DNA of 64,000 nucleotides, taken from the sequence record NC_101835.1, one strand, 5' to 3'. A model generated the notes under the pieces. That model was given only the letters and a program-made list of their open reading frames with translations. It was not told where the DNA came from and did not search any database. The translations under genes and the position numbers were made by a program. This DNA comes from a phage. Positions within the stretch are counted from its first letter, which is position 1, and every line of letters begins with the position of its first letter. Shown one piece after another: positions 1 to 64,000 of the stretch.

Positions 1-8990: not shown

Positions 8991-9077
8991 TGGTGGGGAG
9001 TGGTGGAGTCGAACCACCCGAGTCGCAATGACAATAGATTTACAGTCTACACCGCTACCTCTACGGGATAACTCCCC
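8991..9077 (-). tRNA. tRNA-Tyr (anticodon GTA), type II
   Basis: 87 nt, acceptor GGGGAGT/ACTCCCC, anticodon loop CTGTAAA, long variable arm, T-arm GTGG-TTCGACT-CCAC, encoded CCA. Confidence 0.75.
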
Positions 9078-9081
9078 AATT

Positions 9082-9156
9082 TGGCACCCCGTACTGGACT
9101 CGAACCAGTGTCAACGGCTTAGAAGGCCGCTGCTTTATCCACTAAGCTAACAGGGC
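9082..9156 (-). tRNA. tRNA-Arg (anticodon TCT)
   Basis: 75 nt, acceptor GCCCTGT/ACGGGGT (two G-U), D-arm GCTT-AGTGGATA-AAGC, anticodon loop CTTCTAA, T-arm ACTGG-TTCGAGT-CCAGT, encoded CCA. Confidence 0.75.
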
Positions 9157-9214
9157 ACTGGGTGGCTTTCTTTTACACCTTAGCCGCCAGAAAAGGTGGG
9201 AGACCATGTTTACA

Positions 9215-9243
9215 ATATTACACTGTTAAGCAAAGTTTGTCAA
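9215..9243 (-). promoter_or_regulatory. sigma70-like promoter upstream of tRNA cluster
   Basis: Minus strand TTGACA-N17-TAATAT. Confidence 0.4.
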
Positions 9244-9252
9244 GAAAATATT

Positions 9253-9591
9253 TTAGCTATTGCTAACAGGCTGTATTTCTGTAGTAAATGGCATAAAAGG
9301 TGCTGGTTTTTCAGCCTCTTCCACTACCACCTCTTCCTCTTCACCAAACATCTCATCATATTCTTCCTGCATTCGGTCTGCCTTATCAAGAACATACTCT
9401 GCAATGCTTTGACGAATATTTTGTTTGGTTTTCGGGTCCAACATCAGCTCTCTTAAAACTTTGTGAGCTTCTGGAACCATCGCTATAAAAGATTCCTTCA
9501 TATCAAGGATGTTCTTCTCTAGCTGAATGGCGTTGGACTCCTCTTTCAGAGGTCTGCCTCTACGGCGACGCTTTTTAGTTGTATCCGCCAT
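9253..9591 (-). CDS. hypothetical protein, basic N-terminus and acidic C-terminus
   Basis: ATG at 9591 preceded by GGAGG RBS; KKRRRRGRPLK AT-hook-like stretch; ORF-track upstream extension judged non-coding. Confidence 0.4.
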   Translation of the reverse strand: MADTTKKRRRRGRPLKEESNAIQLEKNILDMKESFIAMVPEAHKVLRELMLDPKTKQNIRQSIAEYVLDKADRMQEEYDEMFGEEEEVVVEEAEKPAPFMPFTTEIQPVSNS

Positions 9592-9935
9592 GTTTCCTCC
9601 ATTATCACGTGATAGGTGGATTTTATCATAGCAAATACTGATTGTCAAGTTCGCCGCAGGGTGGTATTCCCTGCGACTTGTCCAGCGTCCTGGACCAGCA
9701 AGACCCAACAAGTGGGTTACCAGAGCCCATTACCGCACTTTGGCTCGACCTTATTACAGGTTGGCCGGGGTCACATCGTCATGTGCTGGCTGCCCCTACC
9801 ATTTTAAGTGTGGTGCACTATCAAGCCCTCTAAGGGGAACTCAGCCTTCTCCGAACCCTGTTTCAAAGCATCCGGAGATAAAGCCATCAAATTCATCTTT
9901 AAATTGGATATTCATCATGATACACGAAAACAACC

Positions 9936-10178
9936 TCATTGTAAAGCACAAATAAATAAAACATACTTAATTTGTTTGTTATCAGGCTCAGGGTAGAAGT
10001 AGAAGATCTTGCTATCACCGATCTGAACACCACCATCCCAACAGCATAGCCCATAACCCGTATTCATACAAGCTAAGTCGTTGGCAAAATCTATTGCATC
10101 ATCTAGTGCACGAAATTCACCTTCATCTTCTAAATAATCCTCATTCATGGAACGAAAAACGAGCTTAACCTTAAACAT
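9936..10178 (-). CDS. hypothetical protein (80 aa)
   Basis: ORF on the local gene strand. Confidence 0.3.
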   Translation of the reverse strand: MFKVKLVFRSMNEDYLEDEGEFRALDDAIDFANDLACMNTGYGLCCWDGGVQIGDSKIFYFYPEPDNKQIKYVLFICALQ

Positions 10179-10254
10179 AGCATTACCTGTAGACCTCGTA
10201 AGTTAAAATTGCATCACATCATATTGCAGATCTTATCAGGTAACACTATTTTTG

Positions 10255-10464
10255 TCAACAGATTCCGGCCTTATCCTTCCTGTCTGCGTATTCTTTAATC
10301 GCAACCTCATCTGCATTAGTGACAAGGTCTTCAAAGTAACTCTCAAGCTCCTCGTCAATGTCAGGAGACCAGCTCTTTTTCCTGTCAGTGTGAATTGCAG
10401 ACTTGTTGAACTTATTACAGTTCTTTGCTACCGGGTTGTTCATTAAGCGCTCCTCAGCGTTCAT
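10255..10464 (-). CDS. hypothetical protein (69 aa)
   Basis: ORF on the local gene strand, overlaps stop of upstream gene. Confidence 0.3.
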   Translation of the reverse strand: MNAEERLMNNPVAKNCNKFNKSAIHTDRKKSWSPDIDEELESYFEDLVTNADEVAIKEYADRKDKAGIC

Positions 10465-11032
10465 AGTAAATCTTATTTAACATTACCTCATCCTTTGCAG
10501 AAAGGATATCAAGATATGCATCACCAAATCTTCCTGCAACAACCTCTGCATGATACATCACTTCGTTAACATCGTCAAGAGTGATAACCGGATGACCATA
10601 TCTTTCTGAATATTGTCTCAGGGTGCGATGTAACGAGTCGTCATCATATGCAGACTTTTTAATATCACAAACACGACGAATAGCCTTGATGTCGAAAAAA
10701 CCTGTGCGATACCACCCAAGAAAAAGGTTTCGTGCAGTGTCAACATCTACATTGATACCATCAAGAACCTTATCTACAAGATAGCTGTCATCCTTTGGAC
10801 CAGCGTCCTTAGTGCGAATGTAGTTGCCATCTTTTCCAGGCGACATCTCCTTCTCATCCCCAACCTGCATGCCATCATTTGGCGGTGTTAGCCACTTATC
10901 CGGATGCTTACGATCACGAGCGTTAGAATGATTACGCTGGAAACCGGGCTTCCACTTGAAAGTTTTCTCCATCTGTTCTTCATTCTGATAACGTTTTGCA
11001 ATCTTTTCACGGTCATCTTTGCGTGAACCCAT
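10454..11032 (-). CDS. hypothetical protein (192 aa)
   Basis: ATG preceded by GAGGAGG RBS. Confidence 0.45.
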   Translation of the reverse strand: MGSRKDDREKIAKRYQNEEQMEKTFKWKPGFQRNHSNARDRKHPDKWLTPPNDGMQVGDEKEMSPGKDGNYIRTKDAGPKDDSYLVDKVLDGINVDVDTARNLFLGWYRTGFFDIKAIRRVCDIKKSAYDDDSLHRTLRQYSERYGHPVITLDDVNEVMYHAEVVAGRFGDAYLDILSAKDEVMLNKIYYER

Positions 11033-11537
11033 AGCTGCCTCCTCTTCAAGTTATAGAAAAACTCACTGTATCGCTTTGTAACGAGCTTTTCTATCAAACT
11101 GGTGCGATTGCATTACCTGGTATAGTTTATATAGCTGTGGAGCGATTTAGGGGCCTTCTTGTCAGTTTCCACACATAAACTTCATCCAAGCTCGCGCGGG
11201 AGACTCTCAACCGACTCCTTACGGCGCTGGCAAGCTTTCGTCGGTGGTCCACATCAGTGCTCGGCCTTTGGCCTGCGCTATCGCTTCGCTCCCACACATG
11301 TTAACAGACCTGTATGTATGAACTTCTGTTATTGTGTGCACCAAAGAGGCCCGGCATCTCGCCCCTCGTAGGCGAGTGCCAATGAAGGGCCGACACTGCC
11401 CATAGTAAGTAATAAATTTAAAACATGGTACTTAGGATCTAGTATATTCTACATAAGTTAAGTATATGTACTTAGTACCATAAGTACTAGATCTTTTATT
11501 TTTTATTATTTAGTTATTTTAGTTATATTCTTTATGT

Positions 11538-11575
11538 GTCCGCGTGACGGACAGTAGTGTCCGTATCACGGACAG
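11538..11575. promoter_or_regulatory. tandem palindromic sites GTCCG-N5-CGGAC (x2, 21-bp register), candidate operator or alternative hairpins
   Basis: gtccgcgtgacggacag and gtccgtatcacggacag in intergenic DNA. Confidence 0.35.
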
Positions 11576-11649
11576 TTACTAACCTCTGTTCCAGAGCGAA
11601 CATAAAACATACGAATCCTTATAGTACAGATATTTAAGTTTTTACTGGT

Positions 11650-12000
11650 CTAACCAGTTGTTGACATTCGAATAACTTCTTCTGGTGGCAAAACTTTGGA
11701 AAATGTGCATCTTTTACCTCTCCCTTGTGTGGATATTTCAACCACTCCCGCACATTCTAAAGTTTTAACGCACGCTGCTGCTTTTGTTTTCTTTATTCCA
11801 ACATCTGCTGCAATTTTCCTTGTGCTGGGTGTGAAGCGTGAACTTCCTCCAAGCTTATACCAGTTGTGCAGGTAGCAGTATACGATCTTGTCATACAAGT
11901 CAAGAACAACAACCTCCCCAGTTGTGTCATTCAAAACTTTTGACATAGATAGTATTTCAAGGGGGACTTTAAGATATAGCAGCTTATCCCCATCTTTCAT
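11650..12000 (-). CDS. hypothetical protein, possible DNA-binding (116 aa)
   Basis: AGGAG RBS; basic C-terminal half. Confidence 0.4.
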   Translation of the reverse strand: MKDGDKLLYLKVPLEILSMSKVLNDTTGEVVVLDLYDKIVYCYLHNWYKLGGSSRFTPSTRKIAADVGIKKTKAAACVKTLECAGVVEISTQGRGKRCTFSKVLPPEEVIRMSTTG

Positions 12001-12047
12001 ATCTCCTGATTCTCCTTGTGTGGCAATTTTCTTTAAAATAGCAGGGA

Positions 12048-12602
12048 TTACTCCCCGCTGTCAATAGCAAAACTCATTGCAATACGGTATGCCTCTTCTA
12101 ATGGTAAGAGTCTCCCCCACACATCCCAACCGACATCAAACTGTCTGCCAAACAACTGTTGTGTGGTTCCGTGAGCATGACCGAACAGTTGGACTGATCC
12201 GTGAGGCTTTCTGTTCCACTTTGCAAACTGGTAATGGCTCATACAGATCAAATTCTTGTTGTGGCGAAGCTCGTAATAATCTACAACCTCATGACCGAAC
12301 TCTTTCATAATTCTGACAGTCGTCCTTGTGTCATGGTTGCCACGAACAAGAATAATATGTCCGTTCAACATATTTAGAACATCTGGGAGCAATTTGTTGA
12401 TATTCTTATCATTAGTGCACGCAATATCTCCCAAGTGAAACACAGTGTCTGCAGGTGACACAACAGAGTTCCACTTGGTGATGATTCCCGCATTCATACT
12501 GTCAAGATTGTGATCATACTGAGATCTGTGTTTTTGACATGAATCGAACTCCATGACCCGCTGGTGGAGAAAGTGTGTGTCGCTTGTTACAAAGTATTTC
12601 AT
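12048..12602 (-). CDS. calcineurin-like metallophosphoesterase (candidate RNA 3'-end healing phosphatase)
   Basis: Motifs VTSDTHF, GDI, GNHD; start taken at internal MKYFV; directly downstream of P-loop kinase. Confidence 0.6.
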   Translation of the reverse strand: MKYFVTSDTHFLHQRVMEFDSCQKHRSQYDHNLDSMNAGIITKWNSVVSPADTVFHLGDIACTNDKNINKLLPDVLNMLNGHIILVRGNHDTRTTVRIMKEFGHEVVDYYELRHNKNLICMSHYQFAKWNRKPHGSVQLFGHAHGTTQQLFGRQFDVGWDVWGRLLPLEEAYRIAMSFAIDSGE

Positions 12603-12609
12603 ACATTCC

Positions 12610-13020
12610 TCATTTAAGTTTAATGCAGTTTTTAAGCTGGCGTTCCATACGATCCACAACCCTGTCTGGAACATCATGAATGCTTTTATTACCATGGCGG
12701 TTTTCAACCACGATCACGGTATAACTATACCCATGACTGATCGCCATGTCAATATATTCTTGCACATATTTTTCTTTTGTAAACGTATTACTTACCACGA
12801 TACGGTCGTATCCCATACGCATCATATCTTCTACGTTATCTTTGCACCATTTTGCTGCAAGTGTTACTTTACTTGCATCCCAGTTATAATTTCCATCATC
12901 GTCGTACCAGAACATGTCGTTCTCAAAATGTGGATACAGACCTTCTAAAGATAGCGCATTTGCCAGTGTTGATTTGCCAGACCCTGGTAGACCACGCACG
13001 ATATATAGCATTTTAGACAT
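12610..13020 (-). CDS. polynucleotide kinase-like P-loop kinase
   Basis: ATG at 13020 with GGAGG RBS; Walker A GLPGSGKST as in T4 Pnk kinase domain. Confidence 0.6.
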   Translation of the reverse strand: MSKMLYIVRGLPGSGKSTLANALSLEGLYPHFENDMFWYDDDGNYNWDASKVTLAAKWCKDNVEDMMRMGYDRIVVSNTFTKEKYVQEYIDMAISHGYSYTVIVVENRHGNKSIHDVPDRVVDRMERQLKNCIKLK

Positions 13021-13120
13021 AGTAATCCTCCGTTTTAATTTCAACGATAGTATACCCAACTGTTTTGTTAATTTCAAGTGTTGACACCAGGTTATTTGTG
13101 TGGCAGGATAGACTGACAAA

Positions 13121-14056
13121 ATGACAAATGAGGAACGCATGATGAAGTATTTTAATGCAGACGACCTAGTTGACAAAGGTCTTGTAACCAGCAGATATTA
13201 CCCAGATCTTGGATTAAAGATCTATAAATATGCCAGAAAAGTATTTTACAACAATTTATGGCATTTGTCTCCTCGTTTGCTGGAGTGCCGAGGCATTGTT
13301 GTAGGTAATGAAGGGAATGTTGTGGCATGGCCCTTCACAAAAGTGTTTAACTTGGGAGAAAACTCCACCAACCTGCCTGACAATAAGCTTGTGACGGCGG
13401 TAGAGAAAAAGAACGGATTCCTTGGTGTGGTATCATCTCATAAAGGTGACCTATTGTTCTCAACAACCGGGTCTCTTGATTCTCCATATTGTAACCTTGC
13501 AAAGGAAACCATCCAAGAGCAATGTGGTAATTTAGATCTTATCAAGAAGGTTATGGGCAATGAAAACATGACATTCATGTTTGAAATTTGTCACCCTTCA
13601 GATCCGCATATTGTTCAAGAAGACCATGGCGCATATTTGATAGGTTGCAGATATAATGATTCTGGAATAATGCTACCAGAAGCAGCTTTAGATGGGATTG
13701 CCAAATACCTTGGTGCAAAACGTCCTCACACTGTGCGTGAAATCCCGTTCAGCTATGCAAAAGAATTAGCTGCAGAAACAAGGGGCGAAGGGTATATGAT
13801 CCGTAAGCCTTACTACCCTTATGACCTGCAGCTGAAGATCAAGTCTCCATACTATTTGGCACGGAAGGCCGTAATGAGAGGTAAAGCATGGAAGATTTGG
13901 GATGACGATATTTTTAAACGTGTTGACGAGGAGTTTTACGGTATGGTAAAATTTATTCGTAGCAACTATACAGAAGATGTGTGGAATTGCTTATTAGAGC
14001 AGGAGCGTCGCGAGATACTGGACTGCTATTTCCACAACGAGGACTATATGCAATGA
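13121..14056 (+). CDS. rnlA: RNA ligase 1 (T4 RnlA-like)
   Basis: Recalled similarity to T4 Rnl1: LLECRGIVV, KVFNLGEN, nucleotidyltransferase motif I KKNG. Confidence 0.7.
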   Translation: MTNEERMMKYFNADDLVDKGLVTSRYYPDLGLKIYKYARKVFYNNLWHLSPRLLECRGIVVGNEGNVVAWPFTKVFNLGENSTNLPDNKLVTAVEKKNGFLGVVSSHKGDLLFSTTGSLDSPYCNLAKETIQEQCGNLDLIKKVMGNENMTFMFEICHPSDPHIVQEDHGAYLIGCRYNDSGIMLPEAALDGIAKYLGAKRPHTVREIPFSYAKELAAETRGEGYMIRKPYYPYDLQLKIKSPYYLARKAVMRGKAWKIWDDDIFKRVDEEFYGMVKFIRSNYTEDVWNCLLEQERREILDCYFHNEDYMQ

Positions 14057-14403
14057 AGAAGTGGATTGTGTGGCTTGATGATTTTAGAGATCCGTCAGAT
14101 TATGGACTCCCAGACGCTCTGTGGCTAAAGAATTCTTCTGAATTTATGGATTTTCTTAATGATAAGAGAAAGCTCTACAGACGCGTATCTGAATGGTATT
14201 TTGACAATGATCTAGGTGAAGTTCTTGAAGGGTACGACTGCTTCTCTGCGCTAGAGGAGAAACTTGTATTCGGAAAGCCACCACTTATTGACAACGTGAT
14301 TATTTTCGTGCATACTTCTAATCCATCGGCAGCTCGTAAATTTATGCTTGCTGCTGACTCATTCAAGAAGTTTGGAATAGAGATCAAACAAAACATCTAC
14401 TAA
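14053..14403 (+). CDS. hypothetical protein (116 aa), Rossmann/receiver-like N-terminus
   Basis: ATG overlaps rnlA stop (ATGA); starts MKKWIVWLDDFRDP. Confidence 0.4.
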   Translation: MKKWIVWLDDFRDPSDYGLPDALWLKNSSEFMDFLNDKRKLYRRVSEWYFDNDLGEVLEGYDCFSALEEKLVFGKPPLIDNVIIFVHTSNPSAARKFMLAADSFKKFGIEIKQNIY

Positions 14404-14411
14404 GGACATTT

Positions 14412-15173
14412 ATGCGACGACTTATTGTTATTTCTGGTGCTGGTTTGAGCGCAGAATCTGGTATTCCCACCTTCCGATCTGGTAGCACTGCAATGTGGGA
14501 GAATTTCAGCATCGATGAGGTGTGCAACATCCACACCTTTGCCAAGAACTACTATAAGGTGCATGACTTTTACAATGCACGTCGTGTAGCTCTGGGCAGT
14601 GTTGATCCTAACCTTGCACATCTTCGGATCGCTGAGTGGTATTCCCGCTGGTCTGGTCGTGTGATCAACCTTACTACCAATGTAGATGATTTGCTGGAGC
14701 GTGCTGGTGTAAAACATGAAGATATTTTACATGTCCACGGGTATTTGCCTGAAATCACCTACGAAGATGCTGAAGGTAATGATGTAATTAAAAATATCGG
14801 ATACACGGAGGTAGATACAGGCAAGTATACCTGGGTTAAGCCCAATGTAGTGTTCTTCGGTGAGGTTGCTCCTAAGTATACAGACATGTATGACCTGTTG
14901 ACATCTCTTACCAGCAATGATATGGTGATCCTGGTAGGTTGTTCTAACACAGTTATTAATTTTAACTGGGAATTGTTTCCTGCTACTTGTAAAGGCACAA
15001 AACTGCTGATTGTAAACAAGTATGATTCGCAGAGTGCAGATGGAAGTGGCATTTCACGTAGCGACCTTTATCAATATGAGGATCGCGGGATCCCTGTATG
15101 GTTTAACGGTGCTGTTGACGCTTTCTCTGATAAAGCATTTATTGAAACTGTAGAAAACTTTATGGAACTGTAA
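14412..15173 (+). CDS. Sir2-family NAD-dependent deacylase/ADP-ribosyltransferase
   Basis: GAGLSAESGIPTFR NAD-binding motif and HG catalytic motif; no zinc-ribbon cysteines. Confidence 0.7.
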   Translation: MRRLIVISGAGLSAESGIPTFRSGSTAMWENFSIDEVCNIHTFAKNYYKVHDFYNARRVALGSVDPNLAHLRIAEWYSRWSGRVINLTTNVDDLLERAGVKHEDILHVHGYLPEITYEDAEGNDVIKNIGYTEVDTGKYTWVKPNVVFFGEVAPKYTDMYDLLTSLTSNDMVILVGCSNTVINFNWELFPATCKGTKLLIVNKYDSQSADGSGISRSDLYQYEDRGIPVWFNGAVDAFSDKAFIETVENFMEL

Positions 15174-15187
15174 GAGGTGACCTTTTA

Positions 15188-15901
15188 ATGCTAAATACTA
15201 AACTGATCGACAACCTGGAAAAACTGTCTCAGCCTGAAAACTACCTTTGGTCTGCCAACTGGGTGGAAAACTGGAACCGTGTGGCAGCTAAAGTGAAAAA
15301 ATCATACACACCATTCGAATTACAGCTTAGCTTCATTGAGGAAGAGTTCAATGAGGTTTTGGAAGAGCTGGAGAAAGGTGATGGTGGAGATCACCTGCTA
15401 AAAGAGGCCTGCGATCTTCACGTTGTCACAAGTTATGCAGCTTATCTCGTTAATGACAATCACGAAAAGTGGTCAAACCTGTTTGATAATCCACGAGGTC
15501 TTAAGTTCAAGATCGGTGAGTTCTATGATACACTGATCGCTGCGAAAAACACATCCAAGCAAAGAGCGTCAGCTTACCGCTTAGCGGAGTTGTCAACAGC
15601 TTTGCTGTTCCAGCTTCGCGGCGATGTGTGCGGGATGATGCGTAAGGTTCTCAAATCTAATGACAGCAAGTTTGCACGGGTAAACCATCTACGGTATTCA
15701 CACGGTGCCAGTGCAGATATGCCTGCTGAACAACTCATAGAGTTGGAGATTAAAGATCTTGAGCGACGCTTTGATGGTCGCTACGAAGGTTTTGTTGCTA
15801 AGGAAGAGTTCTACAACGGTAATAAAGTTATCATATTCCTTGACAGTAAAGGTAAGATCATGAAGCCTTCGAGCTTCAAGGATGTAACAGAGTATATTTG
15901 A
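15188..15901 (+). CDS. MazG-like nucleotide pyrophosphohydrolase domain protein (tentative)
   Basis: EExxE...ExxD pattern (FIEEEFNEVLEELEKGD...KEACD). Confidence 0.35.
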   Translation: MLNTKLIDNLEKLSQPENYLWSANWVENWNRVAAKVKKSYTPFELQLSFIEEEFNEVLEELEKGDGGDHLLKEACDLHVVTSYAAYLVNDNHEKWSNLFDNPRGLKFKIGEFYDTLIAAKNTSKQRASAYRLAELSTALLFQLRGDVCGMMRKVLKSNDSKFARVNHLRYSHGASADMPAEQLIELEIKDLERRFDGRYEGFVAKEEFYNGNKVIIFLDSKGKIMKPSSFKDVTEYI

Positions 15902-15963
15902 CAACATAGCCGGGTAATCCCGGCTTTACTTATTATGGAAAGTATGCAGCGAGGTAGTTAGTT

Positions 15964-16272
15964 ATGTACAAGCATTCCAGAAATCTTGAAAAAGATGCTG
16001 TGTTTGGCGACCAGATGAAGGAGCTGATCAAACTTATAGGTAGAATGGAAGATAAGTTTGACACTAAAATCTACATCGATAGCAAGATCTTCAACCACAA
16101 AATATGGACAAATGTGTGTGTTGGGCTACATGGTGATAAAGATATTGTAAATTTGGTTGTAATAAAGTTCATAGTGTGGCAGAATAAGACTATACGTTAT
16201 TCCGATCCACACTTACTTGTTTATCCTATAAAAGACCTACTACAGAAGGAGGACTGCAATGCCGTTATTTAA
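15964..16272 (+). CDS. hypothetical protein (102 aa)
   Basis: ORF in co-directional gene block. Confidence 0.35.
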   Translation: MYKHSRNLEKDAVFGDQMKELIKLIGRMEDKFDTKIYIDSKIFNHKIWTNVCVGLHGDKDIVNLVVIKFIVWQNKTIRYSDPHLLVYPIKDLLQKEDCNAVI

Positions 16273-16528
16273 TCTTGCTAAACCTGTAGAAGCCCACCAG
16301 TTTGACGGAAGCTCTTCATCAGTATCTGATCTGCAACGGTGGATTGATACAGGTGTGTTTACATCGTCACCTGTTCGGACCAGAGATCTTCGTCGCATGT
16401 GTGAGCTTGTCGAGCCTTTTGGTAACCTTGTCCTGTACCAGGGAGATTGGCTAGTTGACTTTATGGGAGACTGGTTGGTAATGAGTAAAGAAGAGATGTT
16501 TAAAATTTTTAAGGAAGAGGCCGAGTAA
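16259..16528 (+). CDS. hypothetical protein (89 aa)
   Basis: ORF in co-directional gene block. Confidence 0.35.
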   Translation: MPLFNLAKPVEAHQFDGSSSSVSDLQRWIDTGVFTSSPVRTRDLRRMCELVEPFGNLVLYQGDWLVDFMGDWLVMSKEEMFKIFKEEAE

Positions 16529-17811
16529 TGCATCAAATCAAAACAACACTGTACGCACTGAACAAAGATGGCAGCTACCAACAGTGGAAAGTATTCACTG
16601 ATGGCGAAAAGGTTATCGTAGAGTTTGGCAAGCTTGACGGTAAATTGCAGTACAAAGAGACGGTATGCACACCTAAGAACGTAGGTCGTGCCAATGAGAC
16701 TACAGCTGAGCAACAGGCCGAGCTTGAGGCTATTAGCAAGTGGGAAAAACAAGTCCGTCTGGGGTATGTTGAAAACATGGAAGATTGCGAGCAGGGTGTT
16801 GATCTTTTACCCATGCTGGTGCATGACTACCTGAAGCGTGGCAAGGCACTTAAACTACCTTGCTGGATCTTGCGTAAGTTAGATGGCCTTCGTCTGCTTG
16901 TTGTTTTCCAAAATGGTGAGCCTAAATTTATTTCCCGTGGTAATAAGTCCTACCCTATTCAAGGAAAGCTTTTAGAGCAACTTCGTTCTTTCCATTCTAC
17001 CACTGGGATTAAACAACTTGATGGGGAACTATACATTCATGGTCTTCCTTTGCAGAAAATAGTGTCTCTTGCTAAACGGTGGCGCACACAGGAAGAGATT
17101 CAGGCCGAGATCGATAAAGACTATGAGGCAGATAAAAAACGCCGTCATGCAGCAATTAAGGCAGGCTTATCAACATACAAAAACTTCAACAAGGTAGATA
17201 TTCCTGTCGATGTTGAGCCTGTTCGTGATGATTTGCGTTACGGTGGGTACTGTAGCTACGATCTGGAGTATCACATTTTTGATATTCCTAGCGACAAGGT
17301 GTGGTGGGATCCAGAAACAGAGTCTGGACGCTGCAAGGATCTTATGGATGCAGAGGATACCGTTACCACTCTGATGCTTGACCATATCAAGGTTGTTGAC
17401 GCAGAGCTTGCGTACACAGTTGATCATTGCGAAGAATCTGTTGGTATATTCATGTCCGAAGGATATGAAGGTACTATCATGCGTAATTTCTGCGGTAAAT
17501 ACGAGTACGGTCAGCGAACATCTGAAGCATTGAAATGGAAAAAGTTCAACGACGCAGAGGTGAAAGTTATTGACGTTGAGAAAGATAAGAATGATGAAGG
17601 TGTTCTTATCTGTGTTGACAAGGAAGGTGTTATTGTTAAAATGAAGATGAAAGGCACGCACGAGGAGCGTAGCTATGACAGGATGCAGGAAATGATCGGC
17701 AAGTTTGTCACCTTCAAATATCAATCAAGGACAGAAGACAACAACTACCAATTCCCTGTCGGTATCTGCGTCCGAAATGTTGACCCAGACACTTGGGAGG
17801 TTCTGGAATGA
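16528..17811 (+). CDS. ATP-dependent DNA ligase
   Basis: Adenylation motif I LRKLDGLR (KxDGxR); ~427 aa. Confidence 0.7.
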   Translation: MHQIKTTLYALNKDGSYQQWKVFTDGEKVIVEFGKLDGKLQYKETVCTPKNVGRANETTAEQQAELEAISKWEKQVRLGYVENMEDCEQGVDLLPMLVHDYLKRGKALKLPCWILRKLDGLRLLVVFQNGEPKFISRGNKSYPIQGKLLEQLRSFHSTTGIKQLDGELYIHGLPLQKIVSLAKRWRTQEEIQAEIDKDYEADKKRRHAAIKAGLSTYKNFNKVDIPVDVEPVRDDLRYGGYCSYDLEYHIFDIPSDKVWWDPETESGRCKDLMDAEDTVTTLMLDHIKVVDAELAYTVDHCEESVGIFMSEGYEGTIMRNFCGKYEYGQRTSEALKWKKFNDAEVKVIDVEKDKNDEGVLICVDKEGVIVKMKMKGTHEERSYDRMQEMIGKFVTFKYQSRTEDNNYQFPVGICVRNVDPDTWEVLE

Positions 17812-17935
17812 TGTAGGAAGGTTTAGTAGGTAACGGTAGCCAATCGAATGATGGTTTTTCAATTGGCACCTACATAACCACACTGTGTAGTGTTGTTGAT
17901 CTGGTTAGTTATGAGTAAACTGGAGAGTATGAAAA

Positions 17936-18406
17936 ATGAAACTTGATAAAAATGTTCAACGAAAAGCTTTCTTGGATATGATCGCATATTCAGAAGGCAC
18001 AGATAATGGTAGACAACCCACCAAGGATCGGGGCTATGATGTCATAGTTGGTGGCAAGCTGTTTAGCGATTACAGCAAGCATCCAGGTGTGTACGTTAAG
18101 CTAAATGCTAAACTTACCTCCTCCGCTGCTGGGCGTTACCAGGTTTTGGAGAAGTTTGCTAAACACTACATGGAACAGTTAGGATTGCCAGATTTTGGCC
18201 CTGCCAGTCAGGACAAGATTGCGTTGCAACTGATCCGTGAGTGCAAGGCTCTCGCCGACATTGACGAAGGGCGTATCCACGAGGCTATCCATAAATGCCG
18301 TTCCCGCTGGGCTTCGTTACCTGGTGCTGGATATGGTCAGCATGAACAGAAGATTGAGAAGTTGATCGAGGTGTTTAAAAAGGCAGGCGGTGTTGTCCTT
18401 GATTGA
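17936..18406 (+). CDS. endolysin, lambda R-like lytic transglycosylase
   Basis: Near-collinear with lambda R as recalled: QRKAFLDMIAYSEGTDNGRQ, GYDVIVGG, WASLPGAGYGQ. Confidence 0.8.
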   Translation: MKLDKNVQRKAFLDMIAYSEGTDNGRQPTKDRGYDVIVGGKLFSDYSKHPGVYVKLNAKLTSSAAGRYQVLEKFAKHYMEQLGLPDFGPASQDKIALQLIRECKALADIDEGRIHEAIHKCRSRWASLPGAGYGQHEQKIEKLIEVFKKAGGVVLD

Positions 18407-18469
18407 TCATTGACATAACCACACGGACGTGGTATTGTTGCCTCATAAAATGTTTAGGAGGGTTTAACC

Positions 18470-18676
18470 ATGAAAGATTTTCTGTTAGCAATTTTGTTCA
18501 TGGCAGCATGTCTGGCCTGTGGTGTCGTGTTTGCAGGTGAAACAGCGTATCTTGTCGATGTATATCGGGACAATGGTAAACGTATTTGCCTTTATGAGAC
18601 AAGCCAAGGTGAGCTCTACGAGCTTGTGAAACAAGGCGAGGCTGGATCTTGTCCTCGCACCCATTTCTTTGAATGA
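18470..18676 (+). CDS. small membrane/secreted protein (68 aa)
   Basis: N-terminal hydrophobic segment with cysteines. Confidence 0.3.
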   Translation: MKDFLLAILFMAACLACGVVFAGETAYLVDVYRDNGKRICLYETSQGELYELVKQGEAGSCPRTHFFE

Positions 18677-18685
18677 GGAGAATAC

Positions 18686-19150
18686 GTGGAAGACGGACGT
18701 TTAATGAAGTCTGAACGCAGGCTTATTGTGCAACTGATCCCAGAAACAGCTTGGTATAATAACCTCCGAAACGCTGTGAAGAAGAGTGAGTGGGATAAGA
18801 TCCGTAAGAAGTGCTACAGAGAAGCCAACTACACTTGTGAGGTGTGCGGAGGTAAAGGCAGCAAACATCCAGTGGAGTGTCATGAACTTTACACTTTCGA
18901 AGAGGGAGTGATCCGGCTTGTCGGACTGATAGCGTTGTGCCCAGATTGTCACACATCTGTGCATCCTGGGTTAGCAAATATCCGTGGAAAGTATGCTCAG
19001 GCAGTTAATCAGTTGGCTAAGGTGAATAAGATCACCAAGGGTATGGCAGAGGCCTATTACCGAGACTGCTTTGCAGAGTGGCGTGAGCTTAGTAAAGTTC
19101 CAGAATGGAAGACTGACTTTTCGTGGATAGAGGGTTACCTTGATGGCTAA
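18686..19150 (+). CDS. HNH-like zinc-binding protein (putative nuclease)
   Basis: CEVCGG...ECHELY...LCPDCHTSVHPG pattern. Confidence 0.35.
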   Translation: MEDGRLMKSERRLIVQLIPETAWYNNLRNAVKKSEWDKIRKKCYREANYTCEVCGGKGSKHPVECHELYTFEEGVIRLVGLIALCPDCHTSVHPGLANIRGKYAQAVNQLAKVNKITKGMAEAYYRDCFAEWRELSKVPEWKTDFSWIEGYLDG

Positions 19151-19433
19151 GAAACCTGCAAAAGAGAAATTTGATAAGACAGCTTTTGTATTCGATACAC
19201 CTCTGGACGATATCATCAGAGGTATGCAAGCCTTGTATCGGAAGTCTGAATCTGAGCAGTTGTCGGAATCAGAGCTTTACTGGTTGGGTTGGTGGGAGCT
19301 TAATCTACCTAAAGCTGAAAGCTCTGATCTAAAAACCGTTAAAACGTGTGCCCAAGAAAATGCTGCACTTGGAATTTACCACAAAAGAAAAAGATCAACA
19401 AAAAGCTCTCCAAGAAAGACTAAAAAGTCTTGA
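19140..19433 (+). CDS. hypothetical protein, basic C-terminus
   Basis: ORF overlapping upstream stop. Confidence 0.3.
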   Translation: MMAKKPAKEKFDKTAFVFDTPLDDIIRGMQALYRKSESEQLSESELYWLGWWELNLPKAESSDLKTVKTCAQENAALGIYHKRKRSTKSSPRKTKKS

Positions 19434-19459
19434 CAAATGAGTCTCTGATCTGATATTAT
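19430..19459 (+). promoter_or_regulatory. sigma70-like promoter
   Basis: TTGACA-N18-TATTAT. Confidence 0.4.
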
Positions 19460-19492
19460 CAGTTAACTATTTATTAACTAGGAGAACTAGGT

Positions 19493-19801
19493 ATGCTTAA
19501 AATTTTTATTGTTGAAGATAAAGATATCGTCCAGTTGTATGCACATGAGAATCACAAAGGTATGATTCTGAAGAAGGCAAGCAACCTTCATGAAAACACA
19601 ATTCAACCTGGCGATGTAATTAAGATCTGTGGCTATCTGATACCAGACTCCTTGATGAAAATAACCCACCACTGGGGGTCTAATCCGTTCCTTTTTGAAA
19701 AGTATTGGGATGTTGAGTCACTTATTGCAGAAAGTGATGATGCATTTCATTACAGCATCCAACCATCTTGCAGAGTAACTAACAGGAGGGGCTTTGAGTA
19801 G
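19493..19801 (+). CDS. hypothetical protein (102 aa)
   Basis: ATG preceded by AGGAGAA RBS. Confidence 0.4.
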   Translation: MLKIFIVEDKDIVQLYAHENHKGMILKKASNLHENTIQPGDVIKICGYLIPDSLMKITHHWGSNPFLFEKYWDVESLIAESDDAFHYSIQPSCRVTNRRGFE

Positions 19802-20933
19802 AGAATATCCACTTATTGAATCTGTAGATTGTCTTGCTGATCTTCTCGAACCTGACGCTATAGTTTATTATGACTTCGACCAGGTTGCATATCAAGCTGC
19901 GGCAAGTTGTGAAAAAAGGACAATTGAGGTAACACACAAAGCCTCCGGACGCAAGAAGATGTTTAAAACACGAACAGAGTTCTGGGGGCGGCAGAAGAAC
20001 ACCGTTGGTGGTTGGTTAAAAGCTGAGAATACCAACCGTGAAGCCGCATGTAAAAAGGCTGGAAAGGAGTTTATTCCGTGGACACGCGAAGATTTCGATG
20101 TCTTGGATATCCAAACCCCTGATCCTGTAGAGAACTGCTTACACACAATTAAGTGTAAAGCTAATGCAGTTCTTAACTATCTAGGTATTCCGGAAGAGCG
20201 ATGTGTCGGGGTGTTGGGAGGCACAGGTAACTTCAGACTAGATCTTCCAATGCCGGAAAGATACAAAGCCAACCGTAACAATACTCTTCGACCACTGCTG
20301 CTTGGAGATGCAAGACAGTATCTACAAAAGCAGTATAATGCTCAAGTGATCAACGGTATCGAGGCTGACGACTGGTTAGCTATCCAGCAATTTGAAGGTT
20401 GGAACCACTACCAAAAAACAGGTAAGTTCAACAAGTTTATTATCTCTATTGATAAGGACCAAAGAACACTACCGGGGCTTGTGTTCGATCCCATGCGAAA
20501 CGATAAGGGAGATTTTGTAAGGGAAACCCCTATGCTGATCGATAACGGTATGGGGAACATCTTCATGAAGCCTAATGGAGAGGTTGGTGGTTACGGAATG
20601 CTGTTCTTCGGATACCAAATGCTGTGTGGTGACTCTGCTGACAATATCAAGCCGTATCAAGGACTTATCGGTAAGGGTAAGTTCGGGGATGCCTCAGCAT
20701 TCTACCTACTGTCTCAGTGCAGCACTCCAAAGGAGATGTGGGTGGCTATTATTGATCAGTACAAGAAGTGGTTCCCGAAAGGTGTTGTTAAGTATACTGA
20801 CTTCAATGGTGTTGATCGTAGAATTTCCGTAGGTCAATGGATGAGTATAATTTTTGACTGTTTGTATATGAAGCGAACATTCAATGATCAAACAAAACTT
20901 GTTAACGTTCTTAGAAATGTTGGAGCAATTTGA
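19794..20933 (+). CDS. RNase H / flap endonuclease (T4 rnh-like 5'-3' exonuclease)
   Basis: Motifs IEADDWLAI and CGDSADNI as in T4 RNase H. Confidence 0.65.
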   Translation: MSREYPLIESVDCLADLLEPDAIVYYDFDQVAYQAAASCEKRTIEVTHKASGRKKMFKTRTEFWGRQKNTVGGWLKAENTNREAACKKAGKEFIPWTREDFDVLDIQTPDPVENCLHTIKCKANAVLNYLGIPEERCVGVLGGTGNFRLDLPMPERYKANRNNTLRPLLLGDARQYLQKQYNAQVINGIEADDWLAIQQFEGWNHYQKTGKFNKFIISIDKDQRTLPGLVFDPMRNDKGDFVRETPMLIDNGMGNIFMKPNGEVGGYGMLFFGYQMLCGDSADNIKPYQGLIGKGKFGDASAFYLLSQCSTPKEMWVAIIDQYKKWFPKGVVKYTDFNGVDRRISVGQWMSIIFDCLYMKRTFNDQTKLVNVLRNVGAI

Positions 20934-21265
20934 TGACTAAAAATTCTGTAGATAATGCAATTATGGAAGCTGTTTTTGAGGATGATCATACAACAGGGAC
21001 CATTAAAACAAAAAATACATTTATTGTTGCCACAGGTATGTGGCGGTTGTACGAAGATGACACCATTTCATACATCCTGTACACGGATGATTACGCAGAT
21101 GACCGTGTATGGTCTGCTGTTTTAAAAGAGGATTGTGAGCTGATTGAGGGCGAGCGGTTATGCATGTTCACCAGTGTGGAAACAGATGTTAAGCTTTGCT
21201 CTCTCGTCCTGTTCAAAGATAAGGCTTATGCTCCTGATGAAGGAGAGGAGGATGAGGAAGCATGA
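20930..21265 (+). CDS. hypothetical protein (111 aa)
   Basis: ORF with acidic tail, translationally coupled. Confidence 0.35.
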   Translation: MMTKNSVDNAIMEAVFEDDHTTGTIKTKNTFIVATGMWRLYEDDTISYILYTDDYADDRVWSAVLKEDCELIEGERLCMFTSVETDVKLCSLVLFKDKAYAPDEGEEDEEA

Positions 21266-21891
21266 GAGAGCGTCTATTATCCATAGACCAGTCGTTGACA
21301 CACACAGCTTGCGTTGTATGGGACGATGGAAAGCCTGTTCACAAGGTTGTGTTACGAACTCAAAGCTCATCTGCAAAAGAGAAGAAACCAGGGACGGTTT
21401 CTTTTGCAACAGCTGCTGAGCGTATTGACTGGATCTGCAAACAGGTCAGATATTATATCCACACGCACCACGTTGACACCGTGGTTATGGAAGGGCTTTC
21501 CTTTGGATCACGCGGGGATGCCACACGTGAACTGGCTGGGTTGTTTTACGGTCTCGAAGTTATGCTTTGGGATGCTTTAGCTGATTGTGAAAATGACGGC
21601 CTGTTTAAGGTTCACACAGTGACACCAACAACTGCCAAAAAGTTTGCTCGTAGTCATCTTCCTGAGGAACTTGCTTTTGAGGAGAAGAAAAAGCTTGACA
21701 AAAGGACAGGTAAAGAGCATACTGTGAAGAAACCTGTTACGATGGATAAAAAGTTGATGGTTAAGGCCTGCGAAGTATCTGAACCTGGGTTCCTAGATGG
21801 GATCAATTTGGTACAAGGTAAGGCCGATCTTGCAGATGCTTATTGGATAGGCAGGGCGCATCTGGAGGGATTATCGCAAAGCGTAAAATAA
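21262..21891 (+). CDS. RuvC-like resolvase (tentative)
   Basis: N-terminal LSIDQSLTHTACVVWDDG resembles RuvC-fold nucleases. Confidence 0.35.
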   Translation: MRERLLSIDQSLTHTACVVWDDGKPVHKVVLRTQSSSAKEKKPGTVSFATAAERIDWICKQVRYYIHTHHVDTVVMEGLSFGSRGDATRELAGLFYGLEVMLWDALADCENDGLFKVHTVTPTTAKKFARSHLPEELAFEEKKKLDKRTGKEHTVKKPVTMDKKLMVKACEVSEPGFLDGINLVQGKADLADAYWIGRAHLEGLSQSVK

Positions 21892-22448
21892 GAAAGAAAG
21901 CTGTCAAAGCTCCCGTTCATAACGGGTGGTTAAAAGATTCTAAGGACATAGCCAACTTTCGAAAAGAATTGTCAGAGGAGCAGGATGGTCTTGATCCAAT
22001 CTTGTGCGAGCCACTTCGTAAGCCTTGTTTAGATCATGATCATCTGACTGGTCGTTGCAGGGGTGTTTTGTCTCAATGCACTAATACCTTTGAGGGGTAT
22101 GTGCTTAAATACTGGATGAAATACTGTAACGAGTATACAGATTGCAGTTTATCAGAGGCGTTGCGCCGGATGGCTGACTATTTGGAGAAAGACTACAGCG
22201 ACTTCCCGCTCCACAAAAACTACAGAGATGATATGACAAAGTTCTTGAGGAGATGCTCTAAAGCTACGATCATTGCACGAGCAGAATCAGATCTCAATCT
22301 TGTCATTAATCCGGAGTGCACCAAGCATGAGGCTATTGAGTTCTACATGCAGGAGTTTATAAAGAAAACTGAGGAGAGAGATTTCTATGGGGATGAAAAA
22401 GGTATTCAATCCTTGCGACTCAGTCCTGATCAGGATGAAATACCGTAA
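21843..22448 (+). CDS. endonuclease VII-like junction-resolving enzyme; start uncertain
   Basis: CLDHDHLTGRCRGVLSQCTN matches the T4 gp49 HNH core; N-terminal extension overlaps upstream gene. Confidence 0.6.
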   Translation: MDRQGASGGIIAKRKIRKKAVKAPVHNGWLKDSKDIANFRKELSEEQDGLDPILCEPLRKPCLDHDHLTGRCRGVLSQCTNTFEGYVLKYWMKYCNEYTDCSLSEALRRMADYLEKDYSDFPLHKNYRDDMTKFLRRCSKATIIARAESDLNLVINPECTKHEAIEFYMQEFIKKTEERDFYGDEKGIQSLRLSPDQDEIP

Positions 22449-22608
22449 CTGGAAAGGTGTTGTTGCAGATCGCTGCGTTACTGAGCCTAATTTATGGTTT
22501 GGCTCTACAGAGTATCATAAAGAAGAGCAGTGGTTGATGCGTGCCTTCGATGTAGACAAGGGCGAATATCGTGACTTCGCTTTAAAAGACATTCTTCAGT
22601 TTTACTAA
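22387..22608 (+). CDS. hypothetical protein (73 aa)
   Basis: ORF overlapping 3' end of endoVII gene in another frame. Confidence 0.25.
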   Translation: MGMKKVFNPCDSVLIRMKYRNWKGVVADRCVTEPNLWFGSTEYHKEEQWLMRAFDVDKGEYRDFALKDILQFY

Positions 22609-22620
22609 GGAATCTTAACG

Positions 22621-23604
22621 ATGATGACAAAGTTAACTCTTGAGCAAATTTTAACACTAAAGCAACAGGGATACACTAATAGACAAATTGCTCGTGAATT
22701 TTTAGGCCGTGAGTCACGTGAGAGCTGGATCCGACTACAGCTTAAACGTGCACAAGAGAATATGTCAGAGATTGTAGGAGAAGCAACGGAGCGCTTCCTT
22801 GAAGAGCACAAAGGCGCTAAAGTTTGGGTGTATGATACAGAGACATCCCCAACAAACGGCTGGTTCTTTGGGCACTATAAGACCAACATTCAAACCTGTG
22901 GTATTGAAGTTATGCCTTATATGCTAACTTTCGCAGGTAAGTGGTTAGACAGCCCTAGTGTGGTTGACTGCGCTCTTCCCGATTACAAAATGTGGGATGA
23001 GGATATTCACAATGATCTCGAATTGATTCAGGATTTGTGGTATTATCTGGATAAATGCGATGTCGCAGTAGTCCACAATTCAGGTTTTGACTGCGGGTGG
23101 GCCAACCAACGATTTGCATTTCACGGGTTGCCTCCAACAAGCCCCTACAAAGAGGTTGACACCCTTAAAATGATCAAGAAGGCATTCCGTTTGAATGCAA
23201 ACACTTTGGAGTATGCATGCAAATACTTCCAACTGGCCAGACAGAAACTGATTGATCACACATTTGAAATGTGGATCAAGTGTGTCCATGGCGATCTTGA
23301 GGCATTTAAACAGATGCGGGAGTATAATGTTGGTGATATCCTGTCTCTGGAAGGACTGTATTTGCTGGCTCGCCCGTTTGCTAAGCAGCACCCAAACATG
23401 TCATTGTACTACCAGGACGAGGAGCCAAAGGTTCGTTGCCCACGCTGTGGTGGAGAACACCTTCACGAGGAAGAAGCTTTGGCATATACTCAGCTGAGTG
23501 CATTTAAAACATACCGCTGCGAAGGTTGTGGATCTGTTGTTCGTGACCGTAACAACATCCGTACCAGAGAAGAAATGAAAAACACCCTGATTCAGATAAT
23601 CTAA
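22621..23604 (+). CDS. DEDD-type 3'-5' exonuclease with N-terminal HTH and C-terminal zinc ribbon
   Basis: N-terminal HTH-like segment, VYDTETS exo motif, CPRCGG...CEGCG. Confidence 0.45.
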   Translation: MMTKLTLEQILTLKQQGYTNRQIAREFLGRESRESWIRLQLKRAQENMSEIVGEATERFLEEHKGAKVWVYDTETSPTNGWFFGHYKTNIQTCGIEVMPYMLTFAGKWLDSPSVVDCALPDYKMWDEDIHNDLELIQDLWYYLDKCDVAVVHNSGFDCGWANQRFAFHGLPPTSPYKEVDTLKMIKKAFRLNANTLEYACKYFQLARQKLIDHTFEMWIKCVHGDLEAFKQMREYNVGDILSLEGLYLLARPFAKQHPNMSLYYQDEEPKVRCPRCGGEHLHEEEALAYTQLSAFKTYRCEGCGSVVRDRNNIRTREEMKNTLIQII

Positions 23605-23612
23605 CAATTATA

Positions 23613-23640
23613 GGGAGGCTTGCGCCTCCCTTTTCCTTTT
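23613..23640 (+). terminator. rho-independent terminator
   Basis: GGGAGGC-ttgc-GCCTCCC followed by T-run. Confidence 0.5.
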
Positions 23641-23649
23641 GGAGGCACT

Positions 23650-24468
23650 TTGAGCAAGAAAGAGTCCAACGACAAATATTACACAAACCCTGAGTATGCA
23701 GAATATCTTGTTGGTAAAGTAAAAGATAAGTATGGGAATTGTGCATACGTTGAGCCTTCTGCTGGAAGGGGTTCTTTTTCAAAACTATTTTCAGAGATAC
23801 TGTCGTACGATTTAGTACCAGATCCTGAATTTGAAGGACCAACACCGTGCATTCAGGCAAACTTCTTGGAGGTTCATCCCAAGGCAGATGTCTTCATAGG
23901 TAACCCACCATTTGGCAAGAATTCATCTTTAGCTTGCAAATTCTTCAACCATTGTGCATCATTGCTAGAGCTTGGAGGGGCTATAGCCTTCATCTTGCCA
24001 CGGACATTTGAAAAAATATTTTTTGCAAACAAACTGGACATGTCGATGCACCTTGTCTACAGCGAAAGGTGCCCTAAGAATTCGTTTTTACTTAATGGCA
24101 AACCTTATGACGTGCCATGTGTTTTCCAAATTTGGGAGAAAAAGGAGTGCAATAGGGATCCTGTAGAGATTGGGGAGAATAGGTTATTTTCTTTTAGCAC
24201 TCCAGATGACTACGACTTCTGTGTAAGACGTGTTGGGTATAATGCTGGAAAAGTATTGGGGGAGGATGACCCAAAATCTGAAGAATCAACATATTTCATA
24301 AAATCTTTAGTTGACGGTGTTGACAGAGTGTTTGCTGAATGCTATTCTTCCTTTCAAGAAGAAGCAGGTAAGACTGCCGGAATGAAGAGTATAGGTAAGA
24401 AAGAACTACAATACATTTTGGAGACTAGGTATGATCAAAAGCATAGACTTGACCAAAGAACTTACTGA
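23650..24468 (+). CDS. DNA N6-adenine methyltransferase; non-ATG (TTG) start assumed
   Basis: Motif I EPSAGRGSF and motif IV IGNPPFG; ORF-track frame begins inside upstream terminator. Confidence 0.55.
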   Translation: MSKKESNDKYYTNPEYAEYLVGKVKDKYGNCAYVEPSAGRGSFSKLFSEILSYDLVPDPEFEGPTPCIQANFLEVHPKADVFIGNPPFGKNSSLACKFFNHCASLLELGGAIAFILPRTFEKIFFANKLDMSMHLVYSERCPKNSFLLNGKPYDVPCVFQIWEKKECNRDPVEIGENRLFSFSTPDDYDFCVRRVGYNAGKVLGEDDPKSEESTYFIKSLVDGVDRVFAECYSSFQEEAGKTAGMKSIGKKELQYILETRYDQKHRLDQRTY

Positions 24469-24889
24469 TGCAAAAGCTTTTGGTGAGACAGCGGTACAAA
24501 GGGGGCAGGCGATGGGACTGGCACTACCTTTCGTCTTAAAAGAGCACTTTACAGATTTTCAACTTATCAAGGGCGATAAGGGAATGCTTATCCTGGAGCA
24601 TAAGTTGAGTAAGAAACGCTACAAAGTTGTTTTTAATTCTAAAGCTCCAACAAAACTTGGATTCAGAACTTACAATCTCAACCCATCCTATACTAAGGGT
24701 GTTGGAAGGGTAGAACAACAGCATTTCAGTGCTAGAGCTTCTTTAGCCCCTTTGATGCTAAATTTCTCAGGGGTGGCTTTAGGATACCTTGACAAGAAAA
24801 GAGTTCTTCATGTCCGTTTCACAGACTTTGTAACGCTTTTAGCTAACAACGAAGTTGATGAAAAGGGACGTGTAAAAACAAACTTCTAA
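24431..24889 (+). CDS. hypothetical protein (152 aa)
   Basis: ORF in co-directional block. Confidence 0.35.
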   Translation: MIKSIDLTKELTDAKAFGETAVQRGQAMGLALPFVLKEHFTDFQLIKGDKGMLILEHKLSKKRYKVVFNSKAPTKLGFRTYNLNPSYTKGVGRVEQQHFSARASLAPLMLNFSGVALGYLDKKRVLHVRFTDFVTLLANNEVDEKGRVKTNF

Positions 24890-24904
24890 TAACGCATAGT
24901 ATGA

Positions 24905-25108
24905 TTGGAGACCGCAATGACACTAAAGTTAACAATTCCAGACAGCTTTTCAGAAAACTTTATCCCAGAAATGATGGGTAAGATGCGATCATTGCTTGAT
25001 CAGATTGAGGAAGCTGTTTGGGAAGACGATGCTGTAGTGGCTAACGAGCTGGTAGATAAGTGTAAAAGTATTATTGATGCAGTTGAAGAATACCACGGAG
25101 GTTTTTGA
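24905..25108 (+). CDS. hypothetical protein (67 aa, acidic)
   Basis: GGAG RBS. Confidence 0.3.
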   Translation: METAMTLKLTIPDSFSENFIPEMMGKMRSLLDQIEEAVWEDDAVVANELVDKCKSIIDAVEEYHGGF

Positions 25109-25722
25109 TGGATATTATTGTTCTTAACGCCCCACCCAGCAGTGGTAAGGATCACATTGCAGATCTCTTGTTGGAAGCTATTCCTAACTCACACCACCGT
25201 GAGGTTAAGGAGATGCTCTTCAGTGTGGCAATTAAGGGAGCTGGCGTAACTCCTCAACTCTGGAATGCACTTTATGACCGCCACTACAAAGAAGAGCCTT
25301 GCCCTTTCTTAATGATAGACGGCAAGCATGTTTCTCCGCGAGAATGGATGATCCATTGTAGTGAAAATCTGATTAAACCTATCTTTGGTGAAGATGCTTT
25401 CGGTAAAGCCGCAGTCGCATCTTTGAAGAAAGATTTCCCTAAAGGTAAAGGGGTTGTTGTTTACTCCGATGGTGGATTCAAAGAGGAGCTGGCATGCCTT
25501 AGCGAGTACGCGTACAGCACAGGTGGAGATCTGTTGTTGTTCCGTATTCACCGTGTCGGATATGACTGGGGAAATGATTCCAGAACCTATCTAAGTCTGG
25601 AAAAGAACGGAATAAAAGGAATTGAGTTCGATGTTGTAAACCCTGAAGGTGCACCTTGGGAATGTGCATCGGAGATTGTGTGCAAGTATATTGATGCTAA
25701 AGAGGCCCAAGAAGAATGTTAA
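25105..25722 (+). CDS. P-loop kinase, possibly dNMP kinase
   Basis: Walker A NAPPSSGKD (cf. T4 gp1 RSGKD). Confidence 0.35.
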   Translation: MMDIIVLNAPPSSGKDHIADLLLEAIPNSHHREVKEMLFSVAIKGAGVTPQLWNALYDRHYKEEPCPFLMIDGKHVSPREWMIHCSENLIKPIFGEDAFGKAAVASLKKDFPKGKGVVVYSDGGFKEELACLSEYAYSTGGDLLLFRIHRVGYDWGNDSRTYLSLEKNGIKGIEFDVVNPEGAPWECASEIVCKYIDAKEAQEEC

Positions 25723-26309
25723 TCGGTATTGATGTAGATTTGACACTGGTAGATTCAGGAACAGCATGGTGGGAGTGGTTGGAGCGTTTATATGGTCCAG
25801 CCAGTAAGACAGTCGCTAAACCTTCTAATGGGCTGATGTATTACGATCTGTCAAAGTATTGGCCTGATCGCCCCAAAGAAAACATCATAGGACCTTTTGA
25901 TTTCTGGAGTGACCCGTTCCTCTACGACTTTCTTAAGCCCGAAGAGGGGGCTATTGAGGTTATGAAAGATTTGGTGGCTCGTGGTCACAAGCTTGCATTT
26001 ATCTCGGTATGCAAGAAAGGTCACCTTGCATCTAAATCAAGGTTCTTAAAGCGTTGGACCAGTGATTTTATGGATCTGGACGATCACACCCAGGGTCACG
26101 GCTTCTACGCCACACATTTCAAAGGAAATGTGGCTGTAGATGTTATAATTGACGACAGGCATGAATACCTGAACCAATTCGCTTCACGACCTGAAGTTAT
26201 TAAAATCCTAAAAGATACGCCTTATGAGCAATTCGAGGAGTTAAAGGTCAGTGTTGACTATACCGCTAACAGCTGGTATAAAATAGGAAAGTTTTTAGAA
26301 GGTATTTGA
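25716..26309 (+). CDS. HAD-superfamily hydrolase (putative nucleotidase)
   Basis: N-terminal GIDVDLTL (DxDxT) and downstream IIDD. Confidence 0.45.
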   Translation: MLIGIDVDLTLVDSGTAWWEWLERLYGPASKTVAKPSNGLMYYDLSKYWPDRPKENIIGPFDFWSDPFLYDFLKPEEGAIEVMKDLVARGHKLAFISVCKKGHLASKSRFLKRWTSDFMDLDDHTQGHGFYATHFKGNVAVDVIIDDRHEYLNQFASRPEVIKILKDTPYEQFEELKVSVDYTANSWYKIGKFLEGI

Positions 26310-26310
26310 A

Positions 26311-26511
26311 ATGGGCAGATGTTCTAAAGGTGGCGATCCTGTAGTCAGATACGGTGACTGGCTAGAGGTGTATGATCTGGGAGGTAAGCTGGTGTATGCC
26401 TCCAGGATCACCCAAGACATGTGCTCCGATATGTTCAACAGATACCTTGCATTTAAGGCCAACATAAACCCAGACGAAATTTCCAAAATTAAAACAAGGA
26501 GAGCTAAATAA
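26311..26511 (+). CDS. hypothetical protein (66 aa)
   Basis: ORF, translationally coupled. Confidence 0.3.
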   Translation: MGRCSKGGDPVVRYGDWLEVYDLGGKLVYASRITQDMCSDMFNRYLAFKANINPDEISKIKTRRAK

Positions 26512-27494
26512 TGCTAAAACTGTGCACTGCAAAGATCATTGCTGACAGCATTTCCGAGAAAGGTAAGCGCATCACAACTTTTGAGCTAGAGTATCCTCGA
26601 ATTATTCACTCAGAGCTTATGACGCATCGAGTATTCAGCCGAAACGCCATGTCTTCCCGTGCAGTTCCTGTCGGCAAGATGCTGCAACAGATTGTGGAGA
26701 ATCCGGCAATGCCAGTTCGCTTCGGTGCAAATAAGCGAGGGATGGAAGATGGTGGGGAACACGATCAAAAGATCCGTGTAGAGTACACTGACATGGAGTT
26801 AACTCCTGAAGAATTTTGGAAAGAAGCTGCAAAAAACGCCGCTTGGCATGCAGAGAAGTTCGCCCTTGCTGGTTACCATAAGCAAGTATGTAACCGCTTA
26901 GTGGAGCCTTTTCAACGCATGAAAACAGTTGTAACAAGCACCGAGTGGAATAATTTTTTCCACCTCCGTTGCTGGCACGATGCGGATCCTACGATTCAGA
27001 TGTTGGCTAATTGTATGTGGGAGGCTCTTGGGAATAGCACTCCTGAAATCCTTAAACCGGGTCAATGGCACACCCCATATGTAGAGCACGTTTATTTGGA
27101 CGGAGAGTTTAACTACGCTGTGCGTGACACAGAAGGAAAGCTCTGCATTCTCGATACTAAAGAAGCTCTGTCTATCAGTGCTAGTTGCTGTGCACAAGTA
27201 TCTTATCGAAATATTGACAGCACGTTTGAAAAGGCAGACAGTGTGGCTAAAAAATTGATTGGTGGGGATCGTATTCATGCAAGCCCTTACGAGCACCAGG
27301 CAACACCTATGGATCACGATAACGCAATGGAACGTTTAAACTACTACCTGTCTTCATGTGAAATCACACAAGACATCAGTACTTGGCAGGAAGGTGTAAC
27401 CCATCAAGACCGTGATGGTAAATTCTGGTCTGCCAACTTTTGTGGGTGGGTTCAGCACAGACAACTGCTTAATAACCACTTCGTGAAAGGTTAA
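26511..27494 (+). CDS. thyX: ThyX-family protein (flavin-dependent thymidylate synthase-like, variant motif)
   Basis: ELMTHRVFSRNAMSSRA aligns to ThyX signature RHRxxSxNxxSxRY with R-to-T and Y-to-A changes. Confidence 0.55.
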   Translation: MLKLCTAKIIADSISEKGKRITTFELEYPRIIHSELMTHRVFSRNAMSSRAVPVGKMLQQIVENPAMPVRFGANKRGMEDGGEHDQKIRVEYTDMELTPEEFWKEAAKNAAWHAEKFALAGYHKQVCNRLVEPFQRMKTVVTSTEWNNFFHLRCWHDADPTIQMLANCMWEALGNSTPEILKPGQWHTPYVEHVYLDGEFNYAVRDTEGKLCILDTKEALSISASCCAQVSYRNIDSTFEKADSVAKKLIGGDRIHASPYEHQATPMDHDNAMERLNYYLSSCEITQDISTWQEGVTHQDRDGKFWSANFCGWVQHRQLLNNHFVKG

Positions 27495-27523
27495 TCCTAT
27501 CACAGCGATAGGTAACTTTTGTG

Positions 27524-27552
27524 TTGACTAATAGTATCAGATAATCTATAAT
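27524..27552 (+). promoter_or_regulatory. sigma70-like promoter
   Basis: TTGACT-N17-TATAAT. Confidence 0.45.
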
Positions 27553-27592
27553 AATGGCTCACTTTGTTAGTGAGCCAGAAATGGAGACAGAT

Positions 27593-28054
27593 ATGAGTAA
27601 TGTTATGATTCCTAAAAAGACATTTATTTCAGTTACTTTGGATTTCCTATCTACCGTTCCCGGGTTTAACGTTCGCACACGAAACGGTCTCCGAGCTGCA
27701 CTCTTTGCCGTAGGGTTTGATTTAAAAAGTATTGATGTTCTTCGTGGAAAAAACGTTCGATGCAAAAATAAGCCAACACATTATCGAAAGGCAGATGTAT
27801 TTGCTGGTGTCATGCGTGCAGACTTTAGATACCCGCAAATGTATAACGGTGTAGATATTTTAGATGTGGATAAAGCACCTGGTGAGGCAATGCTTGTTCA
27901 AGATCTCCCGTATGATATCCCAGTAGAGGATCGTGTTAATGTAAGAAAGTATACAAAACAATCTGAAAAGGCTGAAGATATTCATATTGTTGATGAACCT
28001 TTCAATTTTGAAGATCTGCATCGCCTGGAAAAATTATTCGGTATTGAAAGCTAA
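27593..28054 (+). CDS. hypothetical protein (153 aa)
   Basis: ORF-track start at 27554 lies inside the promoter; ATG at 27593 has GGAGA RBS. Confidence 0.4.
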   Translation: MSNVMIPKKTFISVTLDFLSTVPGFNVRTRNGLRAALFAVGFDLKSIDVLRGKNVRCKNKPTHYRKADVFAGVMRADFRYPQMYNGVDILDVDKAPGEAMLVQDLPYDIPVEDRVNVRKYTKQSEKAEDIHIVDEPFNFEDLHRLEKLFGIES

Positions 28055-28064
28055 GGTGGTGAAG

Positions 28065-28295
28065 ATGAGCCATAACTCCAAGTGGAAGGATCTTGGTTTT
28101 GCAAGTCGGGCAGAATATGTTGGTTGGCTTTGGTTCAACGGCCTGACAAACGATATTAAAATGTATGATGATGTTTATTATGACGAGTATACAGGTAAAA
28201 TTATAAATATCTCTGTAGAAGAGGATACCTTTATCCAGCAAGATACTGATACCTGCCTTGATAAATACGTTAATGAAGTGGAGGAAGCAAATTGA
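28065..28295 (+). CDS. hypothetical protein (76 aa)
   Basis: ATG with AAGGTGG RBS. Confidence 0.35.
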   Translation: MSHNSKWKDLGFASRAEYVGWLWFNGLTNDIKMYDDVYYDEYTGKIINISVEEDTFIQQDTDTCLDKYVNEVEEAN

Positions 28296-30607
28296 TCACC
28301 AAGGTAATTAAAAGCAACGGATGTGAAGCGGCATTCGACCCAGAACGTTTAAATAAGGCAGCTATTTTCGGTGACGACGGTAACGGAAATTGGTCACATA
28401 TTGCACTGGATGCATACAAACGACTGTATGATGGATGTACGACCAAAGAAGTTAACCAAGCTATCATAGACTCCTGTGTTAGCCGTAAAGACGAAGCACA
28501 TTCCCGTATGGCTGGTCGTGTTCTTATTGGTCAGATTTATAAAGAGGCTTTTGGAGGGTTTACAAAGATCCCTTCCTTACCATCATTTTACAACGACATG
28601 GTTGAGAAAGGGTATTGGGAGGATATGGGTTATAGCTTTACCGAGTTAAACACTTTAGGCACTGTTATTGATCACAGTAAAGATCTCGGTTATGGCTATG
28701 CAGTCCTTAAACAGTTTCGCGACAAATACGGGATCAAGGATACTCTTAAAGACACCCTGTTTGAATCTCCCCAGATGATGTTTATGGGGATAGCAATGGC
28801 TGTCATGAAGAATATGCCGAAAGAACGTCGTATCAACGATGTTGTAAAATTATACACTTATCTGTCCGACTTAAAGATCAATGCCCCGACACCGTACTTA
28901 AACGGGCTGCGCACAGGTAAGACAGGGTATGCATCTTGTTGTGTAATAAAAGCTGACGATACAGCAAAATCTATTGGTGTGGCACGTGAAGTTGCGTACA
29001 CAATGACGGTTAACCAGGCAGGTATCGGCTACTATTTATCCTCAAGATCTGCAGGCGATGGTGTTCGTGGTAACACTATTAAACATATGGGTAAGATTCC
29101 ATATTATCGAGGTATTGATGCTGGGGTTAAGGAGAACAGACAACAATCACGTGGCGGTTCTGCAACAGTATCATTCCTTGCACTGGATCCGCAGATTGAT
29201 GAGCTAATCCGTTTGAGAAACCCTATGACTGTTGCTTCAAAAAGAATCAACACCATGGACTACTCTATAGGTATTAATAGGTCGTTTATCAACCGTGTGG
29301 CTAAGAATTTAGATTGGATGCTTGTTTCTTATAAGCACGCGCCTCAACTGCATGAAGGTATCTTCACCATGTCTATGGAGGAGTTTGATGCAGAGGTTGA
29401 TCGTATCGCTAAAGATGACAGTATTCCTAAAACATGGATCCGAGCTAGAGATCTTGCTGTTGAACTGCTCACGCAGCGTATTGAGGTTGGAAGGCTGTTT
29501 GTATACTGGACAGACGAGATGAATAGACATACACCTTTTAAAGATGTGATCTATTCAAGTAACCTGTGTGCAGAAATAGCCCTCCCGACAAAAGGCTATT
29601 CAGATATGCGTAATATCTTCAAGCACGATGTTGATGATGGCGAAGTTGCATTGTGCTTCCTGTCATCACTTGTAGCTGGAAGGGTTACCCCAGAGGAGTA
29701 TGAGGATGTTGCATACTACACGGTGCTTATGATTGACAATGTTATGGAAATCATGACATATCCGTATGAAAATATGGAGAGTACTGTTAAAAAACGCAGA
29801 TCCATCGGGGTTGGCCTTACCAATGTTGCACATTTTATTGCCAGCCACAAGGTTACTTACGGATCTCCTGAAAGTAAACAGCTTGTTCACGATCTTGCAG
29901 AACTTCACAGCTACAGCTTGCATAAGGCAAGTTTACGGTTGGCAAAAGAGCGTGGTGTCTGCGAGTGGATGCATAAAACAAAATATCCAGAAGGTTGGTT
30001 ACCAATCGACACCTATAACAAAGAGGTCGATAGCGTGGTGAAAGATCCTTCTCTTAAACAGGATTGGGAAGGGTTACGTAAAGAAATCGTTGAAAATGGT
30101 GGGCTACGTAATAGCGTTCTTGAAGCATATATGCCTAATGAAAGCTCTTCGCTGGCAACAAACACCACTAACGGGGTTTATCCTGTCCGTGAGCACATTA
30201 TCTTTAAAAAGTCGCCACAAGGGCAGGTGCTGTTTATCGTTCCTGACTATGATGAGTTGAAAGAGTACTACACTTCGGCTTGGGACGTTGATACTAACGA
30301 CATGATCGATATGTATGCTGTGATTCAAAAATTCACAGGTCAGGCAATCAGCGCGGATTTGTACATAGACTACACCAAGTTGAAAGATGGTAAAATTTCA
30401 ATGAAGGAGCAGCTAGGGTACCTTATCCGTGCCACTAAATTCGGAATGAAGACATGGTATTATTTAAACTCTAGGGTTGGTGCTGGTGACTCCTTGGCAG
30501 AGGAACTTCATGCCAAGAAACAGGCTGAAGATGAAACCAGAAAGAACTATCCTTTGACTGCAGATAGTTCAGTTGAAGATCAGTATTGCGAAAGTTGTGC
30601 ACTATAA
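28292..30607 (+). CDS. nrdA: ribonucleotide reductase class Ia alpha subunit
   Basis: 771 aa; ATP-cone N-terminus; PTPYLNGLRT, SNLCAEIALPT, C-terminal CESCAL as in E. coli NrdA. Confidence 0.9.
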   Translation: MITKVIKSNGCEAAFDPERLNKAAIFGDDGNGNWSHIALDAYKRLYDGCTTKEVNQAIIDSCVSRKDEAHSRMAGRVLIGQIYKEAFGGFTKIPSLPSFYNDMVEKGYWEDMGYSFTELNTLGTVIDHSKDLGYGYAVLKQFRDKYGIKDTLKDTLFESPQMMFMGIAMAVMKNMPKERRINDVVKLYTYLSDLKINAPTPYLNGLRTGKTGYASCCVIKADDTAKSIGVAREVAYTMTVNQAGIGYYLSSRSAGDGVRGNTIKHMGKIPYYRGIDAGVKENRQQSRGGSATVSFLALDPQIDELIRLRNPMTVASKRINTMDYSIGINRSFINRVAKNLDWMLVSYKHAPQLHEGIFTMSMEEFDAEVDRIAKDDSIPKTWIRARDLAVELLTQRIEVGRLFVYWTDEMNRHTPFKDVIYSSNLCAEIALPTKGYSDMRNIFKHDVDDGEVALCFLSSLVAGRVTPEEYEDVAYYTVLMIDNVMEIMTYPYENMESTVKKRRSIGVGLTNVAHFIASHKVTYGSPESKQLVHDLAELHSYSLHKASLRLAKERGVCEWMHKTKYPEGWLPIDTYNKEVDSVVKDPSLKQDWEGLRKEIVENGGLRNSVLEAYMPNESSSLATNTTNGVYPVREHIIFKKSPQGQVLFIVPDYDELKEYYTSAWDVDTNDMIDMYAVIQKFTGQAISADLYIDYTKLKDGKISMKEQLGYLIRATKFGMKTWYYLNSRVGAGDSLAEELHAKKQAEDETRKNYPLTADSSVEDQYCESCAL

Positions 30608-30611
30608 TTTT

Positions 30612-30636
30612 AAAGGGGCTTCGGCCCCATTTTAGA
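30612..30636 (+). terminator. stem-loop, weak terminator or RNA stability element
   Basis: GGGGC-ttcg-GCCCC followed by ATTTTA. Confidence 0.4.
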
Positions 30637-30646
30637 GGTTAGAATA

Positions 30647-31735
30647 ATGGCTGTATTTAATGCTGAGAACACCGCTCATAAAACTGGTGACTATCCGCTG
30701 TTTCTAGGACAGCAAATGGGTATGTACGACTCTATCAACAAAAAATATCCACAACTGTTTGAACTATACAAAAAACAAAAAGAACAAGACTGGGCAGAGG
30801 ATGAAGTGGATTTGTCGCAATCTATTTCAGATTTTGTAACATGCTCAAAGTCAACTTATGACGTGATGGTGCAGACCTTGATGTGGCAATGGGAGGCTGA
30901 TAGCGTTGCGGCAAGATCTATCATTTGTCTGTTTTCACCATTTATCACCAATAGTGAGCTTTTCACTCTATTGATGAAACAGTCAGAGATTGAAGTTCTT
31001 CACGCACTAACTTACTCAGAGATTGTTAGACAATGCCTCCCCAATGCCCGTGAGATTATAGAAGAGATTCAGGAAAACCAAAACGTTCTGAGCAGATCCG
31101 GCGTTATTGTCAAATACATGCAAGAGCTTGAGGTTATTGGTGCAAAATACCGACTGGATCCTTCTAGTGTTGAAGAAGATGTTGTGCGGAAATGCATTCT
31201 TAGAGCGCTTTTTGCACTTTTAGCTCTGGAAAGTATTGAGTTTATTGCAAGTTTTGCATGCACTTTCGCAGTAGCTGAACAGGGTATTTTTGTTCAGGTG
31301 GCGCAGCTTGTTCAAAAAATCATGCTTGACGAAATGCTACATTCGAAAGGTGATTTTGCCATCATTGATATCCTGCTTAATGATCCGGCATGGGAGAAAA
31401 GCTTCCTTGAGATAAAAGGGGAGTTAAAAGAGATTCTTGATGAAGTACGAACCAAAGAGTACGGTTGGAGTGACTATATTTTCAGCGAAGGAAGAGCGAT
31501 TATAGGTCTTAACTCACCGTTGCTTAAAGAATGGGTTGACTATAACTGCTCACCGATTTATGATTACTACGGCATCGACAAAGACTTTGTGCCGCCAACA
31601 AAGGACCCTCTACCGTTTATGCAGGTGTGGATGAAACCTTCATTGCAACAGACGGCGAACCAAGAAATGTCGAACACTGACTACCGCGTCAACACAACTG
31701 TTAACGACGCTGAAGAAGAAATTTGGGAGTTTTAA
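30647..31735 (+). CDS. nrdB: ribonucleotide reductase class Ia beta subunit
   Basis: 362 aa ferritin-like protein directly downstream of nrdA. Confidence 0.8.
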   Translation: MAVFNAENTAHKTGDYPLFLGQQMGMYDSINKKYPQLFELYKKQKEQDWAEDEVDLSQSISDFVTCSKSTYDVMVQTLMWQWEADSVAARSIICLFSPFITNSELFTLLMKQSEIEVLHALTYSEIVRQCLPNAREIIEEIQENQNVLSRSGVIVKYMQELEVIGAKYRLDPSSVEEDVVRKCILRALFALLALESIEFIASFACTFAVAEQGIFVQVAQLVQKIMLDEMLHSKGDFAIIDILLNDPAWEKSFLEIKGELKEILDEVRTKEYGWSDYIFSEGRAIIGLNSPLLKEWVDYNCSPIYDYYGIDKDFVPPTKDPLPFMQVWMKPSLQQTANQEMSNTDYRVNTTVNDAEEEIWEF

Positions 31736-31738
31736 TAC

Positions 31739-32017
31739 ATGAGCTGTGAAAAATCTTTTTTCTTTATTATTTACGGTAAAGATAACTGCCCACATTGTGT
31801 AAGAGCAAAAGAATTTGCAGTCAGTAAGGGTCTGCCTTTTGTATATAAGACACTTGGCGAGGGTTACACAAAAGAAGAGCTTATTGAGAAGTGCAGTCCA
31901 ATCGTACCCAGAACGTTGCCGCAGATCTTCTTAGAAAGTAATCTTGAAAGTGTCCATATAGGCGGTGCCGACGATTTCATCTCTTTTGTTAAGAATGGTT
32001 TTGGAGAGAAAAAGTGA
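31739..32017 (+). CDS. nrdC: glutaredoxin/thioredoxin (T4 NrdC-like)
   Basis: CPHC active site; C-terminal PQIF...HIGGADDF resembles T4 NrdC. Confidence 0.65.
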   Translation: MSCEKSFFFIIYGKDNCPHCVRAKEFAVSKGLPFVYKTLGEGYTKEELIEKCSPIVPRTLPQIFLESNLESVHIGGADDFISFVKNGFGEKK

Positions 32018-32874
32018 AAGTTGTAAAACGGGACGGTAGAGAAGAGGTCTATAACGGAATTAAGGTGATCAAGGCGGCAGAGTCCGCCTTACTTGAGTCT
32101 GGACATACTGAAGAAGAAGCTTACCGGATCGCCTGCGCGGTTAATGAAGTTGTTGCTAACAATCTACCAACCGACCAGTGCACGATCTCTGTAAAAAATA
32201 TCCATATCCTTGTTGAAGACGCTCTTATGGATATGGGTTTAAAATGTGCAGCCAGAGAATACATCCAGTATAGGCAGACAAGAGATAATAACAGAGAGGC
32301 AGGTGGAAAACTGCTTGCAGATATTAGTGGCTTCTTGGATCGCACTTGTGATGAATTTACAAAAGAAAACGCAAATAAGCCTACCAATCATGTACACACT
32401 CATCGTGACCTGCTTGCAGGCATCCTTAGCAAACACCTTGCATCAACACAGATCCTGCCAGACCGTGTCTCAGAAGAGCACAATAGAGGCTTCATCCATG
32501 TGCATGATCTTGACTACTTGATCAGTCCGTTAACAAACTGTTGTTTGGTAAATTATCCAGATATGTTGGAAAACGGATTCAATATTGGTAACGCCCATGT
32601 CAGTAAGCCGAAGTCAATAGGGGTTGCAACAACAATCCTTAGCCAAATCTCTAGTGCGGTAGCTAGTGCTCAATATGGTGGTCAGACTATGAGCCATATT
32701 GATCATTATCTGGCACAGTATGCTGAAGCAACCTATGAGAAGAACCTTAAATTTTGCCAGGAACATTGGTTGCCAGATGCTGAGACTGTTGCAATGCAAA
32801 TGACAGATAAGGACGTGTTTGACAGCATGCAGACGTTGCTTTATCAGATCAACACACTAACCTCGGTAAACGGT
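32014..32874 (+). CDS. nrdD: anaerobic ribonucleotide reductase NrdD, exon 1
   Basis: ATP-cone then collinear with T4 NrdD (HVHDLDY, TNCCLV, ENGFNIGNAHVSKPKSIGVAT); ends NTLTSVNG at GGT|TAA. Confidence 0.8.
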
Positions 32875-33131
32875 TAACAAACTGGCCGTTTTAAAACTCT
32901 GCTAACCTCAGTATGAGGGGTCAGCTGATCGCTGGCTAACGGGGAACGCTAAGGCGAAAGCTATGCCAATCCCGTGACTAGCTTCACAAGGAGTGAGGCG
33001 GTTGTAACGACTAACCTTTTGGTGTAGGGATTATGGAAGATTCCGAAACGCAGAGGTCTGATTAATAATCACACGGTGTGATTTCAGGCAAGAGATAGTC
33101 TGGCCTTGTGGAAACATAAGGGTGGGGACCG
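32875..33131 (+). mobile_element. group I intron 1 in nrdD (ORF-less, ~257 nt)
   Basis: Exon end AAACGGT pairs with intron GCCGUUU (P1 with U-G at splice site); intron ends in G before CAA encoding QTPF, restoring T4-like NrdD sequence. Confidence 0.6.
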
Positions 33132-33431
33132 CAAACCCCTTTTATCACATTAAGTTTAGGTCTGGACACCTCAGTATTTGGTAGAATGATTACCAAAAAC
33201 TACTTGAAAGTCCACAAAATGGGTCTTGGTGAAGAACGTATCACACCTGTGTTCCCTAAAGTGCTGTTCTTCCTAGAAGATGGTGTCAACATGAACCCTG
33301 GAGATCCTAACTATGATTTGAAACGATTAGCTCTGGAATGCTCTGCAGAGCGGATTTATCCTGACTTTGTTTCTGTTCCACTAAATCGTAAAGTGACAGG
33401 CTCGACAGATGGTAAAGTAACGAGCATGGGT
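33132..33431 (+). CDS. nrdD: NrdD, exon 2
   Basis: QTPFITLSLG...ITPVFPK...DPNYDLKRLALEC...SMG collinear with T4 NrdD; frame stops 2 codons after SMG. Confidence 0.75.
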
Positions 33432-34193
33432 AAACTATAACTGCTCATGTAAAATCTATCTAAACGGGGAAACTCCAGAACGGACAATCCCGTGCTAAAC
33501 GTAACAGAACTCCTGACCAAGAGGAGTCCTGAAATGAGAAAACAAATTCGTGATTTTGAAGGTTATGAAATTGACGAGATGGGCAATGTTTATTGCACCC
33601 GCTACGAAAATGAAAGAATTATTCATTCGTGGGAAGAGATAAACACAGGTTACCGTCTTGTTAGGATACGCAAGAACAAAAAGACTGTTTGCCTAAGGGT
33701 TCACAGACTTGTTGCTGAAGCGTTCTTACCAAATCCAGACAATTTACCCTATGTTAAGCACAAAGGGGACAACAGGAAAGATAACAGTGTATACAACCTT
33801 GAGTGGGGAGCTTGCCCAGACAATACGCAAGAAGGATACAACAACAACTGTTATGCTTTTTACACAAGATGCCACGGTGTGAAAGCCACCAACAAATTAA
33901 CTGGTGAGGTTTTCCACTTTAAAAGTCTGAGATGTTGTGCTGATGTTTTAGGAGTGGATAGAAAAAGAATATCTGCTATCCTGAAACGTGGTGCGCCTAA
34001 TAACTATGATTACGAGTTCTGTTACGAAATGCCTAACGACTAACCGTGATGAATGTAGCGGTGTAGGGTGTAAGCCGATGACACTCGAAATGGTAGACAC
34101 ACTAAGTGTGAAGATATAGTCTGATCTGCATGGGAACATGCAGCAGCACGTAAAGGTGCGGGGGTGGACTTGCGAACCACCCTGAACATAATG
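33432..34193 (+). mobile_element. group I intron 2 in nrdD, carrying HNH homing endonuclease ORF
   Basis: Exon end CATGGGT pairs with intron GCTCATG (P1); intron ends in G before TGT encoding CRSF, matching T4 SPMGCRSF. Confidence 0.6.
33492..34043 (+). CDS. HNH homing endonuclease (intron-encoded)
   Basis: GYEIDEMGNVY...HRLVAEAFLPNP...KHKGDNRKDNSVYNLEWG, typical phage HNH family. Confidence 0.7.
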   Translation: MLNVTELLTKRSPEMRKQIRDFEGYEIDEMGNVYCTRYENERIIHSWEEINTGYRLVRIRKNKKTVCLRVHRLVAEAFLPNPDNLPYVKHKGDNRKDNSVYNLEWGACPDNTQEGYNNNCYAFYTRCHGVKATNKLTGEVFHFKSLRCCADVLGVDRKRISAILKRGAPNNYDYEFCYEMPND

Positions 34194-35171
34194 TGTAGAA
34201 GTTTCTTATCGAAATATAGCGACCCTGTAACAGGCGAGGAGAAATACCTTGGCAGATTTAACTTAGGCGTTGTTAGCATTAACCTGCCAATGATTGCGGC
34301 AAAAGCTAAAACGGAAGGTGTTGATTTCTTTGCAGTTCTTGACGAATACCTGGATCTTGCATACGAGGCTCACCTTGTAAGGGTTAATCGTCTAAAAGGG
34401 GCAAAGGCAGGGCAGAACCCTATCATGTGGTGTGAAGGCGCTCTTGCTCGCCTGGATCCTGAAGAGAGTATTGATAAACTCTTCTATGACGGGTACGCTT
34501 CCATCAGTATTGGGTATATTGGTGTGTATGAAACCTGTCAGATTTTGGGCAGAGAGGGTGACAAGGCTTTAGCTCTTGGAATCCTTCAGCACATGAGAGA
34601 TGCTTGTGAGAGATACAAGAAGGAAAGTAGACTAGCGTTTAGCTTGTACGGCACCCCTTCTGAGAGTCTATGCTATAAAGCTGCAACCTGTCTGGATCGT
34701 GAATATCCTGAAGTGTTGAAGCACGAGCATGAATATCTCACCAACAGTTTCCATCAGCCAGTATGGATCAATAGCTCTCCTTTTGATAAGTGGAAGTATG
34801 AGGAAGGTTTTGCTATGATCTCCTCTGGTGGCAACATCGGATACGTAGAGACACCAAATCTGAAAAACAACTTAGATGCTTTGGAAGCTCTTGTTGATTT
34901 CGGATATAAACACATTATGTATTTTGGTATCAACCAGCCTGTGGATAAATGTCTTAAGTGTGGTTTCTCTGGTGAGTTCAGTGCAACAGCTAAAGGGTTC
35001 TGCTGCCCTGCGTGCGGATGCCACGATGAACAATATATCTCAGTGATCCGAAGAGTGTCTGGCTATCTCTCCAGCCCGAACAGTAGACCGTATAACACAG
35101 GTAAACAAGCAGAGGTTATCGAACGTGTTAAACATGTTGGGAATGTAGACTGGTGTCCGTTGAGTAAATAA
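34194..35171 (+). CDS. nrdD: NrdD, exon 3 (glycyl-radical C-terminus)
   Basis: CRSFLS...NLGVVSINLP, zinc ribbon CLKCG...CPACGC, glycyl radical motif RVSGYL. Confidence 0.8.
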   Translation, partial: CRSFLSKYSDPVTGEEKYLGRFNLGVVSINLPMIAAKAKTEGVDFFAVLDEYLDLAYEAHLVRVNRLKGAKAGQNPIMWCEGALARLDPEESIDKLFYDGYASISIGYIGVYETCQILGREGDKALALGILQHMRDACERYKKESRLAFSLYGTPSESLCYKAATCLDREYPEVLKHEHEYLTNSFHQPVWINSSPFDKWKYEEGFAMISSGGNIGYVETPNLKNNLDALEALVDFGYKHIMYFGINQPVDKCLKCGFSGEFSATAKGFCCPACGCHDEQYISVIRRVSGYLSSPNSRPYNTGKQAEVIERVKHVGNVDWCPLSK

Positions 35172-35280
35172 GGAAAGAGATTGAGAGCAAGGATGCTCTC
35201 ATTTTTGTTTTTATTGACTTCTATTCCTCTTTTCTATAGTATGCAATATAAAGTGAATAGCGGAAGGGTCTGGTCTGGTA

Positions 35281-36213
35281 ATGAGGAGACTAACAACCGA
35301 AGAGTTTATAGAAAAAGCTCAGACTATACATGGTGACAAATATGATTACTTCAAAGTGGAGTATAAAAACAACAAGACACCTGTGTGTATAATTTGTCCT
35401 GAGCACGGTGAGTTCTGGCAAACCCCTGTGGCACATGCTTTCAAGAAGCATGGTTGTCCAAGGTGTGGTGGGTCAGCGAAAAAGAACACTGAAGAGTTCA
35501 TAAAAGAGGCTATGGTTGTTCATGGGGACAAGTACGATTACTCATTAGTCAAATATGCGAACATGAGAACGCCTGTAAAAATTGTTTGCCCTGAACACGG
35601 TGTGTTTGAACAATACCCTGAAAACCACTTATACCAAAGAAACGGCTGCCCAGAGTGCTATGACTTAAGACGTGGGCAAAGTCAAGCGTTAACCCATAAG
35701 GAGCATGCTGCAATTATCCACAAAGCCAACCCAGACATAGAAATATTAGAGAAAATTGCCAATGATAACACAAAAGTGCAATGTAGGTGCAAAATTTGTG
35801 GGTATAAGTGGTCTGCTAAACCTAATAACCTAAAAAGTGGTCGTGGCTGCTGTAAATGCGCACAAAATGGATTCTTATCTCATGAGTACGGTAAACTCTA
35901 CATTATGGTTGATGACTTAGAAGTGCCAACACTTATGAAAATCGGTGTATGCGTTAAAATGCACAGGAGGAAAAATGAGGTGCTTAACAGTGCTCGTAAA
36001 TCTGGCGCAGGTGTCCACACTCTTCACGTAGTAAAAACGTGGAGCGGATCAACTCAAAACATGGTAGACTTAGAAAAATCTGTGCATAAGGCCTTCAGCA
36101 AGTATAAAATAAACTTTCCTGTAAAATTTGACGGTAGCACTGAGTTTTTCTACTACAGGCCTGAAGTGTTTGACACGGTAGAAGAGGTATACAAGAAGAT
36201 TTGTGGTAAATGA
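35281..36213 (+). CDS. free-standing homing-endonuclease-like protein: 3 zinc-ribbon repeats plus C-terminal T5orf172 (GIY-YIG-like) domain
   Basis: Three ~60-aa repeats (HGDKYDY...CPEHG...GCPxC) and C-terminal T5orf172-like domain (EFFYY). Confidence 0.5.
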   Translation: MRRLTTEEFIEKAQTIHGDKYDYFKVEYKNNKTPVCIICPEHGEFWQTPVAHAFKKHGCPRCGGSAKKNTEEFIKEAMVVHGDKYDYSLVKYANMRTPVKIVCPEHGVFEQYPENHLYQRNGCPECYDLRRGQSQALTHKEHAAIIHKANPDIEILEKIANDNTKVQCRCKICGYKWSAKPNNLKSGRGCCKCAQNGFLSHEYGKLYIMVDDLEVPTLMKIGVCVKMHRRKNEVLNSARKSGAGVHTLHVVKTWSGSTQNMVDLEKSVHKAFSKYKINFPVKFDGSTEFFYYRPEVFDTVEEVYKKICGK

Positions 36214-36265
36214 TCGTAGAAAGATACACATATCTTAAACATGCTATAAACTAAGGAGGTACAGT

Positions 36266-36382
36266 ATGTCTACAGGTATTTATAAAATTTGCAAGTGCGG
36301 CTGTAGTTGCAATCTTCGTTGGTGCAAGGCACTAGACGATTTTATCTGGCATTGCCCTAAATGTGATGCGGAGTATCTATGA
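36266..36382 (+). CDS. small zinc-ribbon protein (38 aa)
   Basis: AAGGAGG RBS; CKCGCSC...CPKCD; below ORF-track size cutoff. Confidence 0.3.
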   Translation: MSTGIYKICKCGCSCNLRWCKALDDFIWHCPKCDAEYL

Positions 36383-36852
36383 ACATTGTCGGATACACAG
36401 AAATATCTTACACCGAAGGGCCAGGTATTAGAACTGCCTTGTGGGTATCTGGGTGCCCACACGCTTGCCCTGGTTGCTTTAATCAGGCATTTTGGTCAAA
36501 AGATAAGGGGAGGGAGTTCACTGAAGAAGACTTGCAAAAAATCTTGTCAGATTTAGATAACCCGTCTGTGTGCGGTATCTCTCTGCTGGGTGGAGAACCC
36601 TTAGCATACTATAATGAGCCAGATATTATTAGCCTGATGGAGAAAATTAAGGAAAAATTTGGTGACAAGAAAACTATTCTTGTATATACTGGGTTCACAT
36701 TTGACCATATCTCTAGTAATGTTCTTAAACTGGCTGATATCATCATTGACGGTAAGTATGTAAAAGATTTACCAACCAAGAAACCGTTCCGAGGTAGCGA
36801 TAACCAAAGAATGTTTAAAAAAGTAGCAGGCGGTTGGGTCCAGGTAGACTAG
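36379..36852 (+). CDS. nrdG: anaerobic ribonucleotide reductase activating protein
   Basis: Radical-SAM cluster motif CPHACPGC. Confidence 0.8.
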   Translation: MNIVGYTEISYTEGPGIRTALWVSGCPHACPGCFNQAFWSKDKGREFTEEDLQKILSDLDNPSVCGISLLGGEPLAYYNEPDIISLMEKIKEKFGDKKTILVYTGFTFDHISSNVLKLADIIIDGKYVKDLPTKKPFRGSDNQRMFKKVAGGWVQVD

Positions 36853-36855
36853 TTG

Positions 36856-36885
36856 TTGACAAAGCTTTGTTTAGATAGGTATAAT
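36856..36885 (+). promoter_or_regulatory. sigma70-like promoter
   Basis: TTGACA-N18-TATAAT. Confidence 0.45.
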
Positions 36886-36916
36886 TATCGTAAAATGAAA
36901 GCAGAGGAGGTGCCAA

Positions 36917-37030
36917 ATGGCTAAAAAAGCCTTGAAGAAGGCGTACAAGAAAGAGATTGCGCTTGAGCTTAAGAAAAAACACAAGCGTGAAAAGAAACAT
37001 CATGAAGATGAAGAGGGGGTGCAACAGTGA
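36917..37030 (+). CDS. small lysine-rich protein (37 aa)
   Basis: GAGGAGG RBS; below ORF-track cutoff. Confidence 0.3.
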   Translation: MAKKALKKAYKKEIALELKKKHKREKKHHEDEEGVQQ

Positions 37031-37377
37031 CACAAGAACGTATCGATTTGGCTAATAAGTTTGTAGATCTCATTTTGCCACGGTTAGTTACTCAACATGC
37101 AGATGCTATTTCTACTAATCTTGATGGCTTACGTCTAATGCTGAATCGCACAGATGACCCTCGTATTCGGGCTGATTTAGAAGCCTCTGCCAACAAACTG
37201 GAAAAGTTCTTGCAAGTAGGTACGCAAGAAGCCTTACACAAGATTATGGTGGAAGGTTTCTCTAAAGAATTTACCATTAAAGAGCTTAAGGAGCTGATCC
37301 ACCAAGAAGAGATGAATATCCGAGTTCAGGCTGTTGCAAGCAGCATGGAAGCGGCTATTGAAAAACTGTTGCAGTAA
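37027..37377 (+). CDS. hypothetical protein (116 aa)
   Basis: Translationally coupled ORF. Confidence 0.4.
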   Translation: MTQERIDLANKFVDLILPRLVTQHADAISTNLDGLRLMLNRTDDPRIRADLEASANKLEKFLQVGTQEALHKIMVEGFSKEFTIKELKELIHQEEMNIRVQAVASSMEAAIEKLLQ

Positions 37378-37415
37378 AAGTTCCAGACACATCTCAATCT
37401 GAAAGGAGTCCCAAC

Positions 37416-38210
37416 ATGGGTCGAGCTAAAGAAACAAAACGCATGCGTGATGAAGCTAAAGAGGCTCGCAAATCTGATCGCCTGCGTAAAGCTGCTGAGA
37501 AATTTGCTGAAGAACGAGAGCACACAGCTCCAGCTCTCCGACCGATGAATAAAAAACAAGAGTATTATCTCCACCTTCTTAAAACTAAACAGTTAGTGAT
37601 CGCAACAGGGCTGTTTGGCACAGGCAAGTCGTTTATGGCTGCAGCTTATGCTGCAGACCTGCTTCGTAAGAACGAGATTGATAGAATTATTGTTTGCCGC
37701 CCAAATGTTGAATGTGGAAGCCATGGCACGGGGTTCAAACCTGGAGGTGTATTACAGAAAAACGAACCTTTCTTAAAATCAATTTTAGAAACTCTCAAAA
37801 AACGACTCGGACCTGGTGCTTATAGTACGTTATTGGGAGACGGTCAGACTGGGCGCATCGAGGTGCAAGAGGTTGCAACAATCCGAGGTCGAGATTTCTC
37901 TGATCGTTGCATCATCCTAGTTGATGAGTTTCAGTTGACAACCTGTGCAGAGGCTTTGGCAATTGCCACACGGCTTGGTGAGCATGCACAAATGATTTGC
38001 ATGGGAGACTTACGACAGAACGATCTCAAAGGCACCTCAGGACTTCAGTGGCTGATCGACTTTGTAACGAGGCACGAAATCAACGGTGTTGGTATCGTAG
38101 ATTTTGACGAGCCAGAAGATGTGGTTCGCTCAGGTATTGGTAGACTGTTTGCACTAGGCCTTATGACTGACCGTAATAAAGGTGTGTGGACCCCTGAGGC
38201 AGGTTTATAA
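37416..38210 (+). CDS. phoH: PhoH-like ATPase
   Basis: Walker A GLFGTGKS, Walker B ILVDEFQ. Confidence 0.8.
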   Translation: MGRAKETKRMRDEAKEARKSDRLRKAAEKFAEEREHTAPALRPMNKKQEYYLHLLKTKQLVIATGLFGTGKSFMAAAYAADLLRKNEIDRIIVCRPNVECGSHGTGFKPGGVLQKNEPFLKSILETLKKRLGPGAYSTLLGDGQTGRIEVQEVATIRGRDFSDRCIILVDEFQLTTCAEALAIATRLGEHAQMICMGDLRQNDLKGTSGLQWLIDFVTRHEINGVGIVDFDEPEDVVRSGIGRLFALGLMTDRNKGVWTPEAGL

Positions 38211-38251
38211 TATATAGGAGAGAGGGTGATATTATTCACCCTCTATTTAAG

Positions 38252-39181
38252 ATGCGTTTAGGAGAACAGTTATCACGAGAAGAAGTGTTTATCAAGAAAG
38301 CTACTGATAAGCATGGTGACAAGTATGATTACTCCAAAGTTGTATACAAAAACAACACAACACCTGTGAATATAGTGTGCAACAAGTGTGGTACAGTTTT
38401 TAGTAAAACTCCTAAGTCTCACCTTATAGGCGCAGGATGCCCAGATTGTAAGAACAGGGAGTTAAGTGAGAGATTCCGAATGTCTAAGGAGGAGTTTGTA
38501 AAAAGGGCAACAGAACTGCACAAGGGGAAGTATGACTACTCTCTTGTAAAAAGTTTTTCTAACAGGAACGACACTGTTACTATTATTTGCCCCATCCACG
38601 GAGAGTTCAAGCAGACAGTTGCAAATCATTTAGCTGGTGGGTGCTACAAGTGTGGAAAAAGAGCGACAGCTAAAAAGATGAGGAAGTCTAAAGATAGATT
38701 CATAGAGGATGCTACTCAACTACACGGAGACATATATGACTATTCAGAAGTGAAGTATGTGAATACCCACACTCCTGTAACCATTATCTGCAAGTCTTGC
38801 GGGTGTAAGTTTCTTCAACAGCCTGCAAACCACCTGTGCGGTAACGGTTGCCCAGAATGCTCTACTTCAGGATTCAGGCAGAGTACTAAAGAGAGCTGTC
38901 TGTACCTTCTTGTTGATGATCTTACCATTCCCACGGTTATAAAAGTTGGGGTGACTATCAATCTACAGAGCAGACTATACAACATAAGAAGGAACACAAA
39001 TTTTCCTGTTCACGTGCTTAAAGTATTTACTTTCGAGCAGGGGTGTGCTACCATGCAGCTTGAAAAATTGGTGCATAAAGTCTTTGCAGATCGCAACTGC
39101 CACTTCGAAGGTTTCGACGGGGCAACGGAGTGGTTCTGGTACTCTCATGATATTGTAGAGTTTCTAGAAGACAATTGTTGA
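38252..39181 (+). CDS. free-standing homing-endonuclease-like protein, paralog of 35281..36213
   Basis: Same architecture: three HGDKYDY/zinc-ribbon repeats and C-terminal T5orf172-like domain (EWFWY). Confidence 0.5.
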   Translation: MRLGEQLSREEVFIKKATDKHGDKYDYSKVVYKNNTTPVNIVCNKCGTVFSKTPKSHLIGAGCPDCKNRELSERFRMSKEEFVKRATELHKGKYDYSLVKSFSNRNDTVTIICPIHGEFKQTVANHLAGGCYKCGKRATAKKMRKSKDRFIEDATQLHGDIYDYSEVKYVNTHTPVTIICKSCGCKFLQQPANHLCGNGCPECSTSGFRQSTKESCLYLLVDDLTIPTVIKVGVTINLQSRLYNIRRNTNFPVHVLKVFTFEQGCATMQLEKLVHKVFADRNCHFEGFDGATEWFWYSHDIVEFLEDNC

Positions 39182-39236
39182 CAAACAGATAAGCTTTAGG
39201 TATTATTATCGGACAAAACAAGGAGAAGGAGATAGT

Positions 39237-39548
39237 ATGGCTACAATACAAGAGAGACTGAATAAAATATACTGCCTGTTTGTCTATAACGGCGAGACAA
39301 TTTTGGCAAATAAAGGATCCAAGAATGTGTGGATCAAGGACAGTGGTGGTAATATAATCAACTTAGCGTTGCTACGTGAGCGCCGACACAGATTCTTTAT
39401 CGAGTCTCGGATTATTGAAAGCAGCACCTGCTACAGAACAGGCGATAAAGTAATTGTTGACAATGATACGTGGTATGTGGTAGACTGGCAATCATTGAGC
39501 TGTGATGCTTCTGACAATCGTAAGTATTCCCTAGTGATTGCTAAATAA
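39237..39548 (+). CDS. hypothetical protein (103 aa)
   Basis: GGAG RBS. Confidence 0.35.
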   Translation: MATIQERLNKIYCLFVYNGETILANKGSKNVWIKDSGGNIINLALLRERRHRFFIESRIIESSTCYRTGDKVIVDNDTWYVVDWQSLSCDASDNRKYSLVIAK

Positions 39549-39608
39549 AGGTAAATGTGAATCAGTTTTAAATAAATAGCTTTCAACTTCCAATATTAAG
39601 GATTTCTC

Positions 39609-40658
39609 ATGAATTTAACACCTCGCAGCACCATGGTACACGGCATGAAAGAAAAACAGAACGGTTTCGAACCTATGAGTAATAAAATGTTTGGTATGCC
39701 GGGTGGTATTATGGAAACATACAGCTACCCAACACCTGTTGTTGACCACGTTCTTTATATCGACGATTTGGAAGACTTACAAGATCATATGTCTCGTCTG
39801 CAGACGATCCGTATGGCTCAGCCAGAAGAAAGTATCCGTGTAATCATTAACAGTCCTGGTGGTTGCGTTCACATTGCTATGGCGTATTTGCAGGCATTCC
39901 GCGAGTCTCAGGCAAGCGTTGTTGCACATGCTGAAGGGATGTGCTGCTCTGCTGGAACAATCTTATGGCTTGGTTGTAAAGAACGTACTGTGGCTCCGGA
40001 CACAGAGTTTATGTTCCACTACTATCAAGGTGGCACTTATGGTAACGGTGTGAACATGAATACTCAGGTCAGCTACTGGAAAAAACGTTTTGAACGCCTG
40101 ATCGAAAAATACTACGGTGGGGTGCTGACAGAAGATGAGATCGCATCCATCACAGCTGGTGGCGAAGTGTGGTTGGACGGAGAAGAGCTGGCAGCACGCA
40201 CTGGAGCTATTATTCTGGATGAAGGCAACATACAACGCATCCAGAACGGACAAAAACCGAAAAAGCTTCTGGCAAAAGGTGATGAAGAAGGCGTGTTAGG
40301 TGAAGCAGGTCTTCCGGAGATTCACCAGTGCACATCTTTAGATGAGTTAGTTCATGCTGTTGAATCTGCAAAAGCGGGTGGTTCGAAAGGTGATGTTCAC
40401 ACTGTGTTCCTGAATCTGCAGATGGAAAGTGGCGAGACCGTCAGAATTGCCCTGAGTGAGATTACTTCAGAAGATCTGCAGAGATTCTCTGTCGTTGAAC
40501 TTCAGGATATTCTGTCTCAATTGAAGACTACTCTGAACGGCGGTGAAGAGGTTAAGGTGAAAGATAAGACTCGCAAGCGTCTGGTGGACAATATTATTAA
40601 AACAGCAAAAGAGCTCAATGAAAAAATCCTGGGTGCAGGAATTGTCGAAGAAGCTTAA
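39609..40658 (+). CDS. ClpP-family (S14) serine protease-like protein with ~150-aa C-terminal extension
   Basis: IINSPGGCV, catalytic-Ser context GMCCSAGT, His in FMFHYY, as in ClpP. Confidence 0.6.
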   Translation: MNLTPRSTMVHGMKEKQNGFEPMSNKMFGMPGGIMETYSYPTPVVDHVLYIDDLEDLQDHMSRLQTIRMAQPEESIRVIINSPGGCVHIAMAYLQAFRESQASVVAHAEGMCCSAGTILWLGCKERTVAPDTEFMFHYYQGGTYGNGVNMNTQVSYWKKRFERLIEKYYGGVLTEDEIASITAGGEVWLDGEELAARTGAIILDEGNIQRIQNGQKPKKLLAKGDEEGVLGEAGLPEIHQCTSLDELVHAVESAKAGGSKGDVHTVFLNLQMESGETVRIALSEITSEDLQRFSVVELQDILSQLKTTLNGGEEVKVKDKTRKRLVDNIIKTAKELNEKILGAGIVEEA

Positions 40659-40669
40659 ACATTAATTCT

Positions 40670-40696
40670 AAAGCCCTCTTCGGAGGGCTTTTATGA
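40670..40696 (+). terminator. rho-independent terminator
   Basis: AAGCCCTC-ttcg-GAGGGCTT followed by TTTA. Confidence 0.5.
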
Positions 40697-40709
40697 TCTG
40701 GAGATTTGC

Positions 40710-41243
40710 ATGACTTGTGCTAGAAAACCTGATGAACAACGTAACGCCTACGATGAGTATGTGACACCGGAGTGGTGTGCAGAAGGGCTGTATGACCTTA
40801 TTCCGTTCCCAGAAGACTGGACCTACTTAGAGCCTTGCAGGAATAGTGCCTCAGGTGTGTTCTACTCCCGTATGCCGTTAGGATCTGCATGGGGAGAAAT
40901 ACAAGAAGGTGTTGACTATCTGAATACAGAATACAACCATGTTGACTGTATTATCACCAACCCACCATACAGCCTGGCTCGTGAGTTTGTAGACAAGGCG
41001 TTGAAAGATGCTGACGTAGTTATTATGCTTTTGCGTCTTAATTTTCTGGAAAGCAAAGCCAGATTTGAATGGTGGCTTGATAATGCACCTACTACTGTGA
41101 TCACAATATCTAAGCGTCCATCATTTCAATCAAACGGCAGAACTGACGGGCAAGCATATGCGTATTTTGTGTGGGATAAGAAAAACCGTTTAGACTTGCC
41201 GCCGTTTATGTGGTTGGCACCCCCAGAGGTAGACCTGAAATGA
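40710..41243 (+). CDS. small phage Dam-like DNA N6-adenine methyltransferase
   Basis: ~177 aa with ITNPPY motif. Confidence 0.55.
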   Translation: MTCARKPDEQRNAYDEYVTPEWCAEGLYDLIPFPEDWTYLEPCRNSASGVFYSRMPLGSAWGEIQEGVDYLNTEYNHVDCIITNPPYSLAREFVDKALKDADVVIMLLRLNFLESKARFEWWLDNAPTTVITISKRPSFQSNGRTDGQAYAYFVWDKKNRLDLPPFMWLAPPEVDLK

Positions 41244-41524
41244 AAATGAGTGCTAAGGACAAATTACACCAGCTAGCGCTAAAACGCCCTGTAACGCTCC
41301 CTGACGAGCTTAACTCCATTTATGATGCGATTGTAGGGGAGATACAAAATAAAGCGTTAGCAGGCTTTCTGGGGTGCGGATTTTCGATAAATCTACCCTC
41401 GCATCTCTCAGATTACTTCCCGCACATTGTTGGAGATTTAAGGGCAGGAGGTCTGCAGGTAGATGTTGTTGGCATCTCCCCAGAGAAAAATAATACGGTT
41501 GCCTACTTGACAGTAACCTGGTAG
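41210..41524 (+). CDS. hypothetical protein (104 aa)
   Basis: ORF in co-directional block. Confidence 0.3.
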   Translation: MVGTPRGRPEMKMSAKDKLHQLALKRPVTLPDELNSIYDAIVGEIQNKALAGFLGCGFSINLPSHLSDYFPHIVGDLRAGGLQVDVVGISPEKNNTVAYLTVTW

Positions 41525-41800
41525 TTGTGTATTGTTGTTTTCAACAAGAGGGGGTCATTTATGTACAAGTCATTTTCAATCTACTCAAGACAGGCGAAAC
41601 ACTACACAGAGATCCTGATCACTCAGAAAAAATCTGTGGAAGGTGAGTGGGAATATCACCATAAAATGTTGCGTCCAGACTGGGTTTTTGATAGACTTAT
41701 TGCTATGATCCCTCTCGGAGAAGTATACCCTCTGACAGCCCATCGCGATGCTTGGGATTTAATTGATTACATAGATTCATTTAAGGAGCCTAGATTATGA
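41525..41800 (+). CDS. hypothetical protein (91 aa)
   Basis: ORF in co-directional block; start may be internal. Confidence 0.3.
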   Translation: MCIVVFNKRGSFMYKSFSIYSRQAKHYTEILITQKKSVEGEWEYHHKMLRPDWVFDRLIAMIPLGEVYPLTAHRDAWDLIDYIDSFKEPRL

Positions 41801-42195
41801 AGATTGAGATTACTAAAGAAGGTAAGAAAGTGTCCGGCAACTATGCAACAGTAATTCGGGATTTAATGTTTGAAGCCACCAAGATCGGTACATCTAAAGT
41901 TGGTCAAACTGTTAGTGTGAAAAGTAATATCTCCACAGGAGAGAAGGTATTCATTGTGGTCAAAGGGCAGGATCCCGTGGAAGGAACAGTGGGCCGAGGT
42001 GGCTACCTGTGCATTTCTGAAGAGCCGCGTATGTTAGTGGCTGACGCTACTATGGGTGGGAAACGTGTGTGCGAGGCGGATGAGGTAATGATTATCCAAC
42101 CTGTTGATCCAGATGACCCAGCAACTTGGGTGGTAGGAAATGAAATCTTCTCTTTAGAAGAGTTATCCTTCCCAGCACCGCGCTCTGTTCAGTAA
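41797..42195 (+). CDS. hypothetical protein (132 aa), possibly distant member of small-protein family A
   Basis: Translationally coupled; VFIVVKG element. Confidence 0.35.
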   Translation: MKIEITKEGKKVSGNYATVIRDLMFEATKIGTSKVGQTVSVKSNISTGEKVFIVVKGQDPVEGTVGRGGYLCISEEPRMLVADATMGGKRVCEADEVMIIQPVDPDDPATWVVGNEIFSLEELSFPAPRSVQ

Positions 42196-42232
42196 TAATT
42201 TATCTTACCAGGGACGGTAGGTAGGAGGTAGC

Positions 42233-42466
42233 ATGAAAGTTAAATTTCTTACAGATTTAGGGTACCCTTCCTTGGTTGACTGTGTTGGTAAAATTGTGGA
42301 AGCAAAACGGCTATCTGCAAACGAGAATGTTGTCCTGGTTAAAGGGAAGGATTTACTAGCTGCAGGTGCAGAGTCTGGCAGGATCTCTCCTGATTATATG
42401 TATTACCTATCTTTAAGTAATCTGCCAGAGCGAGGCGGTAAAGGCCTTGAAGTTGTGGAGGAGTGA
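42233..42466 (+). CDS. small acidic protein, paralog family A
   Basis: MKVKFL..., VLVKGKDLLAAGA, C-terminal EVVEE. Confidence 0.4.
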   Translation: MKVKFLTDLGYPSLVDCVGKIVEAKRLSANENVVLVKGKDLLAAGAESGRISPDYMYYLSLSNLPERGGKGLEVVEE

Positions 42467-42996
42467 CAGGTATGCTTCTGATTAACTGGGAAGACCTCTA
42501 TGGGGACAAAGACCCTGTTGCGTTTGTTGATCGTAGGTGGAGATACACTGAAGAACAACTGGCGGCAAAAAATTTAACTGCAAAACGCAGAAAGATCATC
42601 CAGTGCAAGTACAAATACGCACAGTTTGCTGCAAAAGTGTCTCCACAAATCGAGAGCTTTGTGCTTAAATTGTATGACGAGTACCTCAAATTCAAATTGG
42701 ATTTTGTGCAGGTGTACCGTGCACAGGTACGACCAGATACCAACATATGTAGATGGAAGGTTGTTTGTGAAGGTAAAGATTTGCCGCTCAGCTTGACAAT
42801 TGAGTGGCGTTATGGGTATCATGAGTGTGGTCTGTATGATATTTGGGATGTCATTGTAGATCCTGCTAAGCATCTGAACACAGAGGAGCTGGAATATATC
42901 AATAAGGTTATTCTCGATATGTTTTTCAGCTACACACATGAAAACTCTGAGAAAGAACGGGATAATTTTCTTGACACCCTCAGCGACCATTTGTAG
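42463..42996 (+). CDS. hypothetical protein (177 aa)
   Basis: Translationally coupled ORF. Confidence 0.4.
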   Translation: MTGMLLINWEDLYGDKDPVAFVDRRWRYTEEQLAAKNLTAKRRKIIQCKYKYAQFAAKVSPQIESFVLKLYDEYLKFKLDFVQVYRAQVRPDTNICRWKVVCEGKDLPLSLTIEWRYGYHECGLYDIWDVIVDPAKHLNTEELEYINKVILDMFFSYTHENSEKERDNFLDTLSDHL

Positions 42997-43026
42997 TATA
43001 CAATTTAACCTACAAAGGGAGGACCA

Positions 43027-43254
43027 ATGAGTATAAATGTTGTGCTAATAGGTTACCTGGTAATGTCCGTTATAACAGCGGTATTCTTGACAGGTGTATG
43101 CATCGTGTCCAGACGAAGGGTGAAGTTTGATGATTTTATCACCATCATCACTGCTGCACCTTTTTGGCCTGTTGTTATCTTCATCGTAATAATGTGCCTA
43201 GTTGATTACTACAAGAATATCAGGAAGGAGAGTAGGGATGGAGACCGCACCTAA
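43027..43254 (+). CDS. small membrane protein (75 aa)
   Basis: Two predicted TM helices; GGAG RBS. Confidence 0.35.
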   Translation: MSINVVLIGYLVMSVITAVFLTGVCIVSRRRVKFDDFITIITAAPFWPVVIFIVIMCLVDYYKNIRKESRDGDRT

Positions 43255-43455
43255 AACTATCTATACTGTTCTTAAAGAGATTGCGTTCTACGCAGATCTT
43301 AGCCAGGCACCTTTATGGGAAAAGAGCATGTATTTAAAATGGTGCGTTAATTTAGGGAGACCTTCCAGTGTTTCAAGCCATGTTTATTGAGATGCTATCT
43401 GGGATATTGTTACTGGTAGCCATCTTAGGTGGTGCAGTTCTGATGTATAACTATC

Positions 43456-43659
43456 TTGAAAAAGGAGACAGCAATGGTAAAAAATAAATCTTTAGAGCAG
43501 GCTGAAAACCTTCTCCACGAGCTGGTAAAGGAGTGGAAAGTTGAATACTCAGATTTTAATGCACGAGAGGGTGAAGATTATTGGCCTACGGAGCGCTCAG
43601 AGGGCGAATGGTATCAAGATTTTATAGAGTGGTTATATCAGACGTGCGATGAGGGGTGA
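43456..43659 (+). CDS. hypothetical protein (67 aa)
   Basis: GGAGA RBS. Confidence 0.3.
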   Translation: MKKETAMVKNKSLEQAENLLHELVKEWKVEYSDFNAREGEDYWPTERSEGEWYQDFIEWLYQTCDEG

Positions 43660-44126
43660 CGATGTTTGTTAAATATGTAAAAACGTGCCTCAACAGTCTT
43701 GGCAGAGAGCATTGGTACACCTTGCTTGAAAAAGGGGAAATTTTAACAAAATCTGGAAAGATAACTTTGATACCTCTTGATAGTAAAGGTAAAGACCCGT
43801 CACGACTTGTTATAGATGATTACGTTACAGGTGTGACGTTCGAGGTCTCTGTGGAGAGGTTAATACGCAGAGCTGGCGGCCCTTATGACCGAAGAGAGTA
43901 TGTTTTCGATTCCGTTACAGAGATGGGGGAGCATCCGTCTTTAATGTTCAGGATGGTAATCAGAGATATGAGGTCATCTATAGATAGGATCGTAAAGGAC
44001 ATTAAGGAACCTTTTAGAGTAAAAGTTAAGAAGTTTTTCGATTCTAAGATTAACATACTCGCCGTTGCACTAGGTGTAGTTCAACTTCTGTTAATTTTGC
44101 ACTATTTTGAACTGCTATTTAAGTAG
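43656..44126 (+). CDS. hypothetical protein with C-terminal TM helix (156 aa)
   Basis: Coupled ORF; hydrophobic C-terminus. Confidence 0.35.
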   Translation: MTMFVKYVKTCLNSLGREHWYTLLEKGEILTKSGKITLIPLDSKGKDPSRLVIDDYVTGVTFEVSVERLIRRAGGPYDRREYVFDSVTEMGEHPSLMFRMVIRDMRSSIDRIVKDIKEPFRVKVKKFFDSKINILAVALGVVQLLLILHYFELLFK

Positions 44127-44188
44127 TAGTTGAGATATGGCACAAAGGATGTGCCATAGTGAAATAAACTAAGAAAGAGGTAGAGAGA

Positions 44189-44536
44189 ATGCCAAAGATT
44201 AAAACGTTATTACTGTGGGTAGCTGTTTTAGCTTTTATAGGGTACTGGACTTGGGAAACTGAATTAAAAGATATCGGATATACCAGTCTTGAGAGCAAGG
44301 CGTGCATTGGCATAACCGATGCGTTCAGGCAAAATGCTATGGATCACGAATGTGTTGATGCAGATATAGATGAGAAACTGTCTAAGGACAAAGATTTTTA
44401 CCATGGGCATGCTTTACTTGATAGTGGTGACACTGTAGAGTTCTGGTCGTGGTTTCGTGAAGATGGAACAATAAAAACAGCAGTAAAGATCTCTAACAAA
44501 GAGTTAATGCTGTTGCAGCAAAAGGAGGCTCAATGA
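44189..44536 (+). CDS. hypothetical protein with N-terminal signal/TM (115 aa)
   Basis: GAGG RBS; hydrophobic N-terminus. Confidence 0.35.
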   Translation: MPKIKTLLLWVAVLAFIGYWTWETELKDIGYTSLESKACIGITDAFRQNAMDHECVDADIDEKLSKDKDFYHGHALLDSGDTVEFWSWFREDGTIKTAVKISNKELMLLQQKEAQ

Positions 44537-44820
44537 TCTGGATATCCTATGCTGATGGCACCATGCTGTATACTGCAGGTACCAGATATGAAGTTCAGGA
44601 GAACGATAAAAAATTTATCGTAAAAACATTTGACAAGGACGACAACCTTTTGCTAGAATTGACTTACAAAGTTGGAGAGGTATCCAATATCCAGTTGGAT
44701 TGTGGTCATAAAGATAATCCACTCAAAAAACCTGGAGTAGGTAAGGCTTCAGAAGAACGTCTGTCTCGTATTGCAGAAAGCGTTTCTCCCCAAAAATCTA
44801 AGAAGAGGACTAGAAAATGA
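44533..44820 (+). CDS. hypothetical protein (95 aa)
   Basis: Coupled ORF. Confidence 0.35.
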   Translation: MIWISYADGTMLYTAGTRYEVQENDKKFIVKTFDKDDNLLLELTYKVGEVSNIQLDCGHKDNPLKKPGVGKASEERLSRIAESVSPQKSKKRTRK

Positions 44821-45011
44821 AAAACTTACGTTTTAACACTTATTACTACAACACATTGAATGATTTGTATTATATTGTTCGAAGTAAAAGTCCTGAAACA
44901 GTCCTATTCTGCCGCGAACCTTTCAAAGGGGAGGAAGTAGAGTCTGAGATGAATGTTAGCCAGATCACCTCTTTGTTGCTCTCAGGCGCAATGGAAGAAG
45001 CAATATTCTAA
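44817..45011 (+). CDS. hypothetical protein (64 aa)
   Basis: Coupled ORF. Confidence 0.3.
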   Translation: MKNLRFNTYYYNTLNDLYYIVRSKSPETVLFCREPFKGEEVESEMNVSQITSLLLSGAMEEAIF

Positions 45012-45029
45012 ACCAGGCAGGAGGGTTTT

Positions 45030-45218
45030 ATGAAGCACTATTGCCTGTCTGGTAGAATGGGTGCAGATTGTGATTGGGTTTTCTTAAAACTTGTCAGCAT
45101 TCGAGAGTTCATCCCAGAGGAAGAGCAAGAAAGCGAGCTGATGTCATGGATCAACCATTACGGTAACACTTTTCGGCATGTTAAGGTAGAAGAGTTGCCA
45201 AGCGAGGCTGAATTATGA
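45030..45218 (+). CDS. hypothetical protein (62 aa)
   Basis: AGGAGGG RBS. Confidence 0.3.
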   Translation: MKHYCLSGRMGADCDWVFLKLVSIREFIPEEEQESELMSWINHYGNTFRHVKVEELPSEAEL

Positions 45219-45511
45219 AACTTTTTGAGTGGTTTAAAAAGTTTAAATATAAAGCTGTAGCCATCGTGCCGTGGTCCATTCAGTGGGTTGATGAAGGTGG
45301 TCTACCGATACCTGGTGACAAAGATACTGGGTACTGGATTATGATGGAGAACGGGTTTGGAAAGCGAAAGTATACGTGCACAAACTCTACTCGATCTGCA
45401 CTTAATAGAGTGCCTGGTTACAAACTTATGGTTGTGTGGAAAATGTCAGGCGTGCCTCCAGCCAATGCTCAATTTCTTACTGACAATCCGACCACGGTAG
45501 AGGGAGATTGA
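45215..45511 (+). CDS. hypothetical protein (98 aa)
   Basis: Coupled ORF. Confidence 0.35.
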   Translation: MKLFEWFKKFKYKAVAIVPWSIQWVDEGGLPIPGDKDTGYWIMMENGFGKRKYTCTNSTRSALNRVPGYKLMVVWKMSGVPPANAQFLTDNPTTVEGD

Positions 45512-45795
45512 TAATGAAAAAGATTAACAGTAGTGAAGTAGAGTTTAAACTTGTCGGAAAAGGCACTTACTGGGAAGTTCGTCAAAAGGTATATTTGTTC
45601 GGTCTTATTCCCTACTGGTCTAAATTCTACTGGGGAGCTAACGAGTTGGGAAGATACGCCACCAAATCAATGGCACTTATTGGTATAGCAGAGTACATTG
45701 CAGCCCGAGACAGGGTTGGAACCACTTATTACTACACTGCTGACGATATTCGTAACAGTGTTTACGTCCCACAACCACCTGATGGAGACCGTTGA
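45508..45795 (+). CDS. hypothetical protein (95 aa)
   Basis: Coupled ORF. Confidence 0.35.
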   Translation: MIMKKINSSEVEFKLVGKGTYWEVRQKVYLFGLIPYWSKFYWGANELGRYATKSMALIGIAEYIAARDRVGTTYYYTADDIRNSVYVPQPPDGDR

Positions 45796-46019
45796 TGAAA
45801 GTTAAAGTTTTAGATTCAAGCTTCTATATTGGTCAGGAGCCTTTAGTAGGAAAAGTGTTTACTGCTGTCCCTAACGAAGATTACCCTGACCTTTTAAAAA
45901 TAAAAGGAGCAGATCTTATTGCCGCTGGTGCATCTCAAGAATGCTTTGACAGTCAGTGGACCTATAACTTTGCCCTAGGTGAGGATGTAGAGGTAGTGGA
46001 GGACGATCATGAAGGTTAA
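45792..46019 (+). CDS. small acidic protein, paralog family A
   Basis: MKVKVL..., KIKGADLIAAGA, C-terminal VEVVEDD. Confidence 0.4.
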   Translation: MMKVKVLDSSFYIGQEPLVGKVFTAVPNEDYPDLLKIKGADLIAAGASQECFDSQWTYNFALGEDVEVVEDDHEG

Positions 46020-46263
46020 AATTCTTGATTCTAACGTCTACTTGGGACAATCCTTCCTGAATGGAAAGGTCGTTCCTGCGGTATACTTTGAAGGGTTGCC
46101 GTGGGATGATCCTGTGCGGCAACATCACAGTTATGTAGGCCACAACGTGGTGTTTATCTTGGGATCAGACCTGATCACCGCTGGTGCACCTGAATATTAT
46201 TTCGGGGAAGAGTCCTACTATGCCTTTGGGGTAGGGTCAGATGCAGATATTGTAGAGCTGTGA
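46009..46263 (+). CDS. small acidic protein, paralog family A
   Basis: MKVKIL..., ILGSDLITAGA, C-terminal DIVEL. Confidence 0.4.
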   Translation: MKVKILDSNVYLGQSFLNGKVVPAVYFEGLPWDDPVRQHHSYVGHNVVFILGSDLITAGAPEYYFGEESYYAFGVGSDADIVEL

Positions 46264-46275
46264 TGGGTAACCGTT

Positions 46276-46674
46276 GTGAAAAATAAACTGTTTAAAGTTA
46301 CAATGAAAATTCGCGGGGCTTGGAGCGTAAAGCAAGGGCGTATTCCAGAATTTGAGAAAGACTTCTACGTAGTCTCCACCTCGGAGGAGGCTGCATGCTG
46401 GCAGGCTGGCTATGCCTATGCAAGAACCTGGTACGAAGGATACCAGACTGGGGGCTATGACGGAGAAATTATCAGCAAGGGTGTAGAAGAAATTAATGTG
46501 TTGACAAGTGAAAAAGTTTTTGTTATAGTGCATCCAGATTCCAGAGTGAAGCATTACTGGAATGCCAGAACAAAAACTTGGACACCGTTTGCAGATTCTG
46601 CTACGCCACTTTTAAACCAGAAAGCTCTTGACTCTGCCCCAAGTTATGGGGTTGTTGAAGAAAAGCTAAACTGA
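46276..46674 (+). CDS. hypothetical protein, paralog family B
   Basis: Shares HPDSRVKHYWNARTKTWTP-type segment with 48486..48881. Confidence 0.4.
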   Translation: MKNKLFKVTMKIRGAWSVKQGRIPEFEKDFYVVSTSEEAACWQAGYAYARTWYEGYQTGGYDGEIISKGVEEINVLTSEKVFVIVHPDSRVKHYWNARTKTWTPFADSATPLLNQKALDSAPSYGVVEEKLN

Positions 46675-46691
46675 AACAGTGAGGTGTCACC

Positions 46692-46982
46692 ATGATGGAT
46701 TTAATTCTAAATATTGATAACGCAGGAGAGTTTAAAGACGATGGTGTAACAAGCATGGACAAACCCTGCTCTGCTAAGGTTGACTCAAAATGGACCTACA
46801 AGTTTGACGGAGAGATCTTCGCAAATGATGAGAAGGTTGTAGATGCTGCAGCCATTTTAAACGCTCTAGGGTACGACCCTGTGAATTCTTTGATCAAGGA
46901 TCCTGTTGAGTTTGCAGAGTATGTTCGAAAAATGGCAGATCTTGCTGTGGATATTTTAAAAACTATCGACAACAAGCTGTAA
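46692..46982 (+). CDS. hypothetical protein (96 aa)
   Basis: ORF with RBS. Confidence 0.35.
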   Translation: MMDLILNIDNAGEFKDDGVTSMDKPCSAKVDSKWTYKFDGEIFANDEKVVDAAAILNALGYDPVNSLIKDPVEFAEYVRKMADLAVDILKTIDNKL

Positions 46983-47066
46983 AAACTGTTGACACAACGC
47001 TTCAGATTTAGTATCATTGTTTTCAAAGAGAGATAGTTATTCCCTCTTCCTTAAAAGGAACACGTT

Positions 47067-47387
47067 ATGCAAATTGAAATCACTGGCAACAATGTAGAAA
47101 TCACAGAAGGTATGGTATCTTTTATTTCCCGCAAAATGTCCAAGCTGGAGCGTTTACATCCCTCTGTTAACTATGCACGTGTGAGTGTAAAAGTTGAAAA
47201 TGATCACCAGGAAGTTATGGCGTTCATTTTTGACAATTCTGGAAAAGAAGTTATTGCCAAGGCTAAAGGCAGTGATGCTTACGAGGCAACTGACCGTATG
47301 GTAGATGTTGCAGCACGTCAGCTGGCTAAATGCGGTGGAAAGAAAGGTAAGGGGAAAGGCAAAGTAAAGATTGACTTTGGAGAATGA
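47067..47387 (+). CDS. hpf: ribosome hibernation promoting factor / RaiA (YfiA) family homolog
   Basis: Recalled alignment to E. coli HPF: MQIEITGNNVEITEG, KLE, VKVE, ...ARQLAK; C-terminal Lys/Gly-rich tail. Confidence 0.7.
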   Translation: MQIEITGNNVEITEGMVSFISRKMSKLERLHPSVNYARVSVKVENDHQEVMAFIFDNSGKEVIAKAKGSDAYEATDRMVDVAARQLAKCGGKKGKGKGKVKIDFGE

Positions 47388-47396
47388 GGTGCTACA

Positions 47397-47498
47397 ATGG
47401 GTGTGATTAAGAAATTAGTCCCAAATGTAGAGATTGCATGCTTTGAAATTATGTTTGCAATCGCAGTTGTAGTTAATGTGTTAGGTTACGGCTATTAA
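47397..47498 (+). CDS. small hydrophobic peptide (33 aa), tentative
   Basis: GAGGT RBS; hydrophobic; below ORF-track cutoff. Confidence 0.2.
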   Translation: MGVIKKLVPNVEIACFEIMFAIAVVVNVLGYGY

Positions 47499-47524
47499 TA
47501 TCAAATAATTGAGGAGACCTCTAA

Positions 47525-47794
47525 ATGAAAATTAAATTATTCCAAACTGAGCTGGCAGACAAAAATTGTGGACTGGTTGAAGGCATGATTGTTGAAGCAC
47601 AACCAGTGGACTATATGAAGGTGGTTCGTGATGCCCTAGGTGAAGGTTTTGATCTGATGGAGCCAGCTCTGCGAGAAGATGTTATCGAGATGGCTAAAAA
47701 GCACACACCTGAAGGTTTGGTGGTGTTTGTTGCACCGGGTAACGGAGAAGAGTTGATTGTAACTCCTGATGTGTATGAGATTGTAGAGGAATAA
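47525..47794 (+). CDS. small acidic protein, paralog family A
   Basis: MKIKLF..., C-terminal YEIVEE. Confidence 0.4.
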   Translation: MKIKLFQTELADKNCGLVEGMIVEAQPVDYMKVVRDALGEGFDLMEPALREDVIEMAKKHTPEGLVVFVAPGNGEELIVTPDVYEIVEE

Positions 47795-47885
47795 TCCTGC
47801 TTGGATTAGCATACTTCCTCGCTAAGGAAGATTTGTAATTATTTGTGGGAAAGGAGTCCCAATCTCTTACCAGAGGTGATACTAT

Positions 47886-48149
47886 ATGATTGTTTATTTT
47901 AAAACTTCAGGTGGATACCCTGATTCTCAAAGCTTGATCGGAAAAACGTGCACAGCATACTCACCTCTTGATGAGGAGGTAAGCGATATTTTACGAAATA
48001 TGTATCGGATTGACCCCCAAGAAGCCTTTGATCAAAACCTTGTATTTGTCAAGGGCTCAGATATGAAGTCTTTGGGAGCATTCCCTGAAGCAGATGATGA
48101 TGCCGTTTATTCGTTCATGACTCCTTTTGAAGCTATGGTTGTTGGGTGA
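47886..48149 (+). CDS. small acidic protein, paralog family A
   Basis: VFVKGSDMKSLGA, C-terminal acidic. Confidence 0.4.
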   Translation: MIVYFKTSGGYPDSQSLIGKTCTAYSPLDEEVSDILRNMYRIDPQEAFDQNLVFVKGSDMKSLGAFPEADDDAVYSFMTPFEAMVVG

Positions 48150-48153
48150 TAAT

Positions 48154-48486
48154 ATGAAAGTACGCTTTATTGGTGAAACAATTCCTGTGCATCTCCGGTC
48201 GCCTGAGGATTCTGCAGATCTTGCATCTCAAAAGGCGAGAGGTTATGATAAGAAAGTAACCTCAACCGATGTAGTGCTTGAGGCTACTAGTCTACCTGAC
48301 CCTGCTGCATTCTTTAATCATTATGGGTACTATTTCAGCAATCTGATGAATATCGGTGAGCTTGTGTTTATTAGTGGTGGAGAAATTGTTAGCAAGCTTG
48401 GCGGCGATCCGGATATCTTTCATGAAACCTGTCCTTTTGCATTTGTGGTAGGTTCAGATGTGGAAGTTATTGAGGAGGTGCGGTAA
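48154..48486 (+). CDS. small acidic protein, paralog family A; start at internal MKVRF
   Basis: VFISGGEIVSKLG, C-terminal VEVIEEVR. Confidence 0.35.
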   Translation: MKVRFIGETIPVHLRSPEDSADLASQKARGYDKKVTSTDVVLEATSLPDPAAFFNHYGYYFSNLMNIGELVFISGGEIVSKLGGDPDIFHETCPFAFVVGSDVEVIEEVR

Positions 48487-48881
48487 TGGTAAGCCTATAC
48501 CGTGTTGAGTATAGCTCAGATACTGTATACAACGTAAGAAGCAAAGATCGCAGCGACAGAGTGCAAGAAATGTATGTTCTTGCCGACAGTCCGTTATCTG
48601 CAGCGTTCAAGGCAGGGGCTCTTGCATCTCGTTGGAAATTTGAAGGTGGATCTTTCTATGAAGAAACCCTTGAAGATTCTGTTGTTATTTCTTCTGTAGA
48701 GGTTTCAGATGACTACGAAGGGAAAAAGTTCGTAATGCGGCACCCACACAGCAACATTGCGTACTACTGGGATGTTCTGAACAACGAGTGGACCCCAGAT
48801 CTTCAGAAGGCTACTGTGCTAACACCGTTTTTGGCAGATAAGTTCCCACCAGAAGGTAATTTATCCGCACTGTTTCAGTAA
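48486..48881 (+). CDS. hypothetical protein, paralog family B
   Basis: HPHSNIAYYWDVLNNEWTP segment shared with 46276..46674. Confidence 0.4.
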   Translation: MVSLYRVEYSSDTVYNVRSKDRSDRVQEMYVLADSPLSAAFKAGALASRWKFEGGSFYEETLEDSVVISSVEVSDDYEGKKFVMRHPHSNIAYYWDVLNNEWTPDLQKATVLTPFLADKFPPEGNLSALFQ

Positions 48882-48957
48882 TTTTCTTGCACACAGGTGT
48901 TGACAACGCCAACCCTGTGTGAAATAATACCTTCATCTTAATAAGACAGGGGACCGA

Positions 48958-49218
48958 TTGATGAAGATTAAATTGAAAAACCTTGAAACGGCAGAGATTC
49001 AGGACGGTGTTGATTTCCGTTCTAAAGATGGTGACATCTTAGAGGTAAATATTCCAACCTACGAGCTGATTAAAGGTTTTGGCAACGTTCCGGAAGAGGA
49101 TATTACAGAAATTCTTATGATGTTGATTCTTGACGGAACTGTGTTTGTAGGTGAAGGTGAGAACGCTATTGCAATCCCAGGCCATTTTTATGAAGTAGTT
49201 GACGAAGAGGTGCTGTAA
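48958..49218 (+). CDS. small acidic protein, paralog family A
   Basis: MKIKLKNL..., C-terminal YEVVDEEVL. Confidence 0.4.
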   Translation: MMKIKLKNLETAEIQDGVDFRSKDGDILEVNIPTYELIKGFGNVPEEDITEILMMLILDGTVFVGEGENAIAIPGHFYEVVDEEVL

Positions 49219-49569
49219 ATGAAAGTAGAAATTACCGGTTTTGATGTGAATGTGGTTCCGGAAGATATTTTAGCTAAACTTCCAGAAGGTTTTGGTAACG
49301 GCGTTGTGGTGGATGCTGTTCCTCCTACCAAAGACATTCTGCTGCAGTATGGTGTAGCAGAGGAAGATGTCGATAAAGTTCTTACAATGATGGCAATCGA
49401 TCGTGTTGTCGTTGTTAAAGGTCTCGATAATTTTGAGAGTGATCCCTTGATTATTCGTGGAGATGACTACAAAATCATCGATAATGAAGGCCAAGAGTTC
49501 TATGAACCTTGTGCAGAAGATATTCTTAACTTATTACTGGAAGCAGGTACCGAAGAGGAGGACGAATAA
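49219..49569 (+). CDS. small acidic protein, paralog family A
   Basis: MKVEITGFDV..., VVVVKGLD, acidic tail. Confidence 0.4.
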   Translation: MKVEITGFDVNVVPEDILAKLPEGFGNGVVVDAVPPTKDILLQYGVAEEDVDKVLTMMAIDRVVVVKGLDNFESDPLIIRGDDYKIIDNEGQEFYEPCAEDILNLLLEAGTEEEDE

Positions 49570-49898
49570 TGAAGATTGACCCGTTACTGAAGGCTCGTGC
49601 AGAAAAAGCGTACACCATTAAGCTGACCAACCTGGTTCCTACTTGTCATCCAGATGTAGGTTGGCCTGAAGGTCTGGTAGAGGGGACTGTAACAGCTGCA
49701 TACCTCCCTAACATCAAATACCTCATGGAAATCTTGGAGCTGGATGAGGAAACGGCAGAAGAGTTCCAGTTGGACATGAAACAAAGTGGGACTCTGGTTA
49801 TTCACGGGTGGTACAATACTAGAGATGCAGAAGACCCTCTGGTAACTTCTAATCTGGCATATGAAATCTTAGGGCCTTTGAACCTGGAGGAAGACTAA
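49569..49898 (+). CDS. small acidic protein, possible family A member
   Basis: Coupled ORF; acidic; YEILGPL near C-terminus. Confidence 0.35.
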   Translation: MKIDPLLKARAEKAYTIKLTNLVPTCHPDVGWPEGLVEGTVTAAYLPNIKYLMEILELDEETAEEFQLDMKQSGTLVIHGWYNTRDAEDPLVTSNLAYEILGPLNLEED

Positions 49899-50185
49899 TG
49901 AAAGATCTGGTTAAGATTAAGATTAAAGATACCAATGGAGAACTCAGTCATTTTGGAATTAATGATGGTGACGAGCTGATCGCACACCTGCCTACCAAGG
50001 AGGTTGTAAGCAAAGCAGTTGCCGGAGAAGAAGCTGCAATGCAGGCTGCAGGTGTGGATGAAAACTATGTAGCTATGTGCATGTGCCGAGATCAGGTTGT
50101 TCTGTATAAAGCGTATCGACCAAACGGAGCCACGGAGTGGCTTGTATTCCGACCCGAAGGATATGAAATCTTAGAGGCACTATGA
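49898..50185 (+). CDS. small acidic protein, possible family A member
   Basis: Coupled ORF; C-terminal YEILEAL. Confidence 0.35.
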   Translation: MKDLVKIKIKDTNGELSHFGINDGDELIAHLPTKEVVSKAVAGEEAAMQAAGVDENYVAMCMCRDQVVLYKAYRPNGATEWLVFRPEGYEILEAL

Positions 50186-50274
50186 TAAATCTTGCCAAGG
50201 TTGCAACGGCACTGTTAGTTATTTGCTGGTCTGTAACCTTAACACTGTGTCTTGTATTTCAGTGAGGTGCTTGT

Positions 50275-50538
50275 ATGAACATCCTGATGTGGGTTATAGC
50301 AGTGGCGTTTGTTGCATGTTTTTGCTGCTGGGTTGCGGTGAGGATTTCTGTAGCTACCCTTCGGAAGTTGGGGTTCTCAGAATGGGATATTAATATCCTT
50401 TCTTTTCGCAATGAAACAATCTCAGCCGCCCTGCTTTGTAAGAAATTTAAGTGGGAACCTTGTGAGGTCATGAGCTATCTAAGAACAGGCGATATCCCTG
50501 AAAGATTTAAAAAAGTTCTTGACGGCAAGGATAAATGA
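50275..50538 (+). CDS. small membrane protein (87 aa)
   Basis: N-terminal TM helix. Confidence 0.35.
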   Translation: MNILMWVIAVAFVACFCCWVAVRISVATLRKLGFSEWDINILSFRNETISAALLCKKFKWEPCEVMSYLRTGDIPERFKKVLDGKDK

Positions 50539-50693
50539 CAGTATAGTGACTAACAAGAGGTGAGGAATGACTGATTTTACTGAAGCTTTAATGATGGCCT
50601 TGTCTGTTTTAGCGCTATCGGTGTGTTTTGGGGCGTTATTCACATCTCTGGTTAAAGTTTTACATACAGTATTATTACCCAAGGAGCGCAGTA

Positions 50694-50945
50694 ATGACGA
50701 AGATTGACTTAAATGCTGGAGACCATGTTGTTGTCAAATGCATCGGAGATTATCTTGGATTCACAATCGGCAATACTTACGAGGCGGTAGTGGCGAAGGT
50801 TTACCATGATAAAGTCCTCAGTCTTGTATTTGACTGCGATGATGATGGGGATGACCGATACGTCTGTGAGGTGCTGGCACGAGACGATAGTGAAGACCAG
50901 AAATTCCTGGTTATTGAACTGAACGGTATTTTTGTAGAACGTTAA
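50694..50945 (+). CDS. hypothetical protein (83 aa)
   Basis: Internal ATG of ORF 50628..50945 with AAGGAG RBS. Confidence 0.35.
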   Translation: MTKIDLNAGDHVVVKCIGDYLGFTIGNTYEAVVAKVYHDKVLSLVFDCDDDGDDRYVCEVLARDDSEDQKFLVIELNGIFVER

Positions 50946-50973
50946 TTTAAAACAACATAAGGAGACTCTTACT

Positions 50974-51279
50974 ATGGCTAAATCTAAAGTTGAACTGTTC
51001 ACCTCTCTTCCTTCTGACACTGCAGAGCGTGATCGCCTTCGCAAAACAATCGAAGAACTGGTAGAACTCCAACTTCAGATTAAAGATCTGAAAGATGCCA
51101 TTAAGGATATCATTCTCGTTGAGAAGCAGGATCACCTGTATTCTCCTAAATTCATCAAATCTCTGGTGGCTACCGAGTTCGATATTCGCTATGAGGCTGA
51201 AAAACGTCGCGCTAAAATCGAAGAAGAGGTTGAGCACATGTCTGAGGCAGACATTCTGTTCAAACGCTCTGTAGAATAA
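50974..51279 (+). CDS. hypothetical coiled-coil protein (101 aa)
   Basis: AAGGAGA RBS; followed by strong terminator. Confidence 0.4.
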   Translation: MAKSKVELFTSLPSDTAERDRLRKTIEELVELQLQIKDLKDAIKDIILVEKQDHLYSPKFIKSLVATEFDIRYEAEKRRAKIEEEVEHMSEADILFKRSVE

Positions 51280-51285
51280 TGACAA

Positions 51286-51312
51286 AGAGGGGGGCTTGGG
51301 CCCCTCTTTTTA
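51286..51312 (+). terminator. rho-independent terminator
   Basis: AGAGGGG-ggcttggg-CCCCTCT then TTTT. Confidence 0.55.
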
Positions 51313-51334
51313 CTATCTATGAAGGAGATTTGAG

Positions 51335-51661
51335 ATGGGTATACCGATTACTGTAAAAGAGCTAAATGAACGTGATGCAGGTGGTCTATGGCCTGCACGA
51401 AAAATCCGCTGCGTCTATATGAAAGAGAATCTTGAACATCTTGATCAACAGATAAAGGTCGGCGATATTTTCGAGGTCTTCTATTCCAATCGGCGCAACT
51501 GGGAAACCATTCAGCCTTCTGGTTTTGTTCTTGCCAAACTTGACACTGGAGAAGTGATTATCCCTGGGTTGGATATTGTCTTCGAAATTATCCAAGAGTG
51601 GGATCCGGATAAGATTAGATACGAAGAATTATTCGGTAAAGGTATTATCAAACCTGTGTGA
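51335..51661 (+). CDS. hypothetical protein (108 aa)
   Basis: GAAGGAGA RBS. Confidence 0.4.
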   Translation: MGIPITVKELNERDAGGLWPARKIRCVYMKENLEHLDQQIKVGDIFEVFYSNRRNWETIQPSGFVLAKLDTGEVIIPGLDIVFEIIQEWDPDKIRYEELFGKGIIKPV

Positions 51662-51969
51662 GGTGGATTATGTCTACAAAGGCGGCTAAATACTCCTATA
51701 TGCCATCAACCTCTGCAGAGGTAGACTTTAGTTTCGATGTGTTTCCACTGTTTGAGGTGGTTCTGGCATACCCAACAATACTAACTACTCCTGAATCACT
51801 TGTGCCTGTTAAGTTGCAGAACGCTATGCATTCTATGCACTACAACAATAAATGTAGGCACAGATGGTGTCAGGACGAGGAAAAAGATTTGGATAGTTTG
51901 AGAGATTTTGACAGTCACCTTTTGACACCTTTTAGCTACTCCAACCTTGATAAGCCCTCATGGGTATAG
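51658..51969 (+). CDS. hypothetical protein (103 aa)
   Basis: Coupled ORF. Confidence 0.35.
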   Translation: MRWIMSTKAAKYSYMPSTSAEVDFSFDVFPLFEVVLAYPTILTTPESLVPVKLQNAMHSMHYNNKCRHRWCQDEEKDLDSLRDFDSHLLTPFSYSNLDKPSWV

Positions 51970-51993
51970 CAAAATATCAAATTTAAGACACCT

Positions 51994-52020
51994 AGGACGC
52001 TCTGTGGCGTCCTTTTCTTT
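51994..52020 (+). terminator. rho-independent terminator
   Basis: AGGACGC-tctgtg-GCGTCCT then TTTTCTTT. Confidence 0.5.
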
Positions 52021-52182
52021 GTCTGGTGCACGATTGCATACCTTGGACAGATAATCTCGTTACAGAGCGTTTAAGAGCTTCCTACAAACAACTCCATATT
52101 TCGAGCGTAGCGAGAACGCACGTCCGTTTTGACCCAAATCACCATACGCTCGGATTTTAACCAAACCCTCGCGGCGTTTCTA

Positions 52183-52217
52183 TTGACACATTACAGCTCC
52201 AGTGATAATATCCACAC
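52183..52217 (+). promoter_or_regulatory. sigma70-like promoter
   Basis: TTGACA-N17-TAATAT. Confidence 0.4.
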
Positions 52218-52231
52218 ATCATTTGGAGAAT

Positions 52232-52333
52232 ATGGAATACACTATGAGAACATTGTCCGAAGTTTTAGTGGTGATCCTGATGATCATTACGTCCATAGCG
52301 GCTGTTGCCGGAATACTCACAGGTGGAACATGA
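52232..52333 (+). CDS. small transmembrane peptide (33 aa), tentative
   Basis: TGGAGA RBS; single hydrophobic helix; stop overlaps next ATG (ATGA). Confidence 0.25.
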   Translation: MEYTMRTLSEVLVVILMIITSIAAVAGILTGGT

Positions 52334-52542
52334 TCAACACACATGCATCTGAAGAGACATCCGAAGGAGTGACCATATGTCCCTTGGATGAGCCAGTTAA
52401 AGAGGAAAACTTAGATTCTGAGGACTCTTCATCTTCGTCCCAGACAGATCCTGAGGCTGATGACCTGACGTGGGAGGACATCGTAGATATCTGGTTCTCT
52501 ATTATGCCTGAGCACGAAGAGTTCAGAGGTGGTAGACTATGA
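52330..52542 (+). CDS. small highly acidic protein (70 aa)
   Basis: 3' part of ORF 52129..52542 from internal ATG; 5' part of that ORF spans the promoter and is judged non-coding. Confidence 0.3.
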   Translation: MINTHASEETSEGVTICPLDEPVKEENLDSEDSSSSSQTDPEADDLTWEDIVDIWFSIMPEHEEFRGGRL

Positions 52543-52661
52543 AGCACCGAGCCCACACAGGTTCCTCATGCTAAAGCATGGCCTGAAGAGGCAAACGTGC
52601 ATAATTCCTGCGCATTTGGACGTATAATCCTGTTCACACTCTCATTTCCAGAGGAGATTTT

Positions 52662-52877
52662 ATGAAGATAGAGATATTTGGTGGAGCTGACAACACTCGT
52701 GGCCTGATTTACCTTGAATTCGATGAATCATACCTGCCAGAGGTGTTAAATATAGACTCTGTTGCTGAGGCTTTGGGAGTAAACCCTAAAGAACTCCACT
52801 CTTGTGCTGAGATCGATGGTTGGGAAGAGACCATGAACATTGATTTCAGTGAAGTAGAGGATGAACCGCTGGACTGA
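52662..52877 (+). CDS. small acidic protein (71 aa)
   Basis: GAGGAGA RBS. Confidence 0.35.
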   Translation: MKIEIFGGADNTRGLIYLEFDESYLPEVLNIDSVAEALGVNPKELHSCAEIDGWEETMNIDFSEVEDEPLD

Positions 52878-53219
52878 CACACAATTAGCTGCCCGGCTAA
52901 AGTGCTGGAAGCACCTATAACACATCTTTCAACTAAATTTCCTACCACCACAATCACTTACCTCCCACACATGACTGTTTGCTTGTTTAGTGAGCAGTCA
53001 TGCCTTGACATTCTTGCCTATCCTGATAAAATTAAGTTCTTCTCTTTTCTTTTACCGAGTAATTCGGGTTTTCTGTTCTCTTCGGTTTGAAGGGGTATGG
53101 AGATACACCTGAGTGAACAGGGTGAACAACCGAACCTTTGGCTATGGCATTAGCATGGCGAAGCGGACGGGTGACGAAAGAGGGGCCGGAGGACACCAGT
53201 CACTGCCATATGATATATG

Positions 53220-53800
53220 GGTGATAACCTGAAGAGTCTGAATAAGTGTTTAAGTACCAGTCAGAGGAAAAGGTGAATGGTAGCCGAAGGGGGGAGGGGG
53301 GTTTCTTGTATCTTTAATTTGTATATTATGTATACACTTGTAAACCAATCTAATCTGAATCTGTTTACCACACAAAGCGGATAGAGACAAATATTGCCTA
53401 TTAAACTTGAATTATTTATAGAAAATACCACAACACTACTTAAGTCTTTGATTTTACACACAAATCCTGCAGATATTCACCCTCCATATTTAACATACTT
53501 GTAACATATTCCATACTCTACCTGCCCGATCAATTCACCCAACTACATCCCCATATTTTCCCTGTCTGTACTACCCCTGCCCCGCCGGGAGTCCCATCAT
53601 ATCTGGCTTTCCAGCAAATATCACACCCACAAATATCATTGCCTGAAGAGGGTTTCATCCCATAATACCTGCCTTACCTGAAGAGCGCTTCATACACCAC
53701 GTAAATTTTTTAATTGACCTCCCCCTGCCCCGCCGGAGAGGTTGGCTTTTCCCACACAGACCTGAAGAGTCAGCCAGAAATATCTGAATAGGCCCAATTC
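53220..53800. repeat. dispersed direct repeats in non-coding region (CCTGAAGAG x4; CCCTGCCCCGCCGG x2)
   Basis: CCTGAAGAG at ~53226, 53643, 53677, 53761; CCCTGCCCCGCCGG at ~53573 and ~53722. Confidence 0.5.
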
Positions 53801-54339
53801 TACCACGATTTTGACCTGACCTACAGGGAGGCCCGAAGGGTCTAGCTTTCAGCTAGAGTCCTTGCAGGACCTACAGGAGCGCTGCCAGGCGGACGGAATG
53901 GGAATACTTCTCATTCTTATAACAATTCTCAAATATCGAGGCAGTGAGAGAAATTAATAGGCCAGGCCGTTCACACAGTGGCACAACATTTGCAACCTAT
54001 TTTGTGTGGATGAATGAGAATACCTATCATTATGAGAATAGTTATCATTACTGGCAATTTAACATAATACCCATTATGCGCACCACTGGCGATCCATACA
54101 GGGATTGATAACATGAGTTACTGTTTACGCATATAACAATTATATTTATTACTATTTGTGTTGGGTATAGTTAGCAGCCGATAGATTAGATATTGACCTG
54201 CAGACTTCCAACTGTCTAGACGTCTAAACGCCCACACAGCAAGGATTATACATACACAACTGAATGTAAACAGGGCCGCAAAAATGCTACCATACCAGAT
54301 TGTAAATTTTTCATGCAGCACTTGACAAAGAGGAGGAAA

Positions 54340-54760
54340 ACTTGTCTGACATACTGTGACATAATATGACATAATAGTGACACACTGGGCATACTCAACA
54401 CTGGATACAATAACAATTGTTACTATTGCATGCCTCACTGTTCACGCATAGATGATAAGCCATGCCATTCGTTTGCATGACAATAATTAACTTGTTTACA
54501 ATCTTTCACTGGCTATGCCAGGTGACCTTTGGTCACCCCTTCGGGTGTTTCTATGACATAATATAAAAGCAGGGCAACTATTAGAAGATCTATAGTTGCC
54601 TTGCTTGTTATGTCATGATTAACTAAATACAAGGCAACTATGATCTGATTAATAGATTGCAGACAAACTATCACGGGGGTGATGGTTACTGCTTTTATAT
54701 TATGTCGCGACTCCGTCGCGCCATGCCATTCGTTTGCATAGTTGCCTTATTGTTACAGGT
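54340..54760. repeat. iteron/palindrome cluster, candidate replication origin or regulatory hub
   Basis: Tandem TGACATAAT-type 10-bp repeats (~54343-54375) plus inverted copies near 54553 and 54688; 20-bp direct repeat CCATGCCATTCGTTTGCAT at 54462 and 54722; palindrome GGCAACTAT...ATAGTTGCC. Confidence 0.5.
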
Positions 54761-55350
54761 AAAATAATTACATTATTAATTATTTCTTATCTTTCTCTTA
54801 GTCATCTAATGATTCCAGTCAGTATAGTAATGTACAGTAAACATTAGACGACTAAATATTTCTCTGTTTATGATAACTCACCGTGACAATTTCGGACTGT
54901 TTACGAAAAATGTTGACACCTAAGCTGATTTATGTTATGCAGTTTACACGAATAATTATTTTATGCAGGTATTGACTATTCCGTTATTCTGTGGTTGGAA
55001 TAAATACTTTGCAGGCTATAGAATGGCGTGCGTACATGAATTCTGAGATCTGGCGGCTATAGTTATACTCGATTTTTCACGTAGAACACGCTTTTTAGTT
55101 TGTGTAAGTGTATGACTTATAAGAATTTTTACTTGTTGACAAGATATTGAAGATCTGCATCAGGTTAAAATTTGTGCAATAGCTGCATTACGTGCAATTT
55201 TGGAAGGGAAAACGGGTAAAAATAGCCCTGCTACCACACAATGAAAAGTTATGCAATAGTTATTTTACATGTATATTTGTACAGTGTGTGGGGTTGATGG
55301 CTCGTCAATTATTCCACTTGCCAGGTAGGGCCGTTTATGGTAGGAGAAGA

Positions 55351-55380
55351 GCAGACAAAAAGAAAGGGGCCTAAGCCCCT
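55351..55380 (-). terminator. rho-independent terminator for minus-strand block (possibly bidirectional)
   Basis: AGGGGC-ctaa-GCCCCT hairpin; T-run on minus strand after the stop of gene 55400..55819. Confidence 0.5.
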
Positions 55381-55399
55381 TGATAATTCAGTTAAAAAA

Positions 55400-55819
55400 T
55401 TATAATGATTCGTATATTTCAAAAATCCGATTTGCCAGGTCGTTACGGTAGCGGAATTTTTCCTCACGTTTGATCATAAGATCTTTATAGCCGTACTCTT
55501 TAAGCACTTCATTAACTTTATGGCGGCATACTTTCATATTATCCTGCGCGTCACCAATAAATCTGTTGCTATGGTGCATGGCTTTAATTTCTTCTTCCAG
55601 GACCAGGGCAACTATGCGGACCGGATCAAGCTGATAGGCGGTAACATCCATGCGGCATTGTAAACGGCTTTTTACGTCTGCCACCGGATATACTGCAACC
55701 TCTTCCCCGTCAACATTGACAATAATTAGTTTACCATCGATTTCGAATCCTTTCGCCGCCGGACCGTGACAAAAAGCGTTATCAAAGCTATATGCCGGAT
55801 TATTAGATTTAATGTTCAT
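55400..55819 (-). CDS. hypothetical protein (139 aa)
   Basis: AAGAGGTAAA RBS. Confidence 0.45.
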   Translation of the reverse strand: MNIKSNNPAYSFDNAFCHGPAAKGFEIDGKLIIVNVDGEEVAVYPVADVKSRLQCRMDVTAYQLDPVRIVALVLEEEIKAMHHSNRFIGDAQDNMKVCRHKVNEVLKEYGYKDLMIKREEKFRYRNDLANRIFEIYESL

Positions 55820-55963
55820 GGTGTTTTTACCTCTTAGTTAATTTTCTTACAACTTCCCTTCAAAAAAGAATATAGCAAAACTGCCGATCCCTGTCAACCA
55901 GGGATAGCATAATTTTTATGTGATCAAGGGGCTTTATTGCCCCTGACCATGTAACTTGTTGTA

Positions 55964-56227
55964 TTATTTGTTGCTCATCCAGTTTTCCCAAGCTGCCTGA
56001 TAATCTGCCTCACTACGGCGGATCTCTTCTTGCTCTTCAAGGCGGATCTCTTCTTCCAGGTACCCCAAGATGTCAGCCTTTTTAGTCTGGCGCAGCATCC
56101 AGTCATCTTTTTTGCGAGTGAAGATCTTATAAGCTTTCTCGCAAACCTCTTTTTTGCTACCTTTCTGGACTTCAAGAACACGATAAGCCATATATTGAAC
56201 TAATTTGAGCTGATCAAGACGTTTCAT
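55964..56227 (-). CDS. hypothetical protein (87 aa)
   Basis: AAGAGGTAAA RBS. Confidence 0.4.
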   Translation of the reverse strand: MKRLDQLKLVQYMAYRVLEVQKGSKKEVCEKAYKIFTRKKDDWMLRQTKKADILGYLEEEIRLEEQEEIRRSEADYQAAWENWMSNK

Positions 56228-56287
56228 GATGTTTACCTCTTTGTGCGGTTCTGATTAGTGGGCCTTTTGGCCCGTGTCATTATCTTA

Positions 56288-56560
56288 TTACTTATGGCGG
56301 CAGAATTCAAGCGTTTTTAATTGATAATCTTCCTCAGCTTGGAGTACGACCGCCTCGATCATTTCGTTGGCATTGTTAAAGCCATAACCTTTAGCGAACT
56401 CATCCGCGCCACCTTCGTGATCATGTTCTGCGTTCATCGCTTCCACAAAATGGAATTCCAAATTGTTGAGGTAGGGGCTTGATGTTCCGTCCTCTTTTTC
56501 GATGAGATCCCAAATAGCATTAAAACGTGATTCGACTTCTTGATTAATCCAGCTTGACAT
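56288..56560 (-). CDS. hypothetical acidic protein (90 aa)
   Basis: 5' UTR hairpin GGGGCAAAAGTGCCC then GGAGAGAGGAA RBS. Confidence 0.4.
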   Translation of the reverse strand: MSSWINQEVESRFNAIWDLIEKEDGTSSPYLNNLEFHFVEAMNAEHDHEGGADEFAKGYGFNNANEMIEAVVLQAEEDYQLKTLEFCRHK

Positions 56561-56771
56561 AGTGTTTTCCTCTCTCCTGGTTGTTGTGTGGGCACTTTTG
56601 CCCCTTCAAGATAAATGTTACCCCACCCCATGGCAGATGTCAACGGTTTTTATAGTTCTTATATGACAGGCAGGCCCGGTGATTGTCTCCCCCCGTCGCC
56701 AGGTGCCTGCCGTGAAACAAGTATAACAAAAAACAGGACCATTGCAAGCCCTGTTTTGTAGTTTATAAATA

Positions 56772-56963
56772 TTATATTTTTTCGCCTATGTAGTCCGGTC
56801 GGTTTTTCTCTGTCATGCGCTTTAGCAATTCTTGCATGTTGCTTATGGCTTGTAGTGTATCCCCTTCCAGGCTTGAATCGACATAATCAGGATCGTCTAT
56901 GACCTTTCTATGATTATGATAACGCAGTACCGCCAATACCTTTCTGACTTGTTCGATATTCAT
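56772..56963 (-). CDS. hypothetical protein (63 aa)
   Basis: ORF on block strand. Confidence 0.3.
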   Translation of the reverse strand: MNIEQVRKVLAVLRYHNHRKVIDDPDYVDSSLEGDTLQAISNMQELLKRMTEKNRPDYIGEKI

Positions 56964-57112
56964 TTTTACCGCTCTTTAAAACAAGGTGCCAACCGTTTCC
57001 AATAGATCACTGACTGCCAGGACAATACCGATCAGCACATATCTAACCATAAGGGGAAAGAGCGCCAATATTGCCACCACAATCCCCAAGGTGATAATTA
57101 TCTTTCTCATGG

Positions 57113-57406
57113 TTAACGGTTCACGTAAGTTTTCCCGTTCACGGTTATGGGCAGATCCTCCAGGTCTGGATCTTCCTTAAGGTCGCGAGCAAGCTCACCG
57201 CACCGGATACCCTCGAATCCGTAGTACTCTGTTGTGCCGTCCTTAAAAGTTTTAGCGGCAAGGCATAAGCGATAAGTAACCCCGATTTGATTGACGGCAT
57301 GAATATCCGTTAGATTAACCTCTTTTGCCAGCTCTTTAGCCATTACAGGCGCATTAAGTCCAACAACCAGGGCAACCACTGCGATCATCTTTTTCATTGT
57401 GTCCAT
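57113..57406 (-). CDS. small secreted/periplasmic protein (97 aa)
   Basis: AAGAGGA RBS; N-terminal signal peptide MKKMIAVVALVVGLNAPVMA. Confidence 0.4.
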   Translation of the reverse strand: MDTMKKMIAVVALVVGLNAPVMAKELAKEVNLTDIHAVNQIGVTYRLCLAAKTFKDGTTEYYGFEGIRCGELARDLKEDPDLEDLPITVNGKTYVNR

Positions 57407-57488
57407 CCTCTTTCTGCTACGTTTAAGGCGGCGGTAACCGCCTGTTTATGCTTTGTTGGTTAATTTTCGGGTATAGGTATAAATTAAA

Positions 57489-57704
57489 CTATGCTGTACG
57501 CTCAACTATAACAACGGCTTGAGGGATCTCACCTTCAACCACTATCAAGGCTTTTTTCTGCGTGATAGATATCTTTACCCGCTTCAGCGTGGCGGTAAAA
57601 TCTTTCATTTCGTCACGTGGTGTTTTAGTGCAATACCAGATCTCAGGCTTGCCGATCTGTAAGTTGCGTAAAAATTCTGTTTTGCCTGTTTTGTTAGTGA
57701 TCAT
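57489..57704 (-). CDS. hypothetical protein (71 aa)
   Basis: GGTGAGG RBS. Confidence 0.35.
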   Translation of the reverse strand: MITNKTGKTEFLRNLQIGKPEIWYCTKTPRDEMKDFTATLKRVKISITQKKALIVVEGEIPQAVVIVERTA

Positions 57705-57712
57705 TTGGCAAC

Positions 57713-57817
57713 CTCACCCGATACCGTTGGAAGACAAGATCGCATTAGCCATGGTTGCAATCAGGCCAATACCCAGGGCAATAACCAAGATCACTGCATC
57801 GATTAATTTCTGTTTCA
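57713..57817 (-). CDS. small hydrophobic peptide (34 aa), tentative
   Basis: Minus-strand ATG..TGA encoding MKQKLIDAVILVIALGIGLIATMANAILSSNGIG; below ORF-track cutoff. Confidence 0.25.
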
Positions 57818-57895
57818 TGGTGTTTATTCTCTTCTGTTAGTAACCTTATTCATGGGGCCGCTACCACAGCCCCAAGGTAAGGCAGCTATGTGCTT

Positions 57896-58141
57896 TTAGT
57901 GTTTCATTCCAACCATCGCGGCACGGATCGCCGTAGTGCTGTACTTGAAGCCGTCCGGGGTCTTATCTTGTCCGGTTAGCTCCAGAAAAAGCATCATATC
58001 CCGCGCCGCATCATTACGATTAGCATTGGCGTTAATAAAGCCTTGGGCCAACCGGTACAATGACTCATCGTTATTAATCCAAAGGCTTACATTCCAATGA
58101 GTTTTGTTTTTGTAACCGTTATAACCTTTATTGCTTTTCAT
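57896..58141 (-). CDS. hypothetical protein (81 aa)
   Basis: AGAGGTAAA RBS. Confidence 0.4.
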   Translation of the reverse strand: MKSNKGYNGYKNKTHWNVSLWINNDESLYRLAQGFINANANRNDAARDMMLFLELTGQDKTPDGFKYSTTAIRAAMVGMKH

Positions 58142-58487
58142 GGTGTTTACCTCTTCTTTGTTCCAGGTGGCGGATCATTCTACCACCTTATGTATTATGC
58201 TTTGTTAGATGGTTGTTTGTTGTCAAACTATTTTACCGATAATCATCATATGCTTTATTTACCTGGCGAATATAACATTCAAAAGCCAAATCAATAGATT
58301 TATATTCACGGATATACTCACCATAGGAAACCACATACATTTCTATAGCTTCCTCATATGCGAGGAGAATAGAATCTAAGCCTACGATCTCAGTCTTTGC
58401 AATAATAGCCATGATTTTTTATCCTCTTTGTGGTTGGTGGGGTTCGTTGCCCCTTTGATTTATATATTACAGTCTTATATGGTCATG

Positions 58488-58721
58488 TCAACTATTTTCA
58501 AAAAATTTTTCTGCTGTGATATTCTTCCCGGTAGGGTTCGCTACTTTCAAAATTTTATCATGCACTGGACGCCCAAAAGAATAAGCGCCGTACACAGTAA
58601 ACCAATAATCGCCGTCAGGTTGTACTATTACTGCCGCATATGGTACGCCTTTTTCGTTTTTGCTGACAAAATAGATCACGTTGCCATTAATAGCCTCGGC
58701 GCGTTTAATTTGTTCCATCAT
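58488..58721 (-). CDS. hypothetical protein (77 aa)
   Basis: AAGAGAGG RBS. Confidence 0.4.
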   Translation of the reverse strand: MMEQIKRAEAINGNVIYFVSKNEKGVPYAAVIVQPDGDYWFTVYGAYSFGRPVHDKILKVANPTGKNITAEKFFENS

Positions 58722-58777
58722 GATGATTTGCCTCTCTTTATTTTCATAATTGGGGGGCCTTTTCGGCCCCGCCAGGT

Positions 58778-59062
58778 TTATTTATTGATAGCGTGCAGCG
58801 GGAAAGGTACGCCAGGTTGATAGATAACCTTTACAACCTCATCAGGACAAAAGAAGTTGCAGAACTCACCGCAATAGGCCTCATCCTCTTTCAACTCTTC
58901 ATCAACATACTCAAAAAAGTAGTCGATGCTTGGATAATCTTGACCAGGGTTATAATCAACCATAGTGAGGACCAGTTCAAGATCATTGCGGATGATATGC
59001 ATACCAGCTTTTAAATACTTCGCTTCCATTTTTACTACATCGCCAGCGGTAACAATAGCCAT
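58778..59062 (-). CDS. hypothetical protein (94 aa)
   Basis: Internal ATG of ORF 58778..59128 with CAGGAG RBS. Confidence 0.35.
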   Translation of the reverse strand: MAIVTAGDVVKMEAKYLKAGMHIIRNDLELVLTMVDYNPGQDYPSIDYFFEYVDEELKEDEAYCGEFCNFFCPDEVVKVIYQPGVPFPLHAINK

Positions 59063-59293
59063 GGTTTTAACTCCTGTTTCTGTTAATGATTGGAGGCATA
59101 ACCCCCCTCGACAACTCTTATTATCCATATTGTAGGGCTTGATGCAAGTACTTCTTTAAAAAAAAAAATTTTTTAAGTGCCTTGGAGGCCGCTGTAACGC
59201 CAAAATAATAAAGGCCATGCAACCGCATAGCCTTTATGTGATTATATCGCTGCAGGCCCTGCTAGGGGCCTTATTTTGCATCATTTGCCGGAA

Positions 59294-59602
59294 CTATACA
59301 GAGAAAACATCGTTCACAATAGCGATCACAATGCCGCCCACCTTGTCACGGTCAACAATGCACAAATCACCATAGATCATGTGGTAGTCTGGATGATCTT
59401 TCACGGAATAGTCAATGAGCGTTTTCTTGTCGTCCAGCTTTGTAACTTCCATTCTCATAACGATATGAGAATCATCAAAGGCATTATTCCGAAAAGTCAT
59501 AGCCTGACCACCAGGGCACCCAGTGATCTCCACTTCCACACCGTCTACGATCTGACCATCAAAGAAATAAAGATTATTAGCCAGGATAAACATGTTTATC
59601 AC
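59294..59602 (-). CDS. hypothetical protein (102 aa)
   Basis: AAGGAGTGAT RBS. Confidence 0.4.
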   Translation of the reverse strand: MINMFILANNLYFFDGQIVDGVEVEITGCPGGQAMTFRNNAFDDSHIVMRMEVTKLDDKKTLIDYSVKDHPDYHMIYGDLCIVDRDKVGGIVIAIVNDVFSV

Positions 59603-59640
59603 TCCTTGTTAACTGCGTGTTATTTTACCACGATTAAAAT

Positions 59641-59684
59641 TTACTTTACTGATGGCCCTGGCGTCAAGGCCATCTAAAAATAAA
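59641..59684. repeat. conserved ~44-nt intergenic element with hairpin GATGGCC...GGCCATC (copy 1 of 2)
   Basis: About 90 percent identical to 63385..63428. Confidence 0.5.
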
Positions 59685-59685
59685 T

Positions 59686-59886
59686 TTACAGGCCTACAAT
59701 CTCTTTGATTCGTTTAACTGCTGCCTCAGCGCCTTGGGGGTAGAAATTATGGTAACCGATCACGCGAGTGATACTAATCGCAGTTTGATGATCTTCATAA
59801 TAGCCCTTGAAGATTTCTTGACCGTCAATCAGCACGGCAATTTTTTCTTCTTTTTTGAAGTTAATAACGCGGATATTGTTGCTCAT
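59686..59886 (-). CDS. hypothetical protein (66 aa)
   Basis: Promoter TTGCAA...TAATAA, hairpin GGGGA-gctaa-TCCCC, GGAGA RBS upstream. Confidence 0.4.
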   Translation of the reverse strand: MSNNIRVINFKKEEKIAVLIDGQEIFKGYYEDHQTAISITRVIGYHNFYPQGAEAAVKRIKEIVGL

Positions 59887-60366
59887 TTTGTTTCTCCTTT
59901 CTGGTTTTTGTGTTGGTGGGGATTAGCTCCCCGTTGATTATTATTATCCATATTTCGGACCGGATTGCAACACCCCGGAAGAAAAATTTTTTGAAAAAGT
60001 TAGGCCCCCAGGGATCGGGGGCCGTTATCAGTTACTTACAGCGATAAAATACATCCCTACGCCTAACAATATTTCAAGGGCGATGATCTCAAGCCATACC
60101 ATAACCCGGCGCACCTTATCGGTGCGGGGCTTATCCTTGGTTGTCATCGTCTCCCCCTTTCATCCTGGTAGTAGTGACGTGGTTTACAATGGCCCCCAGG
60201 AGTACCATCACCACGCACATCACAAGAAAAATTATCTCTGTCGTTGTTCGATCCATTGTTATAAAATTCCTTAAGATCAGGCCTGAAAATAAAGCGTTCG
60301 TTATTGAATCCATCACGCCAGGCGGCTGGCTTCAAATCTTCATCAAAGGGATTAATTAACGTGGTA

Positions 60367-60738
60367 TTATTTAAACGGCTGGCCCACATATTTTCTATTC
60401 CTCTCAAATAGGCGATCCGCCTCAGTTAAACAAATCTCATGGGCGTGATCTCTGGTTTTAGCTTCATCGAAAACCTGTTGTGCAAGGCTGCAGCGTAGGG
60501 AGACTGGAAGATCACTATAATAGGCGTTGACAAATGTTTGCGCGTCATACAGGTCGGAAAATACTTTACCCTTTCTATTATCGCCTTTGTCAACAATTGC
60601 AAGGATAACAAGTACAATAGTTGCAACCACCCCCAGGAAAATAGATATAATAAACCATAAAAAGGCGGATCTACCCATCTTGCCAGCGATCCAGGCGTTA
60701 AACAAGGCAACTAATACGGCCAAAATAATAAATTCCAT
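60367..60738 (-). CDS. membrane protein (123 aa)
   Basis: Internal ATG with AAGAGGTA RBS; two TM helices. Confidence 0.4.
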   Translation of the reverse strand: MEFIILAVLVALFNAWIAGKMGRSAFLWFIISIFLGVVATIVLVILAIVDKGDNRKGKVFSDLYDAQTFVNAYYSDLPVSLRCSLAQQVFDEAKTRDHAHEICLTEADRLFERNRKYVGQPFK

Positions 60739-60802
60739 TCTATGTACCTCTTTTGCAGTTCTGTTTAACAATAAGGCGGCAAATATGCCGCCTGTTACCT
60801 GA

Positions 60803-61183
60803 TTAAAAATTATCGCCGTAAATCTTTCCGCTTTCTGCCCACACCACCACGCGGGGCATACTATCCCACACGTCTTGTTTTAGATTGAGCGCGTGCAATT
60901 CTTCGGTGGTGCCCATACCAGGCACGGGCTGATTGTATACTGCAAAACGACCACCCGCATAGTCATAGGCCAGAGTTAAATCACACTGGATCATCTTTTT
61001 GATCATGGCATTAAGCATGGCGTTAGCCGCATACTGATCACGTTTTAAAGGCAACTCTTTGATTAGTTTGCGATAGTTTTCAATGTGATCGCACACTGTT
61101 TCACGTGGAAGATCTTTCATATCCTCGCGAAAGGTAACCAGGTTAAACATGACGGTGTCAATAGCTTTAGTAGTGTTTTTCAT
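60803..61183 (-). CDS. hypothetical protein (126 aa)
   Basis: ATG at 61183 preceded by promoter TTGCAA-N16-TATATT, hairpin GGGGCAA...TTGCCCC and GAGG RBS; ORF-track extension lies in the 5' UTR. Confidence 0.45.
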   Translation of the reverse strand: MKNTTKAIDTVMFNLVTFREDMKDLPRETVCDHIENYRKLIKELPLKRDQYAANAMLNAMIKKMIQCDLTLAYDYAGGRFAVYNQPVPGMGTTEELHALNLKQDVWDSMPRVVVWAESGKIYGDNF

Positions 61184-61273
61184 GATGTTTTCCTCTTTGT
61201 TTTGTGTGGGGGGCAAACGTCTTGCCCCTTGAGTTTTAATATAGCAGGTTTTTAGATTATTGCAACACTTTAT

Positions 61274-61897
61274 TTATGAAAAACTCATCTCTCCATATTC
61301 ATCCACATCAAACCGCCAATCATTGGCCTCGATAAGGCCGATCAGGTTTTCGGTAGTAAATTGTTCAAGATAAGCTTGCTCCAGGTCTACGTAAACCTTG
61401 CGGGATAGTTCCCGTACGTTCTCGGTGATCAACTCTTCCAGCTCTTCAACCTTACTTTCTTGCTTGGCTGTCAGGTCTAGCCATGTAGTATCGATGTACC
61501 CGCTTACAGTGTTTTCGTGACTATAGCGGCTATATGGATCACGCTCAACACTTGCGGATAGCTCGCCATCGTGCATTGTGCCGAACAAGTGACGAATTGA
61601 GCGGAATTTAGTCAGAGACTTGACTTTACGCAAGAATTTTTCTAAATCCACGTTTTCCGCACTGATTGACGCGCCGTCGCCCTGGCACCAAAAGCCGGAC
61701 CAATGTACCTTGGTATCTTCAAGGCCATACTCTGGAAAGATATGTTCTTTATAGTCTTCAATTACACTTTCTGCAAAAAAGTTATCCCCGCTGTGTTCTT
61801 CTCTTTCGCGGACCATTTCAATAGCTTTTTCTTTTTGTTCATCGGTCAGCACGTCGAAAGATAAATTGTAACCTGTGGTAATGTTAACGGTGGTCAT
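61274..61897 (-). CDS. hypothetical acidic protein (207 aa)
   Basis: Promoter TTGACA-N16-TATACT, UTR hairpin GGCGGGAA...TTCCCGCC, GGAG RBS. Confidence 0.45.
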   Translation of the reverse strand: MTTVNITTGYNLSFDVLTDEQKEKAIEMVREREEHSGDNFFAESVIEDYKEHIFPEYGLEDTKVHWSGFWCQGDGASISAENVDLEKFLRKVKSLTKFRSIRHLFGTMHDGELSASVERDPYSRYSHENTVSGYIDTTWLDLTAKQESKVEELEELITENVRELSRKVYVDLEQAYLEQFTTENLIGLIEANDWRFDVDEYGEMSFS

Positions 61898-61971
61898 GAT
61901 ATTTTCTCCTATTTTCTTTGTTAGTGGCGGGAAGTTTTCCCGCCTGTGTGTTTAAGTATACTTATCGAGAT

Positions 61972-62232
61972 TTACTTGTCAACACTATTTTTTAAATTAT
62001 TGTGGCGCAAAATGCTTAAAATCTCTTCAACGTCATCAACACGGCGGCAATTTTTAAACGCTACCAATTGCCCCATGATTTTAATCACTGGACGGCCTTG
62101 CCAGTGCCCCTGGAGAAAGCGCGCCTTGACTTTATCGGTGGAACTATCACGCCACCAAATGGCCTTGTTATTGCAGTAGTAAAAATTATTCAGGACAACA
62201 TCAACTTTATCAAAATTTTTTAATTTACGCAT
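61972..62232 (-). CDS. hypothetical protein (86 aa)
   Basis: AAGGAAGGAG RBS. Confidence 0.4.
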   Translation of the reverse strand: MRKLKNFDKVDVVLNNFYYCNNKAIWWRDSSTDKVKARFLQGHWQGRPVIKIMGQLVAFKNCRRVDDVEEILSILRHNNLKNSVDK

Positions 62233-62478
62233 GGCGTTTACTCCTTCCTTCTTGCTTTGATGTGGTTAGTATATCCGGACTATTCCAAGGTGTCAAGCTT
62301 TAAATAAAATCACTGTCAATGATATTTTTTAACACCATAAAACGGCCCTGGGTGATGTTTTCAGGTTAATAAAGGGGATTGCATAGGTAGGGGCTTTTGT
62401 GGCGTTTGTGGGGCCAACCAGGGGCGCTATTCGTAGGATAGAAATAAAAAACCCCGCACAATGGCGGGGCGTTGGTTG

Positions 62479-62676
62479 CTATTTGTCTTTGTGGCGGTAT
62501 CGTTCCGCTTGTCGTTCACGTTCCAAAAGCAGGCTGGGTAATTTGCGATCATAGTGATTTCGCCAGATCTTCCCAAATCTTTTCGGCTTATTCAGTTTAT
62601 TGTTACGCTGGCGTCGTTCCGGCAGCTCTTCGGAATCATGAGATCGCTTTACAATCTTCTCAAAATTAATCTTCAT
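62479..62676 (-). CDS. small basic protein (65 aa)
   Basis: Internal ATG with AAGGGGGGAA RBS; Arg/Lys-rich. Confidence 0.35.
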   Translation of the reverse strand: MKINFEKIVKRSHDSEELPERRQRNNKLNKPKRFGKIWRNHYDRKLPSLLLERERQAERYRHKDK

Positions 62677-63019
62677 ATATTCCCCCCTTGCTAACTTCAA
62701 TATTGGCCTGAATAGCCCGGATACGGCGCTTTATAACCTCCTGATCCTTGCAATCATATCCCCAAAAGTCTACGATTTTTGCGCCTCCAGCCTTTAGGCG
62801 GTATAGTGTTTCTTGCATCTTGTAAGCCGGGATCGGTCGCGGTGTTACCTGGTCGCCCTTCTCATTCTTGTACTTGATAATGTAGTCTTCATTGTCGTTG
62901 AATACCCAAAATGGGTATTCTGTGAGCGCGTTGCTCTCTTTTTCGTTTTTAGATTGGATCTTGTTTACAATTAAAGCCGTAGCAATAGCGCCAATAATAA
63001 AACTTGCCCCGCTGATCAT
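62666..63019 (-). CDS. membrane-anchored protein (117 aa)
   Basis: Internal ATG with AAAGGAGAAA RBS; N-terminal TM helix. Confidence 0.4.
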   Translation of the reverse strand: MISGASFIIGAIATALIVNKIQSKNEKESNALTEYPFWVFNDNEDYIIKYKNEKGDQVTPRPIPAYKMQETLYRLKAGGAKIVDFWGYDCKDQEVIKRRIRAIQANIEVSKGGIYED

Positions 63020-63094
63020 GTACTTTCTCCTTTCATTGTGTTGATAAACTATCTTTATAGATGGCCCTGCTACCAGGACCACCGAAAAAACAGC

Positions 63095-63340
63095 TTATTT
63101 GACGATACCGACAAAACAGATCCCGCCTTCCCCTATATAGGCAATATCGGTAATTTTATAATTTGTCAAGATCCGCGTGTTCAGATCATTAATAAAATCG
63201 GTCATCGCGTTGGTGTGGTTGTCTTCCGTGTCTAAGGCATAATCCCAGGTGTAAACCTTTTTACGTCCGAAGCCTTTTACCATGATACGGGCGCTTTTGG
63301 TGTTGGTAGGGGCATAATATTTGGTGATTAGTGCTGCCAT
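63095..63340 (-). CDS. hypothetical protein (81 aa)
   Basis: AGAGGAG RBS. Confidence 0.4.
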   Translation of the reverse strand: MAALITKYYAPTNTKSARIMVKGFGRKKVYTWDYALDTEDNHTNAMTDFINDLNTRILTNYKITDIAYIGEGGICFVGIVK

Positions 63341-63384
63341 GGTTTTAACTCCTCTGAATTAGTTCAGTGTTAACAGTATAAAGT

Positions 63385-63428
63385 TTACTTTATTGATGGC
63401 CCTGAAGTCAAGGCCATCTAAAAATAAT
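63385..63428. repeat. conserved ~44-nt intergenic element (copy 2 of 2)
   Basis: Near-identical to 59641..59684, same position relative to the flanking gene stop. Confidence 0.5.
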
Positions 63429-63429
63429 C

Positions 63430-63771
63430 TTACTCGTTTTCTTCCAGCTCCGCAAGCTCTTCTTTTGCTTCTTCTAACTCTGTCTGTAGTTCCTGGTATT
63501 CTTCATCGTCCTCAATATCCAGGCTGTCGATGTAGTCGCTAAATCCGCAGCGGTAAGCGATAGGATCTAGCTCCTTGAGGATACGCGACGGAAGAAAAGA
63601 AATGTTTCCGATCATAATTTCGCCGTAGATCTCGTCTAACCATTCATCATAGTTTTCGTCGTACTTGTCCTCGTCGATTTCAAAGTTATCGATCTTGTTC
63701 TCAAGGTCTGCGATCTGTTTTTTCAGCGCGGCGATCTGCATAGCTTTTTCTGCGGCGGTCATAGTAGTCAT
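63430..63771 (-). CDS. highly acidic coiled-coil protein (113 aa)
   Basis: Promoter TTGACA-N16-TATACT, UTR hairpin GGGAAAACTTCCC, GGAG RBS; very acidic. Confidence 0.45.
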   Translation of the reverse strand: MTTMTAAEKAMQIAALKKQIADLENKIDNFEIDEDKYDENYDEWLDEIYGEIMIGNISFLPSRILKELDPIAYRCGFSDYIDSLDIEDDEEYQELQTELEEAKEELAELEENE

Positions 63772-63852
63772 GGTGTTTTCTCCTTTTGTGTGCTCTGGGA
63801 AGTTTTCCCGTTTACGTGTTTAAGTATATCGATCTAAGTTAGTTTGTCAATT

Positions 63853-63969
63853 AAAAATTTAAGAAAAATTTTGCAAAACTGTTAGCGCTACTCATTAACA
63901 TTTGCGCCAGGATGTAACCGACAACGCAAACGATAATAGTTACCTTTGTGTATTGGCGTGTAGTGCTCA
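63853..63969 (-). CDS. small hydrophobic peptide (~38 aa), tentative
   Basis: AAGGGGG RBS; hydrophobic; below ORF-track cutoff. Confidence 0.2.
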
Positions 63970-64000
63970 TCTTAAAGCCCCCTTTTTTCGCTTAGTTGAG

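What the first reader, a model, noticed from the sequence alone, without database searches (positions are those of the whole stretch)
11040..11650. Non-coding island: GC-rich segment, AT-rich palindromes and a tandem palindromic site pair
Between two minus-strand genes lies ~600 nt without a convincing ORF: a GC-rich stretch (~11140-11400) unlike the flanking composition, an AT-rich region with inverted repeats (~11430-11500), and two copies of GTCCG-N5-CGGAC spaced at 21 bp (11538-11575), which could be a dimer operator pair or alternative RNA hairpins.
Basis: seen in the sequence. Interest (0 to 1): 0.45.

Follow-up and report, generated by a model that had tools for sequence, protein, structure and literature searches.

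The report
Origin-like region shared with satellite plasmids
A conserved 600-base gene-free stretch of an rV5-like E. coli phage is built like a plasmid-type replication origin (protein-binding repeats, an AT-rich block that should melt easily, and a string of conserved hairpins). Two of its hairpin modules recur in small E. coli plasmids that carry phage head and tail genes, which hints at a helper-satellite link.

Summary
Window 11033-11649 lies in a Vequintavirus (rV5-like) genome and has no credible gene. It holds a GC-rich block, a 25%-GC block with inverted repeats, and two perfect TGTCCG-N5-CGGACA sites 21 bp apart. Relatives carry four such sites; the window has lost 43 bp.

The sites look like protein-binding sites rather than hairpins. 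Half-sites are conserved, the N5 spacer varies freely, and changes are one-sided. The adjacent 116-aa winged-helix protein is homologous (hhalign 97%) to the N-terminal domain of the Rep-like protein of 13-14 kb E. coli plasmids, whose iterons are also dyad sites with a 23-bp period.

The GC-rich block is a string of hairpin modules, several followed by CCACA-type motifs. Two modules recur at about 85% identity in those plasmids, with only compensatory stem changes, and sit on the same side of an AT-rich segment and iteron array. The plasmids encode Vequintavirus-like tail proteins, so they are candidate satellites.

My best reading is an iteron-type replication origin or control region with a new structured flank, acting as single-stranded DNA priming signals or an origin-proximal RNA. 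Function is inferred, not shown. No Rfam family or published description was found.

The parts
11650..12000 (-). Gene for a 116-aa winged-helix protein (HTH_36/DUF6945; rV5 ORF79). It is the presumed binder of the dyad sites. A sigma-70-like promoter lies at 12064-12035(-).
   Evidence: The protein is confined to Vequintavirus. It is homologous to the N-terminal domain of the plasmid Rep-like proteins (hhalign 97.1%, E 6e-11).
11536..11576 (.). Two dyad-symmetric 17-bp sites, TGTCCG-N5-CGGACA, at 11537-11553 and 11558-11574 with a 21-bp period. They are the remnant of a four-site array.
11400..11535 (.). AT-rich block (25% GC). It contains two GATC sites, GATCTTTTATTTT at 11490-11502 (matching the oriC 13-mer consensus), interleaved inverted repeats, and TAAGTA-type heptamers. 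It is a candidate DNA-unwinding element.
   Evidence: Diversity among phages is 3.4%, lower than in the flanking genes.
11344..11399 (+). Hairpin module 'unit 4'. The outer helix pairs 11348-11352 with 11387-11391. The inner 10-bp helix pairs 11353-11363 with 11371-11380. The 3' flank is CCGACACT.
   Evidence: Unit 4 is shared with plasmids at 87% identity. All 15 pairs are paired in 5 distinct sequences, and 3 pairs changed on both sides.
11300..11343 (+). Hairpin 'unit 3' (AACAGA...TCTGTT). It is variable, and rV5 and Murica carry an 18-nt deletion within it, so it is dispensable.
   Evidence: 22% diversity.
11255..11299 (+). Hairpin 'unit 2' (GGCC-TTT-GGCC inside AGTGC/GCGCT), ending in CCCACACA (CCACACA at 11292-11298).
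11186..11254 (+). Module 1. It comprises the conserved CGCGCGGGAG (11193-11202), helix H1 (11210-11215 paired with 11240-11245) enclosing an invariant 24-nt loop, and a 3' flank GGTCCACAT (11246-11254).
   Evidence: Module 1 is shared with plasmids at 84% identity. Three different fully Watson-Crick versions of H1 occur. It is the lowest-diversity segment, at 2.9%.
11033..11185 (.). Variable spacer upstream of the 192-aa gene. It contains an inverted repeat (11053-11064 with 11083-11094) and CCACACA at 11169-11175.
10454..11032 (-). Downstream neighbour: a 192-aa protein of unknown function (PHROG 12226). It is the first gene before the tRNA, lysis, terminase and structural genes.

Best explanation
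The island is a conserved cis-acting region of Vequintavirus built like an iteron-type (lambda or plasmid-like) origin of replication. Inferred mechanism: dimers of the adjacent 116-aa winged-helix protein bind the array of dyad sites, which sit about two helical turns apart. There are four sites in most phages and two in this window. The resulting nucleoprotein complex destabilises the adjoining, nearly invariant AT-rich block. On the far side of that block lies the GC-rich string of hairpin modules. Once single-stranded, its top strand (the CCACACA strand) folds into hairpins followed by CCACA-type tails. These would act as priming or loading signals for the outward leading strand, comparable to ssi signals. 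Alternatively, they are transcribed towards the origin as a structured RNA. The same modules and the same order (modules, then AT-rich element, then dyad iterons, with a homologous winged-helix Rep-like gene nearby) occur in 13-14 kb E. coli plasmids that carry Vequintavirus-like tail genes. Shown here: the anatomy, the conservation, the compensatory changes, the protein homology and the shared architecture. Inferred: protein binding, DNA melting, origin function, and whether the hairpins act as DNA or RNA.
For: (1) The sites behave like protein sites: conserved half-sites, free spacer, fixed period, and copy number 2-4. They occur nowhere else in the 64-kb window. (2) The neighbouring protein is an HTH_36 winged helix. 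It is homologous to residues 33-103 of the plasmid Rep-like proteins (hhalign 97.1%, E 6e-11). Those plasmid proteins give weak hits to PHROG replication-initiator families, including an O-like one. (3) The plasmid iterons are also dyad sites, with a 23-nt period, and they differ between plasmids. (4) The AT-rich block holds the only perfect GATCTnTTnTTTT match in the window plus two GATC sites. It is more conserved (3.4% diversity) than the flanking genes (4.6-5.5%). (5) Module 1 and unit 4 are shared with the plasmids at 84-87% identity, and every stem change is compensated. In plasmids they sit between the rep operon and a GATCTATT x3 segment plus iterons. (6) CCACACA motifs point towards the AT-rich/iteron centre from both sides, in the phage and in plasmids. 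(7) All five G.T pairs in the counted stems lie on the top strand. Six of 12 loops in the related three-hairpin modules are C-GNA-G triloops on that strand. Such mini-hairpins occur in the G4 origin, in RSF1010 ssiA (CCGAAGG) and in N4 hairpin promoters (PMC13037366). (8) As single-stranded DNA the top strand folds better than shuffled sequence (z -2.46). (9) The rV5 origin has never been defined (PMC3606486).
Against: There is no functional data of any kind. The 116-aa protein has only the DNA-binding domain; no partner-recruiting domain like the C-terminal half of the plasmid protein is present. It could therefore be a pure regulator. The phage replication genes lie about 60 kb away. GC skew gives no independent origin signal here, because skew follows transcription direction. 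A phage with only two sites is apparently viable, unless the window is an assembly collapse. The 2.5-kb non-coding region at 52.9-55.4 kb also has repeats and converging CCACACA motifs, so it is an alternative or second origin. The strand evidence is thin: five G.T pairs against one A.C. The CCACA tail is not invariant; one metagenomic phage has CCCGCAT. CCACACA also occurs in 5' UTRs of ordinary genes, which a priming-signal role does not explain.
Confidence: 0.45

Rival explanations
1. The region controls transcription of the long rightward-to-leftward operon (192-aa gene, tRNAs, lysis, terminase, structural genes). The winged-helix protein would act as repressor or activator at the dyad array. 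A non-sigma-70 (late-type) promoter would lie in the AT-rich block. The GC-rich part would be a structured 5' leader on the minus strand, for example for attenuation or antitermination.
For: The island sits exactly between early-type genes (kinase, phosphoesterase, HTH) and the tRNA, terminase and structural block on the same strand. The rV5 paper reports a T4-late-like motif TggTAaAAtA upstream of late genes, and TAAAATA-like strings occur on the minus strand at 11510-11530. Palindromic sites are typical of repressors. Unit 4 read on the minus strand is a strong GC hairpin followed by UCUUUGG.
Against: No sigma-70 promoter or intrinsic terminator is found in 11033-11650 on either strand. G.T pairs and GNA loops favour the plus strand, which is antisense to the operon. 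In the plasmids the sigma-70-like promoter of the rep operon (12088-12060) lies between the shared modules and the operon, so there the modules are not its leader. Four sites at a two-turn period next to a 130-bp AT-rich block is more than an operator needs.
Confidence: 0.25
2. The GC-rich block is a free-standing structured non-coding RNA gene on either strand. Its function would be unrelated to replication, for example a decoy or sponge, or an RNA that mediates cross-talk between the phage and the satellite-like plasmids. The hairpin units might be released by cleavage at the CCACACA linkers.
For: Compensatory changes preserve the helices. The architecture is modular, with units delimited by CCCACACA and shuffled between plasmids. 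In plasmid NZ_CP020521 a weak plus-strand promoter (12071-12098) and a terminator-like C/G hairpin (13180-13202) bracket the modules. Phages are known to carry large structured RNAs near tRNA genes (own knowledge: GOLLD, ROOL). An rV5-like phage, PhiTE, carries a pseudo-ToxI RNA locus (PMC3475682).
Against: No Rfam match appears at any threshold. No promoter or terminator is recognisable around the phage copy. Folding z-scores as RNA are modest, at -1.8 to -1.9. GNA triloops are more typical of DNA hairpins. No expression data exist.
Confidence: 0.17
3. The shared modules are a packaging (pac) or recombination signal that the plasmids copy so that the helper phage terminase packages them.
For: The plasmids have capsid and tail genes but no terminase or portal gene, so they need a helper's packaging machinery. 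The locus is about 4 kb upstream of the terminase gene.
Against: A double-stranded pac site would not require compensatory stem changes. Several plasmids lack module 1, unit 4 or both. The modules sit in the plasmids' replication region.
Confidence: 0.06
4. The GC-rich block encodes a small protein, as annotated in rV5 (ORF78) and as two or three short CDSs in some other records.
For: The 56-aa ORF at 11127..11297(-) is open in all 10 phages examined, and Murica's 3-nt deletion keeps it in frame. It is annotated in rV5 and in some other records.
Against: Substitutions in that frame are mostly non-synonymous: 1-2 synonymous against 5-10 non-synonymous in four comparisons, and 5 against 8 in Aya. 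They fall equally on codon positions 1, 2 and 3. The start codon is GTG with no ribosome-binding site. The homologous plasmid segments are not in any ORF. Stem changes are compensatory. Few stop codons are expected in GC-rich sequence anyway.
Confidence: 0.03

Closest known systems
Bacteriophage lambda ori (four dyad-symmetric iterons bound by dimers of the winged-helix N-terminal domain of O protein, next to a roughly 40-bp AT-rich region). Comparison from own knowledge.
   Same: Both have four repeats that are each internally dyad-symmetric, at a spacing of about two helical turns. Both have an AT-rich block directly adjacent and a small winged-helix DNA-binding module encoded at the locus. 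The plasmid homologue gives a weak hit to the PHROG family 'replication initiation O-like'.
   Different: Lambda ori lies inside the O gene, and O has a C-terminal domain that recruits P-DnaB. Here the protein is 116 aa with the DNA-binding domain only, and the sites lie outside the gene. There is no detectable sequence similarity to O. A GC-rich hairpin array is attached.
Iteron-plasmid origins with a GC-rich or ssi flank: RK2 oriV (iterons, AT-rich 13-mers, GC-rich segment) and RSF1010 oriV (iterons, GC-rich, AT-rich, ssiA/ssiB hairpins on opposite strands). From own knowledge plus PMC13037366.
   Same: The order is the same: iterons, then AT-rich element, then GC-rich hairpin-forming segment. 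Hairpins carry CCGAAGG-type mini-hairpins, as in ssiA. Motif orientation flips across the origin, as with ssiA and ssiB.
   Different: There is no sequence similarity to ssiA or ssiB. The modules here are several, modular and followed by a CCACA-type tail. Their recognition factor is unknown. RSF1010 uses its own primase RepB', and no counterpart has been identified here.
G4-type single-strand initiation signals (three hairpins followed by the primase start site). From own knowledge.
   Same: The three-hairpin modules in the plasmids and at window 53821-53878 are three short hairpins in a row followed by a conserved single-stranded tail. GNA loops are frequent.
   Different: These modules are much shorter, about 45 nt against about 140 nt. 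No CTG start triplet is conserved. The island's own modules (module 1, unit 4) have a different shape.
ColE1 RNA II, a structured origin-proximal primer RNA. From own knowledge.
   Same: A structured element several hundred nucleotides long lies immediately upstream of the point where DNA would open. In one plasmid it is bracketed by a weak promoter and a terminator-like hairpin.
   Different: There is no Rfam RNAI or RNAII match. These replicons have iterons and a Rep-like protein, which ColE1 lacks.
Helper-satellite pairs that share cis elements, such as P2/P4 late promoters and ICP1/PLE. From own knowledge.
   Same: A small element with few genes shares short non-coding sequence and tail-protein homologues with a large lytic myovirus.
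   Different: These elements are autonomous plasmids, not integrated islands. They carry their own capsid, tape-measure and Dit-like genes. No mobilisation has been shown.

Membership tests
Iteron-type / lambda-type replication origin | Several initiator-binding repeats at a helical-repeat spacing | tested here: met
   Two sites in the window and four in most relatives, all TGTCCG-N5-CGGACA at 21/22 bp.
Iteron-type / lambda-type replication origin | AT-rich unwinding element directly adjacent to the repeats | tested here: met
   GC is 25% over 11400-11535. The only perfect GATCTnTTnTTTT match in the window lies at 11490-11502. Actual unwinding was not tested.
Iteron-type / lambda-type replication origin | Cognate initiator protein encoded at the locus | tested here: inconclusive
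   The 116-aa HTH_36 protein is homologous to the N-terminal domain of the plasmid Rep-like proteins. It lacks their C-terminal half. The 'replication initiation protein' label comes only from PHROG and RefSeq naming.
Iteron-type / lambda-type replication origin | Supports initiation of DNA replication | not testable with these tools
   This needs replication mapping or an autonomous-replication assay.
Repressor-operator control region | Palindromic sites overlapping or flanking a promoter | tested here: not met
   There is no sigma-70-like promoter in 11033-11650 on either strand; the nearest is at 12064-12035(-). Promoters of other types are not covered by the scan.
Known RNA families (Rfam 15) | Covariance-model match at or near the gathering score | tested here: not met
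   No hit appears in the island at gathering thresholds. At E<=10 only far sub-threshold chance matches appear, such as rli43 at 22.9 bits against a threshold of 100. The plasmid copies and the second non-coding region also give nothing.
Single-strand initiation (ssi) signals (G4-type / RSF1010 ssiA-type) | Stable hairpins on one defined strand next to an origin | tested here: met
   Helices are preserved by compensation. G.T pairs and GNA loops favour the top strand. The DNA fold gives z -2.46. The modules lie next to the AT-rich element in both phage and plasmids.
Single-strand initiation (ssi) signals (G4-type / RSF1010 ssiA-type) | Primase- or PriA-dependent priming on single-stranded DNA | not testable with these tools
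   This needs an M13 origin-deletion complementation assay or an in vitro priming assay.
Protein-coding gene (rV5 ORF78) | Purifying selection at the amino-acid level | tested here: not met
   Changes are mostly non-synonymous with no third-position bias.
Intrinsic terminator | GC-rich hairpin followed by a T-run | tested here: not met
   No terminator-like site is found in 10900-12100.
Type III toxin-antitoxin antitoxin RNA / pseudo-ToxI (known in rV5-like phage PhiTE) | Tandem identical repeats of about 36 nt resembling ToxI | tested here: not met
   The repeats here have a 21/22-bp period and are palindromic, with variable centres. There is no Rfam ToxI match.

The most novel reading that the evidence does not exclude
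Hairpin modules followed by a CCCACACA-type tail may be a previously undescribed class of cis-acting single-stranded DNA or RNA signal. It would be shared between Vequintavirus phages and an undescribed, common family of 13-14 kb E. coli plasmids that encode their own capsid, tape-measure and Dit-like proteins. The plasmids would be plasmid-borne satellites of rV5-like phages. They would use the shared modules either to tap the helper's replication or priming machinery or to sense infection.
Probability: 0.3. Interest if true: 0.8.

Novelty: new variant of a known kind. Interest (0 to 1): 0.55.

Why it matters
The replication origin of rV5-like phages, which are widely used as therapeutic and biocontrol phages, has never been located. 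This locus is a concrete and easily testable candidate. More interesting is the link to the plasmids. Two of its structured modules, a homologue of its binding protein and three tail proteins connect these phages to a common family of small E. coli plasmids with phage structural genes. I found no description of that family. If those plasmids are satellites, they would be a new type: plasmid-resident, and carrying their own capsid and tape-measure genes. The shared hairpin/CCACACA modules would then be the first handle on how the satellite and helper communicate.

Tried and rejected
- **Known RNA families.** Rfam scans at gathering and permissive thresholds found nothing on the window, the plasmids or the second non-coding region. 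ARAGORN finds tRNAs only at 8432-9156.
- **Coding.** ORF78 is rejected on its substitution pattern.
- **Pseudoknot in module 1.** I considered pairing of GGGAG with CTCC in the H1 loop. I dropped it because plasmid WTMG01000048 changes the 5' flank without changing the loop.
- **Long-range helix.** A pairing of 11256-11266 with 11387-11398 is predicted by the fold. It has no counterpart in the plasmids, and one phage SNP breaks it.
- **Palindromes as hairpins.** Rejected, because the changes are one-sided.
- **Host origin of the GC-rich block.** There are no E. coli chromosomal matches, only plasmid matches.
- **Collection scans.**
  - A 15-mer scan of IMG/VR returned only noise.
  - A gapped-pattern scan of IMG/VR returned zero hits.
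  - A 19-mer scan of 185,000 species genomes gave only chance hits in unrelated GC-rich taxa.
  - The metagenome scan found only 4 phage-type and 2 plasmid-type copies.
- **Structure prediction.** The AlphaFold single-sequence model of the 116-aa protein was too poor to use (pLDDT 43).
- **Remote homologues.** An HMMER search of 1.8 billion proteins found only weak HTH_36/DUF6945 relatives.
- **CCACACA polarity.** Genome-wide, CCACACA shows no simple replication-type polarity, only local convergence at two loci.
- **Second GC-rich gap.** Window 9600-9870 shows no structure signal (z -0.31).
- **Literature.** Searches found no description of the island, the motif or the plasmids.

Full report
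**Context.** The window comes from a Vequintavirus (rV5-like) E. coli myovirus. The stretch 10900-11800 matches 118 phage records at 88-99% identity. The finding lies between two minus-strand genes: a 192-aa protein of unknown function (10454-11032) and a 116-aa winged-helix protein (11650-12000). In the related phage pangalan, the same strand continues from a kinase, a phosphoesterase and the winged-helix gene through this gap. It then runs into the 192-aa gene, a tRNA cluster, lysis genes, the terminase gene and the structural genes. The rV5 genome paper states that the origin of replication could not be located. It describes only sigma-70-type promoters and mentions one 'non-coding' box elsewhere (PMC3606486).

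- GC rises to 0.54-0.60 at about 11150-11400 and falls to 0.25 at 11400-11550.
- The AT-rich part contains interleaved inverted repeats.
- Two perfect TGTCCG-N5-CGGACA sites start 21 bp apart, at 11537-11553 and 11558-11574. They are the only such sites in the 64-kb window.
- An alignment with seven relatives shows the window is the odd one out. Most phages have four sites at 21/22-bp spacing, one has three, and the window lacks exactly 43 bp. Further four-site arrays appear.

**It is not a gene.**
- A 56-aa ORF at 11127..11297(-), which is rV5 ORF78, stays open in ten phages.
- In that frame, non-synonymous changes outnumber synonymous ones: 5-10 against 1-2 in four comparisons, and 8 against 5 in Aya. 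Changes fall equally on all three codon positions.
- The start codon is GTG with no ribosome-binding site.
- The homologous plasmid sequence is not in any ORF.

**The dyad sites look like protein-binding sites.**
- Across phages the half-sites TG(T/C)CCG and CGGACA are kept.
- The five central bases vary freely: CGTGA, TATCA, TATTA, TGAGA, CTACG, CAATA.
- The T-to-C changes occur in one half-site only and are never compensated, which argues against a hairpin role.
- No sigma-70-like promoter overlaps the sites.
- The adjacent protein is an HTH_36/DUF6945 winged helix and is restricted to Vequintavirus.

**The AT-rich block is constrained.**
- Its diversity among nine phages is 3.4%, lower than in the flanking protein genes (4.6% and 5.5%).
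- Other parts of the gap are free to vary: 22% in unit 3 and 12.5% at 11577-11649.
- The block holds two GATC sites.
- It also holds GATCTTTTATTTT at 11490-11502, the only perfect match in the window to the E. coli oriC 13-mer consensus GATCTnTTnTTTT (the consensus is from my own knowledge).

**The GC-rich block is a string of hairpin modules.** On the plus strand I distinguish four units.
- Module 1 (11186-11254) is helix H1 around an invariant 24-nt loop, followed by GGTCCACAT.
- Unit 2 (11255-11299) ends in CCCACACA.
- Unit 3 (11300-11343) carries an 18-nt deletion in rV5 and Murica and is therefore dispensable.
- Unit 4 (11344-11399) has a 5-bp outer helix and a 10-bp inner helix, followed by CCGACACT.
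- No Rfam family matches at any threshold.

**Homologues on plasmids were the key lead.**
- The GC-rich block has no E. coli chromosomal match. It does match non-coding DNA of small circular E. coli plasmids of 13.2-13.7 kb, plus a 39.6-kb trimer.
- Module 1 is 84% identical and unit 4 is 87% identical to plasmid NZ_CP020521.
- Every difference that falls in a stem is compensated.
  - H1 is ACCGAC/GTCGGT in phages, GCTGCC/GGCAGC in most plasmids and GTCCGGAT/ATCCGGAC in two others. All three versions are fully Watson-Crick.
  - In unit 4, all 15 pairs are formed in 5 distinct sequences. Three pairs changed on both sides (G-C to U-A). Pairing is 100%, against 33-43% when the partner columns are slid by 1-3 positions.
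- A related 'three-hairpin' module flanked by CCCACACA in the plasmids has a covarying counterpart in the phage's other non-coding region, at 53821-53878.

**Phage and plasmids share an architecture.**
- In the plasmids the order is: rep operon, hairpin modules, a C/G hairpin, three GATCTATT repeats, then an array of iterons. The iterons are dyad-symmetric, with a 23-nt period and 5-6 copies, and differ between plasmids.
- In the phage the order is: hairpin modules, AT-rich block with GATC sites, dyad-site array, then the winged-helix gene.
- The phage protein family is homologous to residues 33-103 of the plasmid Rep-like proteins (profile-profile probability 97.1%, E 6e-11; pairwise E 4e-4).
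- Those plasmid proteins give weak hits to PHROG replication-initiator families, including an O-like one.
- The sigma-70-like promoter of the plasmid rep operon lies between the modules and the operon, so in the plasmids the modules are not its leader.

**The CCACACA motif.**
- It is about threefold over-represented in the window (27 against 8.7±2.9 expected) and about twelvefold in the plasmid (17 against 1.4).
- About half of the phage sites are in non-coding DNA.
- Around the island the motif is on the plus strand to the left (11169, 11292) and on the minus strand to the right (six of seven sites between 11732 and 14073).
- The same flip across the AT-rich/iteron centre is seen in plasmids.
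- A second flip occurs at 55234/55291 in the 2.5-kb non-coding region.
- The numbers are small, and some sites sit in ordinary 5' UTRs. I treat the motif as real but unexplained.

**Strand, and DNA versus RNA.**
- All five G.T pairs in the counted stems lie on the CCACACA (plus) strand. One terminal A.C occurs in two divergent phages.
- Six of twelve loops in the three-hairpin modules are C-GNA-G triloops on that strand, against one on the other strand. They include CCCGAAGGG.
- A 2026 review documents such mini-hairpins in the G4 complementary-strand origin, in RSF1010 ssiA (CCGAAGG) and in N4 hairpin promoters (PMC13037366).
- The plus strand folded as DNA gives z = -2.46. Folded as RNA the two strands give -1.9 and -1.8.
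- In one plasmid a weak plus-strand promoter and a terminator-like hairpin bracket the modules, so a plus-strand RNA running towards the origin is also possible.
- This question cannot be settled computationally.

**What the plasmids are.**
- Their capsid protein cluster has 441 member sequences. All named members are from E. coli, on contigs of 13.2-14.3 kb.
- They encode a capsid, a tape-measure protein, a Dit-like protein and a few small proteins. They have no terminase or portal gene.
- The Dit-like protein is 50% identical (E 2e-61) to a Vequintavirus protein encoded next to the phage tape-measure gene.
- A 152-aa protein is 45% identical (E 3e-34) to another structural-region protein.
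- The tape-measure protein is 25% identical.
- They are therefore relatives of rV5-like phages and plausible satellites. No description was found in the literature searched.

**Interpretation.** The best-supported reading is an iteron-type origin, or an origin-like control region. Dimers of the winged-helix protein would bind the dyad array, the AT-rich block would open, and the hairpin modules would act on the DUE-distal side. The modules would work either as single-stranded DNA priming or loading signals or as an origin-directed RNA. I put this at about 0.45. The rivals are:
- a transcriptional control region with a structured leader (0.25);
- an independent non-coding RNA (0.17);
- a packaging signal (0.06);
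- a small protein (0.03).

**What is shown and what is inferred.**
- Shown: sequence anatomy, conservation, covariation, protein homology and shared architecture.
- Inferred: every functional step.

Noticed in passing
Loci L006, L133-L137, L160-L163, L167, L169 (e.g. NZ_CP020521.1, CP134895.1, NZ_CP035869.1): A common family of 13-14 kb circular E. coli plasmids. They encode a major capsid protein, a tape-measure protein, a Dit-like protein, a Rep-like winged-helix protein and about 3-4.5 kb of structured non-coding DNA, but no terminase or portal. Three of their proteins are homologous to Vequintavirus tail-region proteins (50%, 45% and 25% identity). They are candidate plasmid-borne satellites of rV5-like phages, and I found no published description.
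   Followed up: partly
window 52880-55400: A 2.5-kb stretch with no ORF longer than 106 aa, lying between convergent gene blocks and conserved in Vequintavirus. It holds several strong sigma-70-like promoters, repeated ATGACATAAT and GGCAACTAT strings, a covarying three-hairpin module (53821-53878), short matches to the plasmids (54502-54552, 53914-53937), and a converging CCACACA pair around a 44-nt AT-rich spacer (55234/55291). It could be a second origin or a cluster of non-coding RNA genes.
   Followed up: partly
window-wide; plasmid L006: The heptamer CCACACA (often CCCACACA) is over-represented: 27 against 8.7 expected in the window, and 17 against 1.4 in the plasmid. It is concentrated in non-coding DNA, often directly after a hairpin or just upstream of a ribosome-binding site (e.g. 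12023-, 56591-, 61209-) or just after a -10 box (52212+). Its role is unknown.
   Followed up: partly
window 5636-6478 (-): A group I intron match that only just reaches the Rfam gathering score (50.3 against 50). By synteny with pangalan it lies in the region of the split 'large terminase' annotation.
   Followed up: no
window 8589-8687 (-): An unusual 99-nt tRNA-like gene within the tRNA cluster. ARAGORN calls a 4-base anticodon (atcc), Rfam scores it 35.5 bits, and pangalan annotates it as 'tRNA-OTHER'. It may contain an intron or be a frameshift-suppressor-like tRNA.
   Followed up: no
window 9600-9870: A second GC-rich (0.53-0.59) gap with no annotated gene, between a 112-aa gene and small ORFs. 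It has no Rfam hit, and its folding energy is no better than shuffled sequence (z -0.31).
   Followed up: yes
phage collection hits to window 10900-11800: Eighteen records named 'Campylobacter phage', with host given as C. jejuni, are 97-98% identical to E. coli rV5-like phages. PLSDB 'plasmid' CP057073.1 (137,565 bp) is evidently a Vequintavirus genome. Both look like mislabelled records.
   Followed up: no
L165 (ends 168 nt after the winged-helix gene) and L166 (ends 113 nt after it): Two independent Logan assemblies break inside or just past the dyad-site array. This suggests the repeats disturb assembly. The two-copy state of this window should therefore be checked against its reads.
   Followed up: no

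Follow-up and report, generated by a model that had tools for sequence, protein, structure and literature searches.

Phage T4 Pnkp and Rnl1 form a tRNA repair pathway that counters the anticodon nuclease PrrC. [quoted passage not shown] In bacteria, the healing domains of Clostridium thermocellum Pnkp (CthPnkp) have been characterised biochemically. CthPnkp and lambda phosphatase are presented in PMC2190708 as metallophosphoesterases (MPEs) with RNA 2',3'-cyclic phosphodiesterase and phosphatase activity, and a stand-alone 5'-OH kinase of tRNA splicing, RazKIN, has been described from the Mucorales (PMC11571804). The closest described system is itself a prediction. Iyer, Burroughs, Anantharaman and Aravind (2022, Viruses 14:1977; PMC9503650) defined a sirtuin-centred, NAD-using RNA-repair neighbourhood, termed "type 2", with Escherichia phage V5 and Proteus phage Mydo as its prototypes. 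The cassette described here is the same locus as their phage V5 prototype. The prediction is thus already known, and both accounts are purely computational; our search of the literature found no biochemical or genetic work on the cassette proteins. All six components listed for the V5/Mydo type (T4-like tRNA ligase, cREC, kinase, MazG-superfamily protein, sirtuin and calcineurin-like phosphoesterase) are present between 12048 and 15901 of the DNA analysed.

That DNA, a stretch of 64,000 nucleotides referred to here as the window, comes from an rV5-like Escherichia coli phage (Vequintavirus) with 97% identity to phage rV5. The initial annotation had proposed a three-gene RNA repair module at 12048-14056, and all three ORFs were found there: an MPE (12048..12602) and a P-loop kinase (12610..13020) on the minus strand, facing a plus-strand RNA ligase (13121..14056) across a spacer of 100 bp, an arrangement that our analysis confirmed. 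The same three genes are carried by the rV5 annotation as gp076-078. When a 5-kb region was used as query, 121 phage records matched, 120 of them at 90-99% identity and the remaining one at 80-90%, with at least 80% of the query covered in 117. Since the region is conserved in these 121 records and annotated in rV5, the three ORFs are not chance ORFs. Elsewhere in the window, a tRNA gene cluster is located 3 kb from the cassette, and an ATP-dependent DNA ligase gene lies 2.5 kb downstream of it, at 16528-17811.

The ligase (311 aa, rV5 gp078) belongs to the Rnl1 family of ATP-dependent RNA ligases. It matches Pfam RNA_lig_T4_1 (PF09511) across the entire model (positions 1-227 of 227; E = 1e-14, 55.4 bits against a cut-off of 28.3) and the T4 RnlA family of PHROG, phrog_562, at 1e-65. 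A family profile built from 42 sequences matched only T4 Rnl1 (2C5U and 9DO4, E about 2e-13) across the whole PDB. Residues R57, K74, F76, K96, G99, E155, E223, G224, K239 and K241 are invariant in the 42 sequences, as are the covalent nucleotidyltransferase motifs I (KxxG, with the lysine nucleophile), III, IV and V, here K96-x-N98-G99, F154-E155, E223-G224 and K239-x-K241; the counterparts of T4 Rnl1 residues R54, K75, F77, K99, G102, E159, E227, G228, K240 and K242 are all invariant in the family, R54, K75 and F77 being specific to Rnl1. Foldseek searches with the AF2 model (pLDDT 90.6) placed T4 Rnl1 and the fungal tRNA ligase domain, Trl1-LIG, at ranks 1-5 (E from 8e-13 to 7e-12), with Rnl3 close behind and Rnl2, Rnl5 and DNA ligases far weaker. 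The protein is nevertheless not an equivalog of T4 RnlA: its match to NCBIfam TIGR02308 stops at residue 247 and reaches 38.6 bits, where the cut-off is 242. Its C-terminal region (residues 250-311) is a helical bundle of about 60 residues, so that most of the C-terminal tRNA-specificity domain of T4 Rnl1, roughly 120 residues long, is lacking. Because of this short domain and the low RnlA equivalog score, specificity for the tRNA anticodon loop is not to be assumed. Translation probably begins at 13139 or 13142 (MMKYF or MKYF) rather than at 13121; GAGGA at 13131-13135 precedes the proposed start, which agrees with the related locus L002 and with the family consensus.

The stand-alone kinase (136 aa) is rV5 gp077, annotated there as "ATPase". 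Its start, MSKMLYIVRGLPGSGKST, is preceded by a GGAGG Shine-Dalgarno sequence, and the protein matches Pfam AAA_33 (2.7e-10) and phrog_2071 (2e-58). All 40 sequences compared keep the P-loop G10-L-P-G-S-G15-K16-S17-T18 and D35, and S/N78-T79 and E106-N107-R108-H109 show little if any variation. D35 is equivalent to Asp36 of MciKIN, which is essential (PMC11571804). Against the PDB, the family profile ranked 9D8A (RazKIN; 2.9e-6), 4XRP (Pnkp1; 7e-5) and 3ADB (PSTK; 8e-5) highest, followed by 1LY1 (T4 Pnk; 1.4e-4) and 4GP7 (the CthPnkp kinase; 6.7e-4), polynucleotide or tRNA kinases throughout; small-molecule kinases appeared at 0.01 or worse. The best Foldseek matches of the AF2 model (pLDDT 85.9) were T4 Pnk and CthPnk, at TM-scores of 0.71-0.78 with modest E-values, compared with 0.55 or less for gluconate, UMP-CMP, adenylate and shikimate kinases and 0.52 for the zeta-like AvrRxo1. 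Profile and fold searches together therefore point to membership in the 5'-OH polynucleotide kinase clade, as a predicted RNA kinase. In T4 Pnk, Arg38 and Arg126 contact the acceptor phosphate and the NTP. At position 38 the family has W, F, Y or H (W38 here), so that R38 of T4 Pnk has no counterpart; the nearly invariant R108, within ENRHG, may act as a lid arginine and is a possible equivalent of T4 Arg126. More than 8000 homologues of these kinases of about 130 aa with the "ENRHG" motif were found. Assignment of the protein as a zeta toxin or nucleotide kinase was considered and rejected, polynucleotide kinases ranking higher by profile and by fold.

The MPE (184 aa, rV5 gp076) starts at the ATG at 12602 (MKYFVTSDTHF), in agreement with gp076 and all homologues; the ORF as listed extends to a TTG at 12707. 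It matches Pfam Metallophos_2 (1.7e-6) and Metallophos (4e-6) and the phosphoesterase family phrog_547 (5e-51). Among 38 homologues D8-x-H10, G58-D59, G88-N89-H90, H123 and G141-H142-x-H144 are invariant, and these include all ligands of the binuclear metal centre (motifs DxH, GD, GNH[DE], H and GHxH). The nearest solved structure is Aquifex aq_1665 (1XM7, 5.5e-27), for which we know of no function, followed by GpdQ, YfcE, Rv0805 and MJ0936; the nearest solved relatives are phosphodiesterases, including cyclic-nucleotide and glycerophosphodiesterases. At E <= 0.1 the profile matched neither 4J6O (CthPnkp) nor 1G5B (lambda phosphatase), and hhalign against the Pnkp-type MPE domain of a cyanobacterial protein (L098) aligned only 46 columns, at 78% probability, restricted to the GD...GNHD motifs. 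By these comparisons, the relation to Pnkp and lambda phosphatase is at superfamily level only. We predict that the protein is a 2',3'-cyclic phosphodiesterase/3'-phosphatase for 3'-end healing. Profile searches with each protein thus upheld all three family assignments of the initial annotation: a T4 Rnl1-like ligase, given its full-model Pfam match, invariant nucleotidyl-transferase motifs and a fold nearest T4 Rnl1; a Pnk-like P-loop kinase, on which the matches to solved structures and the fold search agree; and a calcineurin-type phosphoesterase rather than a HAD enzyme, namely a binuclear metallophosphoesterase with every metal ligand invariant. The predicted healing activities are, as had been suggested, encoded by separate genes.

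The spacer (13021..13120, no strand) was examined by consensus scan and direct reading. On the minus strand a candidate promoter, TTGAAA-17-TATACT (13077..13049), matches the consensus at 10 of 12 positions, with its -35 box at 13077-13072 and -10 box at 13054-13049. The plus-strand candidate has a TTGACA -35 box at 13081-13086, a 17-nt spacer and an extended -10 box, TGg-CAGGAT, at 13101-13109. The two -35 boxes stand back to back with 3 bp between them, and this arrangement (tgtcaa-gtg-ttgact) is kept in L002, the rest of whose spacer could not be aligned by blastn. It is plausible, as had been proposed, that the spacer is a shared divergent promoter region. The idea of a three-gene module fared less simply: the three genes are present, but the unit is larger, as three further genes appear to share the ligase operon. 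Overlapping the ligase stop (caATGa) is the start of a cyclic-phosphate-processing receiver-like protein, cREC (14053..14403, plus strand, 116 aa, rV5 gp079), followed by a CobB/Sirt5-like sirtuin (14412..15173, plus, 253 aa, gp080) and a homologue of MazG-like all-alpha NTP pyrophosphohydrolases (15188..15901, plus, 237 aa, gp081). We predict that the ligase, cREC, Sir2 and MazG-like genes form one plus-strand operon, with the MazG-like gene last. A terminator scan detected a GC-rich hairpin resembling a terminator, with a T-rich tail behind it (15908..15925, plus; 7-bp stem with 6 GC pairs), which likely marks the end of this transcription unit.

cREC matches PF20274 (cREC_REC, 9e-14), with D9, D10, D51, D53, S89 and K96 invariant in 12 sequences. 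The sirtuin matches Pfam SIR2 (7e-28) and, as its best PDB match, E. coli CobB (1S5P, 2.4e-21); the GAG-S motif, N90, D92, H109 and Y54-x-x-R57 are invariant, and its alignment contains no conserved CxxC pairs, the zinc-ribbon cysteines being absent. The MazG-like protein, in which E52, E53, E56 and D76 are invariant, matches phrog_671 (5e-22) and showed no Pfam, NCBIfam or PDB sequence match.

Linkage of these genes was surveyed in 80 IMG/VR loci plus rV5, 81 in total, which were dereplicated to 50 non-redundant viral ligase clusters. A kinase gene lies within 2 kb of the ligase gene in 71 of the 81 loci and an MPE gene in 61. Among the 50 clusters, and within 2.5 kb, 42 have the kinase, 43 the MPE and 37 all three genes. 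The commonest gene orders, on one strand, are MPE-ligase-kinase and kinase-ligase-MPE. cREC, Sir2 and the MazG-like gene occur in only 6, 7 and 8 of the 50 clusters, respectively. Because of this difference from the 43 clusters with an MPE, we regard the MPE as a general partner of the ligase and the NAD-linked genes as lineage-specific. The MPE, kinase and ligase form a widespread core, to which sirtuin, cREC and MazG are lineage-specific additions. This ligase-centred census gives a weighting opposite to that of the sirtuin-centred V5/Mydo study, in which the phosphoesterase is "occasional".

Gene fusions join the same functions. In viral contigs, 10 full-length fusion proteins (and 2 truncated ones) carry the kinase on the N-terminal side of the ligase, and more kinase-ligase fusions, with an overlapping MPE gene after them, were found in the Cardiobacteriaceae. 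Cyanobacteria of the Leptolyngbyaceae encode single proteins of about 710 aa, located near RtcB, in which kinase, MPE and ligase are combined. Their kinase and MPE domains match the healing domains of CthPnkp (4GP6, 3.5e-11; 4J6O, 2.5e-24), and their ligase domain is of the same clade as the phage ligase, with 30-34% identity. Since the cyanobacterial domains are of CthPnkp type, two non-orthologous kinase and MPE sets have been paired with the same ligase clade.

As in T4, the repair genes are phage-encoded and specify an Rnl1-family ligase with identical catalytic motifs, a 3'-end phosphoesterase and a 5'-OH kinase that falls in the clade of T4 Pnk. The cassette differs in that its kinase stands alone, with 136 aa, and its 3' healer is a binuclear metallophosphoesterase, whereas in T4 the kinase is fused to a phosphatase of HAD type (DxDxT); in addition, the ligase C-terminal domain is about half as long as that of T4 Rnl1, and the protein scores far below the T4 RnlA equivalog. 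Bacterial Pnkp (of the Clostridium thermocellum Pnkp-Hen1 type) and the cyanobacterial fusions share the three activities, ordered kinase, metallophosphoesterase, ligase, but the phage kinase and MPE are of different clades from those of bacterial Pnkp and are separate polypeptides. The initial annotation had likened the module to a bacterial Pnkp split into genes. The comparison is apt for function and architecture, as the fusions of about 710 aa illustrate, but neither the kinase nor the MPE is orthologous to its Pnkp counterpart. No Hen1 or methyltransferase domain was detected by Pfam or PHROG in products encoded between 11650 and 15901. Fungal and plant Trl1 plus Tpt1 offer a third comparison: the solved structure that the kinase profile matches best is RazKIN, a stand-alone enzyme of the Mucorales, the ligase resembles Trl1-LIG in its fold, and the Mucorales split system (stand-alone LIG and KIN), like the cassette, has its components on separate proteins. 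In contrast to Trl1 plus Tpt1, the cassette includes neither a 2H cyclic phosphodiesterase nor Tpt1/KptA; others have proposed, by analogy, that cREC and the sirtuin may mirror CPD and Tpt1.

We consider it likely, with a probability of about 75%, that the cassette is a phage "heal-and-seal" system for RNA repair, probably of tRNAs cut by ribotoxins of the host or of competitors. This reading is well supported because the catalytic motifs are intact, the proteins match the expected families, the genes are tightly linked across a wide range of loci and the domains are fused. We infer that the substrate is RNA, and tRNA in particular, and we likewise infer the role in counter-defence and the precise reaction carried out by the MPE. 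The kinase would phosphorylate the 5'-OH end, with D35 as general base; the MPE would open the cyclic phosphate and strip the terminal phosphate to give a 3'-OH; and the ligase, adenylylated at K96, would seal the 3'-OH and 5'-phosphate ends. Kinase and MPE would be made from a joint minus-strand transcript, with the ligase expressed divergently from the adjacent promoter together with cREC, the sirtuin and the MazG-like enzyme. In rV5-like phages the last three probably provide a second, NAD-dependent route for 2'-phosphate ends, or by-product clearance, as proposed by Iyer et al. (2022; PMC9503650). A stronger version, with two parallel 3'-healing routes around one Rnl1-type ligase, seems to us rather unlikely. 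Alongside direct healing by the MPE, cREC would open the cyclic phosphate and leave a 2'-phosphate, which the zinc-less CobB/Sirt5-like sirtuin would remove with NAD+ in eukaryote-like fashion, and the MazG-like enzyme would clear by-products.

Other readings give the genes different weights or substrates. Iyer et al. (2022; PMC9503650) had put forward, and emphasised, a eukaryote-like repair route, in which cREC would generate the 2'-phosphate, the kinase and ligase would act in turn, and the sirtuin would strip the junction 2'-phosphate with NAD+, as Tpt1/KptA do; the MPE would then be a back-up or would clear a by-product, ADP-ribose cyclic-phosphate. The tight packing of ligase, cREC, Sir2 and MazG, with the ligase/cREC stop-start overlap and the hairpin after MazG, is consistent with such a route, as are the invariant active-site residues of cREC and Sir2 and a ligase model about equally close to the fungal Trl1 ligase domains and to T4 Rnl1. 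The route is nonetheless improbable as the main function, given that its dedicated genes occur in so few of the 50 clusters while the MPE is present in 43. The co-occurrence of cREC and Sir2 is also inconstant, with cREC found without Sir2 in loci L004 and L005 and Sir2 without cREC in L007, L009 and L013. To our knowledge, no sirtuin removes 2'-phosphates from RNA.

A further reading, healing of DNA ends, draws on the ATP-dependent DNA ligase gene nearby, a homologue of which is near the cassette in 43 of the 81 loci by iterative HMM search (42 by sequence clustering). Kinase and MPE would repair 5'-OH/3'-phosphate nicks made by host nucleases together with that enzyme, and the Rnl1-like ligase would act separately or seal single-stranded DNA or DNA-RNA substrates. 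Phosphorylation of DNA as well as RNA is known for T4 Pnk and for the KIN enzymes of the Mucorales (PMC11571804), and the top NCBIfam match of the MPE is PdeM, a ligase-associated DNA-damage endonuclease, at a weak 2.4e-4, far below the cut-off. Every kinase fusion found, however, is to an RNA ligase and none to a DNA ligase, nearly all loci have the kinase and MPE closer to the RNA ligase than to the DNA ligase, and the cyanobacterial fusion combines RNA-healing domains of Pnkp type near RtcB, which makes a DNA substrate very unlikely. Finally, the kinase (acting, for example, on ribosides or nucleotides) and the MPE (for example, an ADP-ribose or cyclic-nucleotide phosphodiesterase) might belong to small-molecule NAD/ADP-ribose metabolism directed against NAD-depleting or cyclic-nucleotide defences, with adjacency to the ligase reflecting a shared early-gene location. 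Sirtuin and MazG-like genes do adjoin the cassette, NAMPT-like and PRPP-synthetase-like genes are found beside it in 26 and 31 of the 81 loci, the solved relatives of the MPE include cyclic-nucleotide and glycerophosphodiesterases, and the kinase, termed a "nucleotide kinase" by Iyer et al. (PMC9503650), has a weak profile match to nicotinamide riboside kinase (E about 0.02). This explanation is also very unlikely, as polynucleotide kinases rank well above small-molecule kinases in both profile and fold searches, and it leaves unexplained the kinase-ligase fusions and the presence of the triad in many loci that lack Sir2 and NAD genes.

The sirtuin/cREC pair, which lies outside the finding of the initial annotation, poses the more interesting question, and one already flagged in the literature. 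The parallel routes, if real, would imply a new catalytic role for sirtuins and an independently arisen functional analogue of Tpt1/KptA; the hypothesis of 2'-phosphate removal by the sirtuin comes from Iyer et al. (2022; PMC9503650) and predates the present analysis. For the RNA heal-and-seal reading as a whole, experimental confirmation would make MPE-kinase-Rnl1 a second widespread phage answer to tRNA-cleaving defences, distinct from T4 Pnkp/Rnl1, and would provide a function for two large uncharacterised families, the "ENRHG" kinases of about 130 aa and the phosphoesterases resembling aq_1665. Therapy and biocontrol are areas in which Vequintaviruses are both applied and investigated, and knowing which RNA-targeting defences they repair would improve the prediction of their host range.

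Judging from nucleotide identity, the window derives from a Vequintavirus, an rV5-like myovirus of E. coli: a 5-kb query around the cassette matched 121 phage records (120 at 90-99% identity, one at 80-90%), 117 of which held at least 80% of the query, and rV5 itself was 97.0% identical. The initial annotation had described three genes at 12048-14056, and the ORF list, Pfam and PHROGs bear out both their coordinates and their content. The metallophosphoesterase (MPE) gene lies on the minus strand at 12048-12602, beginning with the ATG at 12602 (MKYFVTSDTHF), and matches Pfam Metallophos and Metallophos_2 and phrog_547; in the ORF list its mechanically called frame runs on to a TTG at 12707, into the kinase gene. 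The P-loop kinase of 136 aa (12610-13020, minus strand) matches Pfam AAA_33 and phrog_2071, and the RNA ligase of 311 aa (13121-14056, plus strand) matches the whole of Pfam RNA_lig_T4_1 as well as phrog_562, the T4 RnlA family. The rV5 counterparts are labeled "phosphoesterase" (gp076), "ATPase" (gp077) and "RNA ligase 1 and tail attachment protein" (gp078); the tail fibre attachment label on the ligase is inherited from T4 RnlA.

A search of the PDB with the ligase as a single sequence found nothing. When a family profile of 42 homologues (43-50% identity) was used, the sole PDB match was T4 Rnl1, with an E-value of about 2e-13 over its nucleotidyltransferase domain. The best structural matches to the AlphaFold model, which is confident (pLDDT 90.6), were T4 Rnl1 and fungal Trl1 ligase domains, followed by archaeal Rnl3. 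Mutagenesis by the Shuman laboratory showed the T4 Rnl1 residues R54, K75, F77, K99, G102, E159, E227, G228, K240 and K242 to be essential; their counterparts here, R57, K74, F76, K96, G99, E155, E223, G224, K239 and K241, are all invariant. At the C terminus, 60 residues fold into a short helical bundle in which E270, E271, W288 and R296 are invariant; the C-domain of T4 Rnl1 is about twice as large. The score falls far under the cut-off of the NCBIfam T4 RnlA equivalog. The protein is thus a member of the Rnl1 family that is not a T4 RnlA orthologue, and tRNA specificity cannot be assumed. The Rnl1-like ligase of the initial annotation is thus upheld by profile, fold and catalytic residues.

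The kinase belongs to a family of stand-alone proteins of about 130 aa with at least 7988 matches. The single sequence gave no meaningful match in the PDB. The top solved relatives of the family profile were, in order, RazKIN, a stand-alone RNA 5'-OH kinase of tRNA splicing (PMC11571804); 9DRZ, a second fungal P-loop protein; Capnocytophaga Pnkp1; PSTK; T4 Pnk; and the CthPnkp kinase domain. All of the best solved relatives phosphorylate polynucleotide or tRNA-bound hydroxyls, with small-molecule kinases ranking lower. Conservation across 40 family members is complete or nearly complete for the P-loop, D35, S77-N78-T79, E106-N107-R108-H109-G110 and H115. The AlphaFold model (pLDDT 85.9) superposed best on T4 Pnk and CthPnk in the fold search (TM-scores 0.71-0.78), and gluconate, UMP-CMP, adenylate and shikimate kinases reached 0.55 or lower. 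A Pnk-like kinase, as originally proposed, is therefore the best fit by both profile and fold; since the profile E-values are modest (1e-4 to 1e-6), the assignment leans on genomic context too. A nucleotide kinase or a zeta-toxin-like kinase unrelated to Pnk would have refuted the initial annotation, and neither the family profile nor the fold search pointed that way. Pfam Zeta_toxin does pass its cut-off (24.8 bits against 22.3), but it is weaker than AAA_33, and the zeta-like AvrRxo1 stands at rank 35 of the fold search with a TM-score of 0.52; the zeta-toxin reading was rejected.

The binuclear-metal ligands of the MPE (DxH, GD, GNHD, H and GHxH) are all invariant in 38 homologues, in agreement with the calcineurin-type phosphoesterase first proposed for the minus strand, and the protein is likely to be an active enzyme. 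Its profile matches the functionally unassigned Aquifex aq_1665 (1XM7) end to end at 5.5e-27 and, more weakly, the phosphodiesterases GpdQ, YfcE, Rv0805 and MJ0936. Neither the CthPnkp phosphatase nor lambda phosphatase was among the profile matches, and against a genuine Pnkp-type domain only the GD...GNHD segment aligns. Profile comparison thus separates the MPE from the clade whose RNA end-healing activity has been demonstrated.

Gene linkage is the strongest evidence for the RNA-repair reading. We collected 80 viral contigs carrying a ligase homologue (35-88% identical) and screened their ORFs against profiles built for the individual window proteins, the kinase counts being taken from the kinase family profile and domain coordinates. 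Of 81 loci, rV5 included, 71 have a kinase no more than 2 kb from the ligase and 61 have an MPE at that range. Of the 50 ligase clusters left after dereplication at 80% identity, 42 had a kinase and 43 an MPE within 2.5 kb of the ligase, and 37 had both. The genes usually lie on one strand, in the order MPE-ligase-kinase or kinase-ligase-MPE; among the loci compared, only the rV5 group has the divergent layout. The linkage is strong but not absolute, since the gene of one distant kinase homologue (P0100) overlaps that of an MPE but has no ligase within 5 kb, and one distant MPE homologue (P0282) occurs without either partner in a prophage-like region.

Fusions join the same domains. A raw count of 42 fused genes includes mere ORF overlaps; the true kinase-ligase fusions in viral contigs number 12 (10 full-length, of 421-432 aa, at loci L036, L037, L041-L043, L046, L047, L050, L054 and L055, and 2 truncated), with the kinase N-terminal and the ligase C-terminal. 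No MPE gene lies within 8 kb in the phage contigs that carry such fusions. In the bacterial genome scan, kinase-ligase fusions of about 490-500 aa were found in Cardiobacteriaceae (L088, L090, L094 and L116), each followed by a phage-type MPE gene that overlaps it in 3 of the 4 loci. Leptolyngbyaceae cyanobacteria encode chromosomal proteins of about 710 aa in the order kinase, Metallophos, RNA_lig_T4_1; these and other cyanobacterial trifunctional proteins occur at L089, L091-L115 and L117 (e.g. L098, 2726-4864, with RtcB encoded 1.6 kb downstream and no adjacent Hen1). The kinase and MPE domains of these proteins clearly belong to the CthPnkp type (4GP6, 3.5e-11; 4J6O, 2.5e-24; lambda phosphatase, 2.3e-6), and the ligase domain to the phage ligase clade; the whole resembles a Pnkp variant carrying another ligase module. 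The comparison of the phage cassette to a bacterial Pnkp split into genes is apt in function and architecture, with the qualification that the phage kinase and MPE are not orthologues of the Pnkp-type domains. One ligase clade is thus joined, by operon or fusion, to two non-orthologous kinase-MPE pairs. One of the two pairs is known from biochemistry as an RNA end-healing module, which makes heal-and-seal by far the most economical reading.

The 100-bp spacer between kinase and ligase (13021-13120) contains a promoter-like site on each strand: TTGAAA-17-TATACT on the minus strand and, by direct reading of the sequence, TTGACA-17-(TGg)CAGGAT on the plus strand, with the two -35 boxes back to back, 3 bp apart. 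In the relative L002 the same tgtcaa-gtg-ttgact core is kept with better -10 boxes, though the rest of its spacer gives no blastn alignment to that of the window even with a ligase 88% identical. The comparison lends modest support to a predicted divergent promoter pair, and so to the shared promoter region that had been proposed. No Shine-Dalgarno sequence was found at the annotated ligase start, 13121, which is also that of rV5. GAGGA precedes the ATG codons at 13139 and 13142, in agreement with the family consensus and with where the L002 homologue starts; the true start is probably one of these, and the annotation mis-set by 6-7 codons. The window's cumulative GC skew is lowest at the divergent junction (about 12000-14000), which could mark a mere coding-strand switch or a replication origin. 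A small HTH protein (11650-12000, minus strand), matching the PHROGs "replication initiation protein" phrog_12838 at 8.5e-80, adjoins the minimum.

Other features of the neighborhood were noted. A tRNA-like gene of 97-99 nt (8589-8687, minus strand), between tRNA-Thr and tRNA-Ser, was reported by ARAGORN as "tRNA-???" with a 4-base anticodon (atcc) and scored 35.5 bits with the Rfam tRNA model. It also occurs in rV5 (L001, 3590-3688), where it lacks GenBank annotation, and could be intron-bearing, frameshift-suppressor-like or degenerate. For the rV5 tRNA-Pro (L001, 3345-3421, beside tRNA-Met) neither ARAGORN nor Rfam detected a window counterpart at about 8340-8431 (minus strand); tRNA sets thus differ between phages that are 97% identical. 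Lying 2.5 kb downstream of the RNA ligase, the plus-strand gene at 16528-17811 encodes an ATP-dependent DNA ligase. HMM search places a homologue close by in 43 of 81 related loci (clustering gives 42), so DNA and RNA ligases tend to share a genomic neighborhood in these phages.

The predicted transcription unit is larger than the three-gene module. A plus-strand cREC gene (PF20274, 9e-14) starts in an overlap with the ligase stop codon (caATGa) and is followed on the same strand by a CobB/Sirt5-like sirtuin (14412-15173) and a MazG-like protein (15188-15901; PHROG match and EExxE...D motif, with no match in PDB, Pfam or NCBIfam), after which comes a GC-rich hairpin with a T-rich tail (15908-15925). 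Active-site residues of all three are conserved among homologues. The sirtuin keeps the NAD motifs, the catalytic His109 and the Y54-x-x-R57 pair; the zinc-ribbon cysteines of canonical sirtuins are all missing. In Sirt5 and CobB the Y-x-x-R pair binds an anionic acyl group. The 2021 jumbo-phage paper of Iyer et al. defined cREC and noted operonic links to RNA ligases. A Trl1/Tpt1-like route, with the 3' chemistry performed by cREC and the sirtuin and the MPE as an auxiliary, would draw on this arrangement and on the likeness of the ligase to Trl1; we consider it unlikely, and each of the three genes sits beside the ligase in just 6-8 of the 50 clusters, which marks them as a lineage-specific extension of the core triad.

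More doubtful is DNA end healing, in which the cassette would serve the nearby DNA ligase: that gene is a frequent neighbor, and every fusion found joins the kinase to the RNA ligase. Least probable is small-molecule NAD or ADP-ribose metabolism. In other phages PRPP-synthetase-like genes lie within 4 kb of the cassette in 31 of 81 loci and NAMPT-like genes in 26 (e.g. L007, 4836-5672; L029, 11698-13512), which suggests an NAD-reconstitution module; a search of the 64-kb window found neither gene. We favor three-enzyme heal-and-seal, with a probability of roughly three in four, with RNA as its substrate, most likely tRNA that metal-independent ribotoxins have cut. The kinase would heal the RNA 5' end, the MPE would then heal the 3' end, and the ligase would seal. 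What we observed directly is the family membership of the proteins, their intact catalytic sites, the gene linkage and the fusions; the substrate, step order and biological role of the cassette we infer. Overall, the observation made in the initial annotation is confirmed and its interpretation supported.

The module is already known as a computational prediction for V5-type phages (Iyer et al. 2022, PMC9503650), and our literature search found no experimental work on it in Vequintavirinae. The sirtuin/cREC idea is more unusual; it lies outside the three-gene finding and is itself a published hypothesis. What is added here are explicit active-site and fold checks, the kinase-ligase and cyanobacterial trifunctional fusions, and a ligase-centred census that identifies MPE, kinase and ligase as the general core. 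The module would not surprise a specialist, and it is a good candidate for biochemistry.

What the first reader, a model, noticed from the sequence alone, without database searches (positions are those of the whole stretch)
14053..15901. Sir2-family protein with receiver-like and MazG-like neighbours
Directly after rnlA lie a 116-aa protein with a Rossmann/receiver-like start, a Sir2 homolog with intact NAD-binding and HG motifs but no zinc ribbon, and a MazG-like pyrophosphohydrolase candidate. Sir2 domains are NAD-consuming effectors in bacterial defence; a phage-borne cluster may manipulate NAD or nucleotide signalling.
Basis: partly seen in the sequence, partly recalled or inferred. Interest (0 to 1): 0.55.

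Follow-up and report, generated by a model that had tools for sequence, protein, structure and literature searches.

The report
Phage RNA-repair operon with a sirtuin
The three genes are real and correctly recognised, but they are the tail of an already-published, still untested RNA-break repair gene cassette of rV5-like E. coli phages, in which a zinc-less sirtuin is predicted to use NAD+ to clean up RNA ends.

Summary
Window 14053-15901 encodes three tightly packed, conserved proteins. The first is a 116-aa cREC receiver-like domain (Pfam PF20274). The second is a 253-aa Sir2 with intact NAD/catalytic motifs and no zinc-binding cysteines. The third is a 237-aa all-alpha NTP pyrophosphohydrolase of the MazG/HisE superfamily whose fold is closest to dimeric dUTPases.

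The window is an rV5-like Vequintavirus, 97-98% identical to known phages. The genes are rV5 gp079-gp081. With the Rnl1-type RNA ligase they form one operon. A polynucleotide-kinase-like P-loop kinase and a calcineurin-type phosphoesterase are transcribed divergently next to it.

Iyer et al. 2022 (Viruses 14:1977) already described exactly this neighbourhood, with phage V5 as prototype. They proposed that the sirtuin acts like KptA/Tpt1 and removes RNA 2'-phosphates. I found no experimental test of this.

New here:
- The sirtuin keeps the CobB/SIRT5 Tyr/Arg pair that binds acidic groups.
- It is not a defence-type NADase.
- Related phages keep the cassette but move the sirtuin about 32 kb away.
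- T5-like phages pair the sirtuin with an RNA-repair HAD phosphatase.
- The "MazG-like" protein could simply be the phage's missing dUTPase.

Verdict: real, ordinary in novelty (already known in silico), and biochemically still open.

The parts
12048..12602 (-). Calcineurin-type metallophosphoesterase (rV5 gp076 homologue). Candidate RNA 3'-end healing enzyme acting on 2',3'-cyclic or 3'-phosphate.
   Evidence: Pfam Metallophos_2 5e-6 and Metallophos 9e-4; phrog_547 5e-47. Best PDB match is 1xm7 at 7e-11. The DxH, GD, GNHD, H and GHxH motifs are at least 95% conserved in 21 homologues.
12610..13020 (-). P-loop kinase, polynucleotide-kinase-like (rV5 gp077 homologue). Candidate RNA 5'-OH kinase.
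   Evidence: Pfam AAA_33 2.5e-10; phrog_2071 4.5e-57; phrog_505 'polynucleotide kinase' 7e-10. Walker A G10-T18, D35 and R108 are conserved. Annotated 'polynucleotide kinase' in BASEL phage records.
13121..14056 (+). Rnl1-family ATP-dependent RNA ligase (rV5 gp078 homologue). First gene of the operon.
   Evidence: Pfam RNA_lig_T4_1 1e-14 (55 bits, gathering score 28.3); phrog_562 1e-65. Motif I K96-x-N-G, motif III F154-E155, motif IV E223-G224 and motif V K239/K241 are conserved. It scores below the TIGR02308 equivalog cut-off.
14053..14403 (+). cREC: stand-alone 'cyclic-phosphate processing' receiver-like domain (rV5 gp079 homologue).
14412..15173 (+). Zinc-less class-III-like sirtuin (rV5 gp080 homologue).
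   Evidence: Pfam SIR2 7e-28; phrog_2162 2e-108. Best PDB hits are CobB 1s5p at 2.4e-21 and SIRT5 at 9e-21. G9-A-G11, F21-R22, Y54/R57, N90/D92 and H109-G110 are invariant. There are no Zn cysteines. No PADLOC hit.
15188..15901 (+). All-alpha NTP pyrophosphohydrolase (MazG/HisE/dimeric-dUTPase superfamily; rV5 gp081 homologue).
15908..15925 (+). Terminator-like GC-rich hairpin closing the four-gene operon.
   Evidence: AGCCGGG-TAAT-CCCGGCT followed by a T-rich tail, 7 nt after the stop codon. This is a consensus match only.
16528..17811 (+). ATP-dependent DNA ligase (rV5 gp084 homologue). Constant syntenic neighbour of the cassette; a functional link is not shown.
   Evidence: Pfam DNA_ligase_A_M and OB_2; phrog_114 4e-83. 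It lies immediately after Sir2 in about ten related ~146-kb phages.

Best explanation
The three genes are the distal part of a four-gene operon: rnl1, cREC, sir2 and an NTP pyrophosphatase. With a divergently transcribed PNK-like kinase and a calcineurin-type phosphoesterase, this operon forms the RNA-break (tRNA) repair cassette of an rV5-like Vequintavirus.

Shown:
- The domain identities.
- Intact catalytic motifs in all six proteins.
- The operon structure.
- Conservation of the cassette in related phages.

Inferred:
- The kinase phosphorylates the 5'-OH.
- The phosphoesterase and/or cREC resolve the cyclic phosphate.
- Rnl1 seals the break.

Hypothesised (Iyer et al. 2022):
- When the cyclic phosphate is opened to a 2'-phosphate, the sirtuin transfers it to NAD+ in a KptA/Tpt1-like reaction. 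[quoted passage not shown]
- cREC may linearise that product.
- A pyrophosphatase may degrade it. Here this would be the MazG-like protein; in jumbo-phage variants it is a Nudix.

My own inference is that the chemistry is plausible. Sirtuin catalysis (an oxyanion attacks C1'' of NAD+, then the ribose 2''-OH attacks the acyl centre) parallels the two Tpt1 steps. This clade also keeps the catalytic His and the Tyr/Arg pair that binds anionic acyl groups in CobB and SIRT5.
For: Identities and motifs.

Operon junctions and terminator-like hairpin.

Same cassette with rearranged gene order in about 12 loci of ~146-150-kb phages at 45-60% protein identity.

Independent contexts linking this sirtuin clade to RNA-end phosphatases:
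- A T5-like genome has Sir2 followed by HAD_SAK_2, the 'Swiss Army Knife RNA repair' HAD domain, at 4e-20.
- A 175-kb phage has a Sir2 relative near HAD_SAK_2 (5e-28) and NAD-salvage-type genes.

Published analysis names phage V5 as the prototype and proposes the KptA-like role. cREC is linked to RNA ligases in phage and cellular genomes.

Y54/R57 align with CobB Tyr92/Arg95.

A tRNA gene cluster lies 4 kb away.

Tpt1 mechanism: PMC6097658 abstract. A calcineurin-type phosphatase acts as an RNA 3'-end healer in the Clostridium thermocellum Pnkp; the calcineurin-type fold of that domain is from my own knowledge, and the paper is PMC1920235.
Against: - No experiment exists for any of the three proteins.
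- The kinase, phosphoesterase and Rnl1 already make a complete T4-style heal-and-seal pathway that needs no 2'-phosphate removal.
- In phi92-like phages the cassette is intact but the sirtuin sits about 31-32 kb away, among hypothetical genes and a C5 DNA methylase.
- Much of the adjacency is shared ancestry of related phages, not independent association.
- By sequence the sirtuin looks like a CobB-type lysine deacylase.
- The MazG-like protein resembles dUTPases most closely, and rV5 has no annotated dUTPase (about 62 kb of the 138-kb record, coordinates 50001-61657, was not viewed).
Confidence: 0.5

Rival explanations
1. The sirtuin is a CobB/SIRT5-like NAD+-dependent protein lysine deacylase, for example a desuccinylase. 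It would reset acylation of host or phage proteins during infection. Its position next to RNA-repair genes would reflect inherited gene order, not a shared pathway.
For: Best solved relatives are E. coli CobB (2.4e-21) and SIRT5 (9e-21). NCBIfam 'NAD-dependent protein deacylase' gives 8e-36. All NAD and catalytic residues plus the class-III Tyr/Arg pair are conserved. The gene is separable from the cassette in phi92-like phages.
Against: The whole clade lacks the four zinc cysteines of the small domain that shapes the peptide-binding cleft. All NCBIfam scores are far below the equivalog cut-offs, 123 against 243 bits. Association with RNA-end phosphatases recurs in unrelated phage lineages. 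The host already has CobB.
Confidence: 0.3
2. The sirtuin would be an NADase or ADP-ribosyltransferase that manipulates NAD+ levels or NAD-derived defence signals. cREC and the pyrophosphatase would degrade cyclic ADPR-type messengers.
For: cREC and pyrophosphatases are predicted to process ADPR derivatives. One distant Sir2 relative lies near a Thoeris inhibitor Tad3 gene and NAD-salvage-like genes. Zinc-less Sir2 domains are typical of non-deacylase sirtuins (own knowledge).
Against: No significant hit to any defence-type Sir2 model in PADLOC, and SIR2_2 scores only 0.097. A phage that depletes NAD+ would harm its own replication. There is no Macro, TIR or SLOG partner. The immediate partners are an RNA ligase, a kinase and a phosphatase.
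Confidence: 0.1
3. The third gene (15188-15901) is not part of any NAD or RNA pathway. It would be the phage's dimeric-type dUTPase/dCTPase-like house-cleaning enzyme, supplying dUMP to the phage ThyX and keeping uracil out of DNA. This does not exclude the other explanations for cREC and Sir2.
Against: Sequence profiles favour HisE/MazG-type cores. Identity to dUTPases is only 7-14%. Uracil-recognition residues were not examined. The gene is co-transcribed with Sir2 here. It co-occurs with cREC in every locus of this cREC subfamily that extended far enough to include it.
Confidence: 0.4
4. The sirtuin works with the adjacent ATP-dependent DNA ligase in DNA-end repair or DNA modification, rather than on RNA.
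For: Sir2 is immediately followed by, and often overlaps, the DNA ligase gene in about ten ~146-kb phages.
Against: In the window two small genes and the pyrophosphatase separate them. T5-like phages and phi92-like phages show no such adjacency. No known chemistry links a sirtuin to an ATP-dependent ligase.
Confidence: 0.05

Closest known systems
Sirtuin-centred phage RNA-repair neighbourhood, type 2 (Iyer, Burroughs, Anantharaman & Aravind 2022, Viruses 14:1977, section 3.7.3 and Fig. 5f)
   Same: Identical. The paper names Escherichia phage V5 and Proteus phage Mydo as prototypes. It lists sirtuin, T4-like tRNA ligase, cREC, nucleotide kinase, MazG-family pyrophosphatase and an occasional calcineurin-like phosphoesterase. 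The window is 97% identical to phage V5 here.
   Different: Nothing structural differs. The paper is purely computational. Details added here are the dUTPase-like fold of the 'MazG' protein, retention of the CobB Tyr/Arg pair, and relocation of the sirtuin in phi92-like phages.
Phage T4 Pnkp + Rnl1 tRNA heal-and-seal pathway (counter to the PrrC anticodon nuclease)
   Same: An Rnl1-family ligase with motifs I, III, IV and V, plus a 5'-kinase and a 3'-end phosphatase activity encoded together.
   Different: The kinase and phosphatase are separate proteins. The phosphatase is calcineurin-type, not the HAD/DxDxT type. The ligase is 311 aa and falls far below the T4 RnlA equivalog score, 38.6 against 242 bits. 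cREC, sirtuin and pyrophosphatase have no T4 counterpart.
Fungal/plant Trl1 + Tpt1 (bacterial KptA) pathway: the CPDase makes a 2'-PO4, and an NAD+-dependent 2'-phosphotransferase removes it
   Same: The proposed logic is the same: a cyclic phosphodiesterase (cREC), a kinase, an Rnl1-clade ligase and an NAD+-using enzyme. The two-step chemistry is parallel (PMC6097658).
   Different: The NAD+ enzyme is a Rossmann-fold sirtuin, not the ART-fold Tpt1/KptA. The CPDase candidate is REC-like, not 2H. None of the activities has been demonstrated.
Class III sirtuins CobB (E. coli) and SIRT5
   Same: About 36% identity to CobB over the aligned core. GAGxS, FR, N/D and the HG catalytic residues are present. 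So is the Tyr/Arg pair (CobB Tyr92/Arg95) used for acidic acyl groups.
   Different: No zinc-binding cysteines and a shorter small domain in the whole phage clade. A C-terminal extension is conserved only in phages. Scores are below the NCBIfam deacylase cut-offs.
Dimeric dUTPases and the MazG/HisE all-alpha NTP pyrophosphohydrolase superfamily
   Different: Only 7-16% identity. There is an extra conserved C-terminal beta-hairpin module carrying the GRY and GKIMKP motifs. The substrate is unknown.
Defence-associated Sir2 NADases (ThsA, DSR1/2, Sir2-HerA, SPARSA)
   Same: A Sir2 fold without a zinc ribbon, presumably consuming NAD+.
   Different: No PADLOC model matches. It matches the classical SIR2 Pfam model rather than SIR2_2. 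It has no sensor or partner domains, and it is phage-encoded inside a repair operon.

Membership tests
Sir2 / sirtuin superfamily (Pfam PF02146) | Profile match above the curated threshold | tested here: met
   98.2 bits against a gathering score of 24, E 7e-28, covering profile positions 1-178 of 180.
Sir2 / sirtuin superfamily (Pfam PF02146) | NAD+-binding GAGxS and FR motifs, Asn/Asp of the (T)QNxD motif, and the catalytic His of the HG motif | tested here: met
   G9-A10-G11, S16, F21-R22, N90, D92 and H109-G110 are invariant in 32 aligned sequences, including CobB.
Canonical protein-deacylase sirtuins (CobB/SIRT5 type) | Cys4 zinc ribbon in the small domain | tested here: not met
   No conserved Cys between H109 and K143 in any of 31 phage clade members. 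CobB has its cysteines in the aligned segment.
Canonical protein-deacylase sirtuins (CobB/SIRT5 type) | Class-III Tyr-x-x-Arg pair that binds acidic acyl groups | tested here: met
   Y54 and R57 are invariant and align with FYNARR of CobB. CobB Tyr92/Arg95 are needed for desuccinylation (PMC6636992).
Canonical protein-deacylase sirtuins (CobB/SIRT5 type) | NCBIfam equivalog score, and lysine deacylase activity | tested here: not met
   The best NCBIfam score is 123 bits against a cut-off of 243. Enzymatic activity cannot be tested with these tools.
Defence-type Sir2 NADase effectors | Match to the defence Sir2 models (PADLOC; Pfam SIR2_2) and an associated sensor or partner | tested here: not met
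   PADLOC gave only a 0.0094 hit with no matched stretch. SIR2_2 scored E 0.097, below its cut-off. The neighbours are RNA-repair genes.
cREC (Pfam PF20274, cyclic-phosphate processing receiver domain) | Profile match above threshold | tested here: met
   52.3 bits against a cut-off of 27. All full-length homologous clusters carry PF20274.
cREC (Pfam PF20274, cyclic-phosphate processing receiver domain) | Receiver (CheY-like) fold with conserved acidic active-site residues and no histidine-kinase partner | tested here: met
cREC (Pfam PF20274, cyclic-phosphate processing receiver domain) | Cyclic phosphodiesterase activity on 2',3'>P RNA or ADP-ribose 1'',2''>P | not testable with these tools
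   The activity is a prediction only and is stated to be uncharacterised.
All-alpha NTP pyrophosphohydrolase superfamily (MazG/HisE/dimeric dUTPase) | Helical core with an EExxE ... (E)xxD metal-binding motif | tested here: met
   E52 is nearly invariant; E53, E56 and D76 are invariant. The family profile aligns this motif to HisE 1yvw at E 0.012. Of 50 relatives, 36 hit PRA-PH. The window protein alone is below threshold, 13.7 against 21.3 bits.
Dimeric dUTPase family | Fold similarity beyond the four-helix core | tested here: met
Dimeric dUTPase family | Uracil/deoxyribose recognition residues and dUTP/dUDP hydrolysis | not tested
   Residue-level comparison with 1w2y or 5myd was not possible with the outputs available. 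Identity is only 7-14%.
T4 Rnl1-family RNA ligase | Pfam RNA_lig_T4_1 match and nucleotidyltransferase motifs I, III, IV and V | tested here: met
   55.4 bits against a cut-off of 28.3. K96-x-N98-G99, F154-E155, E223-G224 and K239/K241 are conserved. It is not an equivalog of T4 RnlA, 38.6 against 242 bits.
Sirtuin-centred phage RNA-repair system (Iyer et al. 2022, type 2) | Sirtuin gene linked to T4-like ligase, cREC, nucleotide kinase and MazG, with or without a calcineurin-like phosphoesterase | tested here: met
   All six genes lie within 12048-15901. The window is 97% identical to the named prototype phage V5.
KptA/Tpt1-like RNA 2'-phosphotransferase (functional class) | [quoted passage not shown] | not testable with these tools
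   The fold is unrelated to KptA, so only biochemistry can decide. No such experiment was found.

The most novel reading that the evidence does not exclude
A zinc-less, CobB-like sirtuin has been recruited by phages as an RNA 2'-phosphotransferase. This would be a nucleic-acid-directed, phosphate-accepting activity never demonstrated for the sirtuin fold. It would work with a receiver-domain-derived cyclic phosphodiesterase (cREC) and a dUTPase-like pyrophosphatase that disposes of the ADP-ribose cyclic phosphate by-product. Together these would give phages a second, NAD+-dependent route to repair tRNAs cut by host anticodon nucleases.
Probability: 0.3. Interest if true: 0.75.

Novelty: already known. 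Interest (0 to 1): 0.35.

Why it matters
If the published prediction is right, three enzyme folds would gain new biochemical activities: a sirtuin as RNA 2'-phosphotransferase, a receiver domain as cyclic phosphodiesterase, and an all-alpha pyrophosphatase acting on ADP-ribose derivatives. Common E. coli phages (rV5-like and T5-like, both used in phage-therapy collections) would then carry an NAD+-dependent counter-measure to tRNA-cleaving defence systems.

The proteins are small and soluble-looking and come from culturable phages, so the question can be tested directly. As a genome-scan finding, however, it adds little. The genes are annotated in more than 100 phage records, and the neighbourhood and hypothesis are already in the literature.

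Tried and rejected
- Defence-system membership of the sirtuin: PADLOC gave no significant hit. Rejected.
- Sequence search of the solved-structure library: nothing for cREC, for the single MazG-like protein, for the RNA ligase or for the kinase.
- Using the 50-member MazG-like alignment to fetch related loci failed because it has no sufficiently conserved stretch. The independent genomic context of that family therefore could not be surveyed.
- The afdb50 fold library was unavailable.
- Context of distant cREC relatives (30-32% identity; L097, L099) was uninformative. Only sigma-factor-like and SEC-C hits appeared.
- Context of the sirtuin in phi92-like phages showed only a C5 DNA methylase and hypothetical proteins.
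- The promoter scan found no more sigma-70-like sites than shuffled sequence would give, 20 against 15.5 +/- 3.6. No promoter is claimed.
- Literature searches for experimental work on phage sirtuins, or on Vequintavirus RNA repair, found none. The NARP3 paper concerns T5-like NAD+ salvage, not the phage sirtuin.
- I considered that 'rnlA' meant the E. coli RNase LS toxin. It is in fact the T4-type RNA ligase.
Full report
**1. What is there**

The window is part of an rV5-like myovirus (Vequintavirus). Bases 12000-16300 match 121 phage records, 117 of them over at least 80% of the query. Identity is 96.8% to Escherichia phage V5 and up to 98.6% to other records.

The finding's coordinates correspond to rV5 gp079, gp080 and gp081. 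In RefSeq these are annotated 'hypothetical protein', 'Sir2 (NAD-dependent deacetylase)' and 'nucleotide pyrophosphohydrolase'.

They follow a 311-aa ORF at 13121-14056.

The four genes are packed like an operon:
- The ligase stop overlaps the next start (ATGA).
- The other gaps are 8 and 14 nt, each with a purine-rich ribosome-binding site.
- A GC-rich hairpin with a T-rich tail follows the last stop.

**2. Identities**

The upstream gene is a T4-Rnl1-family RNA ligase (Pfam RNA_lig_T4_1, 55 bits against a gathering score of 28). Nucleotidyltransferase motifs I, III, IV and V are conserved. It is not the E. coli RnlA toxin.

The 116-aa protein matches Pfam PF20274, the 'cyclic-phosphate processing receiver domain' (cREC), at 9e-14.
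- Every full-length homologous cluster found carries the same domain.
- It keeps a receiver-like constellation of residues: D9-D10, D51/D53, T88-S89 and K96.

The 253-aa protein is a bona fide sirtuin (Pfam SIR2, 7e-28).
- A 31-member phage clade at 50-93% identity keeps GAGxS, FR, the Asn/Asp of TTNVDDL and the catalytic HG.
- The clade has no zinc-ligand cysteines between HG and KPNVVFFGE.
- Its nearest solved relatives are E. coli CobB (2.4e-21) and human SIRT5.
- It retains the Tyr/Arg pair (Y54, R57) that corresponds to CobB Tyr92/Arg95, required for desuccinylation.
- It does not resemble defence-type Sir2 NADases. There is no PADLOC match, and SIR2_2 scores below threshold.

The 237-aa protein is the weakest call from sequence alone (PRA-PH E 0.084; nothing in the PDB by sequence).
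- An exhaustive search found 81 representative relatives, all 200-270 aa.
- Of 50 of these, 36 hit PRA-PH and 12 hit MazG.
- The EExxE...D metal motif is invariant.
- The family profile aligns that motif to HisE.
- It therefore belongs to the all-alpha NTP pyrophosphohydrolase superfamily and is architecturally closest to dimeric dUTPases. It also has a conserved C-terminal beta-hairpin module.

**3. Surroundings**

Two genes are transcribed divergently from the ligase:
- A 136-aa P-loop kinase (AAA_33; PHROG 'polynucleotide kinase' 7e-10).
- A 184-aa calcineurin-type metallophosphoesterase with all five signature motifs.

Kinase, phosphatase and Rnl1 together are the classical RNA heal-and-seal triad. 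A tRNA gene cluster lies 4 kb away. An ATP-dependent DNA ligase follows 0.6 kb downstream.

**4. Conservation elsewhere**

I scanned viral contigs with the sirtuin and cREC alignments, then searched the loci with profiles of all cassette proteins.

- About a dozen ~146-150-kb phages keep the cassette at 45-60% protein identity but with rearranged order. An example is PPase - Rnl1 - cREC - kinase - Sir2 - DNA ligase - ... - MazG-like.
- In phi92-like ~150-kb phages the block cREC - PPase - (Rnl1 - kinase) - DNA ligase - MazG-like persists. The sirtuin there lies about 31-32 kb away, among hypothetical genes and a C5 methylase.
- T5-like genomes lack the cassette near the sirtuin. They place a HAD_SAK_2 'Swiss Army Knife RNA repair' phosphatase 0.3 kb downstream.
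- A more distant relative in a 175-kb phage lies near HAD_SAK_2, NMNAT-like, Nudix and Tad3 genes.

The sirtuin clade is thus repeatedly, though not invariably, linked to RNA-end phosphatases. The cREC to MazG-like link is the more constant one within this phage group. Part of the adjacency is shared ancestry.

**5. Literature**

[quoted passage not shown] They list sirtuin, T4-like tRNA ligase, cREC, nucleotide kinase, MazG pyrophosphatase and an occasional calcineurin-like phosphoesterase.

They propose that the sirtuin acts like KptA in removing 2'-phosphates derived from 2',3'-cyclic phosphates. In their scheme the accessory enzymes either open the cyclic phosphate or process the ADP-ribose cyclic phosphate product.

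The cREC concept comes from their 2021 jumbo-phage paper. They state that cREC is experimentally uncharacterised. I found no later experimental paper.

**6. Mechanism**

Shown:
- Domain identities.
- Intact active-site motifs.
- Operon structure.
- Conservation of the cassette.

Hypothetical:
- The sirtuin performs a Tpt1-like NAD+-dependent 2'-phosphate removal.
- The pyrophosphatase degrades the by-product, taking the place of the Nudix domain seen in the jumbo-phage variant.

The chemistry is plausible. Both sirtuins and Tpt1 start with an oxyanion attacking C1'' of NAD+. This is followed by attack of the ADP-ribose 2''-OH on the acyl or phosphoryl centre (Tpt1 mechanism: PMC6097658; sirtuin mechanism from established knowledge). 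The Tyr/Arg pair that binds carboxylates in CobB and SIRT5 could bind a phosphate; that is my own inference.

Arguments against:
- The kinase, phosphatase and ligase triad needs no such step.
- The sirtuin is separable from the cassette.
- By sequence it looks like a deacylase.
- The third protein may simply be the phage's dUTPase. rV5 has ThyX and ribonucleotide reductases but no annotated dUTPase in the parts of the record viewed (record coordinates 50001-61657 were not viewed).

**7. Verdict**

Novelty is 'already known'. The genes are annotated in over a hundred records, and the system and its hypothesis are published for this very phage. The biochemical question remains open and testable, which gives moderate residual interest.

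Noticed in passing
window 5636-6478 (-): Rfam gathering-level match to a group I catalytic intron (RF00028), 50.3 bits against a threshold of 50, E 8e-10. The host gene and any homing endonuclease were not examined.
   Followed up: no
window 8432-9156 (-): A tRNA cluster with Met, Thr, Ser(UGA), Tyr(GUA) and Arg(UCU). It also holds an odd 97-99-nt tRNA-like element at 8589-8687. ARAGORN reports a 4-base anticodon for it, and Rfam scores it as tRNA at 35.5 bits. The rV5 annotation has no gene at that position, and it lists a tRNA-Pro that ARAGORN did not report here.
   Followed up: partly
window 15188-15901 and public records: Annotation slip in databases. The MazG-like protein is named 'Sir2-like protein' in phage vb_EcoM_bov22_2 (99% identical). 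Several GenBank records list 'putative Sir2-like protein (x2)' under this region.
   Followed up: partly
window 12000-16300 vs GenBank MG065654 etc.: The closest records (98.5-98.6% identity) are 18 unannotated entries named 'Campylobacter phage', with host C. jejuni. All other matches are E. coli or Shigella Vequintavirus phages. The host label looks doubtful.
   Followed up: no
L092/L033, L094/L037, L096/L034 (phi92-like ~150-kb contigs): The cREC - phosphoesterase - (Rnl1 - kinase) - DNA ligase - MazG-like block is kept, but the sirtuin gene lies about 31-32 kb away. In L092 and L096 the profile scan detected no RNA ligase or kinase within the locus.
   Followed up: partly
L079 5591-10888: A distant sirtuin relative (35% identity) in a 175-kb phage sits in a block with several other genes: AAA_28, an NMNAT-like cytidylyltransferase, Nudix, Tad3 (type I Thoeris inhibitor, 5e-34), HAD_SAK_2 and YqeY. 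This is a possible NAD-salvage / anti-Thoeris / RNA-repair island.
   Followed up: no
window 15964-16528 (+): Two small conserved genes of unknown function (102 aa, phrog_7684; 89 aa, phrog_14585) lie between the operon and the DNA ligase. Homologues travel with the cassette in related phages.
   Followed up: no
rV5 genome NC_011041 (annotation viewed for 1-50000 and 61658-137947): No dUTPase is annotated in the parts viewed, although an FAD-dependent thymidylate synthase and aerobic and anaerobic ribonucleotide reductases are present. The dUTPase-like fold of gp081 may fill this gap.
   Followed up: partly

What the first reader, a model, noticed from the sequence alone, without database searches (positions are those of the whole stretch)
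26511..27494. ThyX-family protein with a variant signature motif
The signature region reads THRVFSRNAMSSRA instead of canonical RHRxxSxNxxSxRY, substituting the first Arg and the final Tyr. This may be a divergent thymidylate synthase or a ThyX-fold enzyme with changed substrate or chemistry, for example pyrimidine hypermodification.
Basis: partly seen in the sequence, partly recalled or inferred. Interest (0 to 1): 0.45.

Follow-up and report, generated by a model that had tools for sequence, protein, structure and literature searches.

The report
Rearranged phage ThyX thymidylate synthase
This gene of an rV5-like E. coli phage belongs to a very large, phage-borne branch of the flavin-dependent thymidylate synthases (ThyX) that lacks two "invariant" active-site residues and carries one active-site module at the other end of the chain, yet most likely still makes ordinary thymidylate.

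Summary
ORF 26511-27494 (+, 327 aa) reads THRVFSRNAMSSRA where canonical ThyX has RHRxxSxNxxSxRY. It is not a one-off. In 136 diverse relatives Thr is present in 131 and Ala in all 136, whereas 120 canonical ThyX have Arg in 120 and Tyr in 118.

New here: the canonical N-terminal module (helices 1-2 plus the HxSPxEH loop, T. maritima Ser30/His53/Glu58) is missing from the N-terminus and sits at residues 221-263, after the core. Inteins in 17 relatives lie only inside the three conserved motifs.

The dUMP-contacting Ser88, Arg90, Arg147 and Arg174 equivalents are invariant. The gene ends a tightly packed dNMP kinase, 5'-deoxynucleotidase, small-ORF module beside ribonucleotide reductase. No ThyA, DHFR or second ThyX was detected.

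Published work reports that Vequintavirinae are highly restriction-sensitive, and that a phage with a 49%-identical homologue raises thymidine in its host.

Most likely it is a working but structurally rearranged thymidylate synthase. The hypermodification idea is unsupported, and no biochemistry for this family was found.

The parts
26511..27494 (+). ThyX-like gene, 327 aa: member of the phage 'TH..SSRA' clade of flavin-dependent thymidylate synthases
26568..27056 (+). Core region, aa 20-182, homologous to T. maritima ThyX residues 60-203 (strand 3, active-site helix and loop, long helices, ARxxLP, LR..AQxEI)
   Evidence: hhalign of the family profile against canonical ThyX: probability 96-97%, E 3.9e-10 and 1.6e-9.
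26622..26663 (+). Variant signature THRVFSRNAMSSRA (aa 38-51). T38 replaces Tm R78 and A51 replaces Tm Y91. H39, N45, S48 and R50 are kept.
   Evidence: Sequence; column mapping; conservation. Inteins in relatives insert at H33|S34, R40|V41, F42|S43 and S48|S49.
26700..26804 (+). Family-specific insertion, aa 64-98, between the active-site loop and the long helix. It carries the invariant G77-M78 and the near-invariant P68 and G72. No canonical counterpart.
   Evidence: Gap in the template in hhalign; conservation; short strands in the AF2 model.
26895..26999 (+). NRLVEP (R129 = Tm R147) and FFHLRCWHDADPTIQ (N148 = N169, R153 = R174): equivalents of the dUMP phosphate- and uracil-binding arginines
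   Evidence: hhalign. R129 135/136, N148 135/136, R153 136/136. Intein site H156|D157 in relatives.
27171..27299 (+). Relocated module, aa 221-263 'SISASCCAQVSYR...HASPYEHQ', equivalent to Tm ThyX 20-60 (helices 1-2 and the HxSPxEH loop). S231 = S30, H256 = H53, S258 = T55, E261 = E58, H262 = H59.
   Evidence: hhalign E 1.4e-4, 6.3e-5 and 1.2e-4 with three template sets. Real score 32.8 against a maximum of 19.4 in 40 column shuffles and 11.6 on the reversed template. S231 and H256 are 136/136. Intein site H256|A257 in six relatives.
27411..27467 (+). C-terminal conserved tail, aa 301-319 'RDGKFWSANFCGWVQHRQL' (N309, Q315, R317 near-invariant or invariant). It weakly resembles Tm 155-173 (strand 4 and helix 6).
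   Evidence: hhalign E 3.8e-4 to 9e-3, probability 4-36%. The homology is uncertain; conservation.
25105..25722 (+). dNMP kinase, first gene of the tightly packed module
   Evidence: PHROG 139 E 3.6e-44; annotated as such in JLBYU08; overlaps the next gene by 7 nt.
25716..26309 (+). HAD-type 5'(3')-deoxyribonucleotidase (NT5C-like)
   Evidence: Pfam NT5C E 4.4e-6, 27.1 bits against a 24.8 cut-off. Found within 10 kb of the ThyX-like gene in 27 of 80 viral loci.
26311..26511 (+). 66-aa ORF of unknown function whose stop overlaps the ThyX-like start (TAATG)
   Evidence: PHROG 4903 E 5.6e-35 with no named function; sequence.
27496..27552 (+). Terminator-like hairpin (27496-27512) followed by a promoter-like site matching 11 of 12 consensus bases (27524-27552): the probable end of the transcription unit
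   Evidence: Consensus scan; sequence. These are pattern matches only.
28292..30607 (+). Class I ribonucleotide reductase alpha subunit. Beta subunit, glutaredoxin and NrdD/G follow in relatives.
   Evidence: Pfam Ribonuc_red_lgC E 8.8e-101; annotation of JLBYU08.

Best explanation
The gene encodes a functional flavin-dependent thymidylate synthase that converts dUMP to dTMP. It uses FAD, a reduced pyridine nucleotide and methylene-tetrahydrofolate, releases tetrahydrofolate, and therefore needs no phage DHFR. It belongs to a very large, essentially phage-borne clade of the ThyX superfamily with a rearranged chain.

The canonical N-terminal module supplies the flavin C4=O serine and the histidine that stacks on folate and flavin. 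In T. maritima ThyX this module acts on a neighbouring subunit's active site. Here it has been moved behind the catalytic core. Arg78 and Tyr91 of the classical signature have been given up across the whole clade. Their roles are presumably taken by clade-specific invariant residues; candidates are R30, R44/K, H187 and R317.

The phage expresses the gene as the last cistron of a dNMP kinase, 5'-deoxynucleotidase, small-ORF, ThyX module next to its ribonucleotide reductases, to boost dTTP supply during replication.

Shown: the ORF, the family-wide motif, the ThyX fold, the residue mapping, the relocated module, the intein sites and the gene context.

Inferred: FAD binding, dUMP and folate as substrates, dTMP as product, the oligomeric state, and which residues compensate.
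For: 1. Homology and fold.
- Pfam Thy1 is above its cut-off.
- The core aligns to canonical ThyX at 96-97% probability.

2. Catalytic inventory kept.
- H39 (Tm H79) 136/136, N45 (N85) 128/136, S48 (S88) 135/136, R50 (R90) 136/136.
- R129 (R147) 135/136, N148 (N169) 135/136, R153 (R174, the uracil O4/N3 contact) 136/136.
- In the relocated module: S231 (S30) 136/136, H256 (H53) 136/136, E261 (E58) 132/136, H262 (H59) 135/136.
- The roles of these residues in T. maritima ThyX come from PMC11940539.

3. The relocated module matches Tm 20-60, directly abutting the core match that starts at Tm 60/61. E is 6e-5 to 1e-3 in three builds, and the score of 32.8 compares with a maximum of 19.4 in 40 shuffles.

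4. Seventeen relatives carry inteins (Intein_splicing, HNH or LAGLIDADG domains) at six or more sites. All sites lie inside the three conserved motifs, including H256|A257. Inteins characteristically sit in active centres of replication and nucleotide-metabolism enzymes (PMC5050341).

5. Context.
- The gene overlaps or abuts the dNMP kinase, NT5C-like and small-ORF genes.
- RNR, glutaredoxin and NrdDG lie downstream.
- In other phages it sits near nrdA (ICP1), next to RNR (K5, PaP1), near dCTP deaminase (ECBP1), and between dNMP kinase and NrdAB plus dUTPase (CcrSwift).

6. It is the only thymidylate-synthase-like gene. tblastn with E. coli ThyA, FolA and Dut and with Tm ThyX finds nothing in the window or in a complete closely related genome. 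Annotation agrees. In 80 viral loci, ThyA appears once, and canonical ThyX and FolA never. The absence of DHFR fits ThyX chemistry (for the ThyA-DHFR pairing).

7. Biology.
- Vequintavirinae are exceptionally RM-sensitive.
- PaP1 gp110 (49% identical, same motifs) is highly expressed, and thymidine rises on infection.
Against: - No enzymology, complementation or structure for any member of this clade was found in the searchable literature.
- The two missing residues are important in the model enzyme. R78 faces N1/C2=O of FADH-, and Y91 mutants lose about 1000-fold in flavin oxidation rate.
- The protein fails the NCBI thyX equivalog cut-off.
- Structural similarity is modest (TM-score 0.38-0.56 on the target), and the motif loop is the least confident part of the model (pLDDT 58-69).
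- I could not inspect coordinates, so spatial placement of the relocated module and any compensating residues are inferred from sequence only. The probability hhalign assigns to that module is 21-65%.
- A 5'-deoxynucleotidase plus dNMP kinase next to a TS-like gene is also what thymidine-replacing phages carry (my own knowledge of SPO1/PBS2-type systems, not tested here).
- The PaP1 thymidine rise is correlative.
Confidence: 0.68

Rival explanations
1. A ThyX-fold enzyme with altered chemistry or substrate. For example, it could hydrate the exocyclic methylene intermediate to give 5-hydroxymethyl-dUMP, or methylate dCMP, feeding a modified pyrimidine into phage DNA.
For: - R78 and Y91, both tied to handling of the reduced flavin and the methylene-transfer step, are replaced throughout the clade.
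- The gene is co-packed with a 5'-deoxynucleotidase and a dNMP kinase, and the nucleotidase linkage recurs in 27 of 80 loci. Such genes could clear dTMP and phosphorylate a modified dNMP.
- ThyX-fold enzymes with altered substrate range exist (PolB UMP/dUMP methylase, PDB 4p5a, among the top structural hits).
- One viral contig carries both this gene and an N-terminally truncated ThyA-like gene.
Against: - The uracil-recognising Arg (R153 = R174) and all phosphate contacts are invariant.
- Vequintavirinae are exceptionally sensitive to type I-III restriction systems and 'lack any effective protection'.
- No hypermodification genes are annotated, and no dUTPase or ThyA was found by tblastn, in a complete relative.
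- Known thymidine hypermodification starts from ThyA-family hydroxymethylases.
- A family-bearing phage raises ordinary thymidine.
- The clade is spread over many unrelated, well-studied phage groups (ICP1, Pakpunavirus, G7C-like, phiCbK-like). To my knowledge none of these has been reported to carry a modified thymidine; this was not searched.
- Restriction sensitivity does not strictly exclude 5-hmdU.
Confidence: 0.1
2. A catalytically dead or repurposed ThyX relic: a nucleotide- or flavin-binding regulator, a bare NAD(P)H oxidase, or a scaffold for the phage dNTP-synthesis complex, with thymidylate coming from host ThyA.
For: - Two catalytically important canonical residues are lost.
- It fails the equivalog threshold.
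- The E. coli host has its own ThyA (general knowledge).
- The fold match is only moderate.
Against: - About 40 positions are at least 90% conserved across members only 40-50% identical, concentrated in the substrate and cofactor motifs.
- Inteins target exactly those motifs.
- About 5,000 clusters at 50% identity are maintained in lytic phages.
- This pattern is typical of an enzyme under catalytic constraint.
Confidence: 0.07
3. A flavin- and folate-dependent methylase acting on another uracil substrate, such as UMP as in PolB, or uracil in tRNA or DNA as in TrmFO-type enzymes, rather than on free dUMP.
For: - The extra 150-residue C-terminal half and the 35-residue insertion could form a new substrate-binding surface.
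Against: - The genomic neighbours are deoxynucleotide-pool enzymes in every lineage looked at.
- The phosphate-clamp residues for a mononucleotide are invariant.
- Nothing in the protein matched a nucleic-acid-binding domain in Pfam.
Confidence: 0.05

Closest known systems
Canonical flavin-dependent thymidylate synthase ThyX (T. maritima TM0449, M. tuberculosis Rv2754c, PBCV-1 A674R; Pfam PF02511, TIGR02170)
   Same: - Same RHR-X7-S spacing.
- Equivalents of H79, N85, S88, R90, R147, N169, R174, S30, H53, E58 and H59 are conserved.
- Same genomic role beside ribonucleotide reductase, and no DHFR partner.
   Different: - 13-18% identity. No phmmer hit to any PDB sequence, and below the equivalog cut-off.
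- R78 is Thr and Y91 is Ala throughout the clade, against 120/120 and 118/120 in canonical enzymes.
- The helix 1-2/His53 module is moved from the N-terminus to residues 221-263.
- A 35-residue insertion follows the active-site loop, and a roughly 150-residue C-terminal half has beta-hairpins and a conserved tail. Length is 327 aa against about 220-250.
PolB of Streptomyces cacaoi (ThyX-fold UMP/dUMP methylase, PDB 4p5a/4p5b)
   Different: PolB has canonical topology and matches T. maritima ThyX strongly at sequence level (E 3.8e-34). It sits in an antibiotic biosynthesis cluster, not a phage dNTP module. The phage protein shows no closer sequence relation to PolB than to other ThyX.
ThyA-family dUMP/dCMP hydroxymethylases that begin pyrimidine hypermodification in phages (SPO1, ViI, M6, T4 gp42)
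   Same: Phage-encoded pyrimidine C5 one-carbon transferases next to nucleotide kinases.
   Different: They have an unrelated fold (ThyA), use a cysteine nucleophile, and are followed by dedicated DNA kinases or transferases (PMC8989533). No ThyA homologue was found, and no such downstream enzymes are annotated, in the window or a complete relative.
Intein-bearing ThyX-like genes of mycobacteriophages
   Same: Phage thymidylate synthases invaded by inteins at conserved sites (PMC5050341). The clade studied here shows the same phenomenon at six or more sites.
   Different: The mycobacteriophage proteins that appear among the BFVD structural hits are labelled ThyX-like thymidylate synthases but match only weakly (Foldseek E 0.056); I did not examine their signatures. 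The intein sites in this clade, including the one in the relocated HxSPxEH loop, do not appear in the papers I searched.

Membership tests
ThyX / Thy1 superfamily (Pfam PF02511) | Score above the Pfam gathering threshold | tested here: met
   37.1 bits against 24.8, E 3.8e-9, but only profile positions 60-190 of 191 are matched, to residues 23-178. The C-terminal half alone gives no hit.
ThyX / Thy1 superfamily | ThyX alpha/beta fold | tested here: met
   [not shown]
Thymidylate synthase ThyX, equivalog (NCBIfam TIGR02170) | Score above the curated equivalog cut-off | tested here: not met
   38.2 bits against a cut-off of 87.9.
Thymidylate synthase ThyX | ThyX signature RHR-X7-S (extended form RHRxxSxNxxSxRY) | tested here: not met
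   It reads THR-X7-S...RA. The spacing, His, second Arg, Asn, Ser and the last Arg are kept. The first Arg is Thr and the Tyr is Ala, clade-wide. With one mismatch it would still pass the '2 or fewer deviations' filter of Stern et al..
Thymidylate synthase ThyX | dUMP-binding residues (Tm S88, R90, R147, R174) | tested here: met
   S48 135/136, R50 136/136, R129 135/136, R153 136/136.
Thymidylate synthase ThyX | Flavin/folate module (Tm S30, H53, E58) in the N-terminal region | tested here: inconclusive
   Equivalent residues S231, H256 and E261 are invariant or nearly so, but they lie C-terminal to the core. hhalign gives E 6e-5 to 1e-3 and probability 21-65%, with a shuffle control clearly exceeded.
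Thymidylate synthase ThyX | Bound FAD, homotetramer, and NAD(P)H- and CH2THF-dependent dTMP formation | not testable with these tools
   This needs protein biochemistry. No report for this clade appeared in the ten literature searches run (for example).
ThyA-type thymidylate synthase or hydroxymethylase | Homology to the ThyA fold with the PCH catalytic cysteine | tested here: not met
   There is no Thymidylat_synt hit for this protein. tblastn with E. coli ThyA finds nothing in the window or a complete relative (best E 1.8).
Phage thymidine hypermodification pathway | A hydroxymethylase together with downstream DNA kinase and transferase genes, and restriction-resistant DNA | tested here: not met
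   No such genes are annotated in Escherichia phage CarlMeissner, a complete Vequintavirus genome 98.7% identical to the window across the 4-kb region around this gene; this rests on annotation only. Vequintavirinae are reported as exceptionally RM-sensitive. Virion DNA chemistry was not measured.

The most novel reading that the evidence does not exclude
The clade-wide loss of Arg78 and Tyr91 together with the rearranged active site may reflect a changed reaction outcome rather than a merely re-wired thymidylate synthase. Examples are release of 5-hydroxymethyl-dUMP or another C5-substituted pyrimidine, or use of a different one-carbon or electron donor. In that case thousands of phages annotated as carrying 'thymidylate synthase' would carry a new nucleotide-modifying flavoenzyme. 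The adjacent 5'-deoxynucleotidase and dNMP kinase would then form a pool-editing module.
Probability: 0.1. Interest if true: 0.8.

Novelty: new variant of a known kind. Interest (0 to 1): 0.42.

Why it matters
ThyX is an antibacterial drug target, and its mechanism is still debated. Tyr91 has been proposed as the general acid and gatekeeper, and Arg78 as the stabiliser of the reduced flavin.

A clade of about 5,000 sequence clusters does without both residues and attaches the His53/Ser30 module to the other end of the chain. This is a ready-made natural experiment on which residues are truly needed for flavin-mediated methylene transfer. It also bears on how an active site shared between subunits tolerates rearrangement.

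Practically, it shows that the 'thymidylate synthase' label on more than 1,000 phage genomes rests on partial homology that fails the curated equivalog test and has never been checked biochemically. The phages concerned include therapy candidates such as rV5-like phages and Pakpunavirus, as well as the model phage ICP1.

The six or more intein sites mark the functional hot spots and give new insertion alleles for intein work.

If the gene is simply a working thymidylate synthase, as I think most likely, the finding is of specialist rather than general interest.

Tried and rejected
1. Tandem duplication. Seventeen relatives of 520-680 aa with two HMM matches looked like double-domain proteins. 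Domain coordinates and Pfam showed single copies interrupted by inteins, so this was rejected.

2. Internal repeat. hhalign of the N-half against the C-half of the family found nothing (E 0.2). The idea that the C-half is a degenerate second ThyX repeat rests only on the module match plus a weak tail match (E about 1e-3) and is left open.

3. My first guess that the C-terminal 'QHRQ' is a second RHR motif was not supported. hhalign instead weakly pairs the tail with Tm 155-173.

4. Downstream partner subunit. The next ORF (27554-28054) is annotated 'putative thymidylate synthase' in JLBYU08, and so is the ORF after the K5 homologue. They are unrelated to each other and have no Pfam or NCBIfam hit, so I treat this as annotation noise.

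5. A deeper canonical profile (120 mostly actinobacterial ThyX) did not improve the statistics for the relocated module over the four-sequence profile.

6. A profile search of the PDB with the family alignment gave only E about 1 to ThyX. Sequence alone barely links the clade to solved structures.

7. The afdb50 fold library was unavailable.

8. Ten literature searches found no biochemical or structural study of this clade. The search does not cover subscription-only papers.
Full report
**What the window is.** The 4 kb around the finding is 98.5-98.8% identical to many Vequintavirus (rV5-like) E. coli phages, and the first 25 kb behaves likewise. The window is therefore part of a roughly 137-kb lytic myovirus genome.

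**The observation.**
- ORF 26511-27494 (+) is real and encodes 327 aa.
- Its ATG overlaps the TAA of the preceding 66-aa ORF (TAATG), and an AAGGAG site precedes it.
- Residues 38-51 read THRVFSRNAMSSRA.
- Profile alignments put these residues in register with T. maritima ThyX R78-H79-R80...S88-G-R90-Y91.

**It is a family trait, not a mutation.**
- tblastn finds homologues in 1,035 phage records: Vequintavirinae and relatives, ICP1, Pakpunavirus, G7C-like N4 phages, phiCbK-like Caulobacter phages, and Cellulophaga and Flavobacterium phages.
- An exhaustive phmmer search of 1.84 billion representatives finds 5,043 clusters at E<=1e-3 and 2,001 at E<=1e-30.
- In 136 members sharing 40-98% identity, T38 occurs in 131, H39 in 136, S48 in 135, R50 in 136 and A51 in 136. 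The residue after His is mostly Arg but can be K, N, G, C or Q.
- In 120 canonical ThyX, by contrast, R78 is 120/120 and Y91 is 118/120.
- The Tyr is not absolutely universal: C. glutamicum ThyX has Phe.

**How far it is from canonical ThyX.**
- Pfam Thy1 is passed at 37.1 against 24.8 bits, but only for profile positions 60-190.
- The NCBI equivalog TIGR02170 is failed at 38.2 against 87.9 bits.
- phmmer finds no PDB sequence, and a family profile reaches ThyX only at E about 1.
- An AlphaFold2 model built on 32 homologues is confident (pLDDT 82.9, pTM 0.82). The motif loop is the weakest part, with pLDDT 58-69.
- Foldseek agrees, with modest TM-scores of 0.38-0.56.
- PHROG 85 'thymidylate synthase' is matched at E 3e-112.

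**A rearranged chain.** The Pfam match lacks the first 59 profile positions, and the protein has about 150 extra C-terminal residues.
- hhalign of the family profile against T. maritima ThyX gives two hits that abut on the template. Query 21-178 matches Tm 61-199, and query 221-263 matches Tm 20-60.
- With four characterised ThyX as template, the core reaches 96.7% probability (E 3.9e-10) and the second hit persists.
- With the C-terminal half alone, the second hit has E 6.3e-5. With 120 canonical sequences it has E 1.2e-4.
- Forty column shuffles of the C-half give a maximum score of 19.4 against the real 32.8, and a reversed template gives 11.6.
- The mapping is chemically sensible. S231 = Tm S30, H256 = H53, S258 = T55, E261 = E58 and H262 = H59, with S231 and H256 invariant in 136/136.
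- In T. maritima ThyX, S30 hydrogen-bonds flavin C4=O. H53 stacks on folate or flavin and belongs to a different subunit from the one binding dUMP (PMC11940539).
- So the module that normally lies between strands 2 and 3 has been moved behind the core. Because it works in trans in the canonical enzyme, such a move is plausible without loss of function.
- I could not verify its spatial position, because model coordinates are not exposed.
- A weak resemblance of the conserved tail (aa 301-319) to Tm 155-173 (E about 1e-3) hints that the C-half may be the remnant of a second repeat. N-half against C-half comparison shows nothing, so this remains open.
- A 35-residue insertion (aa 64-98, invariant G77-M78), together with H187, P189 and R317, is clade-specific and invariant. 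H187 and R317, with R30 and R44/K, are the candidates to replace R78 and Y91.

**Inteins as functional markers.**
- Seventeen relatives of 520-680 aa are not tandem copies. They are single genes split by inteins carrying Intein_splicing, HNH or LAGLIDADG domains.
- The junctions are H33|S34, R40|V41, F42|S43, S48|S49, H156|D157 and H256|A257.
- All lie inside the three conserved motifs, including the relocated HxSPxEH loop. This matches the known preference of inteins for active centres (PMC5050341).

**What is conserved of the catalytic machinery.** Equivalents of the dUMP phosphate contacts (S88, R90, R147), the uracil contact R174, and H79, N85 and N169 are invariant or nearly so. This argues for a uracil mononucleotide substrate and flavin/folate chemistry. 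Equivalents of R74, R78, E86 and Y91 are missing.

**Context.**
- The gene is the last of four tightly packed cistrons: dNMP kinase (PHROG 139), NT5C-like 5'-deoxynucleotidase (Pfam NT5C), a 66-aa ORF, and ThyX-like.
- A terminator-like hairpin and an 11/12 promoter-like site follow immediately.
- Then come a 166-aa unknown ORF, NrdA, NrdB, glutaredoxin and NrdD/G.
- A complete close relative has no other thymidylate synthase, DHFR, dUTPase or dCMP deaminase by annotation or by tblastn.
- In other lineages the homologue sits near nrdA (ICP1), beside RNR (K5, PaP1), near dCTP deaminase (ECBP1), or between dNMP kinase and NrdAB plus dUTPase (CcrSwift).
- In 80 IMG/VR loci, local tblastn finds within 10 kb NrdA in 28, the NT5C-like gene in 27, dNMP kinase in 17, and ThyA once (an N-terminally truncated copy in L056). 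Canonical ThyX and FolA are never found.

**Published biology.**
- The BASEL study states that Vequintavirinae are 'exceptionally susceptible' to restriction-modification systems and appear to lack effective protection (PMC8594841).
- PaP1 gp110 is 49% identical to the window protein and has the same motifs. It is highly expressed, and thymidine rises significantly in infected cells (PMC5377924).
- Known thymidine hypermodifications begin with a ThyA-family hydroxymethylase (PMC8989533).
- I found no enzymology, complementation or structure for this clade. Subscription-only papers are not covered.

**Interpretation.**
- The best-supported reading is a working flavin-dependent thymidylate synthase of a phage-specific, topologically rearranged ThyX clade. 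It supplies dTMP without needing DHFR (confidence about 0.68).
The adjacent nucleotidase and kinase give it some colour. But restriction sensitivity, the thymidine rise, the invariant uracil-binding arginine and the lack of downstream modification genes all count against it (about 0.1).
- A dead or repurposed relic (about 0.07) and a different uracil substrate (about 0.05) are less likely, given the conservation pattern and the neighbourhood.

**Novelty and interest.**
- The gene itself is annotated in more than a thousand genomes.
- Three features do not appear in the papers I could search: the clade-wide loss of two hallmark residues, the relocation of the His53/Ser30 module, and the set of intein sites.
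- This is a new structural variant of a known enzyme kind. It is of real interest to ThyX mechanists and useful for annotation, but it is unlikely to overturn phage biology unless the product proves not to be dTMP.

Noticed in passing
relatives P0126, P0132, P0138, P0142, P0154, P0155, P0162, P0179, P0197, P0212, P0213, P0215, P0220, P0229, P0246, P0250, P0270 (homologues of window 26511-27494): Seventeen homologues of 520-680 aa carry inteins with HNH or LAGLIDADG endonuclease domains. The inteins sit at six or more distinct sites, all inside the three conserved motifs: H33|S34, R40|V41, F42|S43, S48|S49, H156|D157 and H256|A257 in window-protein numbering. The window copy has no intein.
   Followed up: yes
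window 27554-28054 (+); L006 6956-7300 (Pseudomonas phage K5 gp101): The small ORF just downstream of the ThyX-like gene is annotated 'putative thymidylate synthase' in JLBYU08, and so is the one in phage K5. The two are unrelated to each other and hit no Pfam or NCBIfam family (the window ORF matches PHROG 5557, which has no assigned function). This is probably propagated mis-annotation.
   Followed up: yes
window 25716-26309 (+): An NT5C-like HAD 5'(3')-deoxyribonucleotidase overlaps the dNMP kinase gene. It recurs within 10 kb of the ThyX-like gene in 27 of 80 viral loci. Why a dTMP/dUMP-type nucleotidase is kept next to a thymidylate synthase is unexplained. It could account for the thymidine (not dTMP) rise reported for PaP1.
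   Followed up: partly
window 26311-26511 (+): A conserved 66-aa ORF (PHROG 4903, no known function) is translationally coupled to the ThyX-like gene by a TAATG overlap. It is a possible small partner or regulator and was not examined further.
   Followed up: no
phage records MG065658, MG065661, MG065682, MG065635, MG065653, MG065654, MG065666 (hits H14-H16, H23, H24, H67, H68): About 20 unannotated GenBank records named 'Campylobacter phage' with host C. jejuni are 96-99% identical to this E. coli rV5-like sequence. Mislabelling or contaminating coliphage seems likely.
   Followed up: no
window 8432-9156 (-): This is a cluster of six tRNA genes (Met, Thr, Ser, Tyr, Arg). It includes a 99-nt tRNA-like gene at 8589-8687 that ARAGORN calls with a four-base anticodon (atcc). 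CarlMeissner annotates a 97-nt tRNA-Lys within its corresponding tRNA cluster; I did not align the two.
   Followed up: no
L056 15681-16310 (+) (IMGVR_UViG_3300028615_000018): One viral contig carries the ThyX-like gene together with a ThyA-family ORF. That ORF lacks the first 86 or so profile positions, keeps the PCH cysteine and the uracil-specifying Asn, and has Gly at the E. coli D169 position. It may be a decaying or intron-split copy. A MazG-like gene sits directly upstream of the ThyX-like gene there.
   Followed up: partly
BFVD entries A0A4Y5TVX3 and A0A4Y5TVY4 (Escherichia phage vB_EcoM-ECP26): In phage ECP26 the orthologue is annotated as two proteins of 245 and 97 aa, 95-96% identical to the window protein. 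This is probably a frameshift or sequencing error that splits the gene just before the relocated HxSPxEH module.
   Followed up: no
window 27496-27552 (+): A hairpin followed by a T-rich run lies 2 nt after the ThyX-like stop codon. It is followed by a near-consensus promoter-like site (TTGACT, 17 nt spacer, TATAAT) whose -10 hexamer ends 2 nt before the ATG of the next ORF. That spacing would imply a leaderless or very short-leader transcript if the site is real.
   Followed up: no
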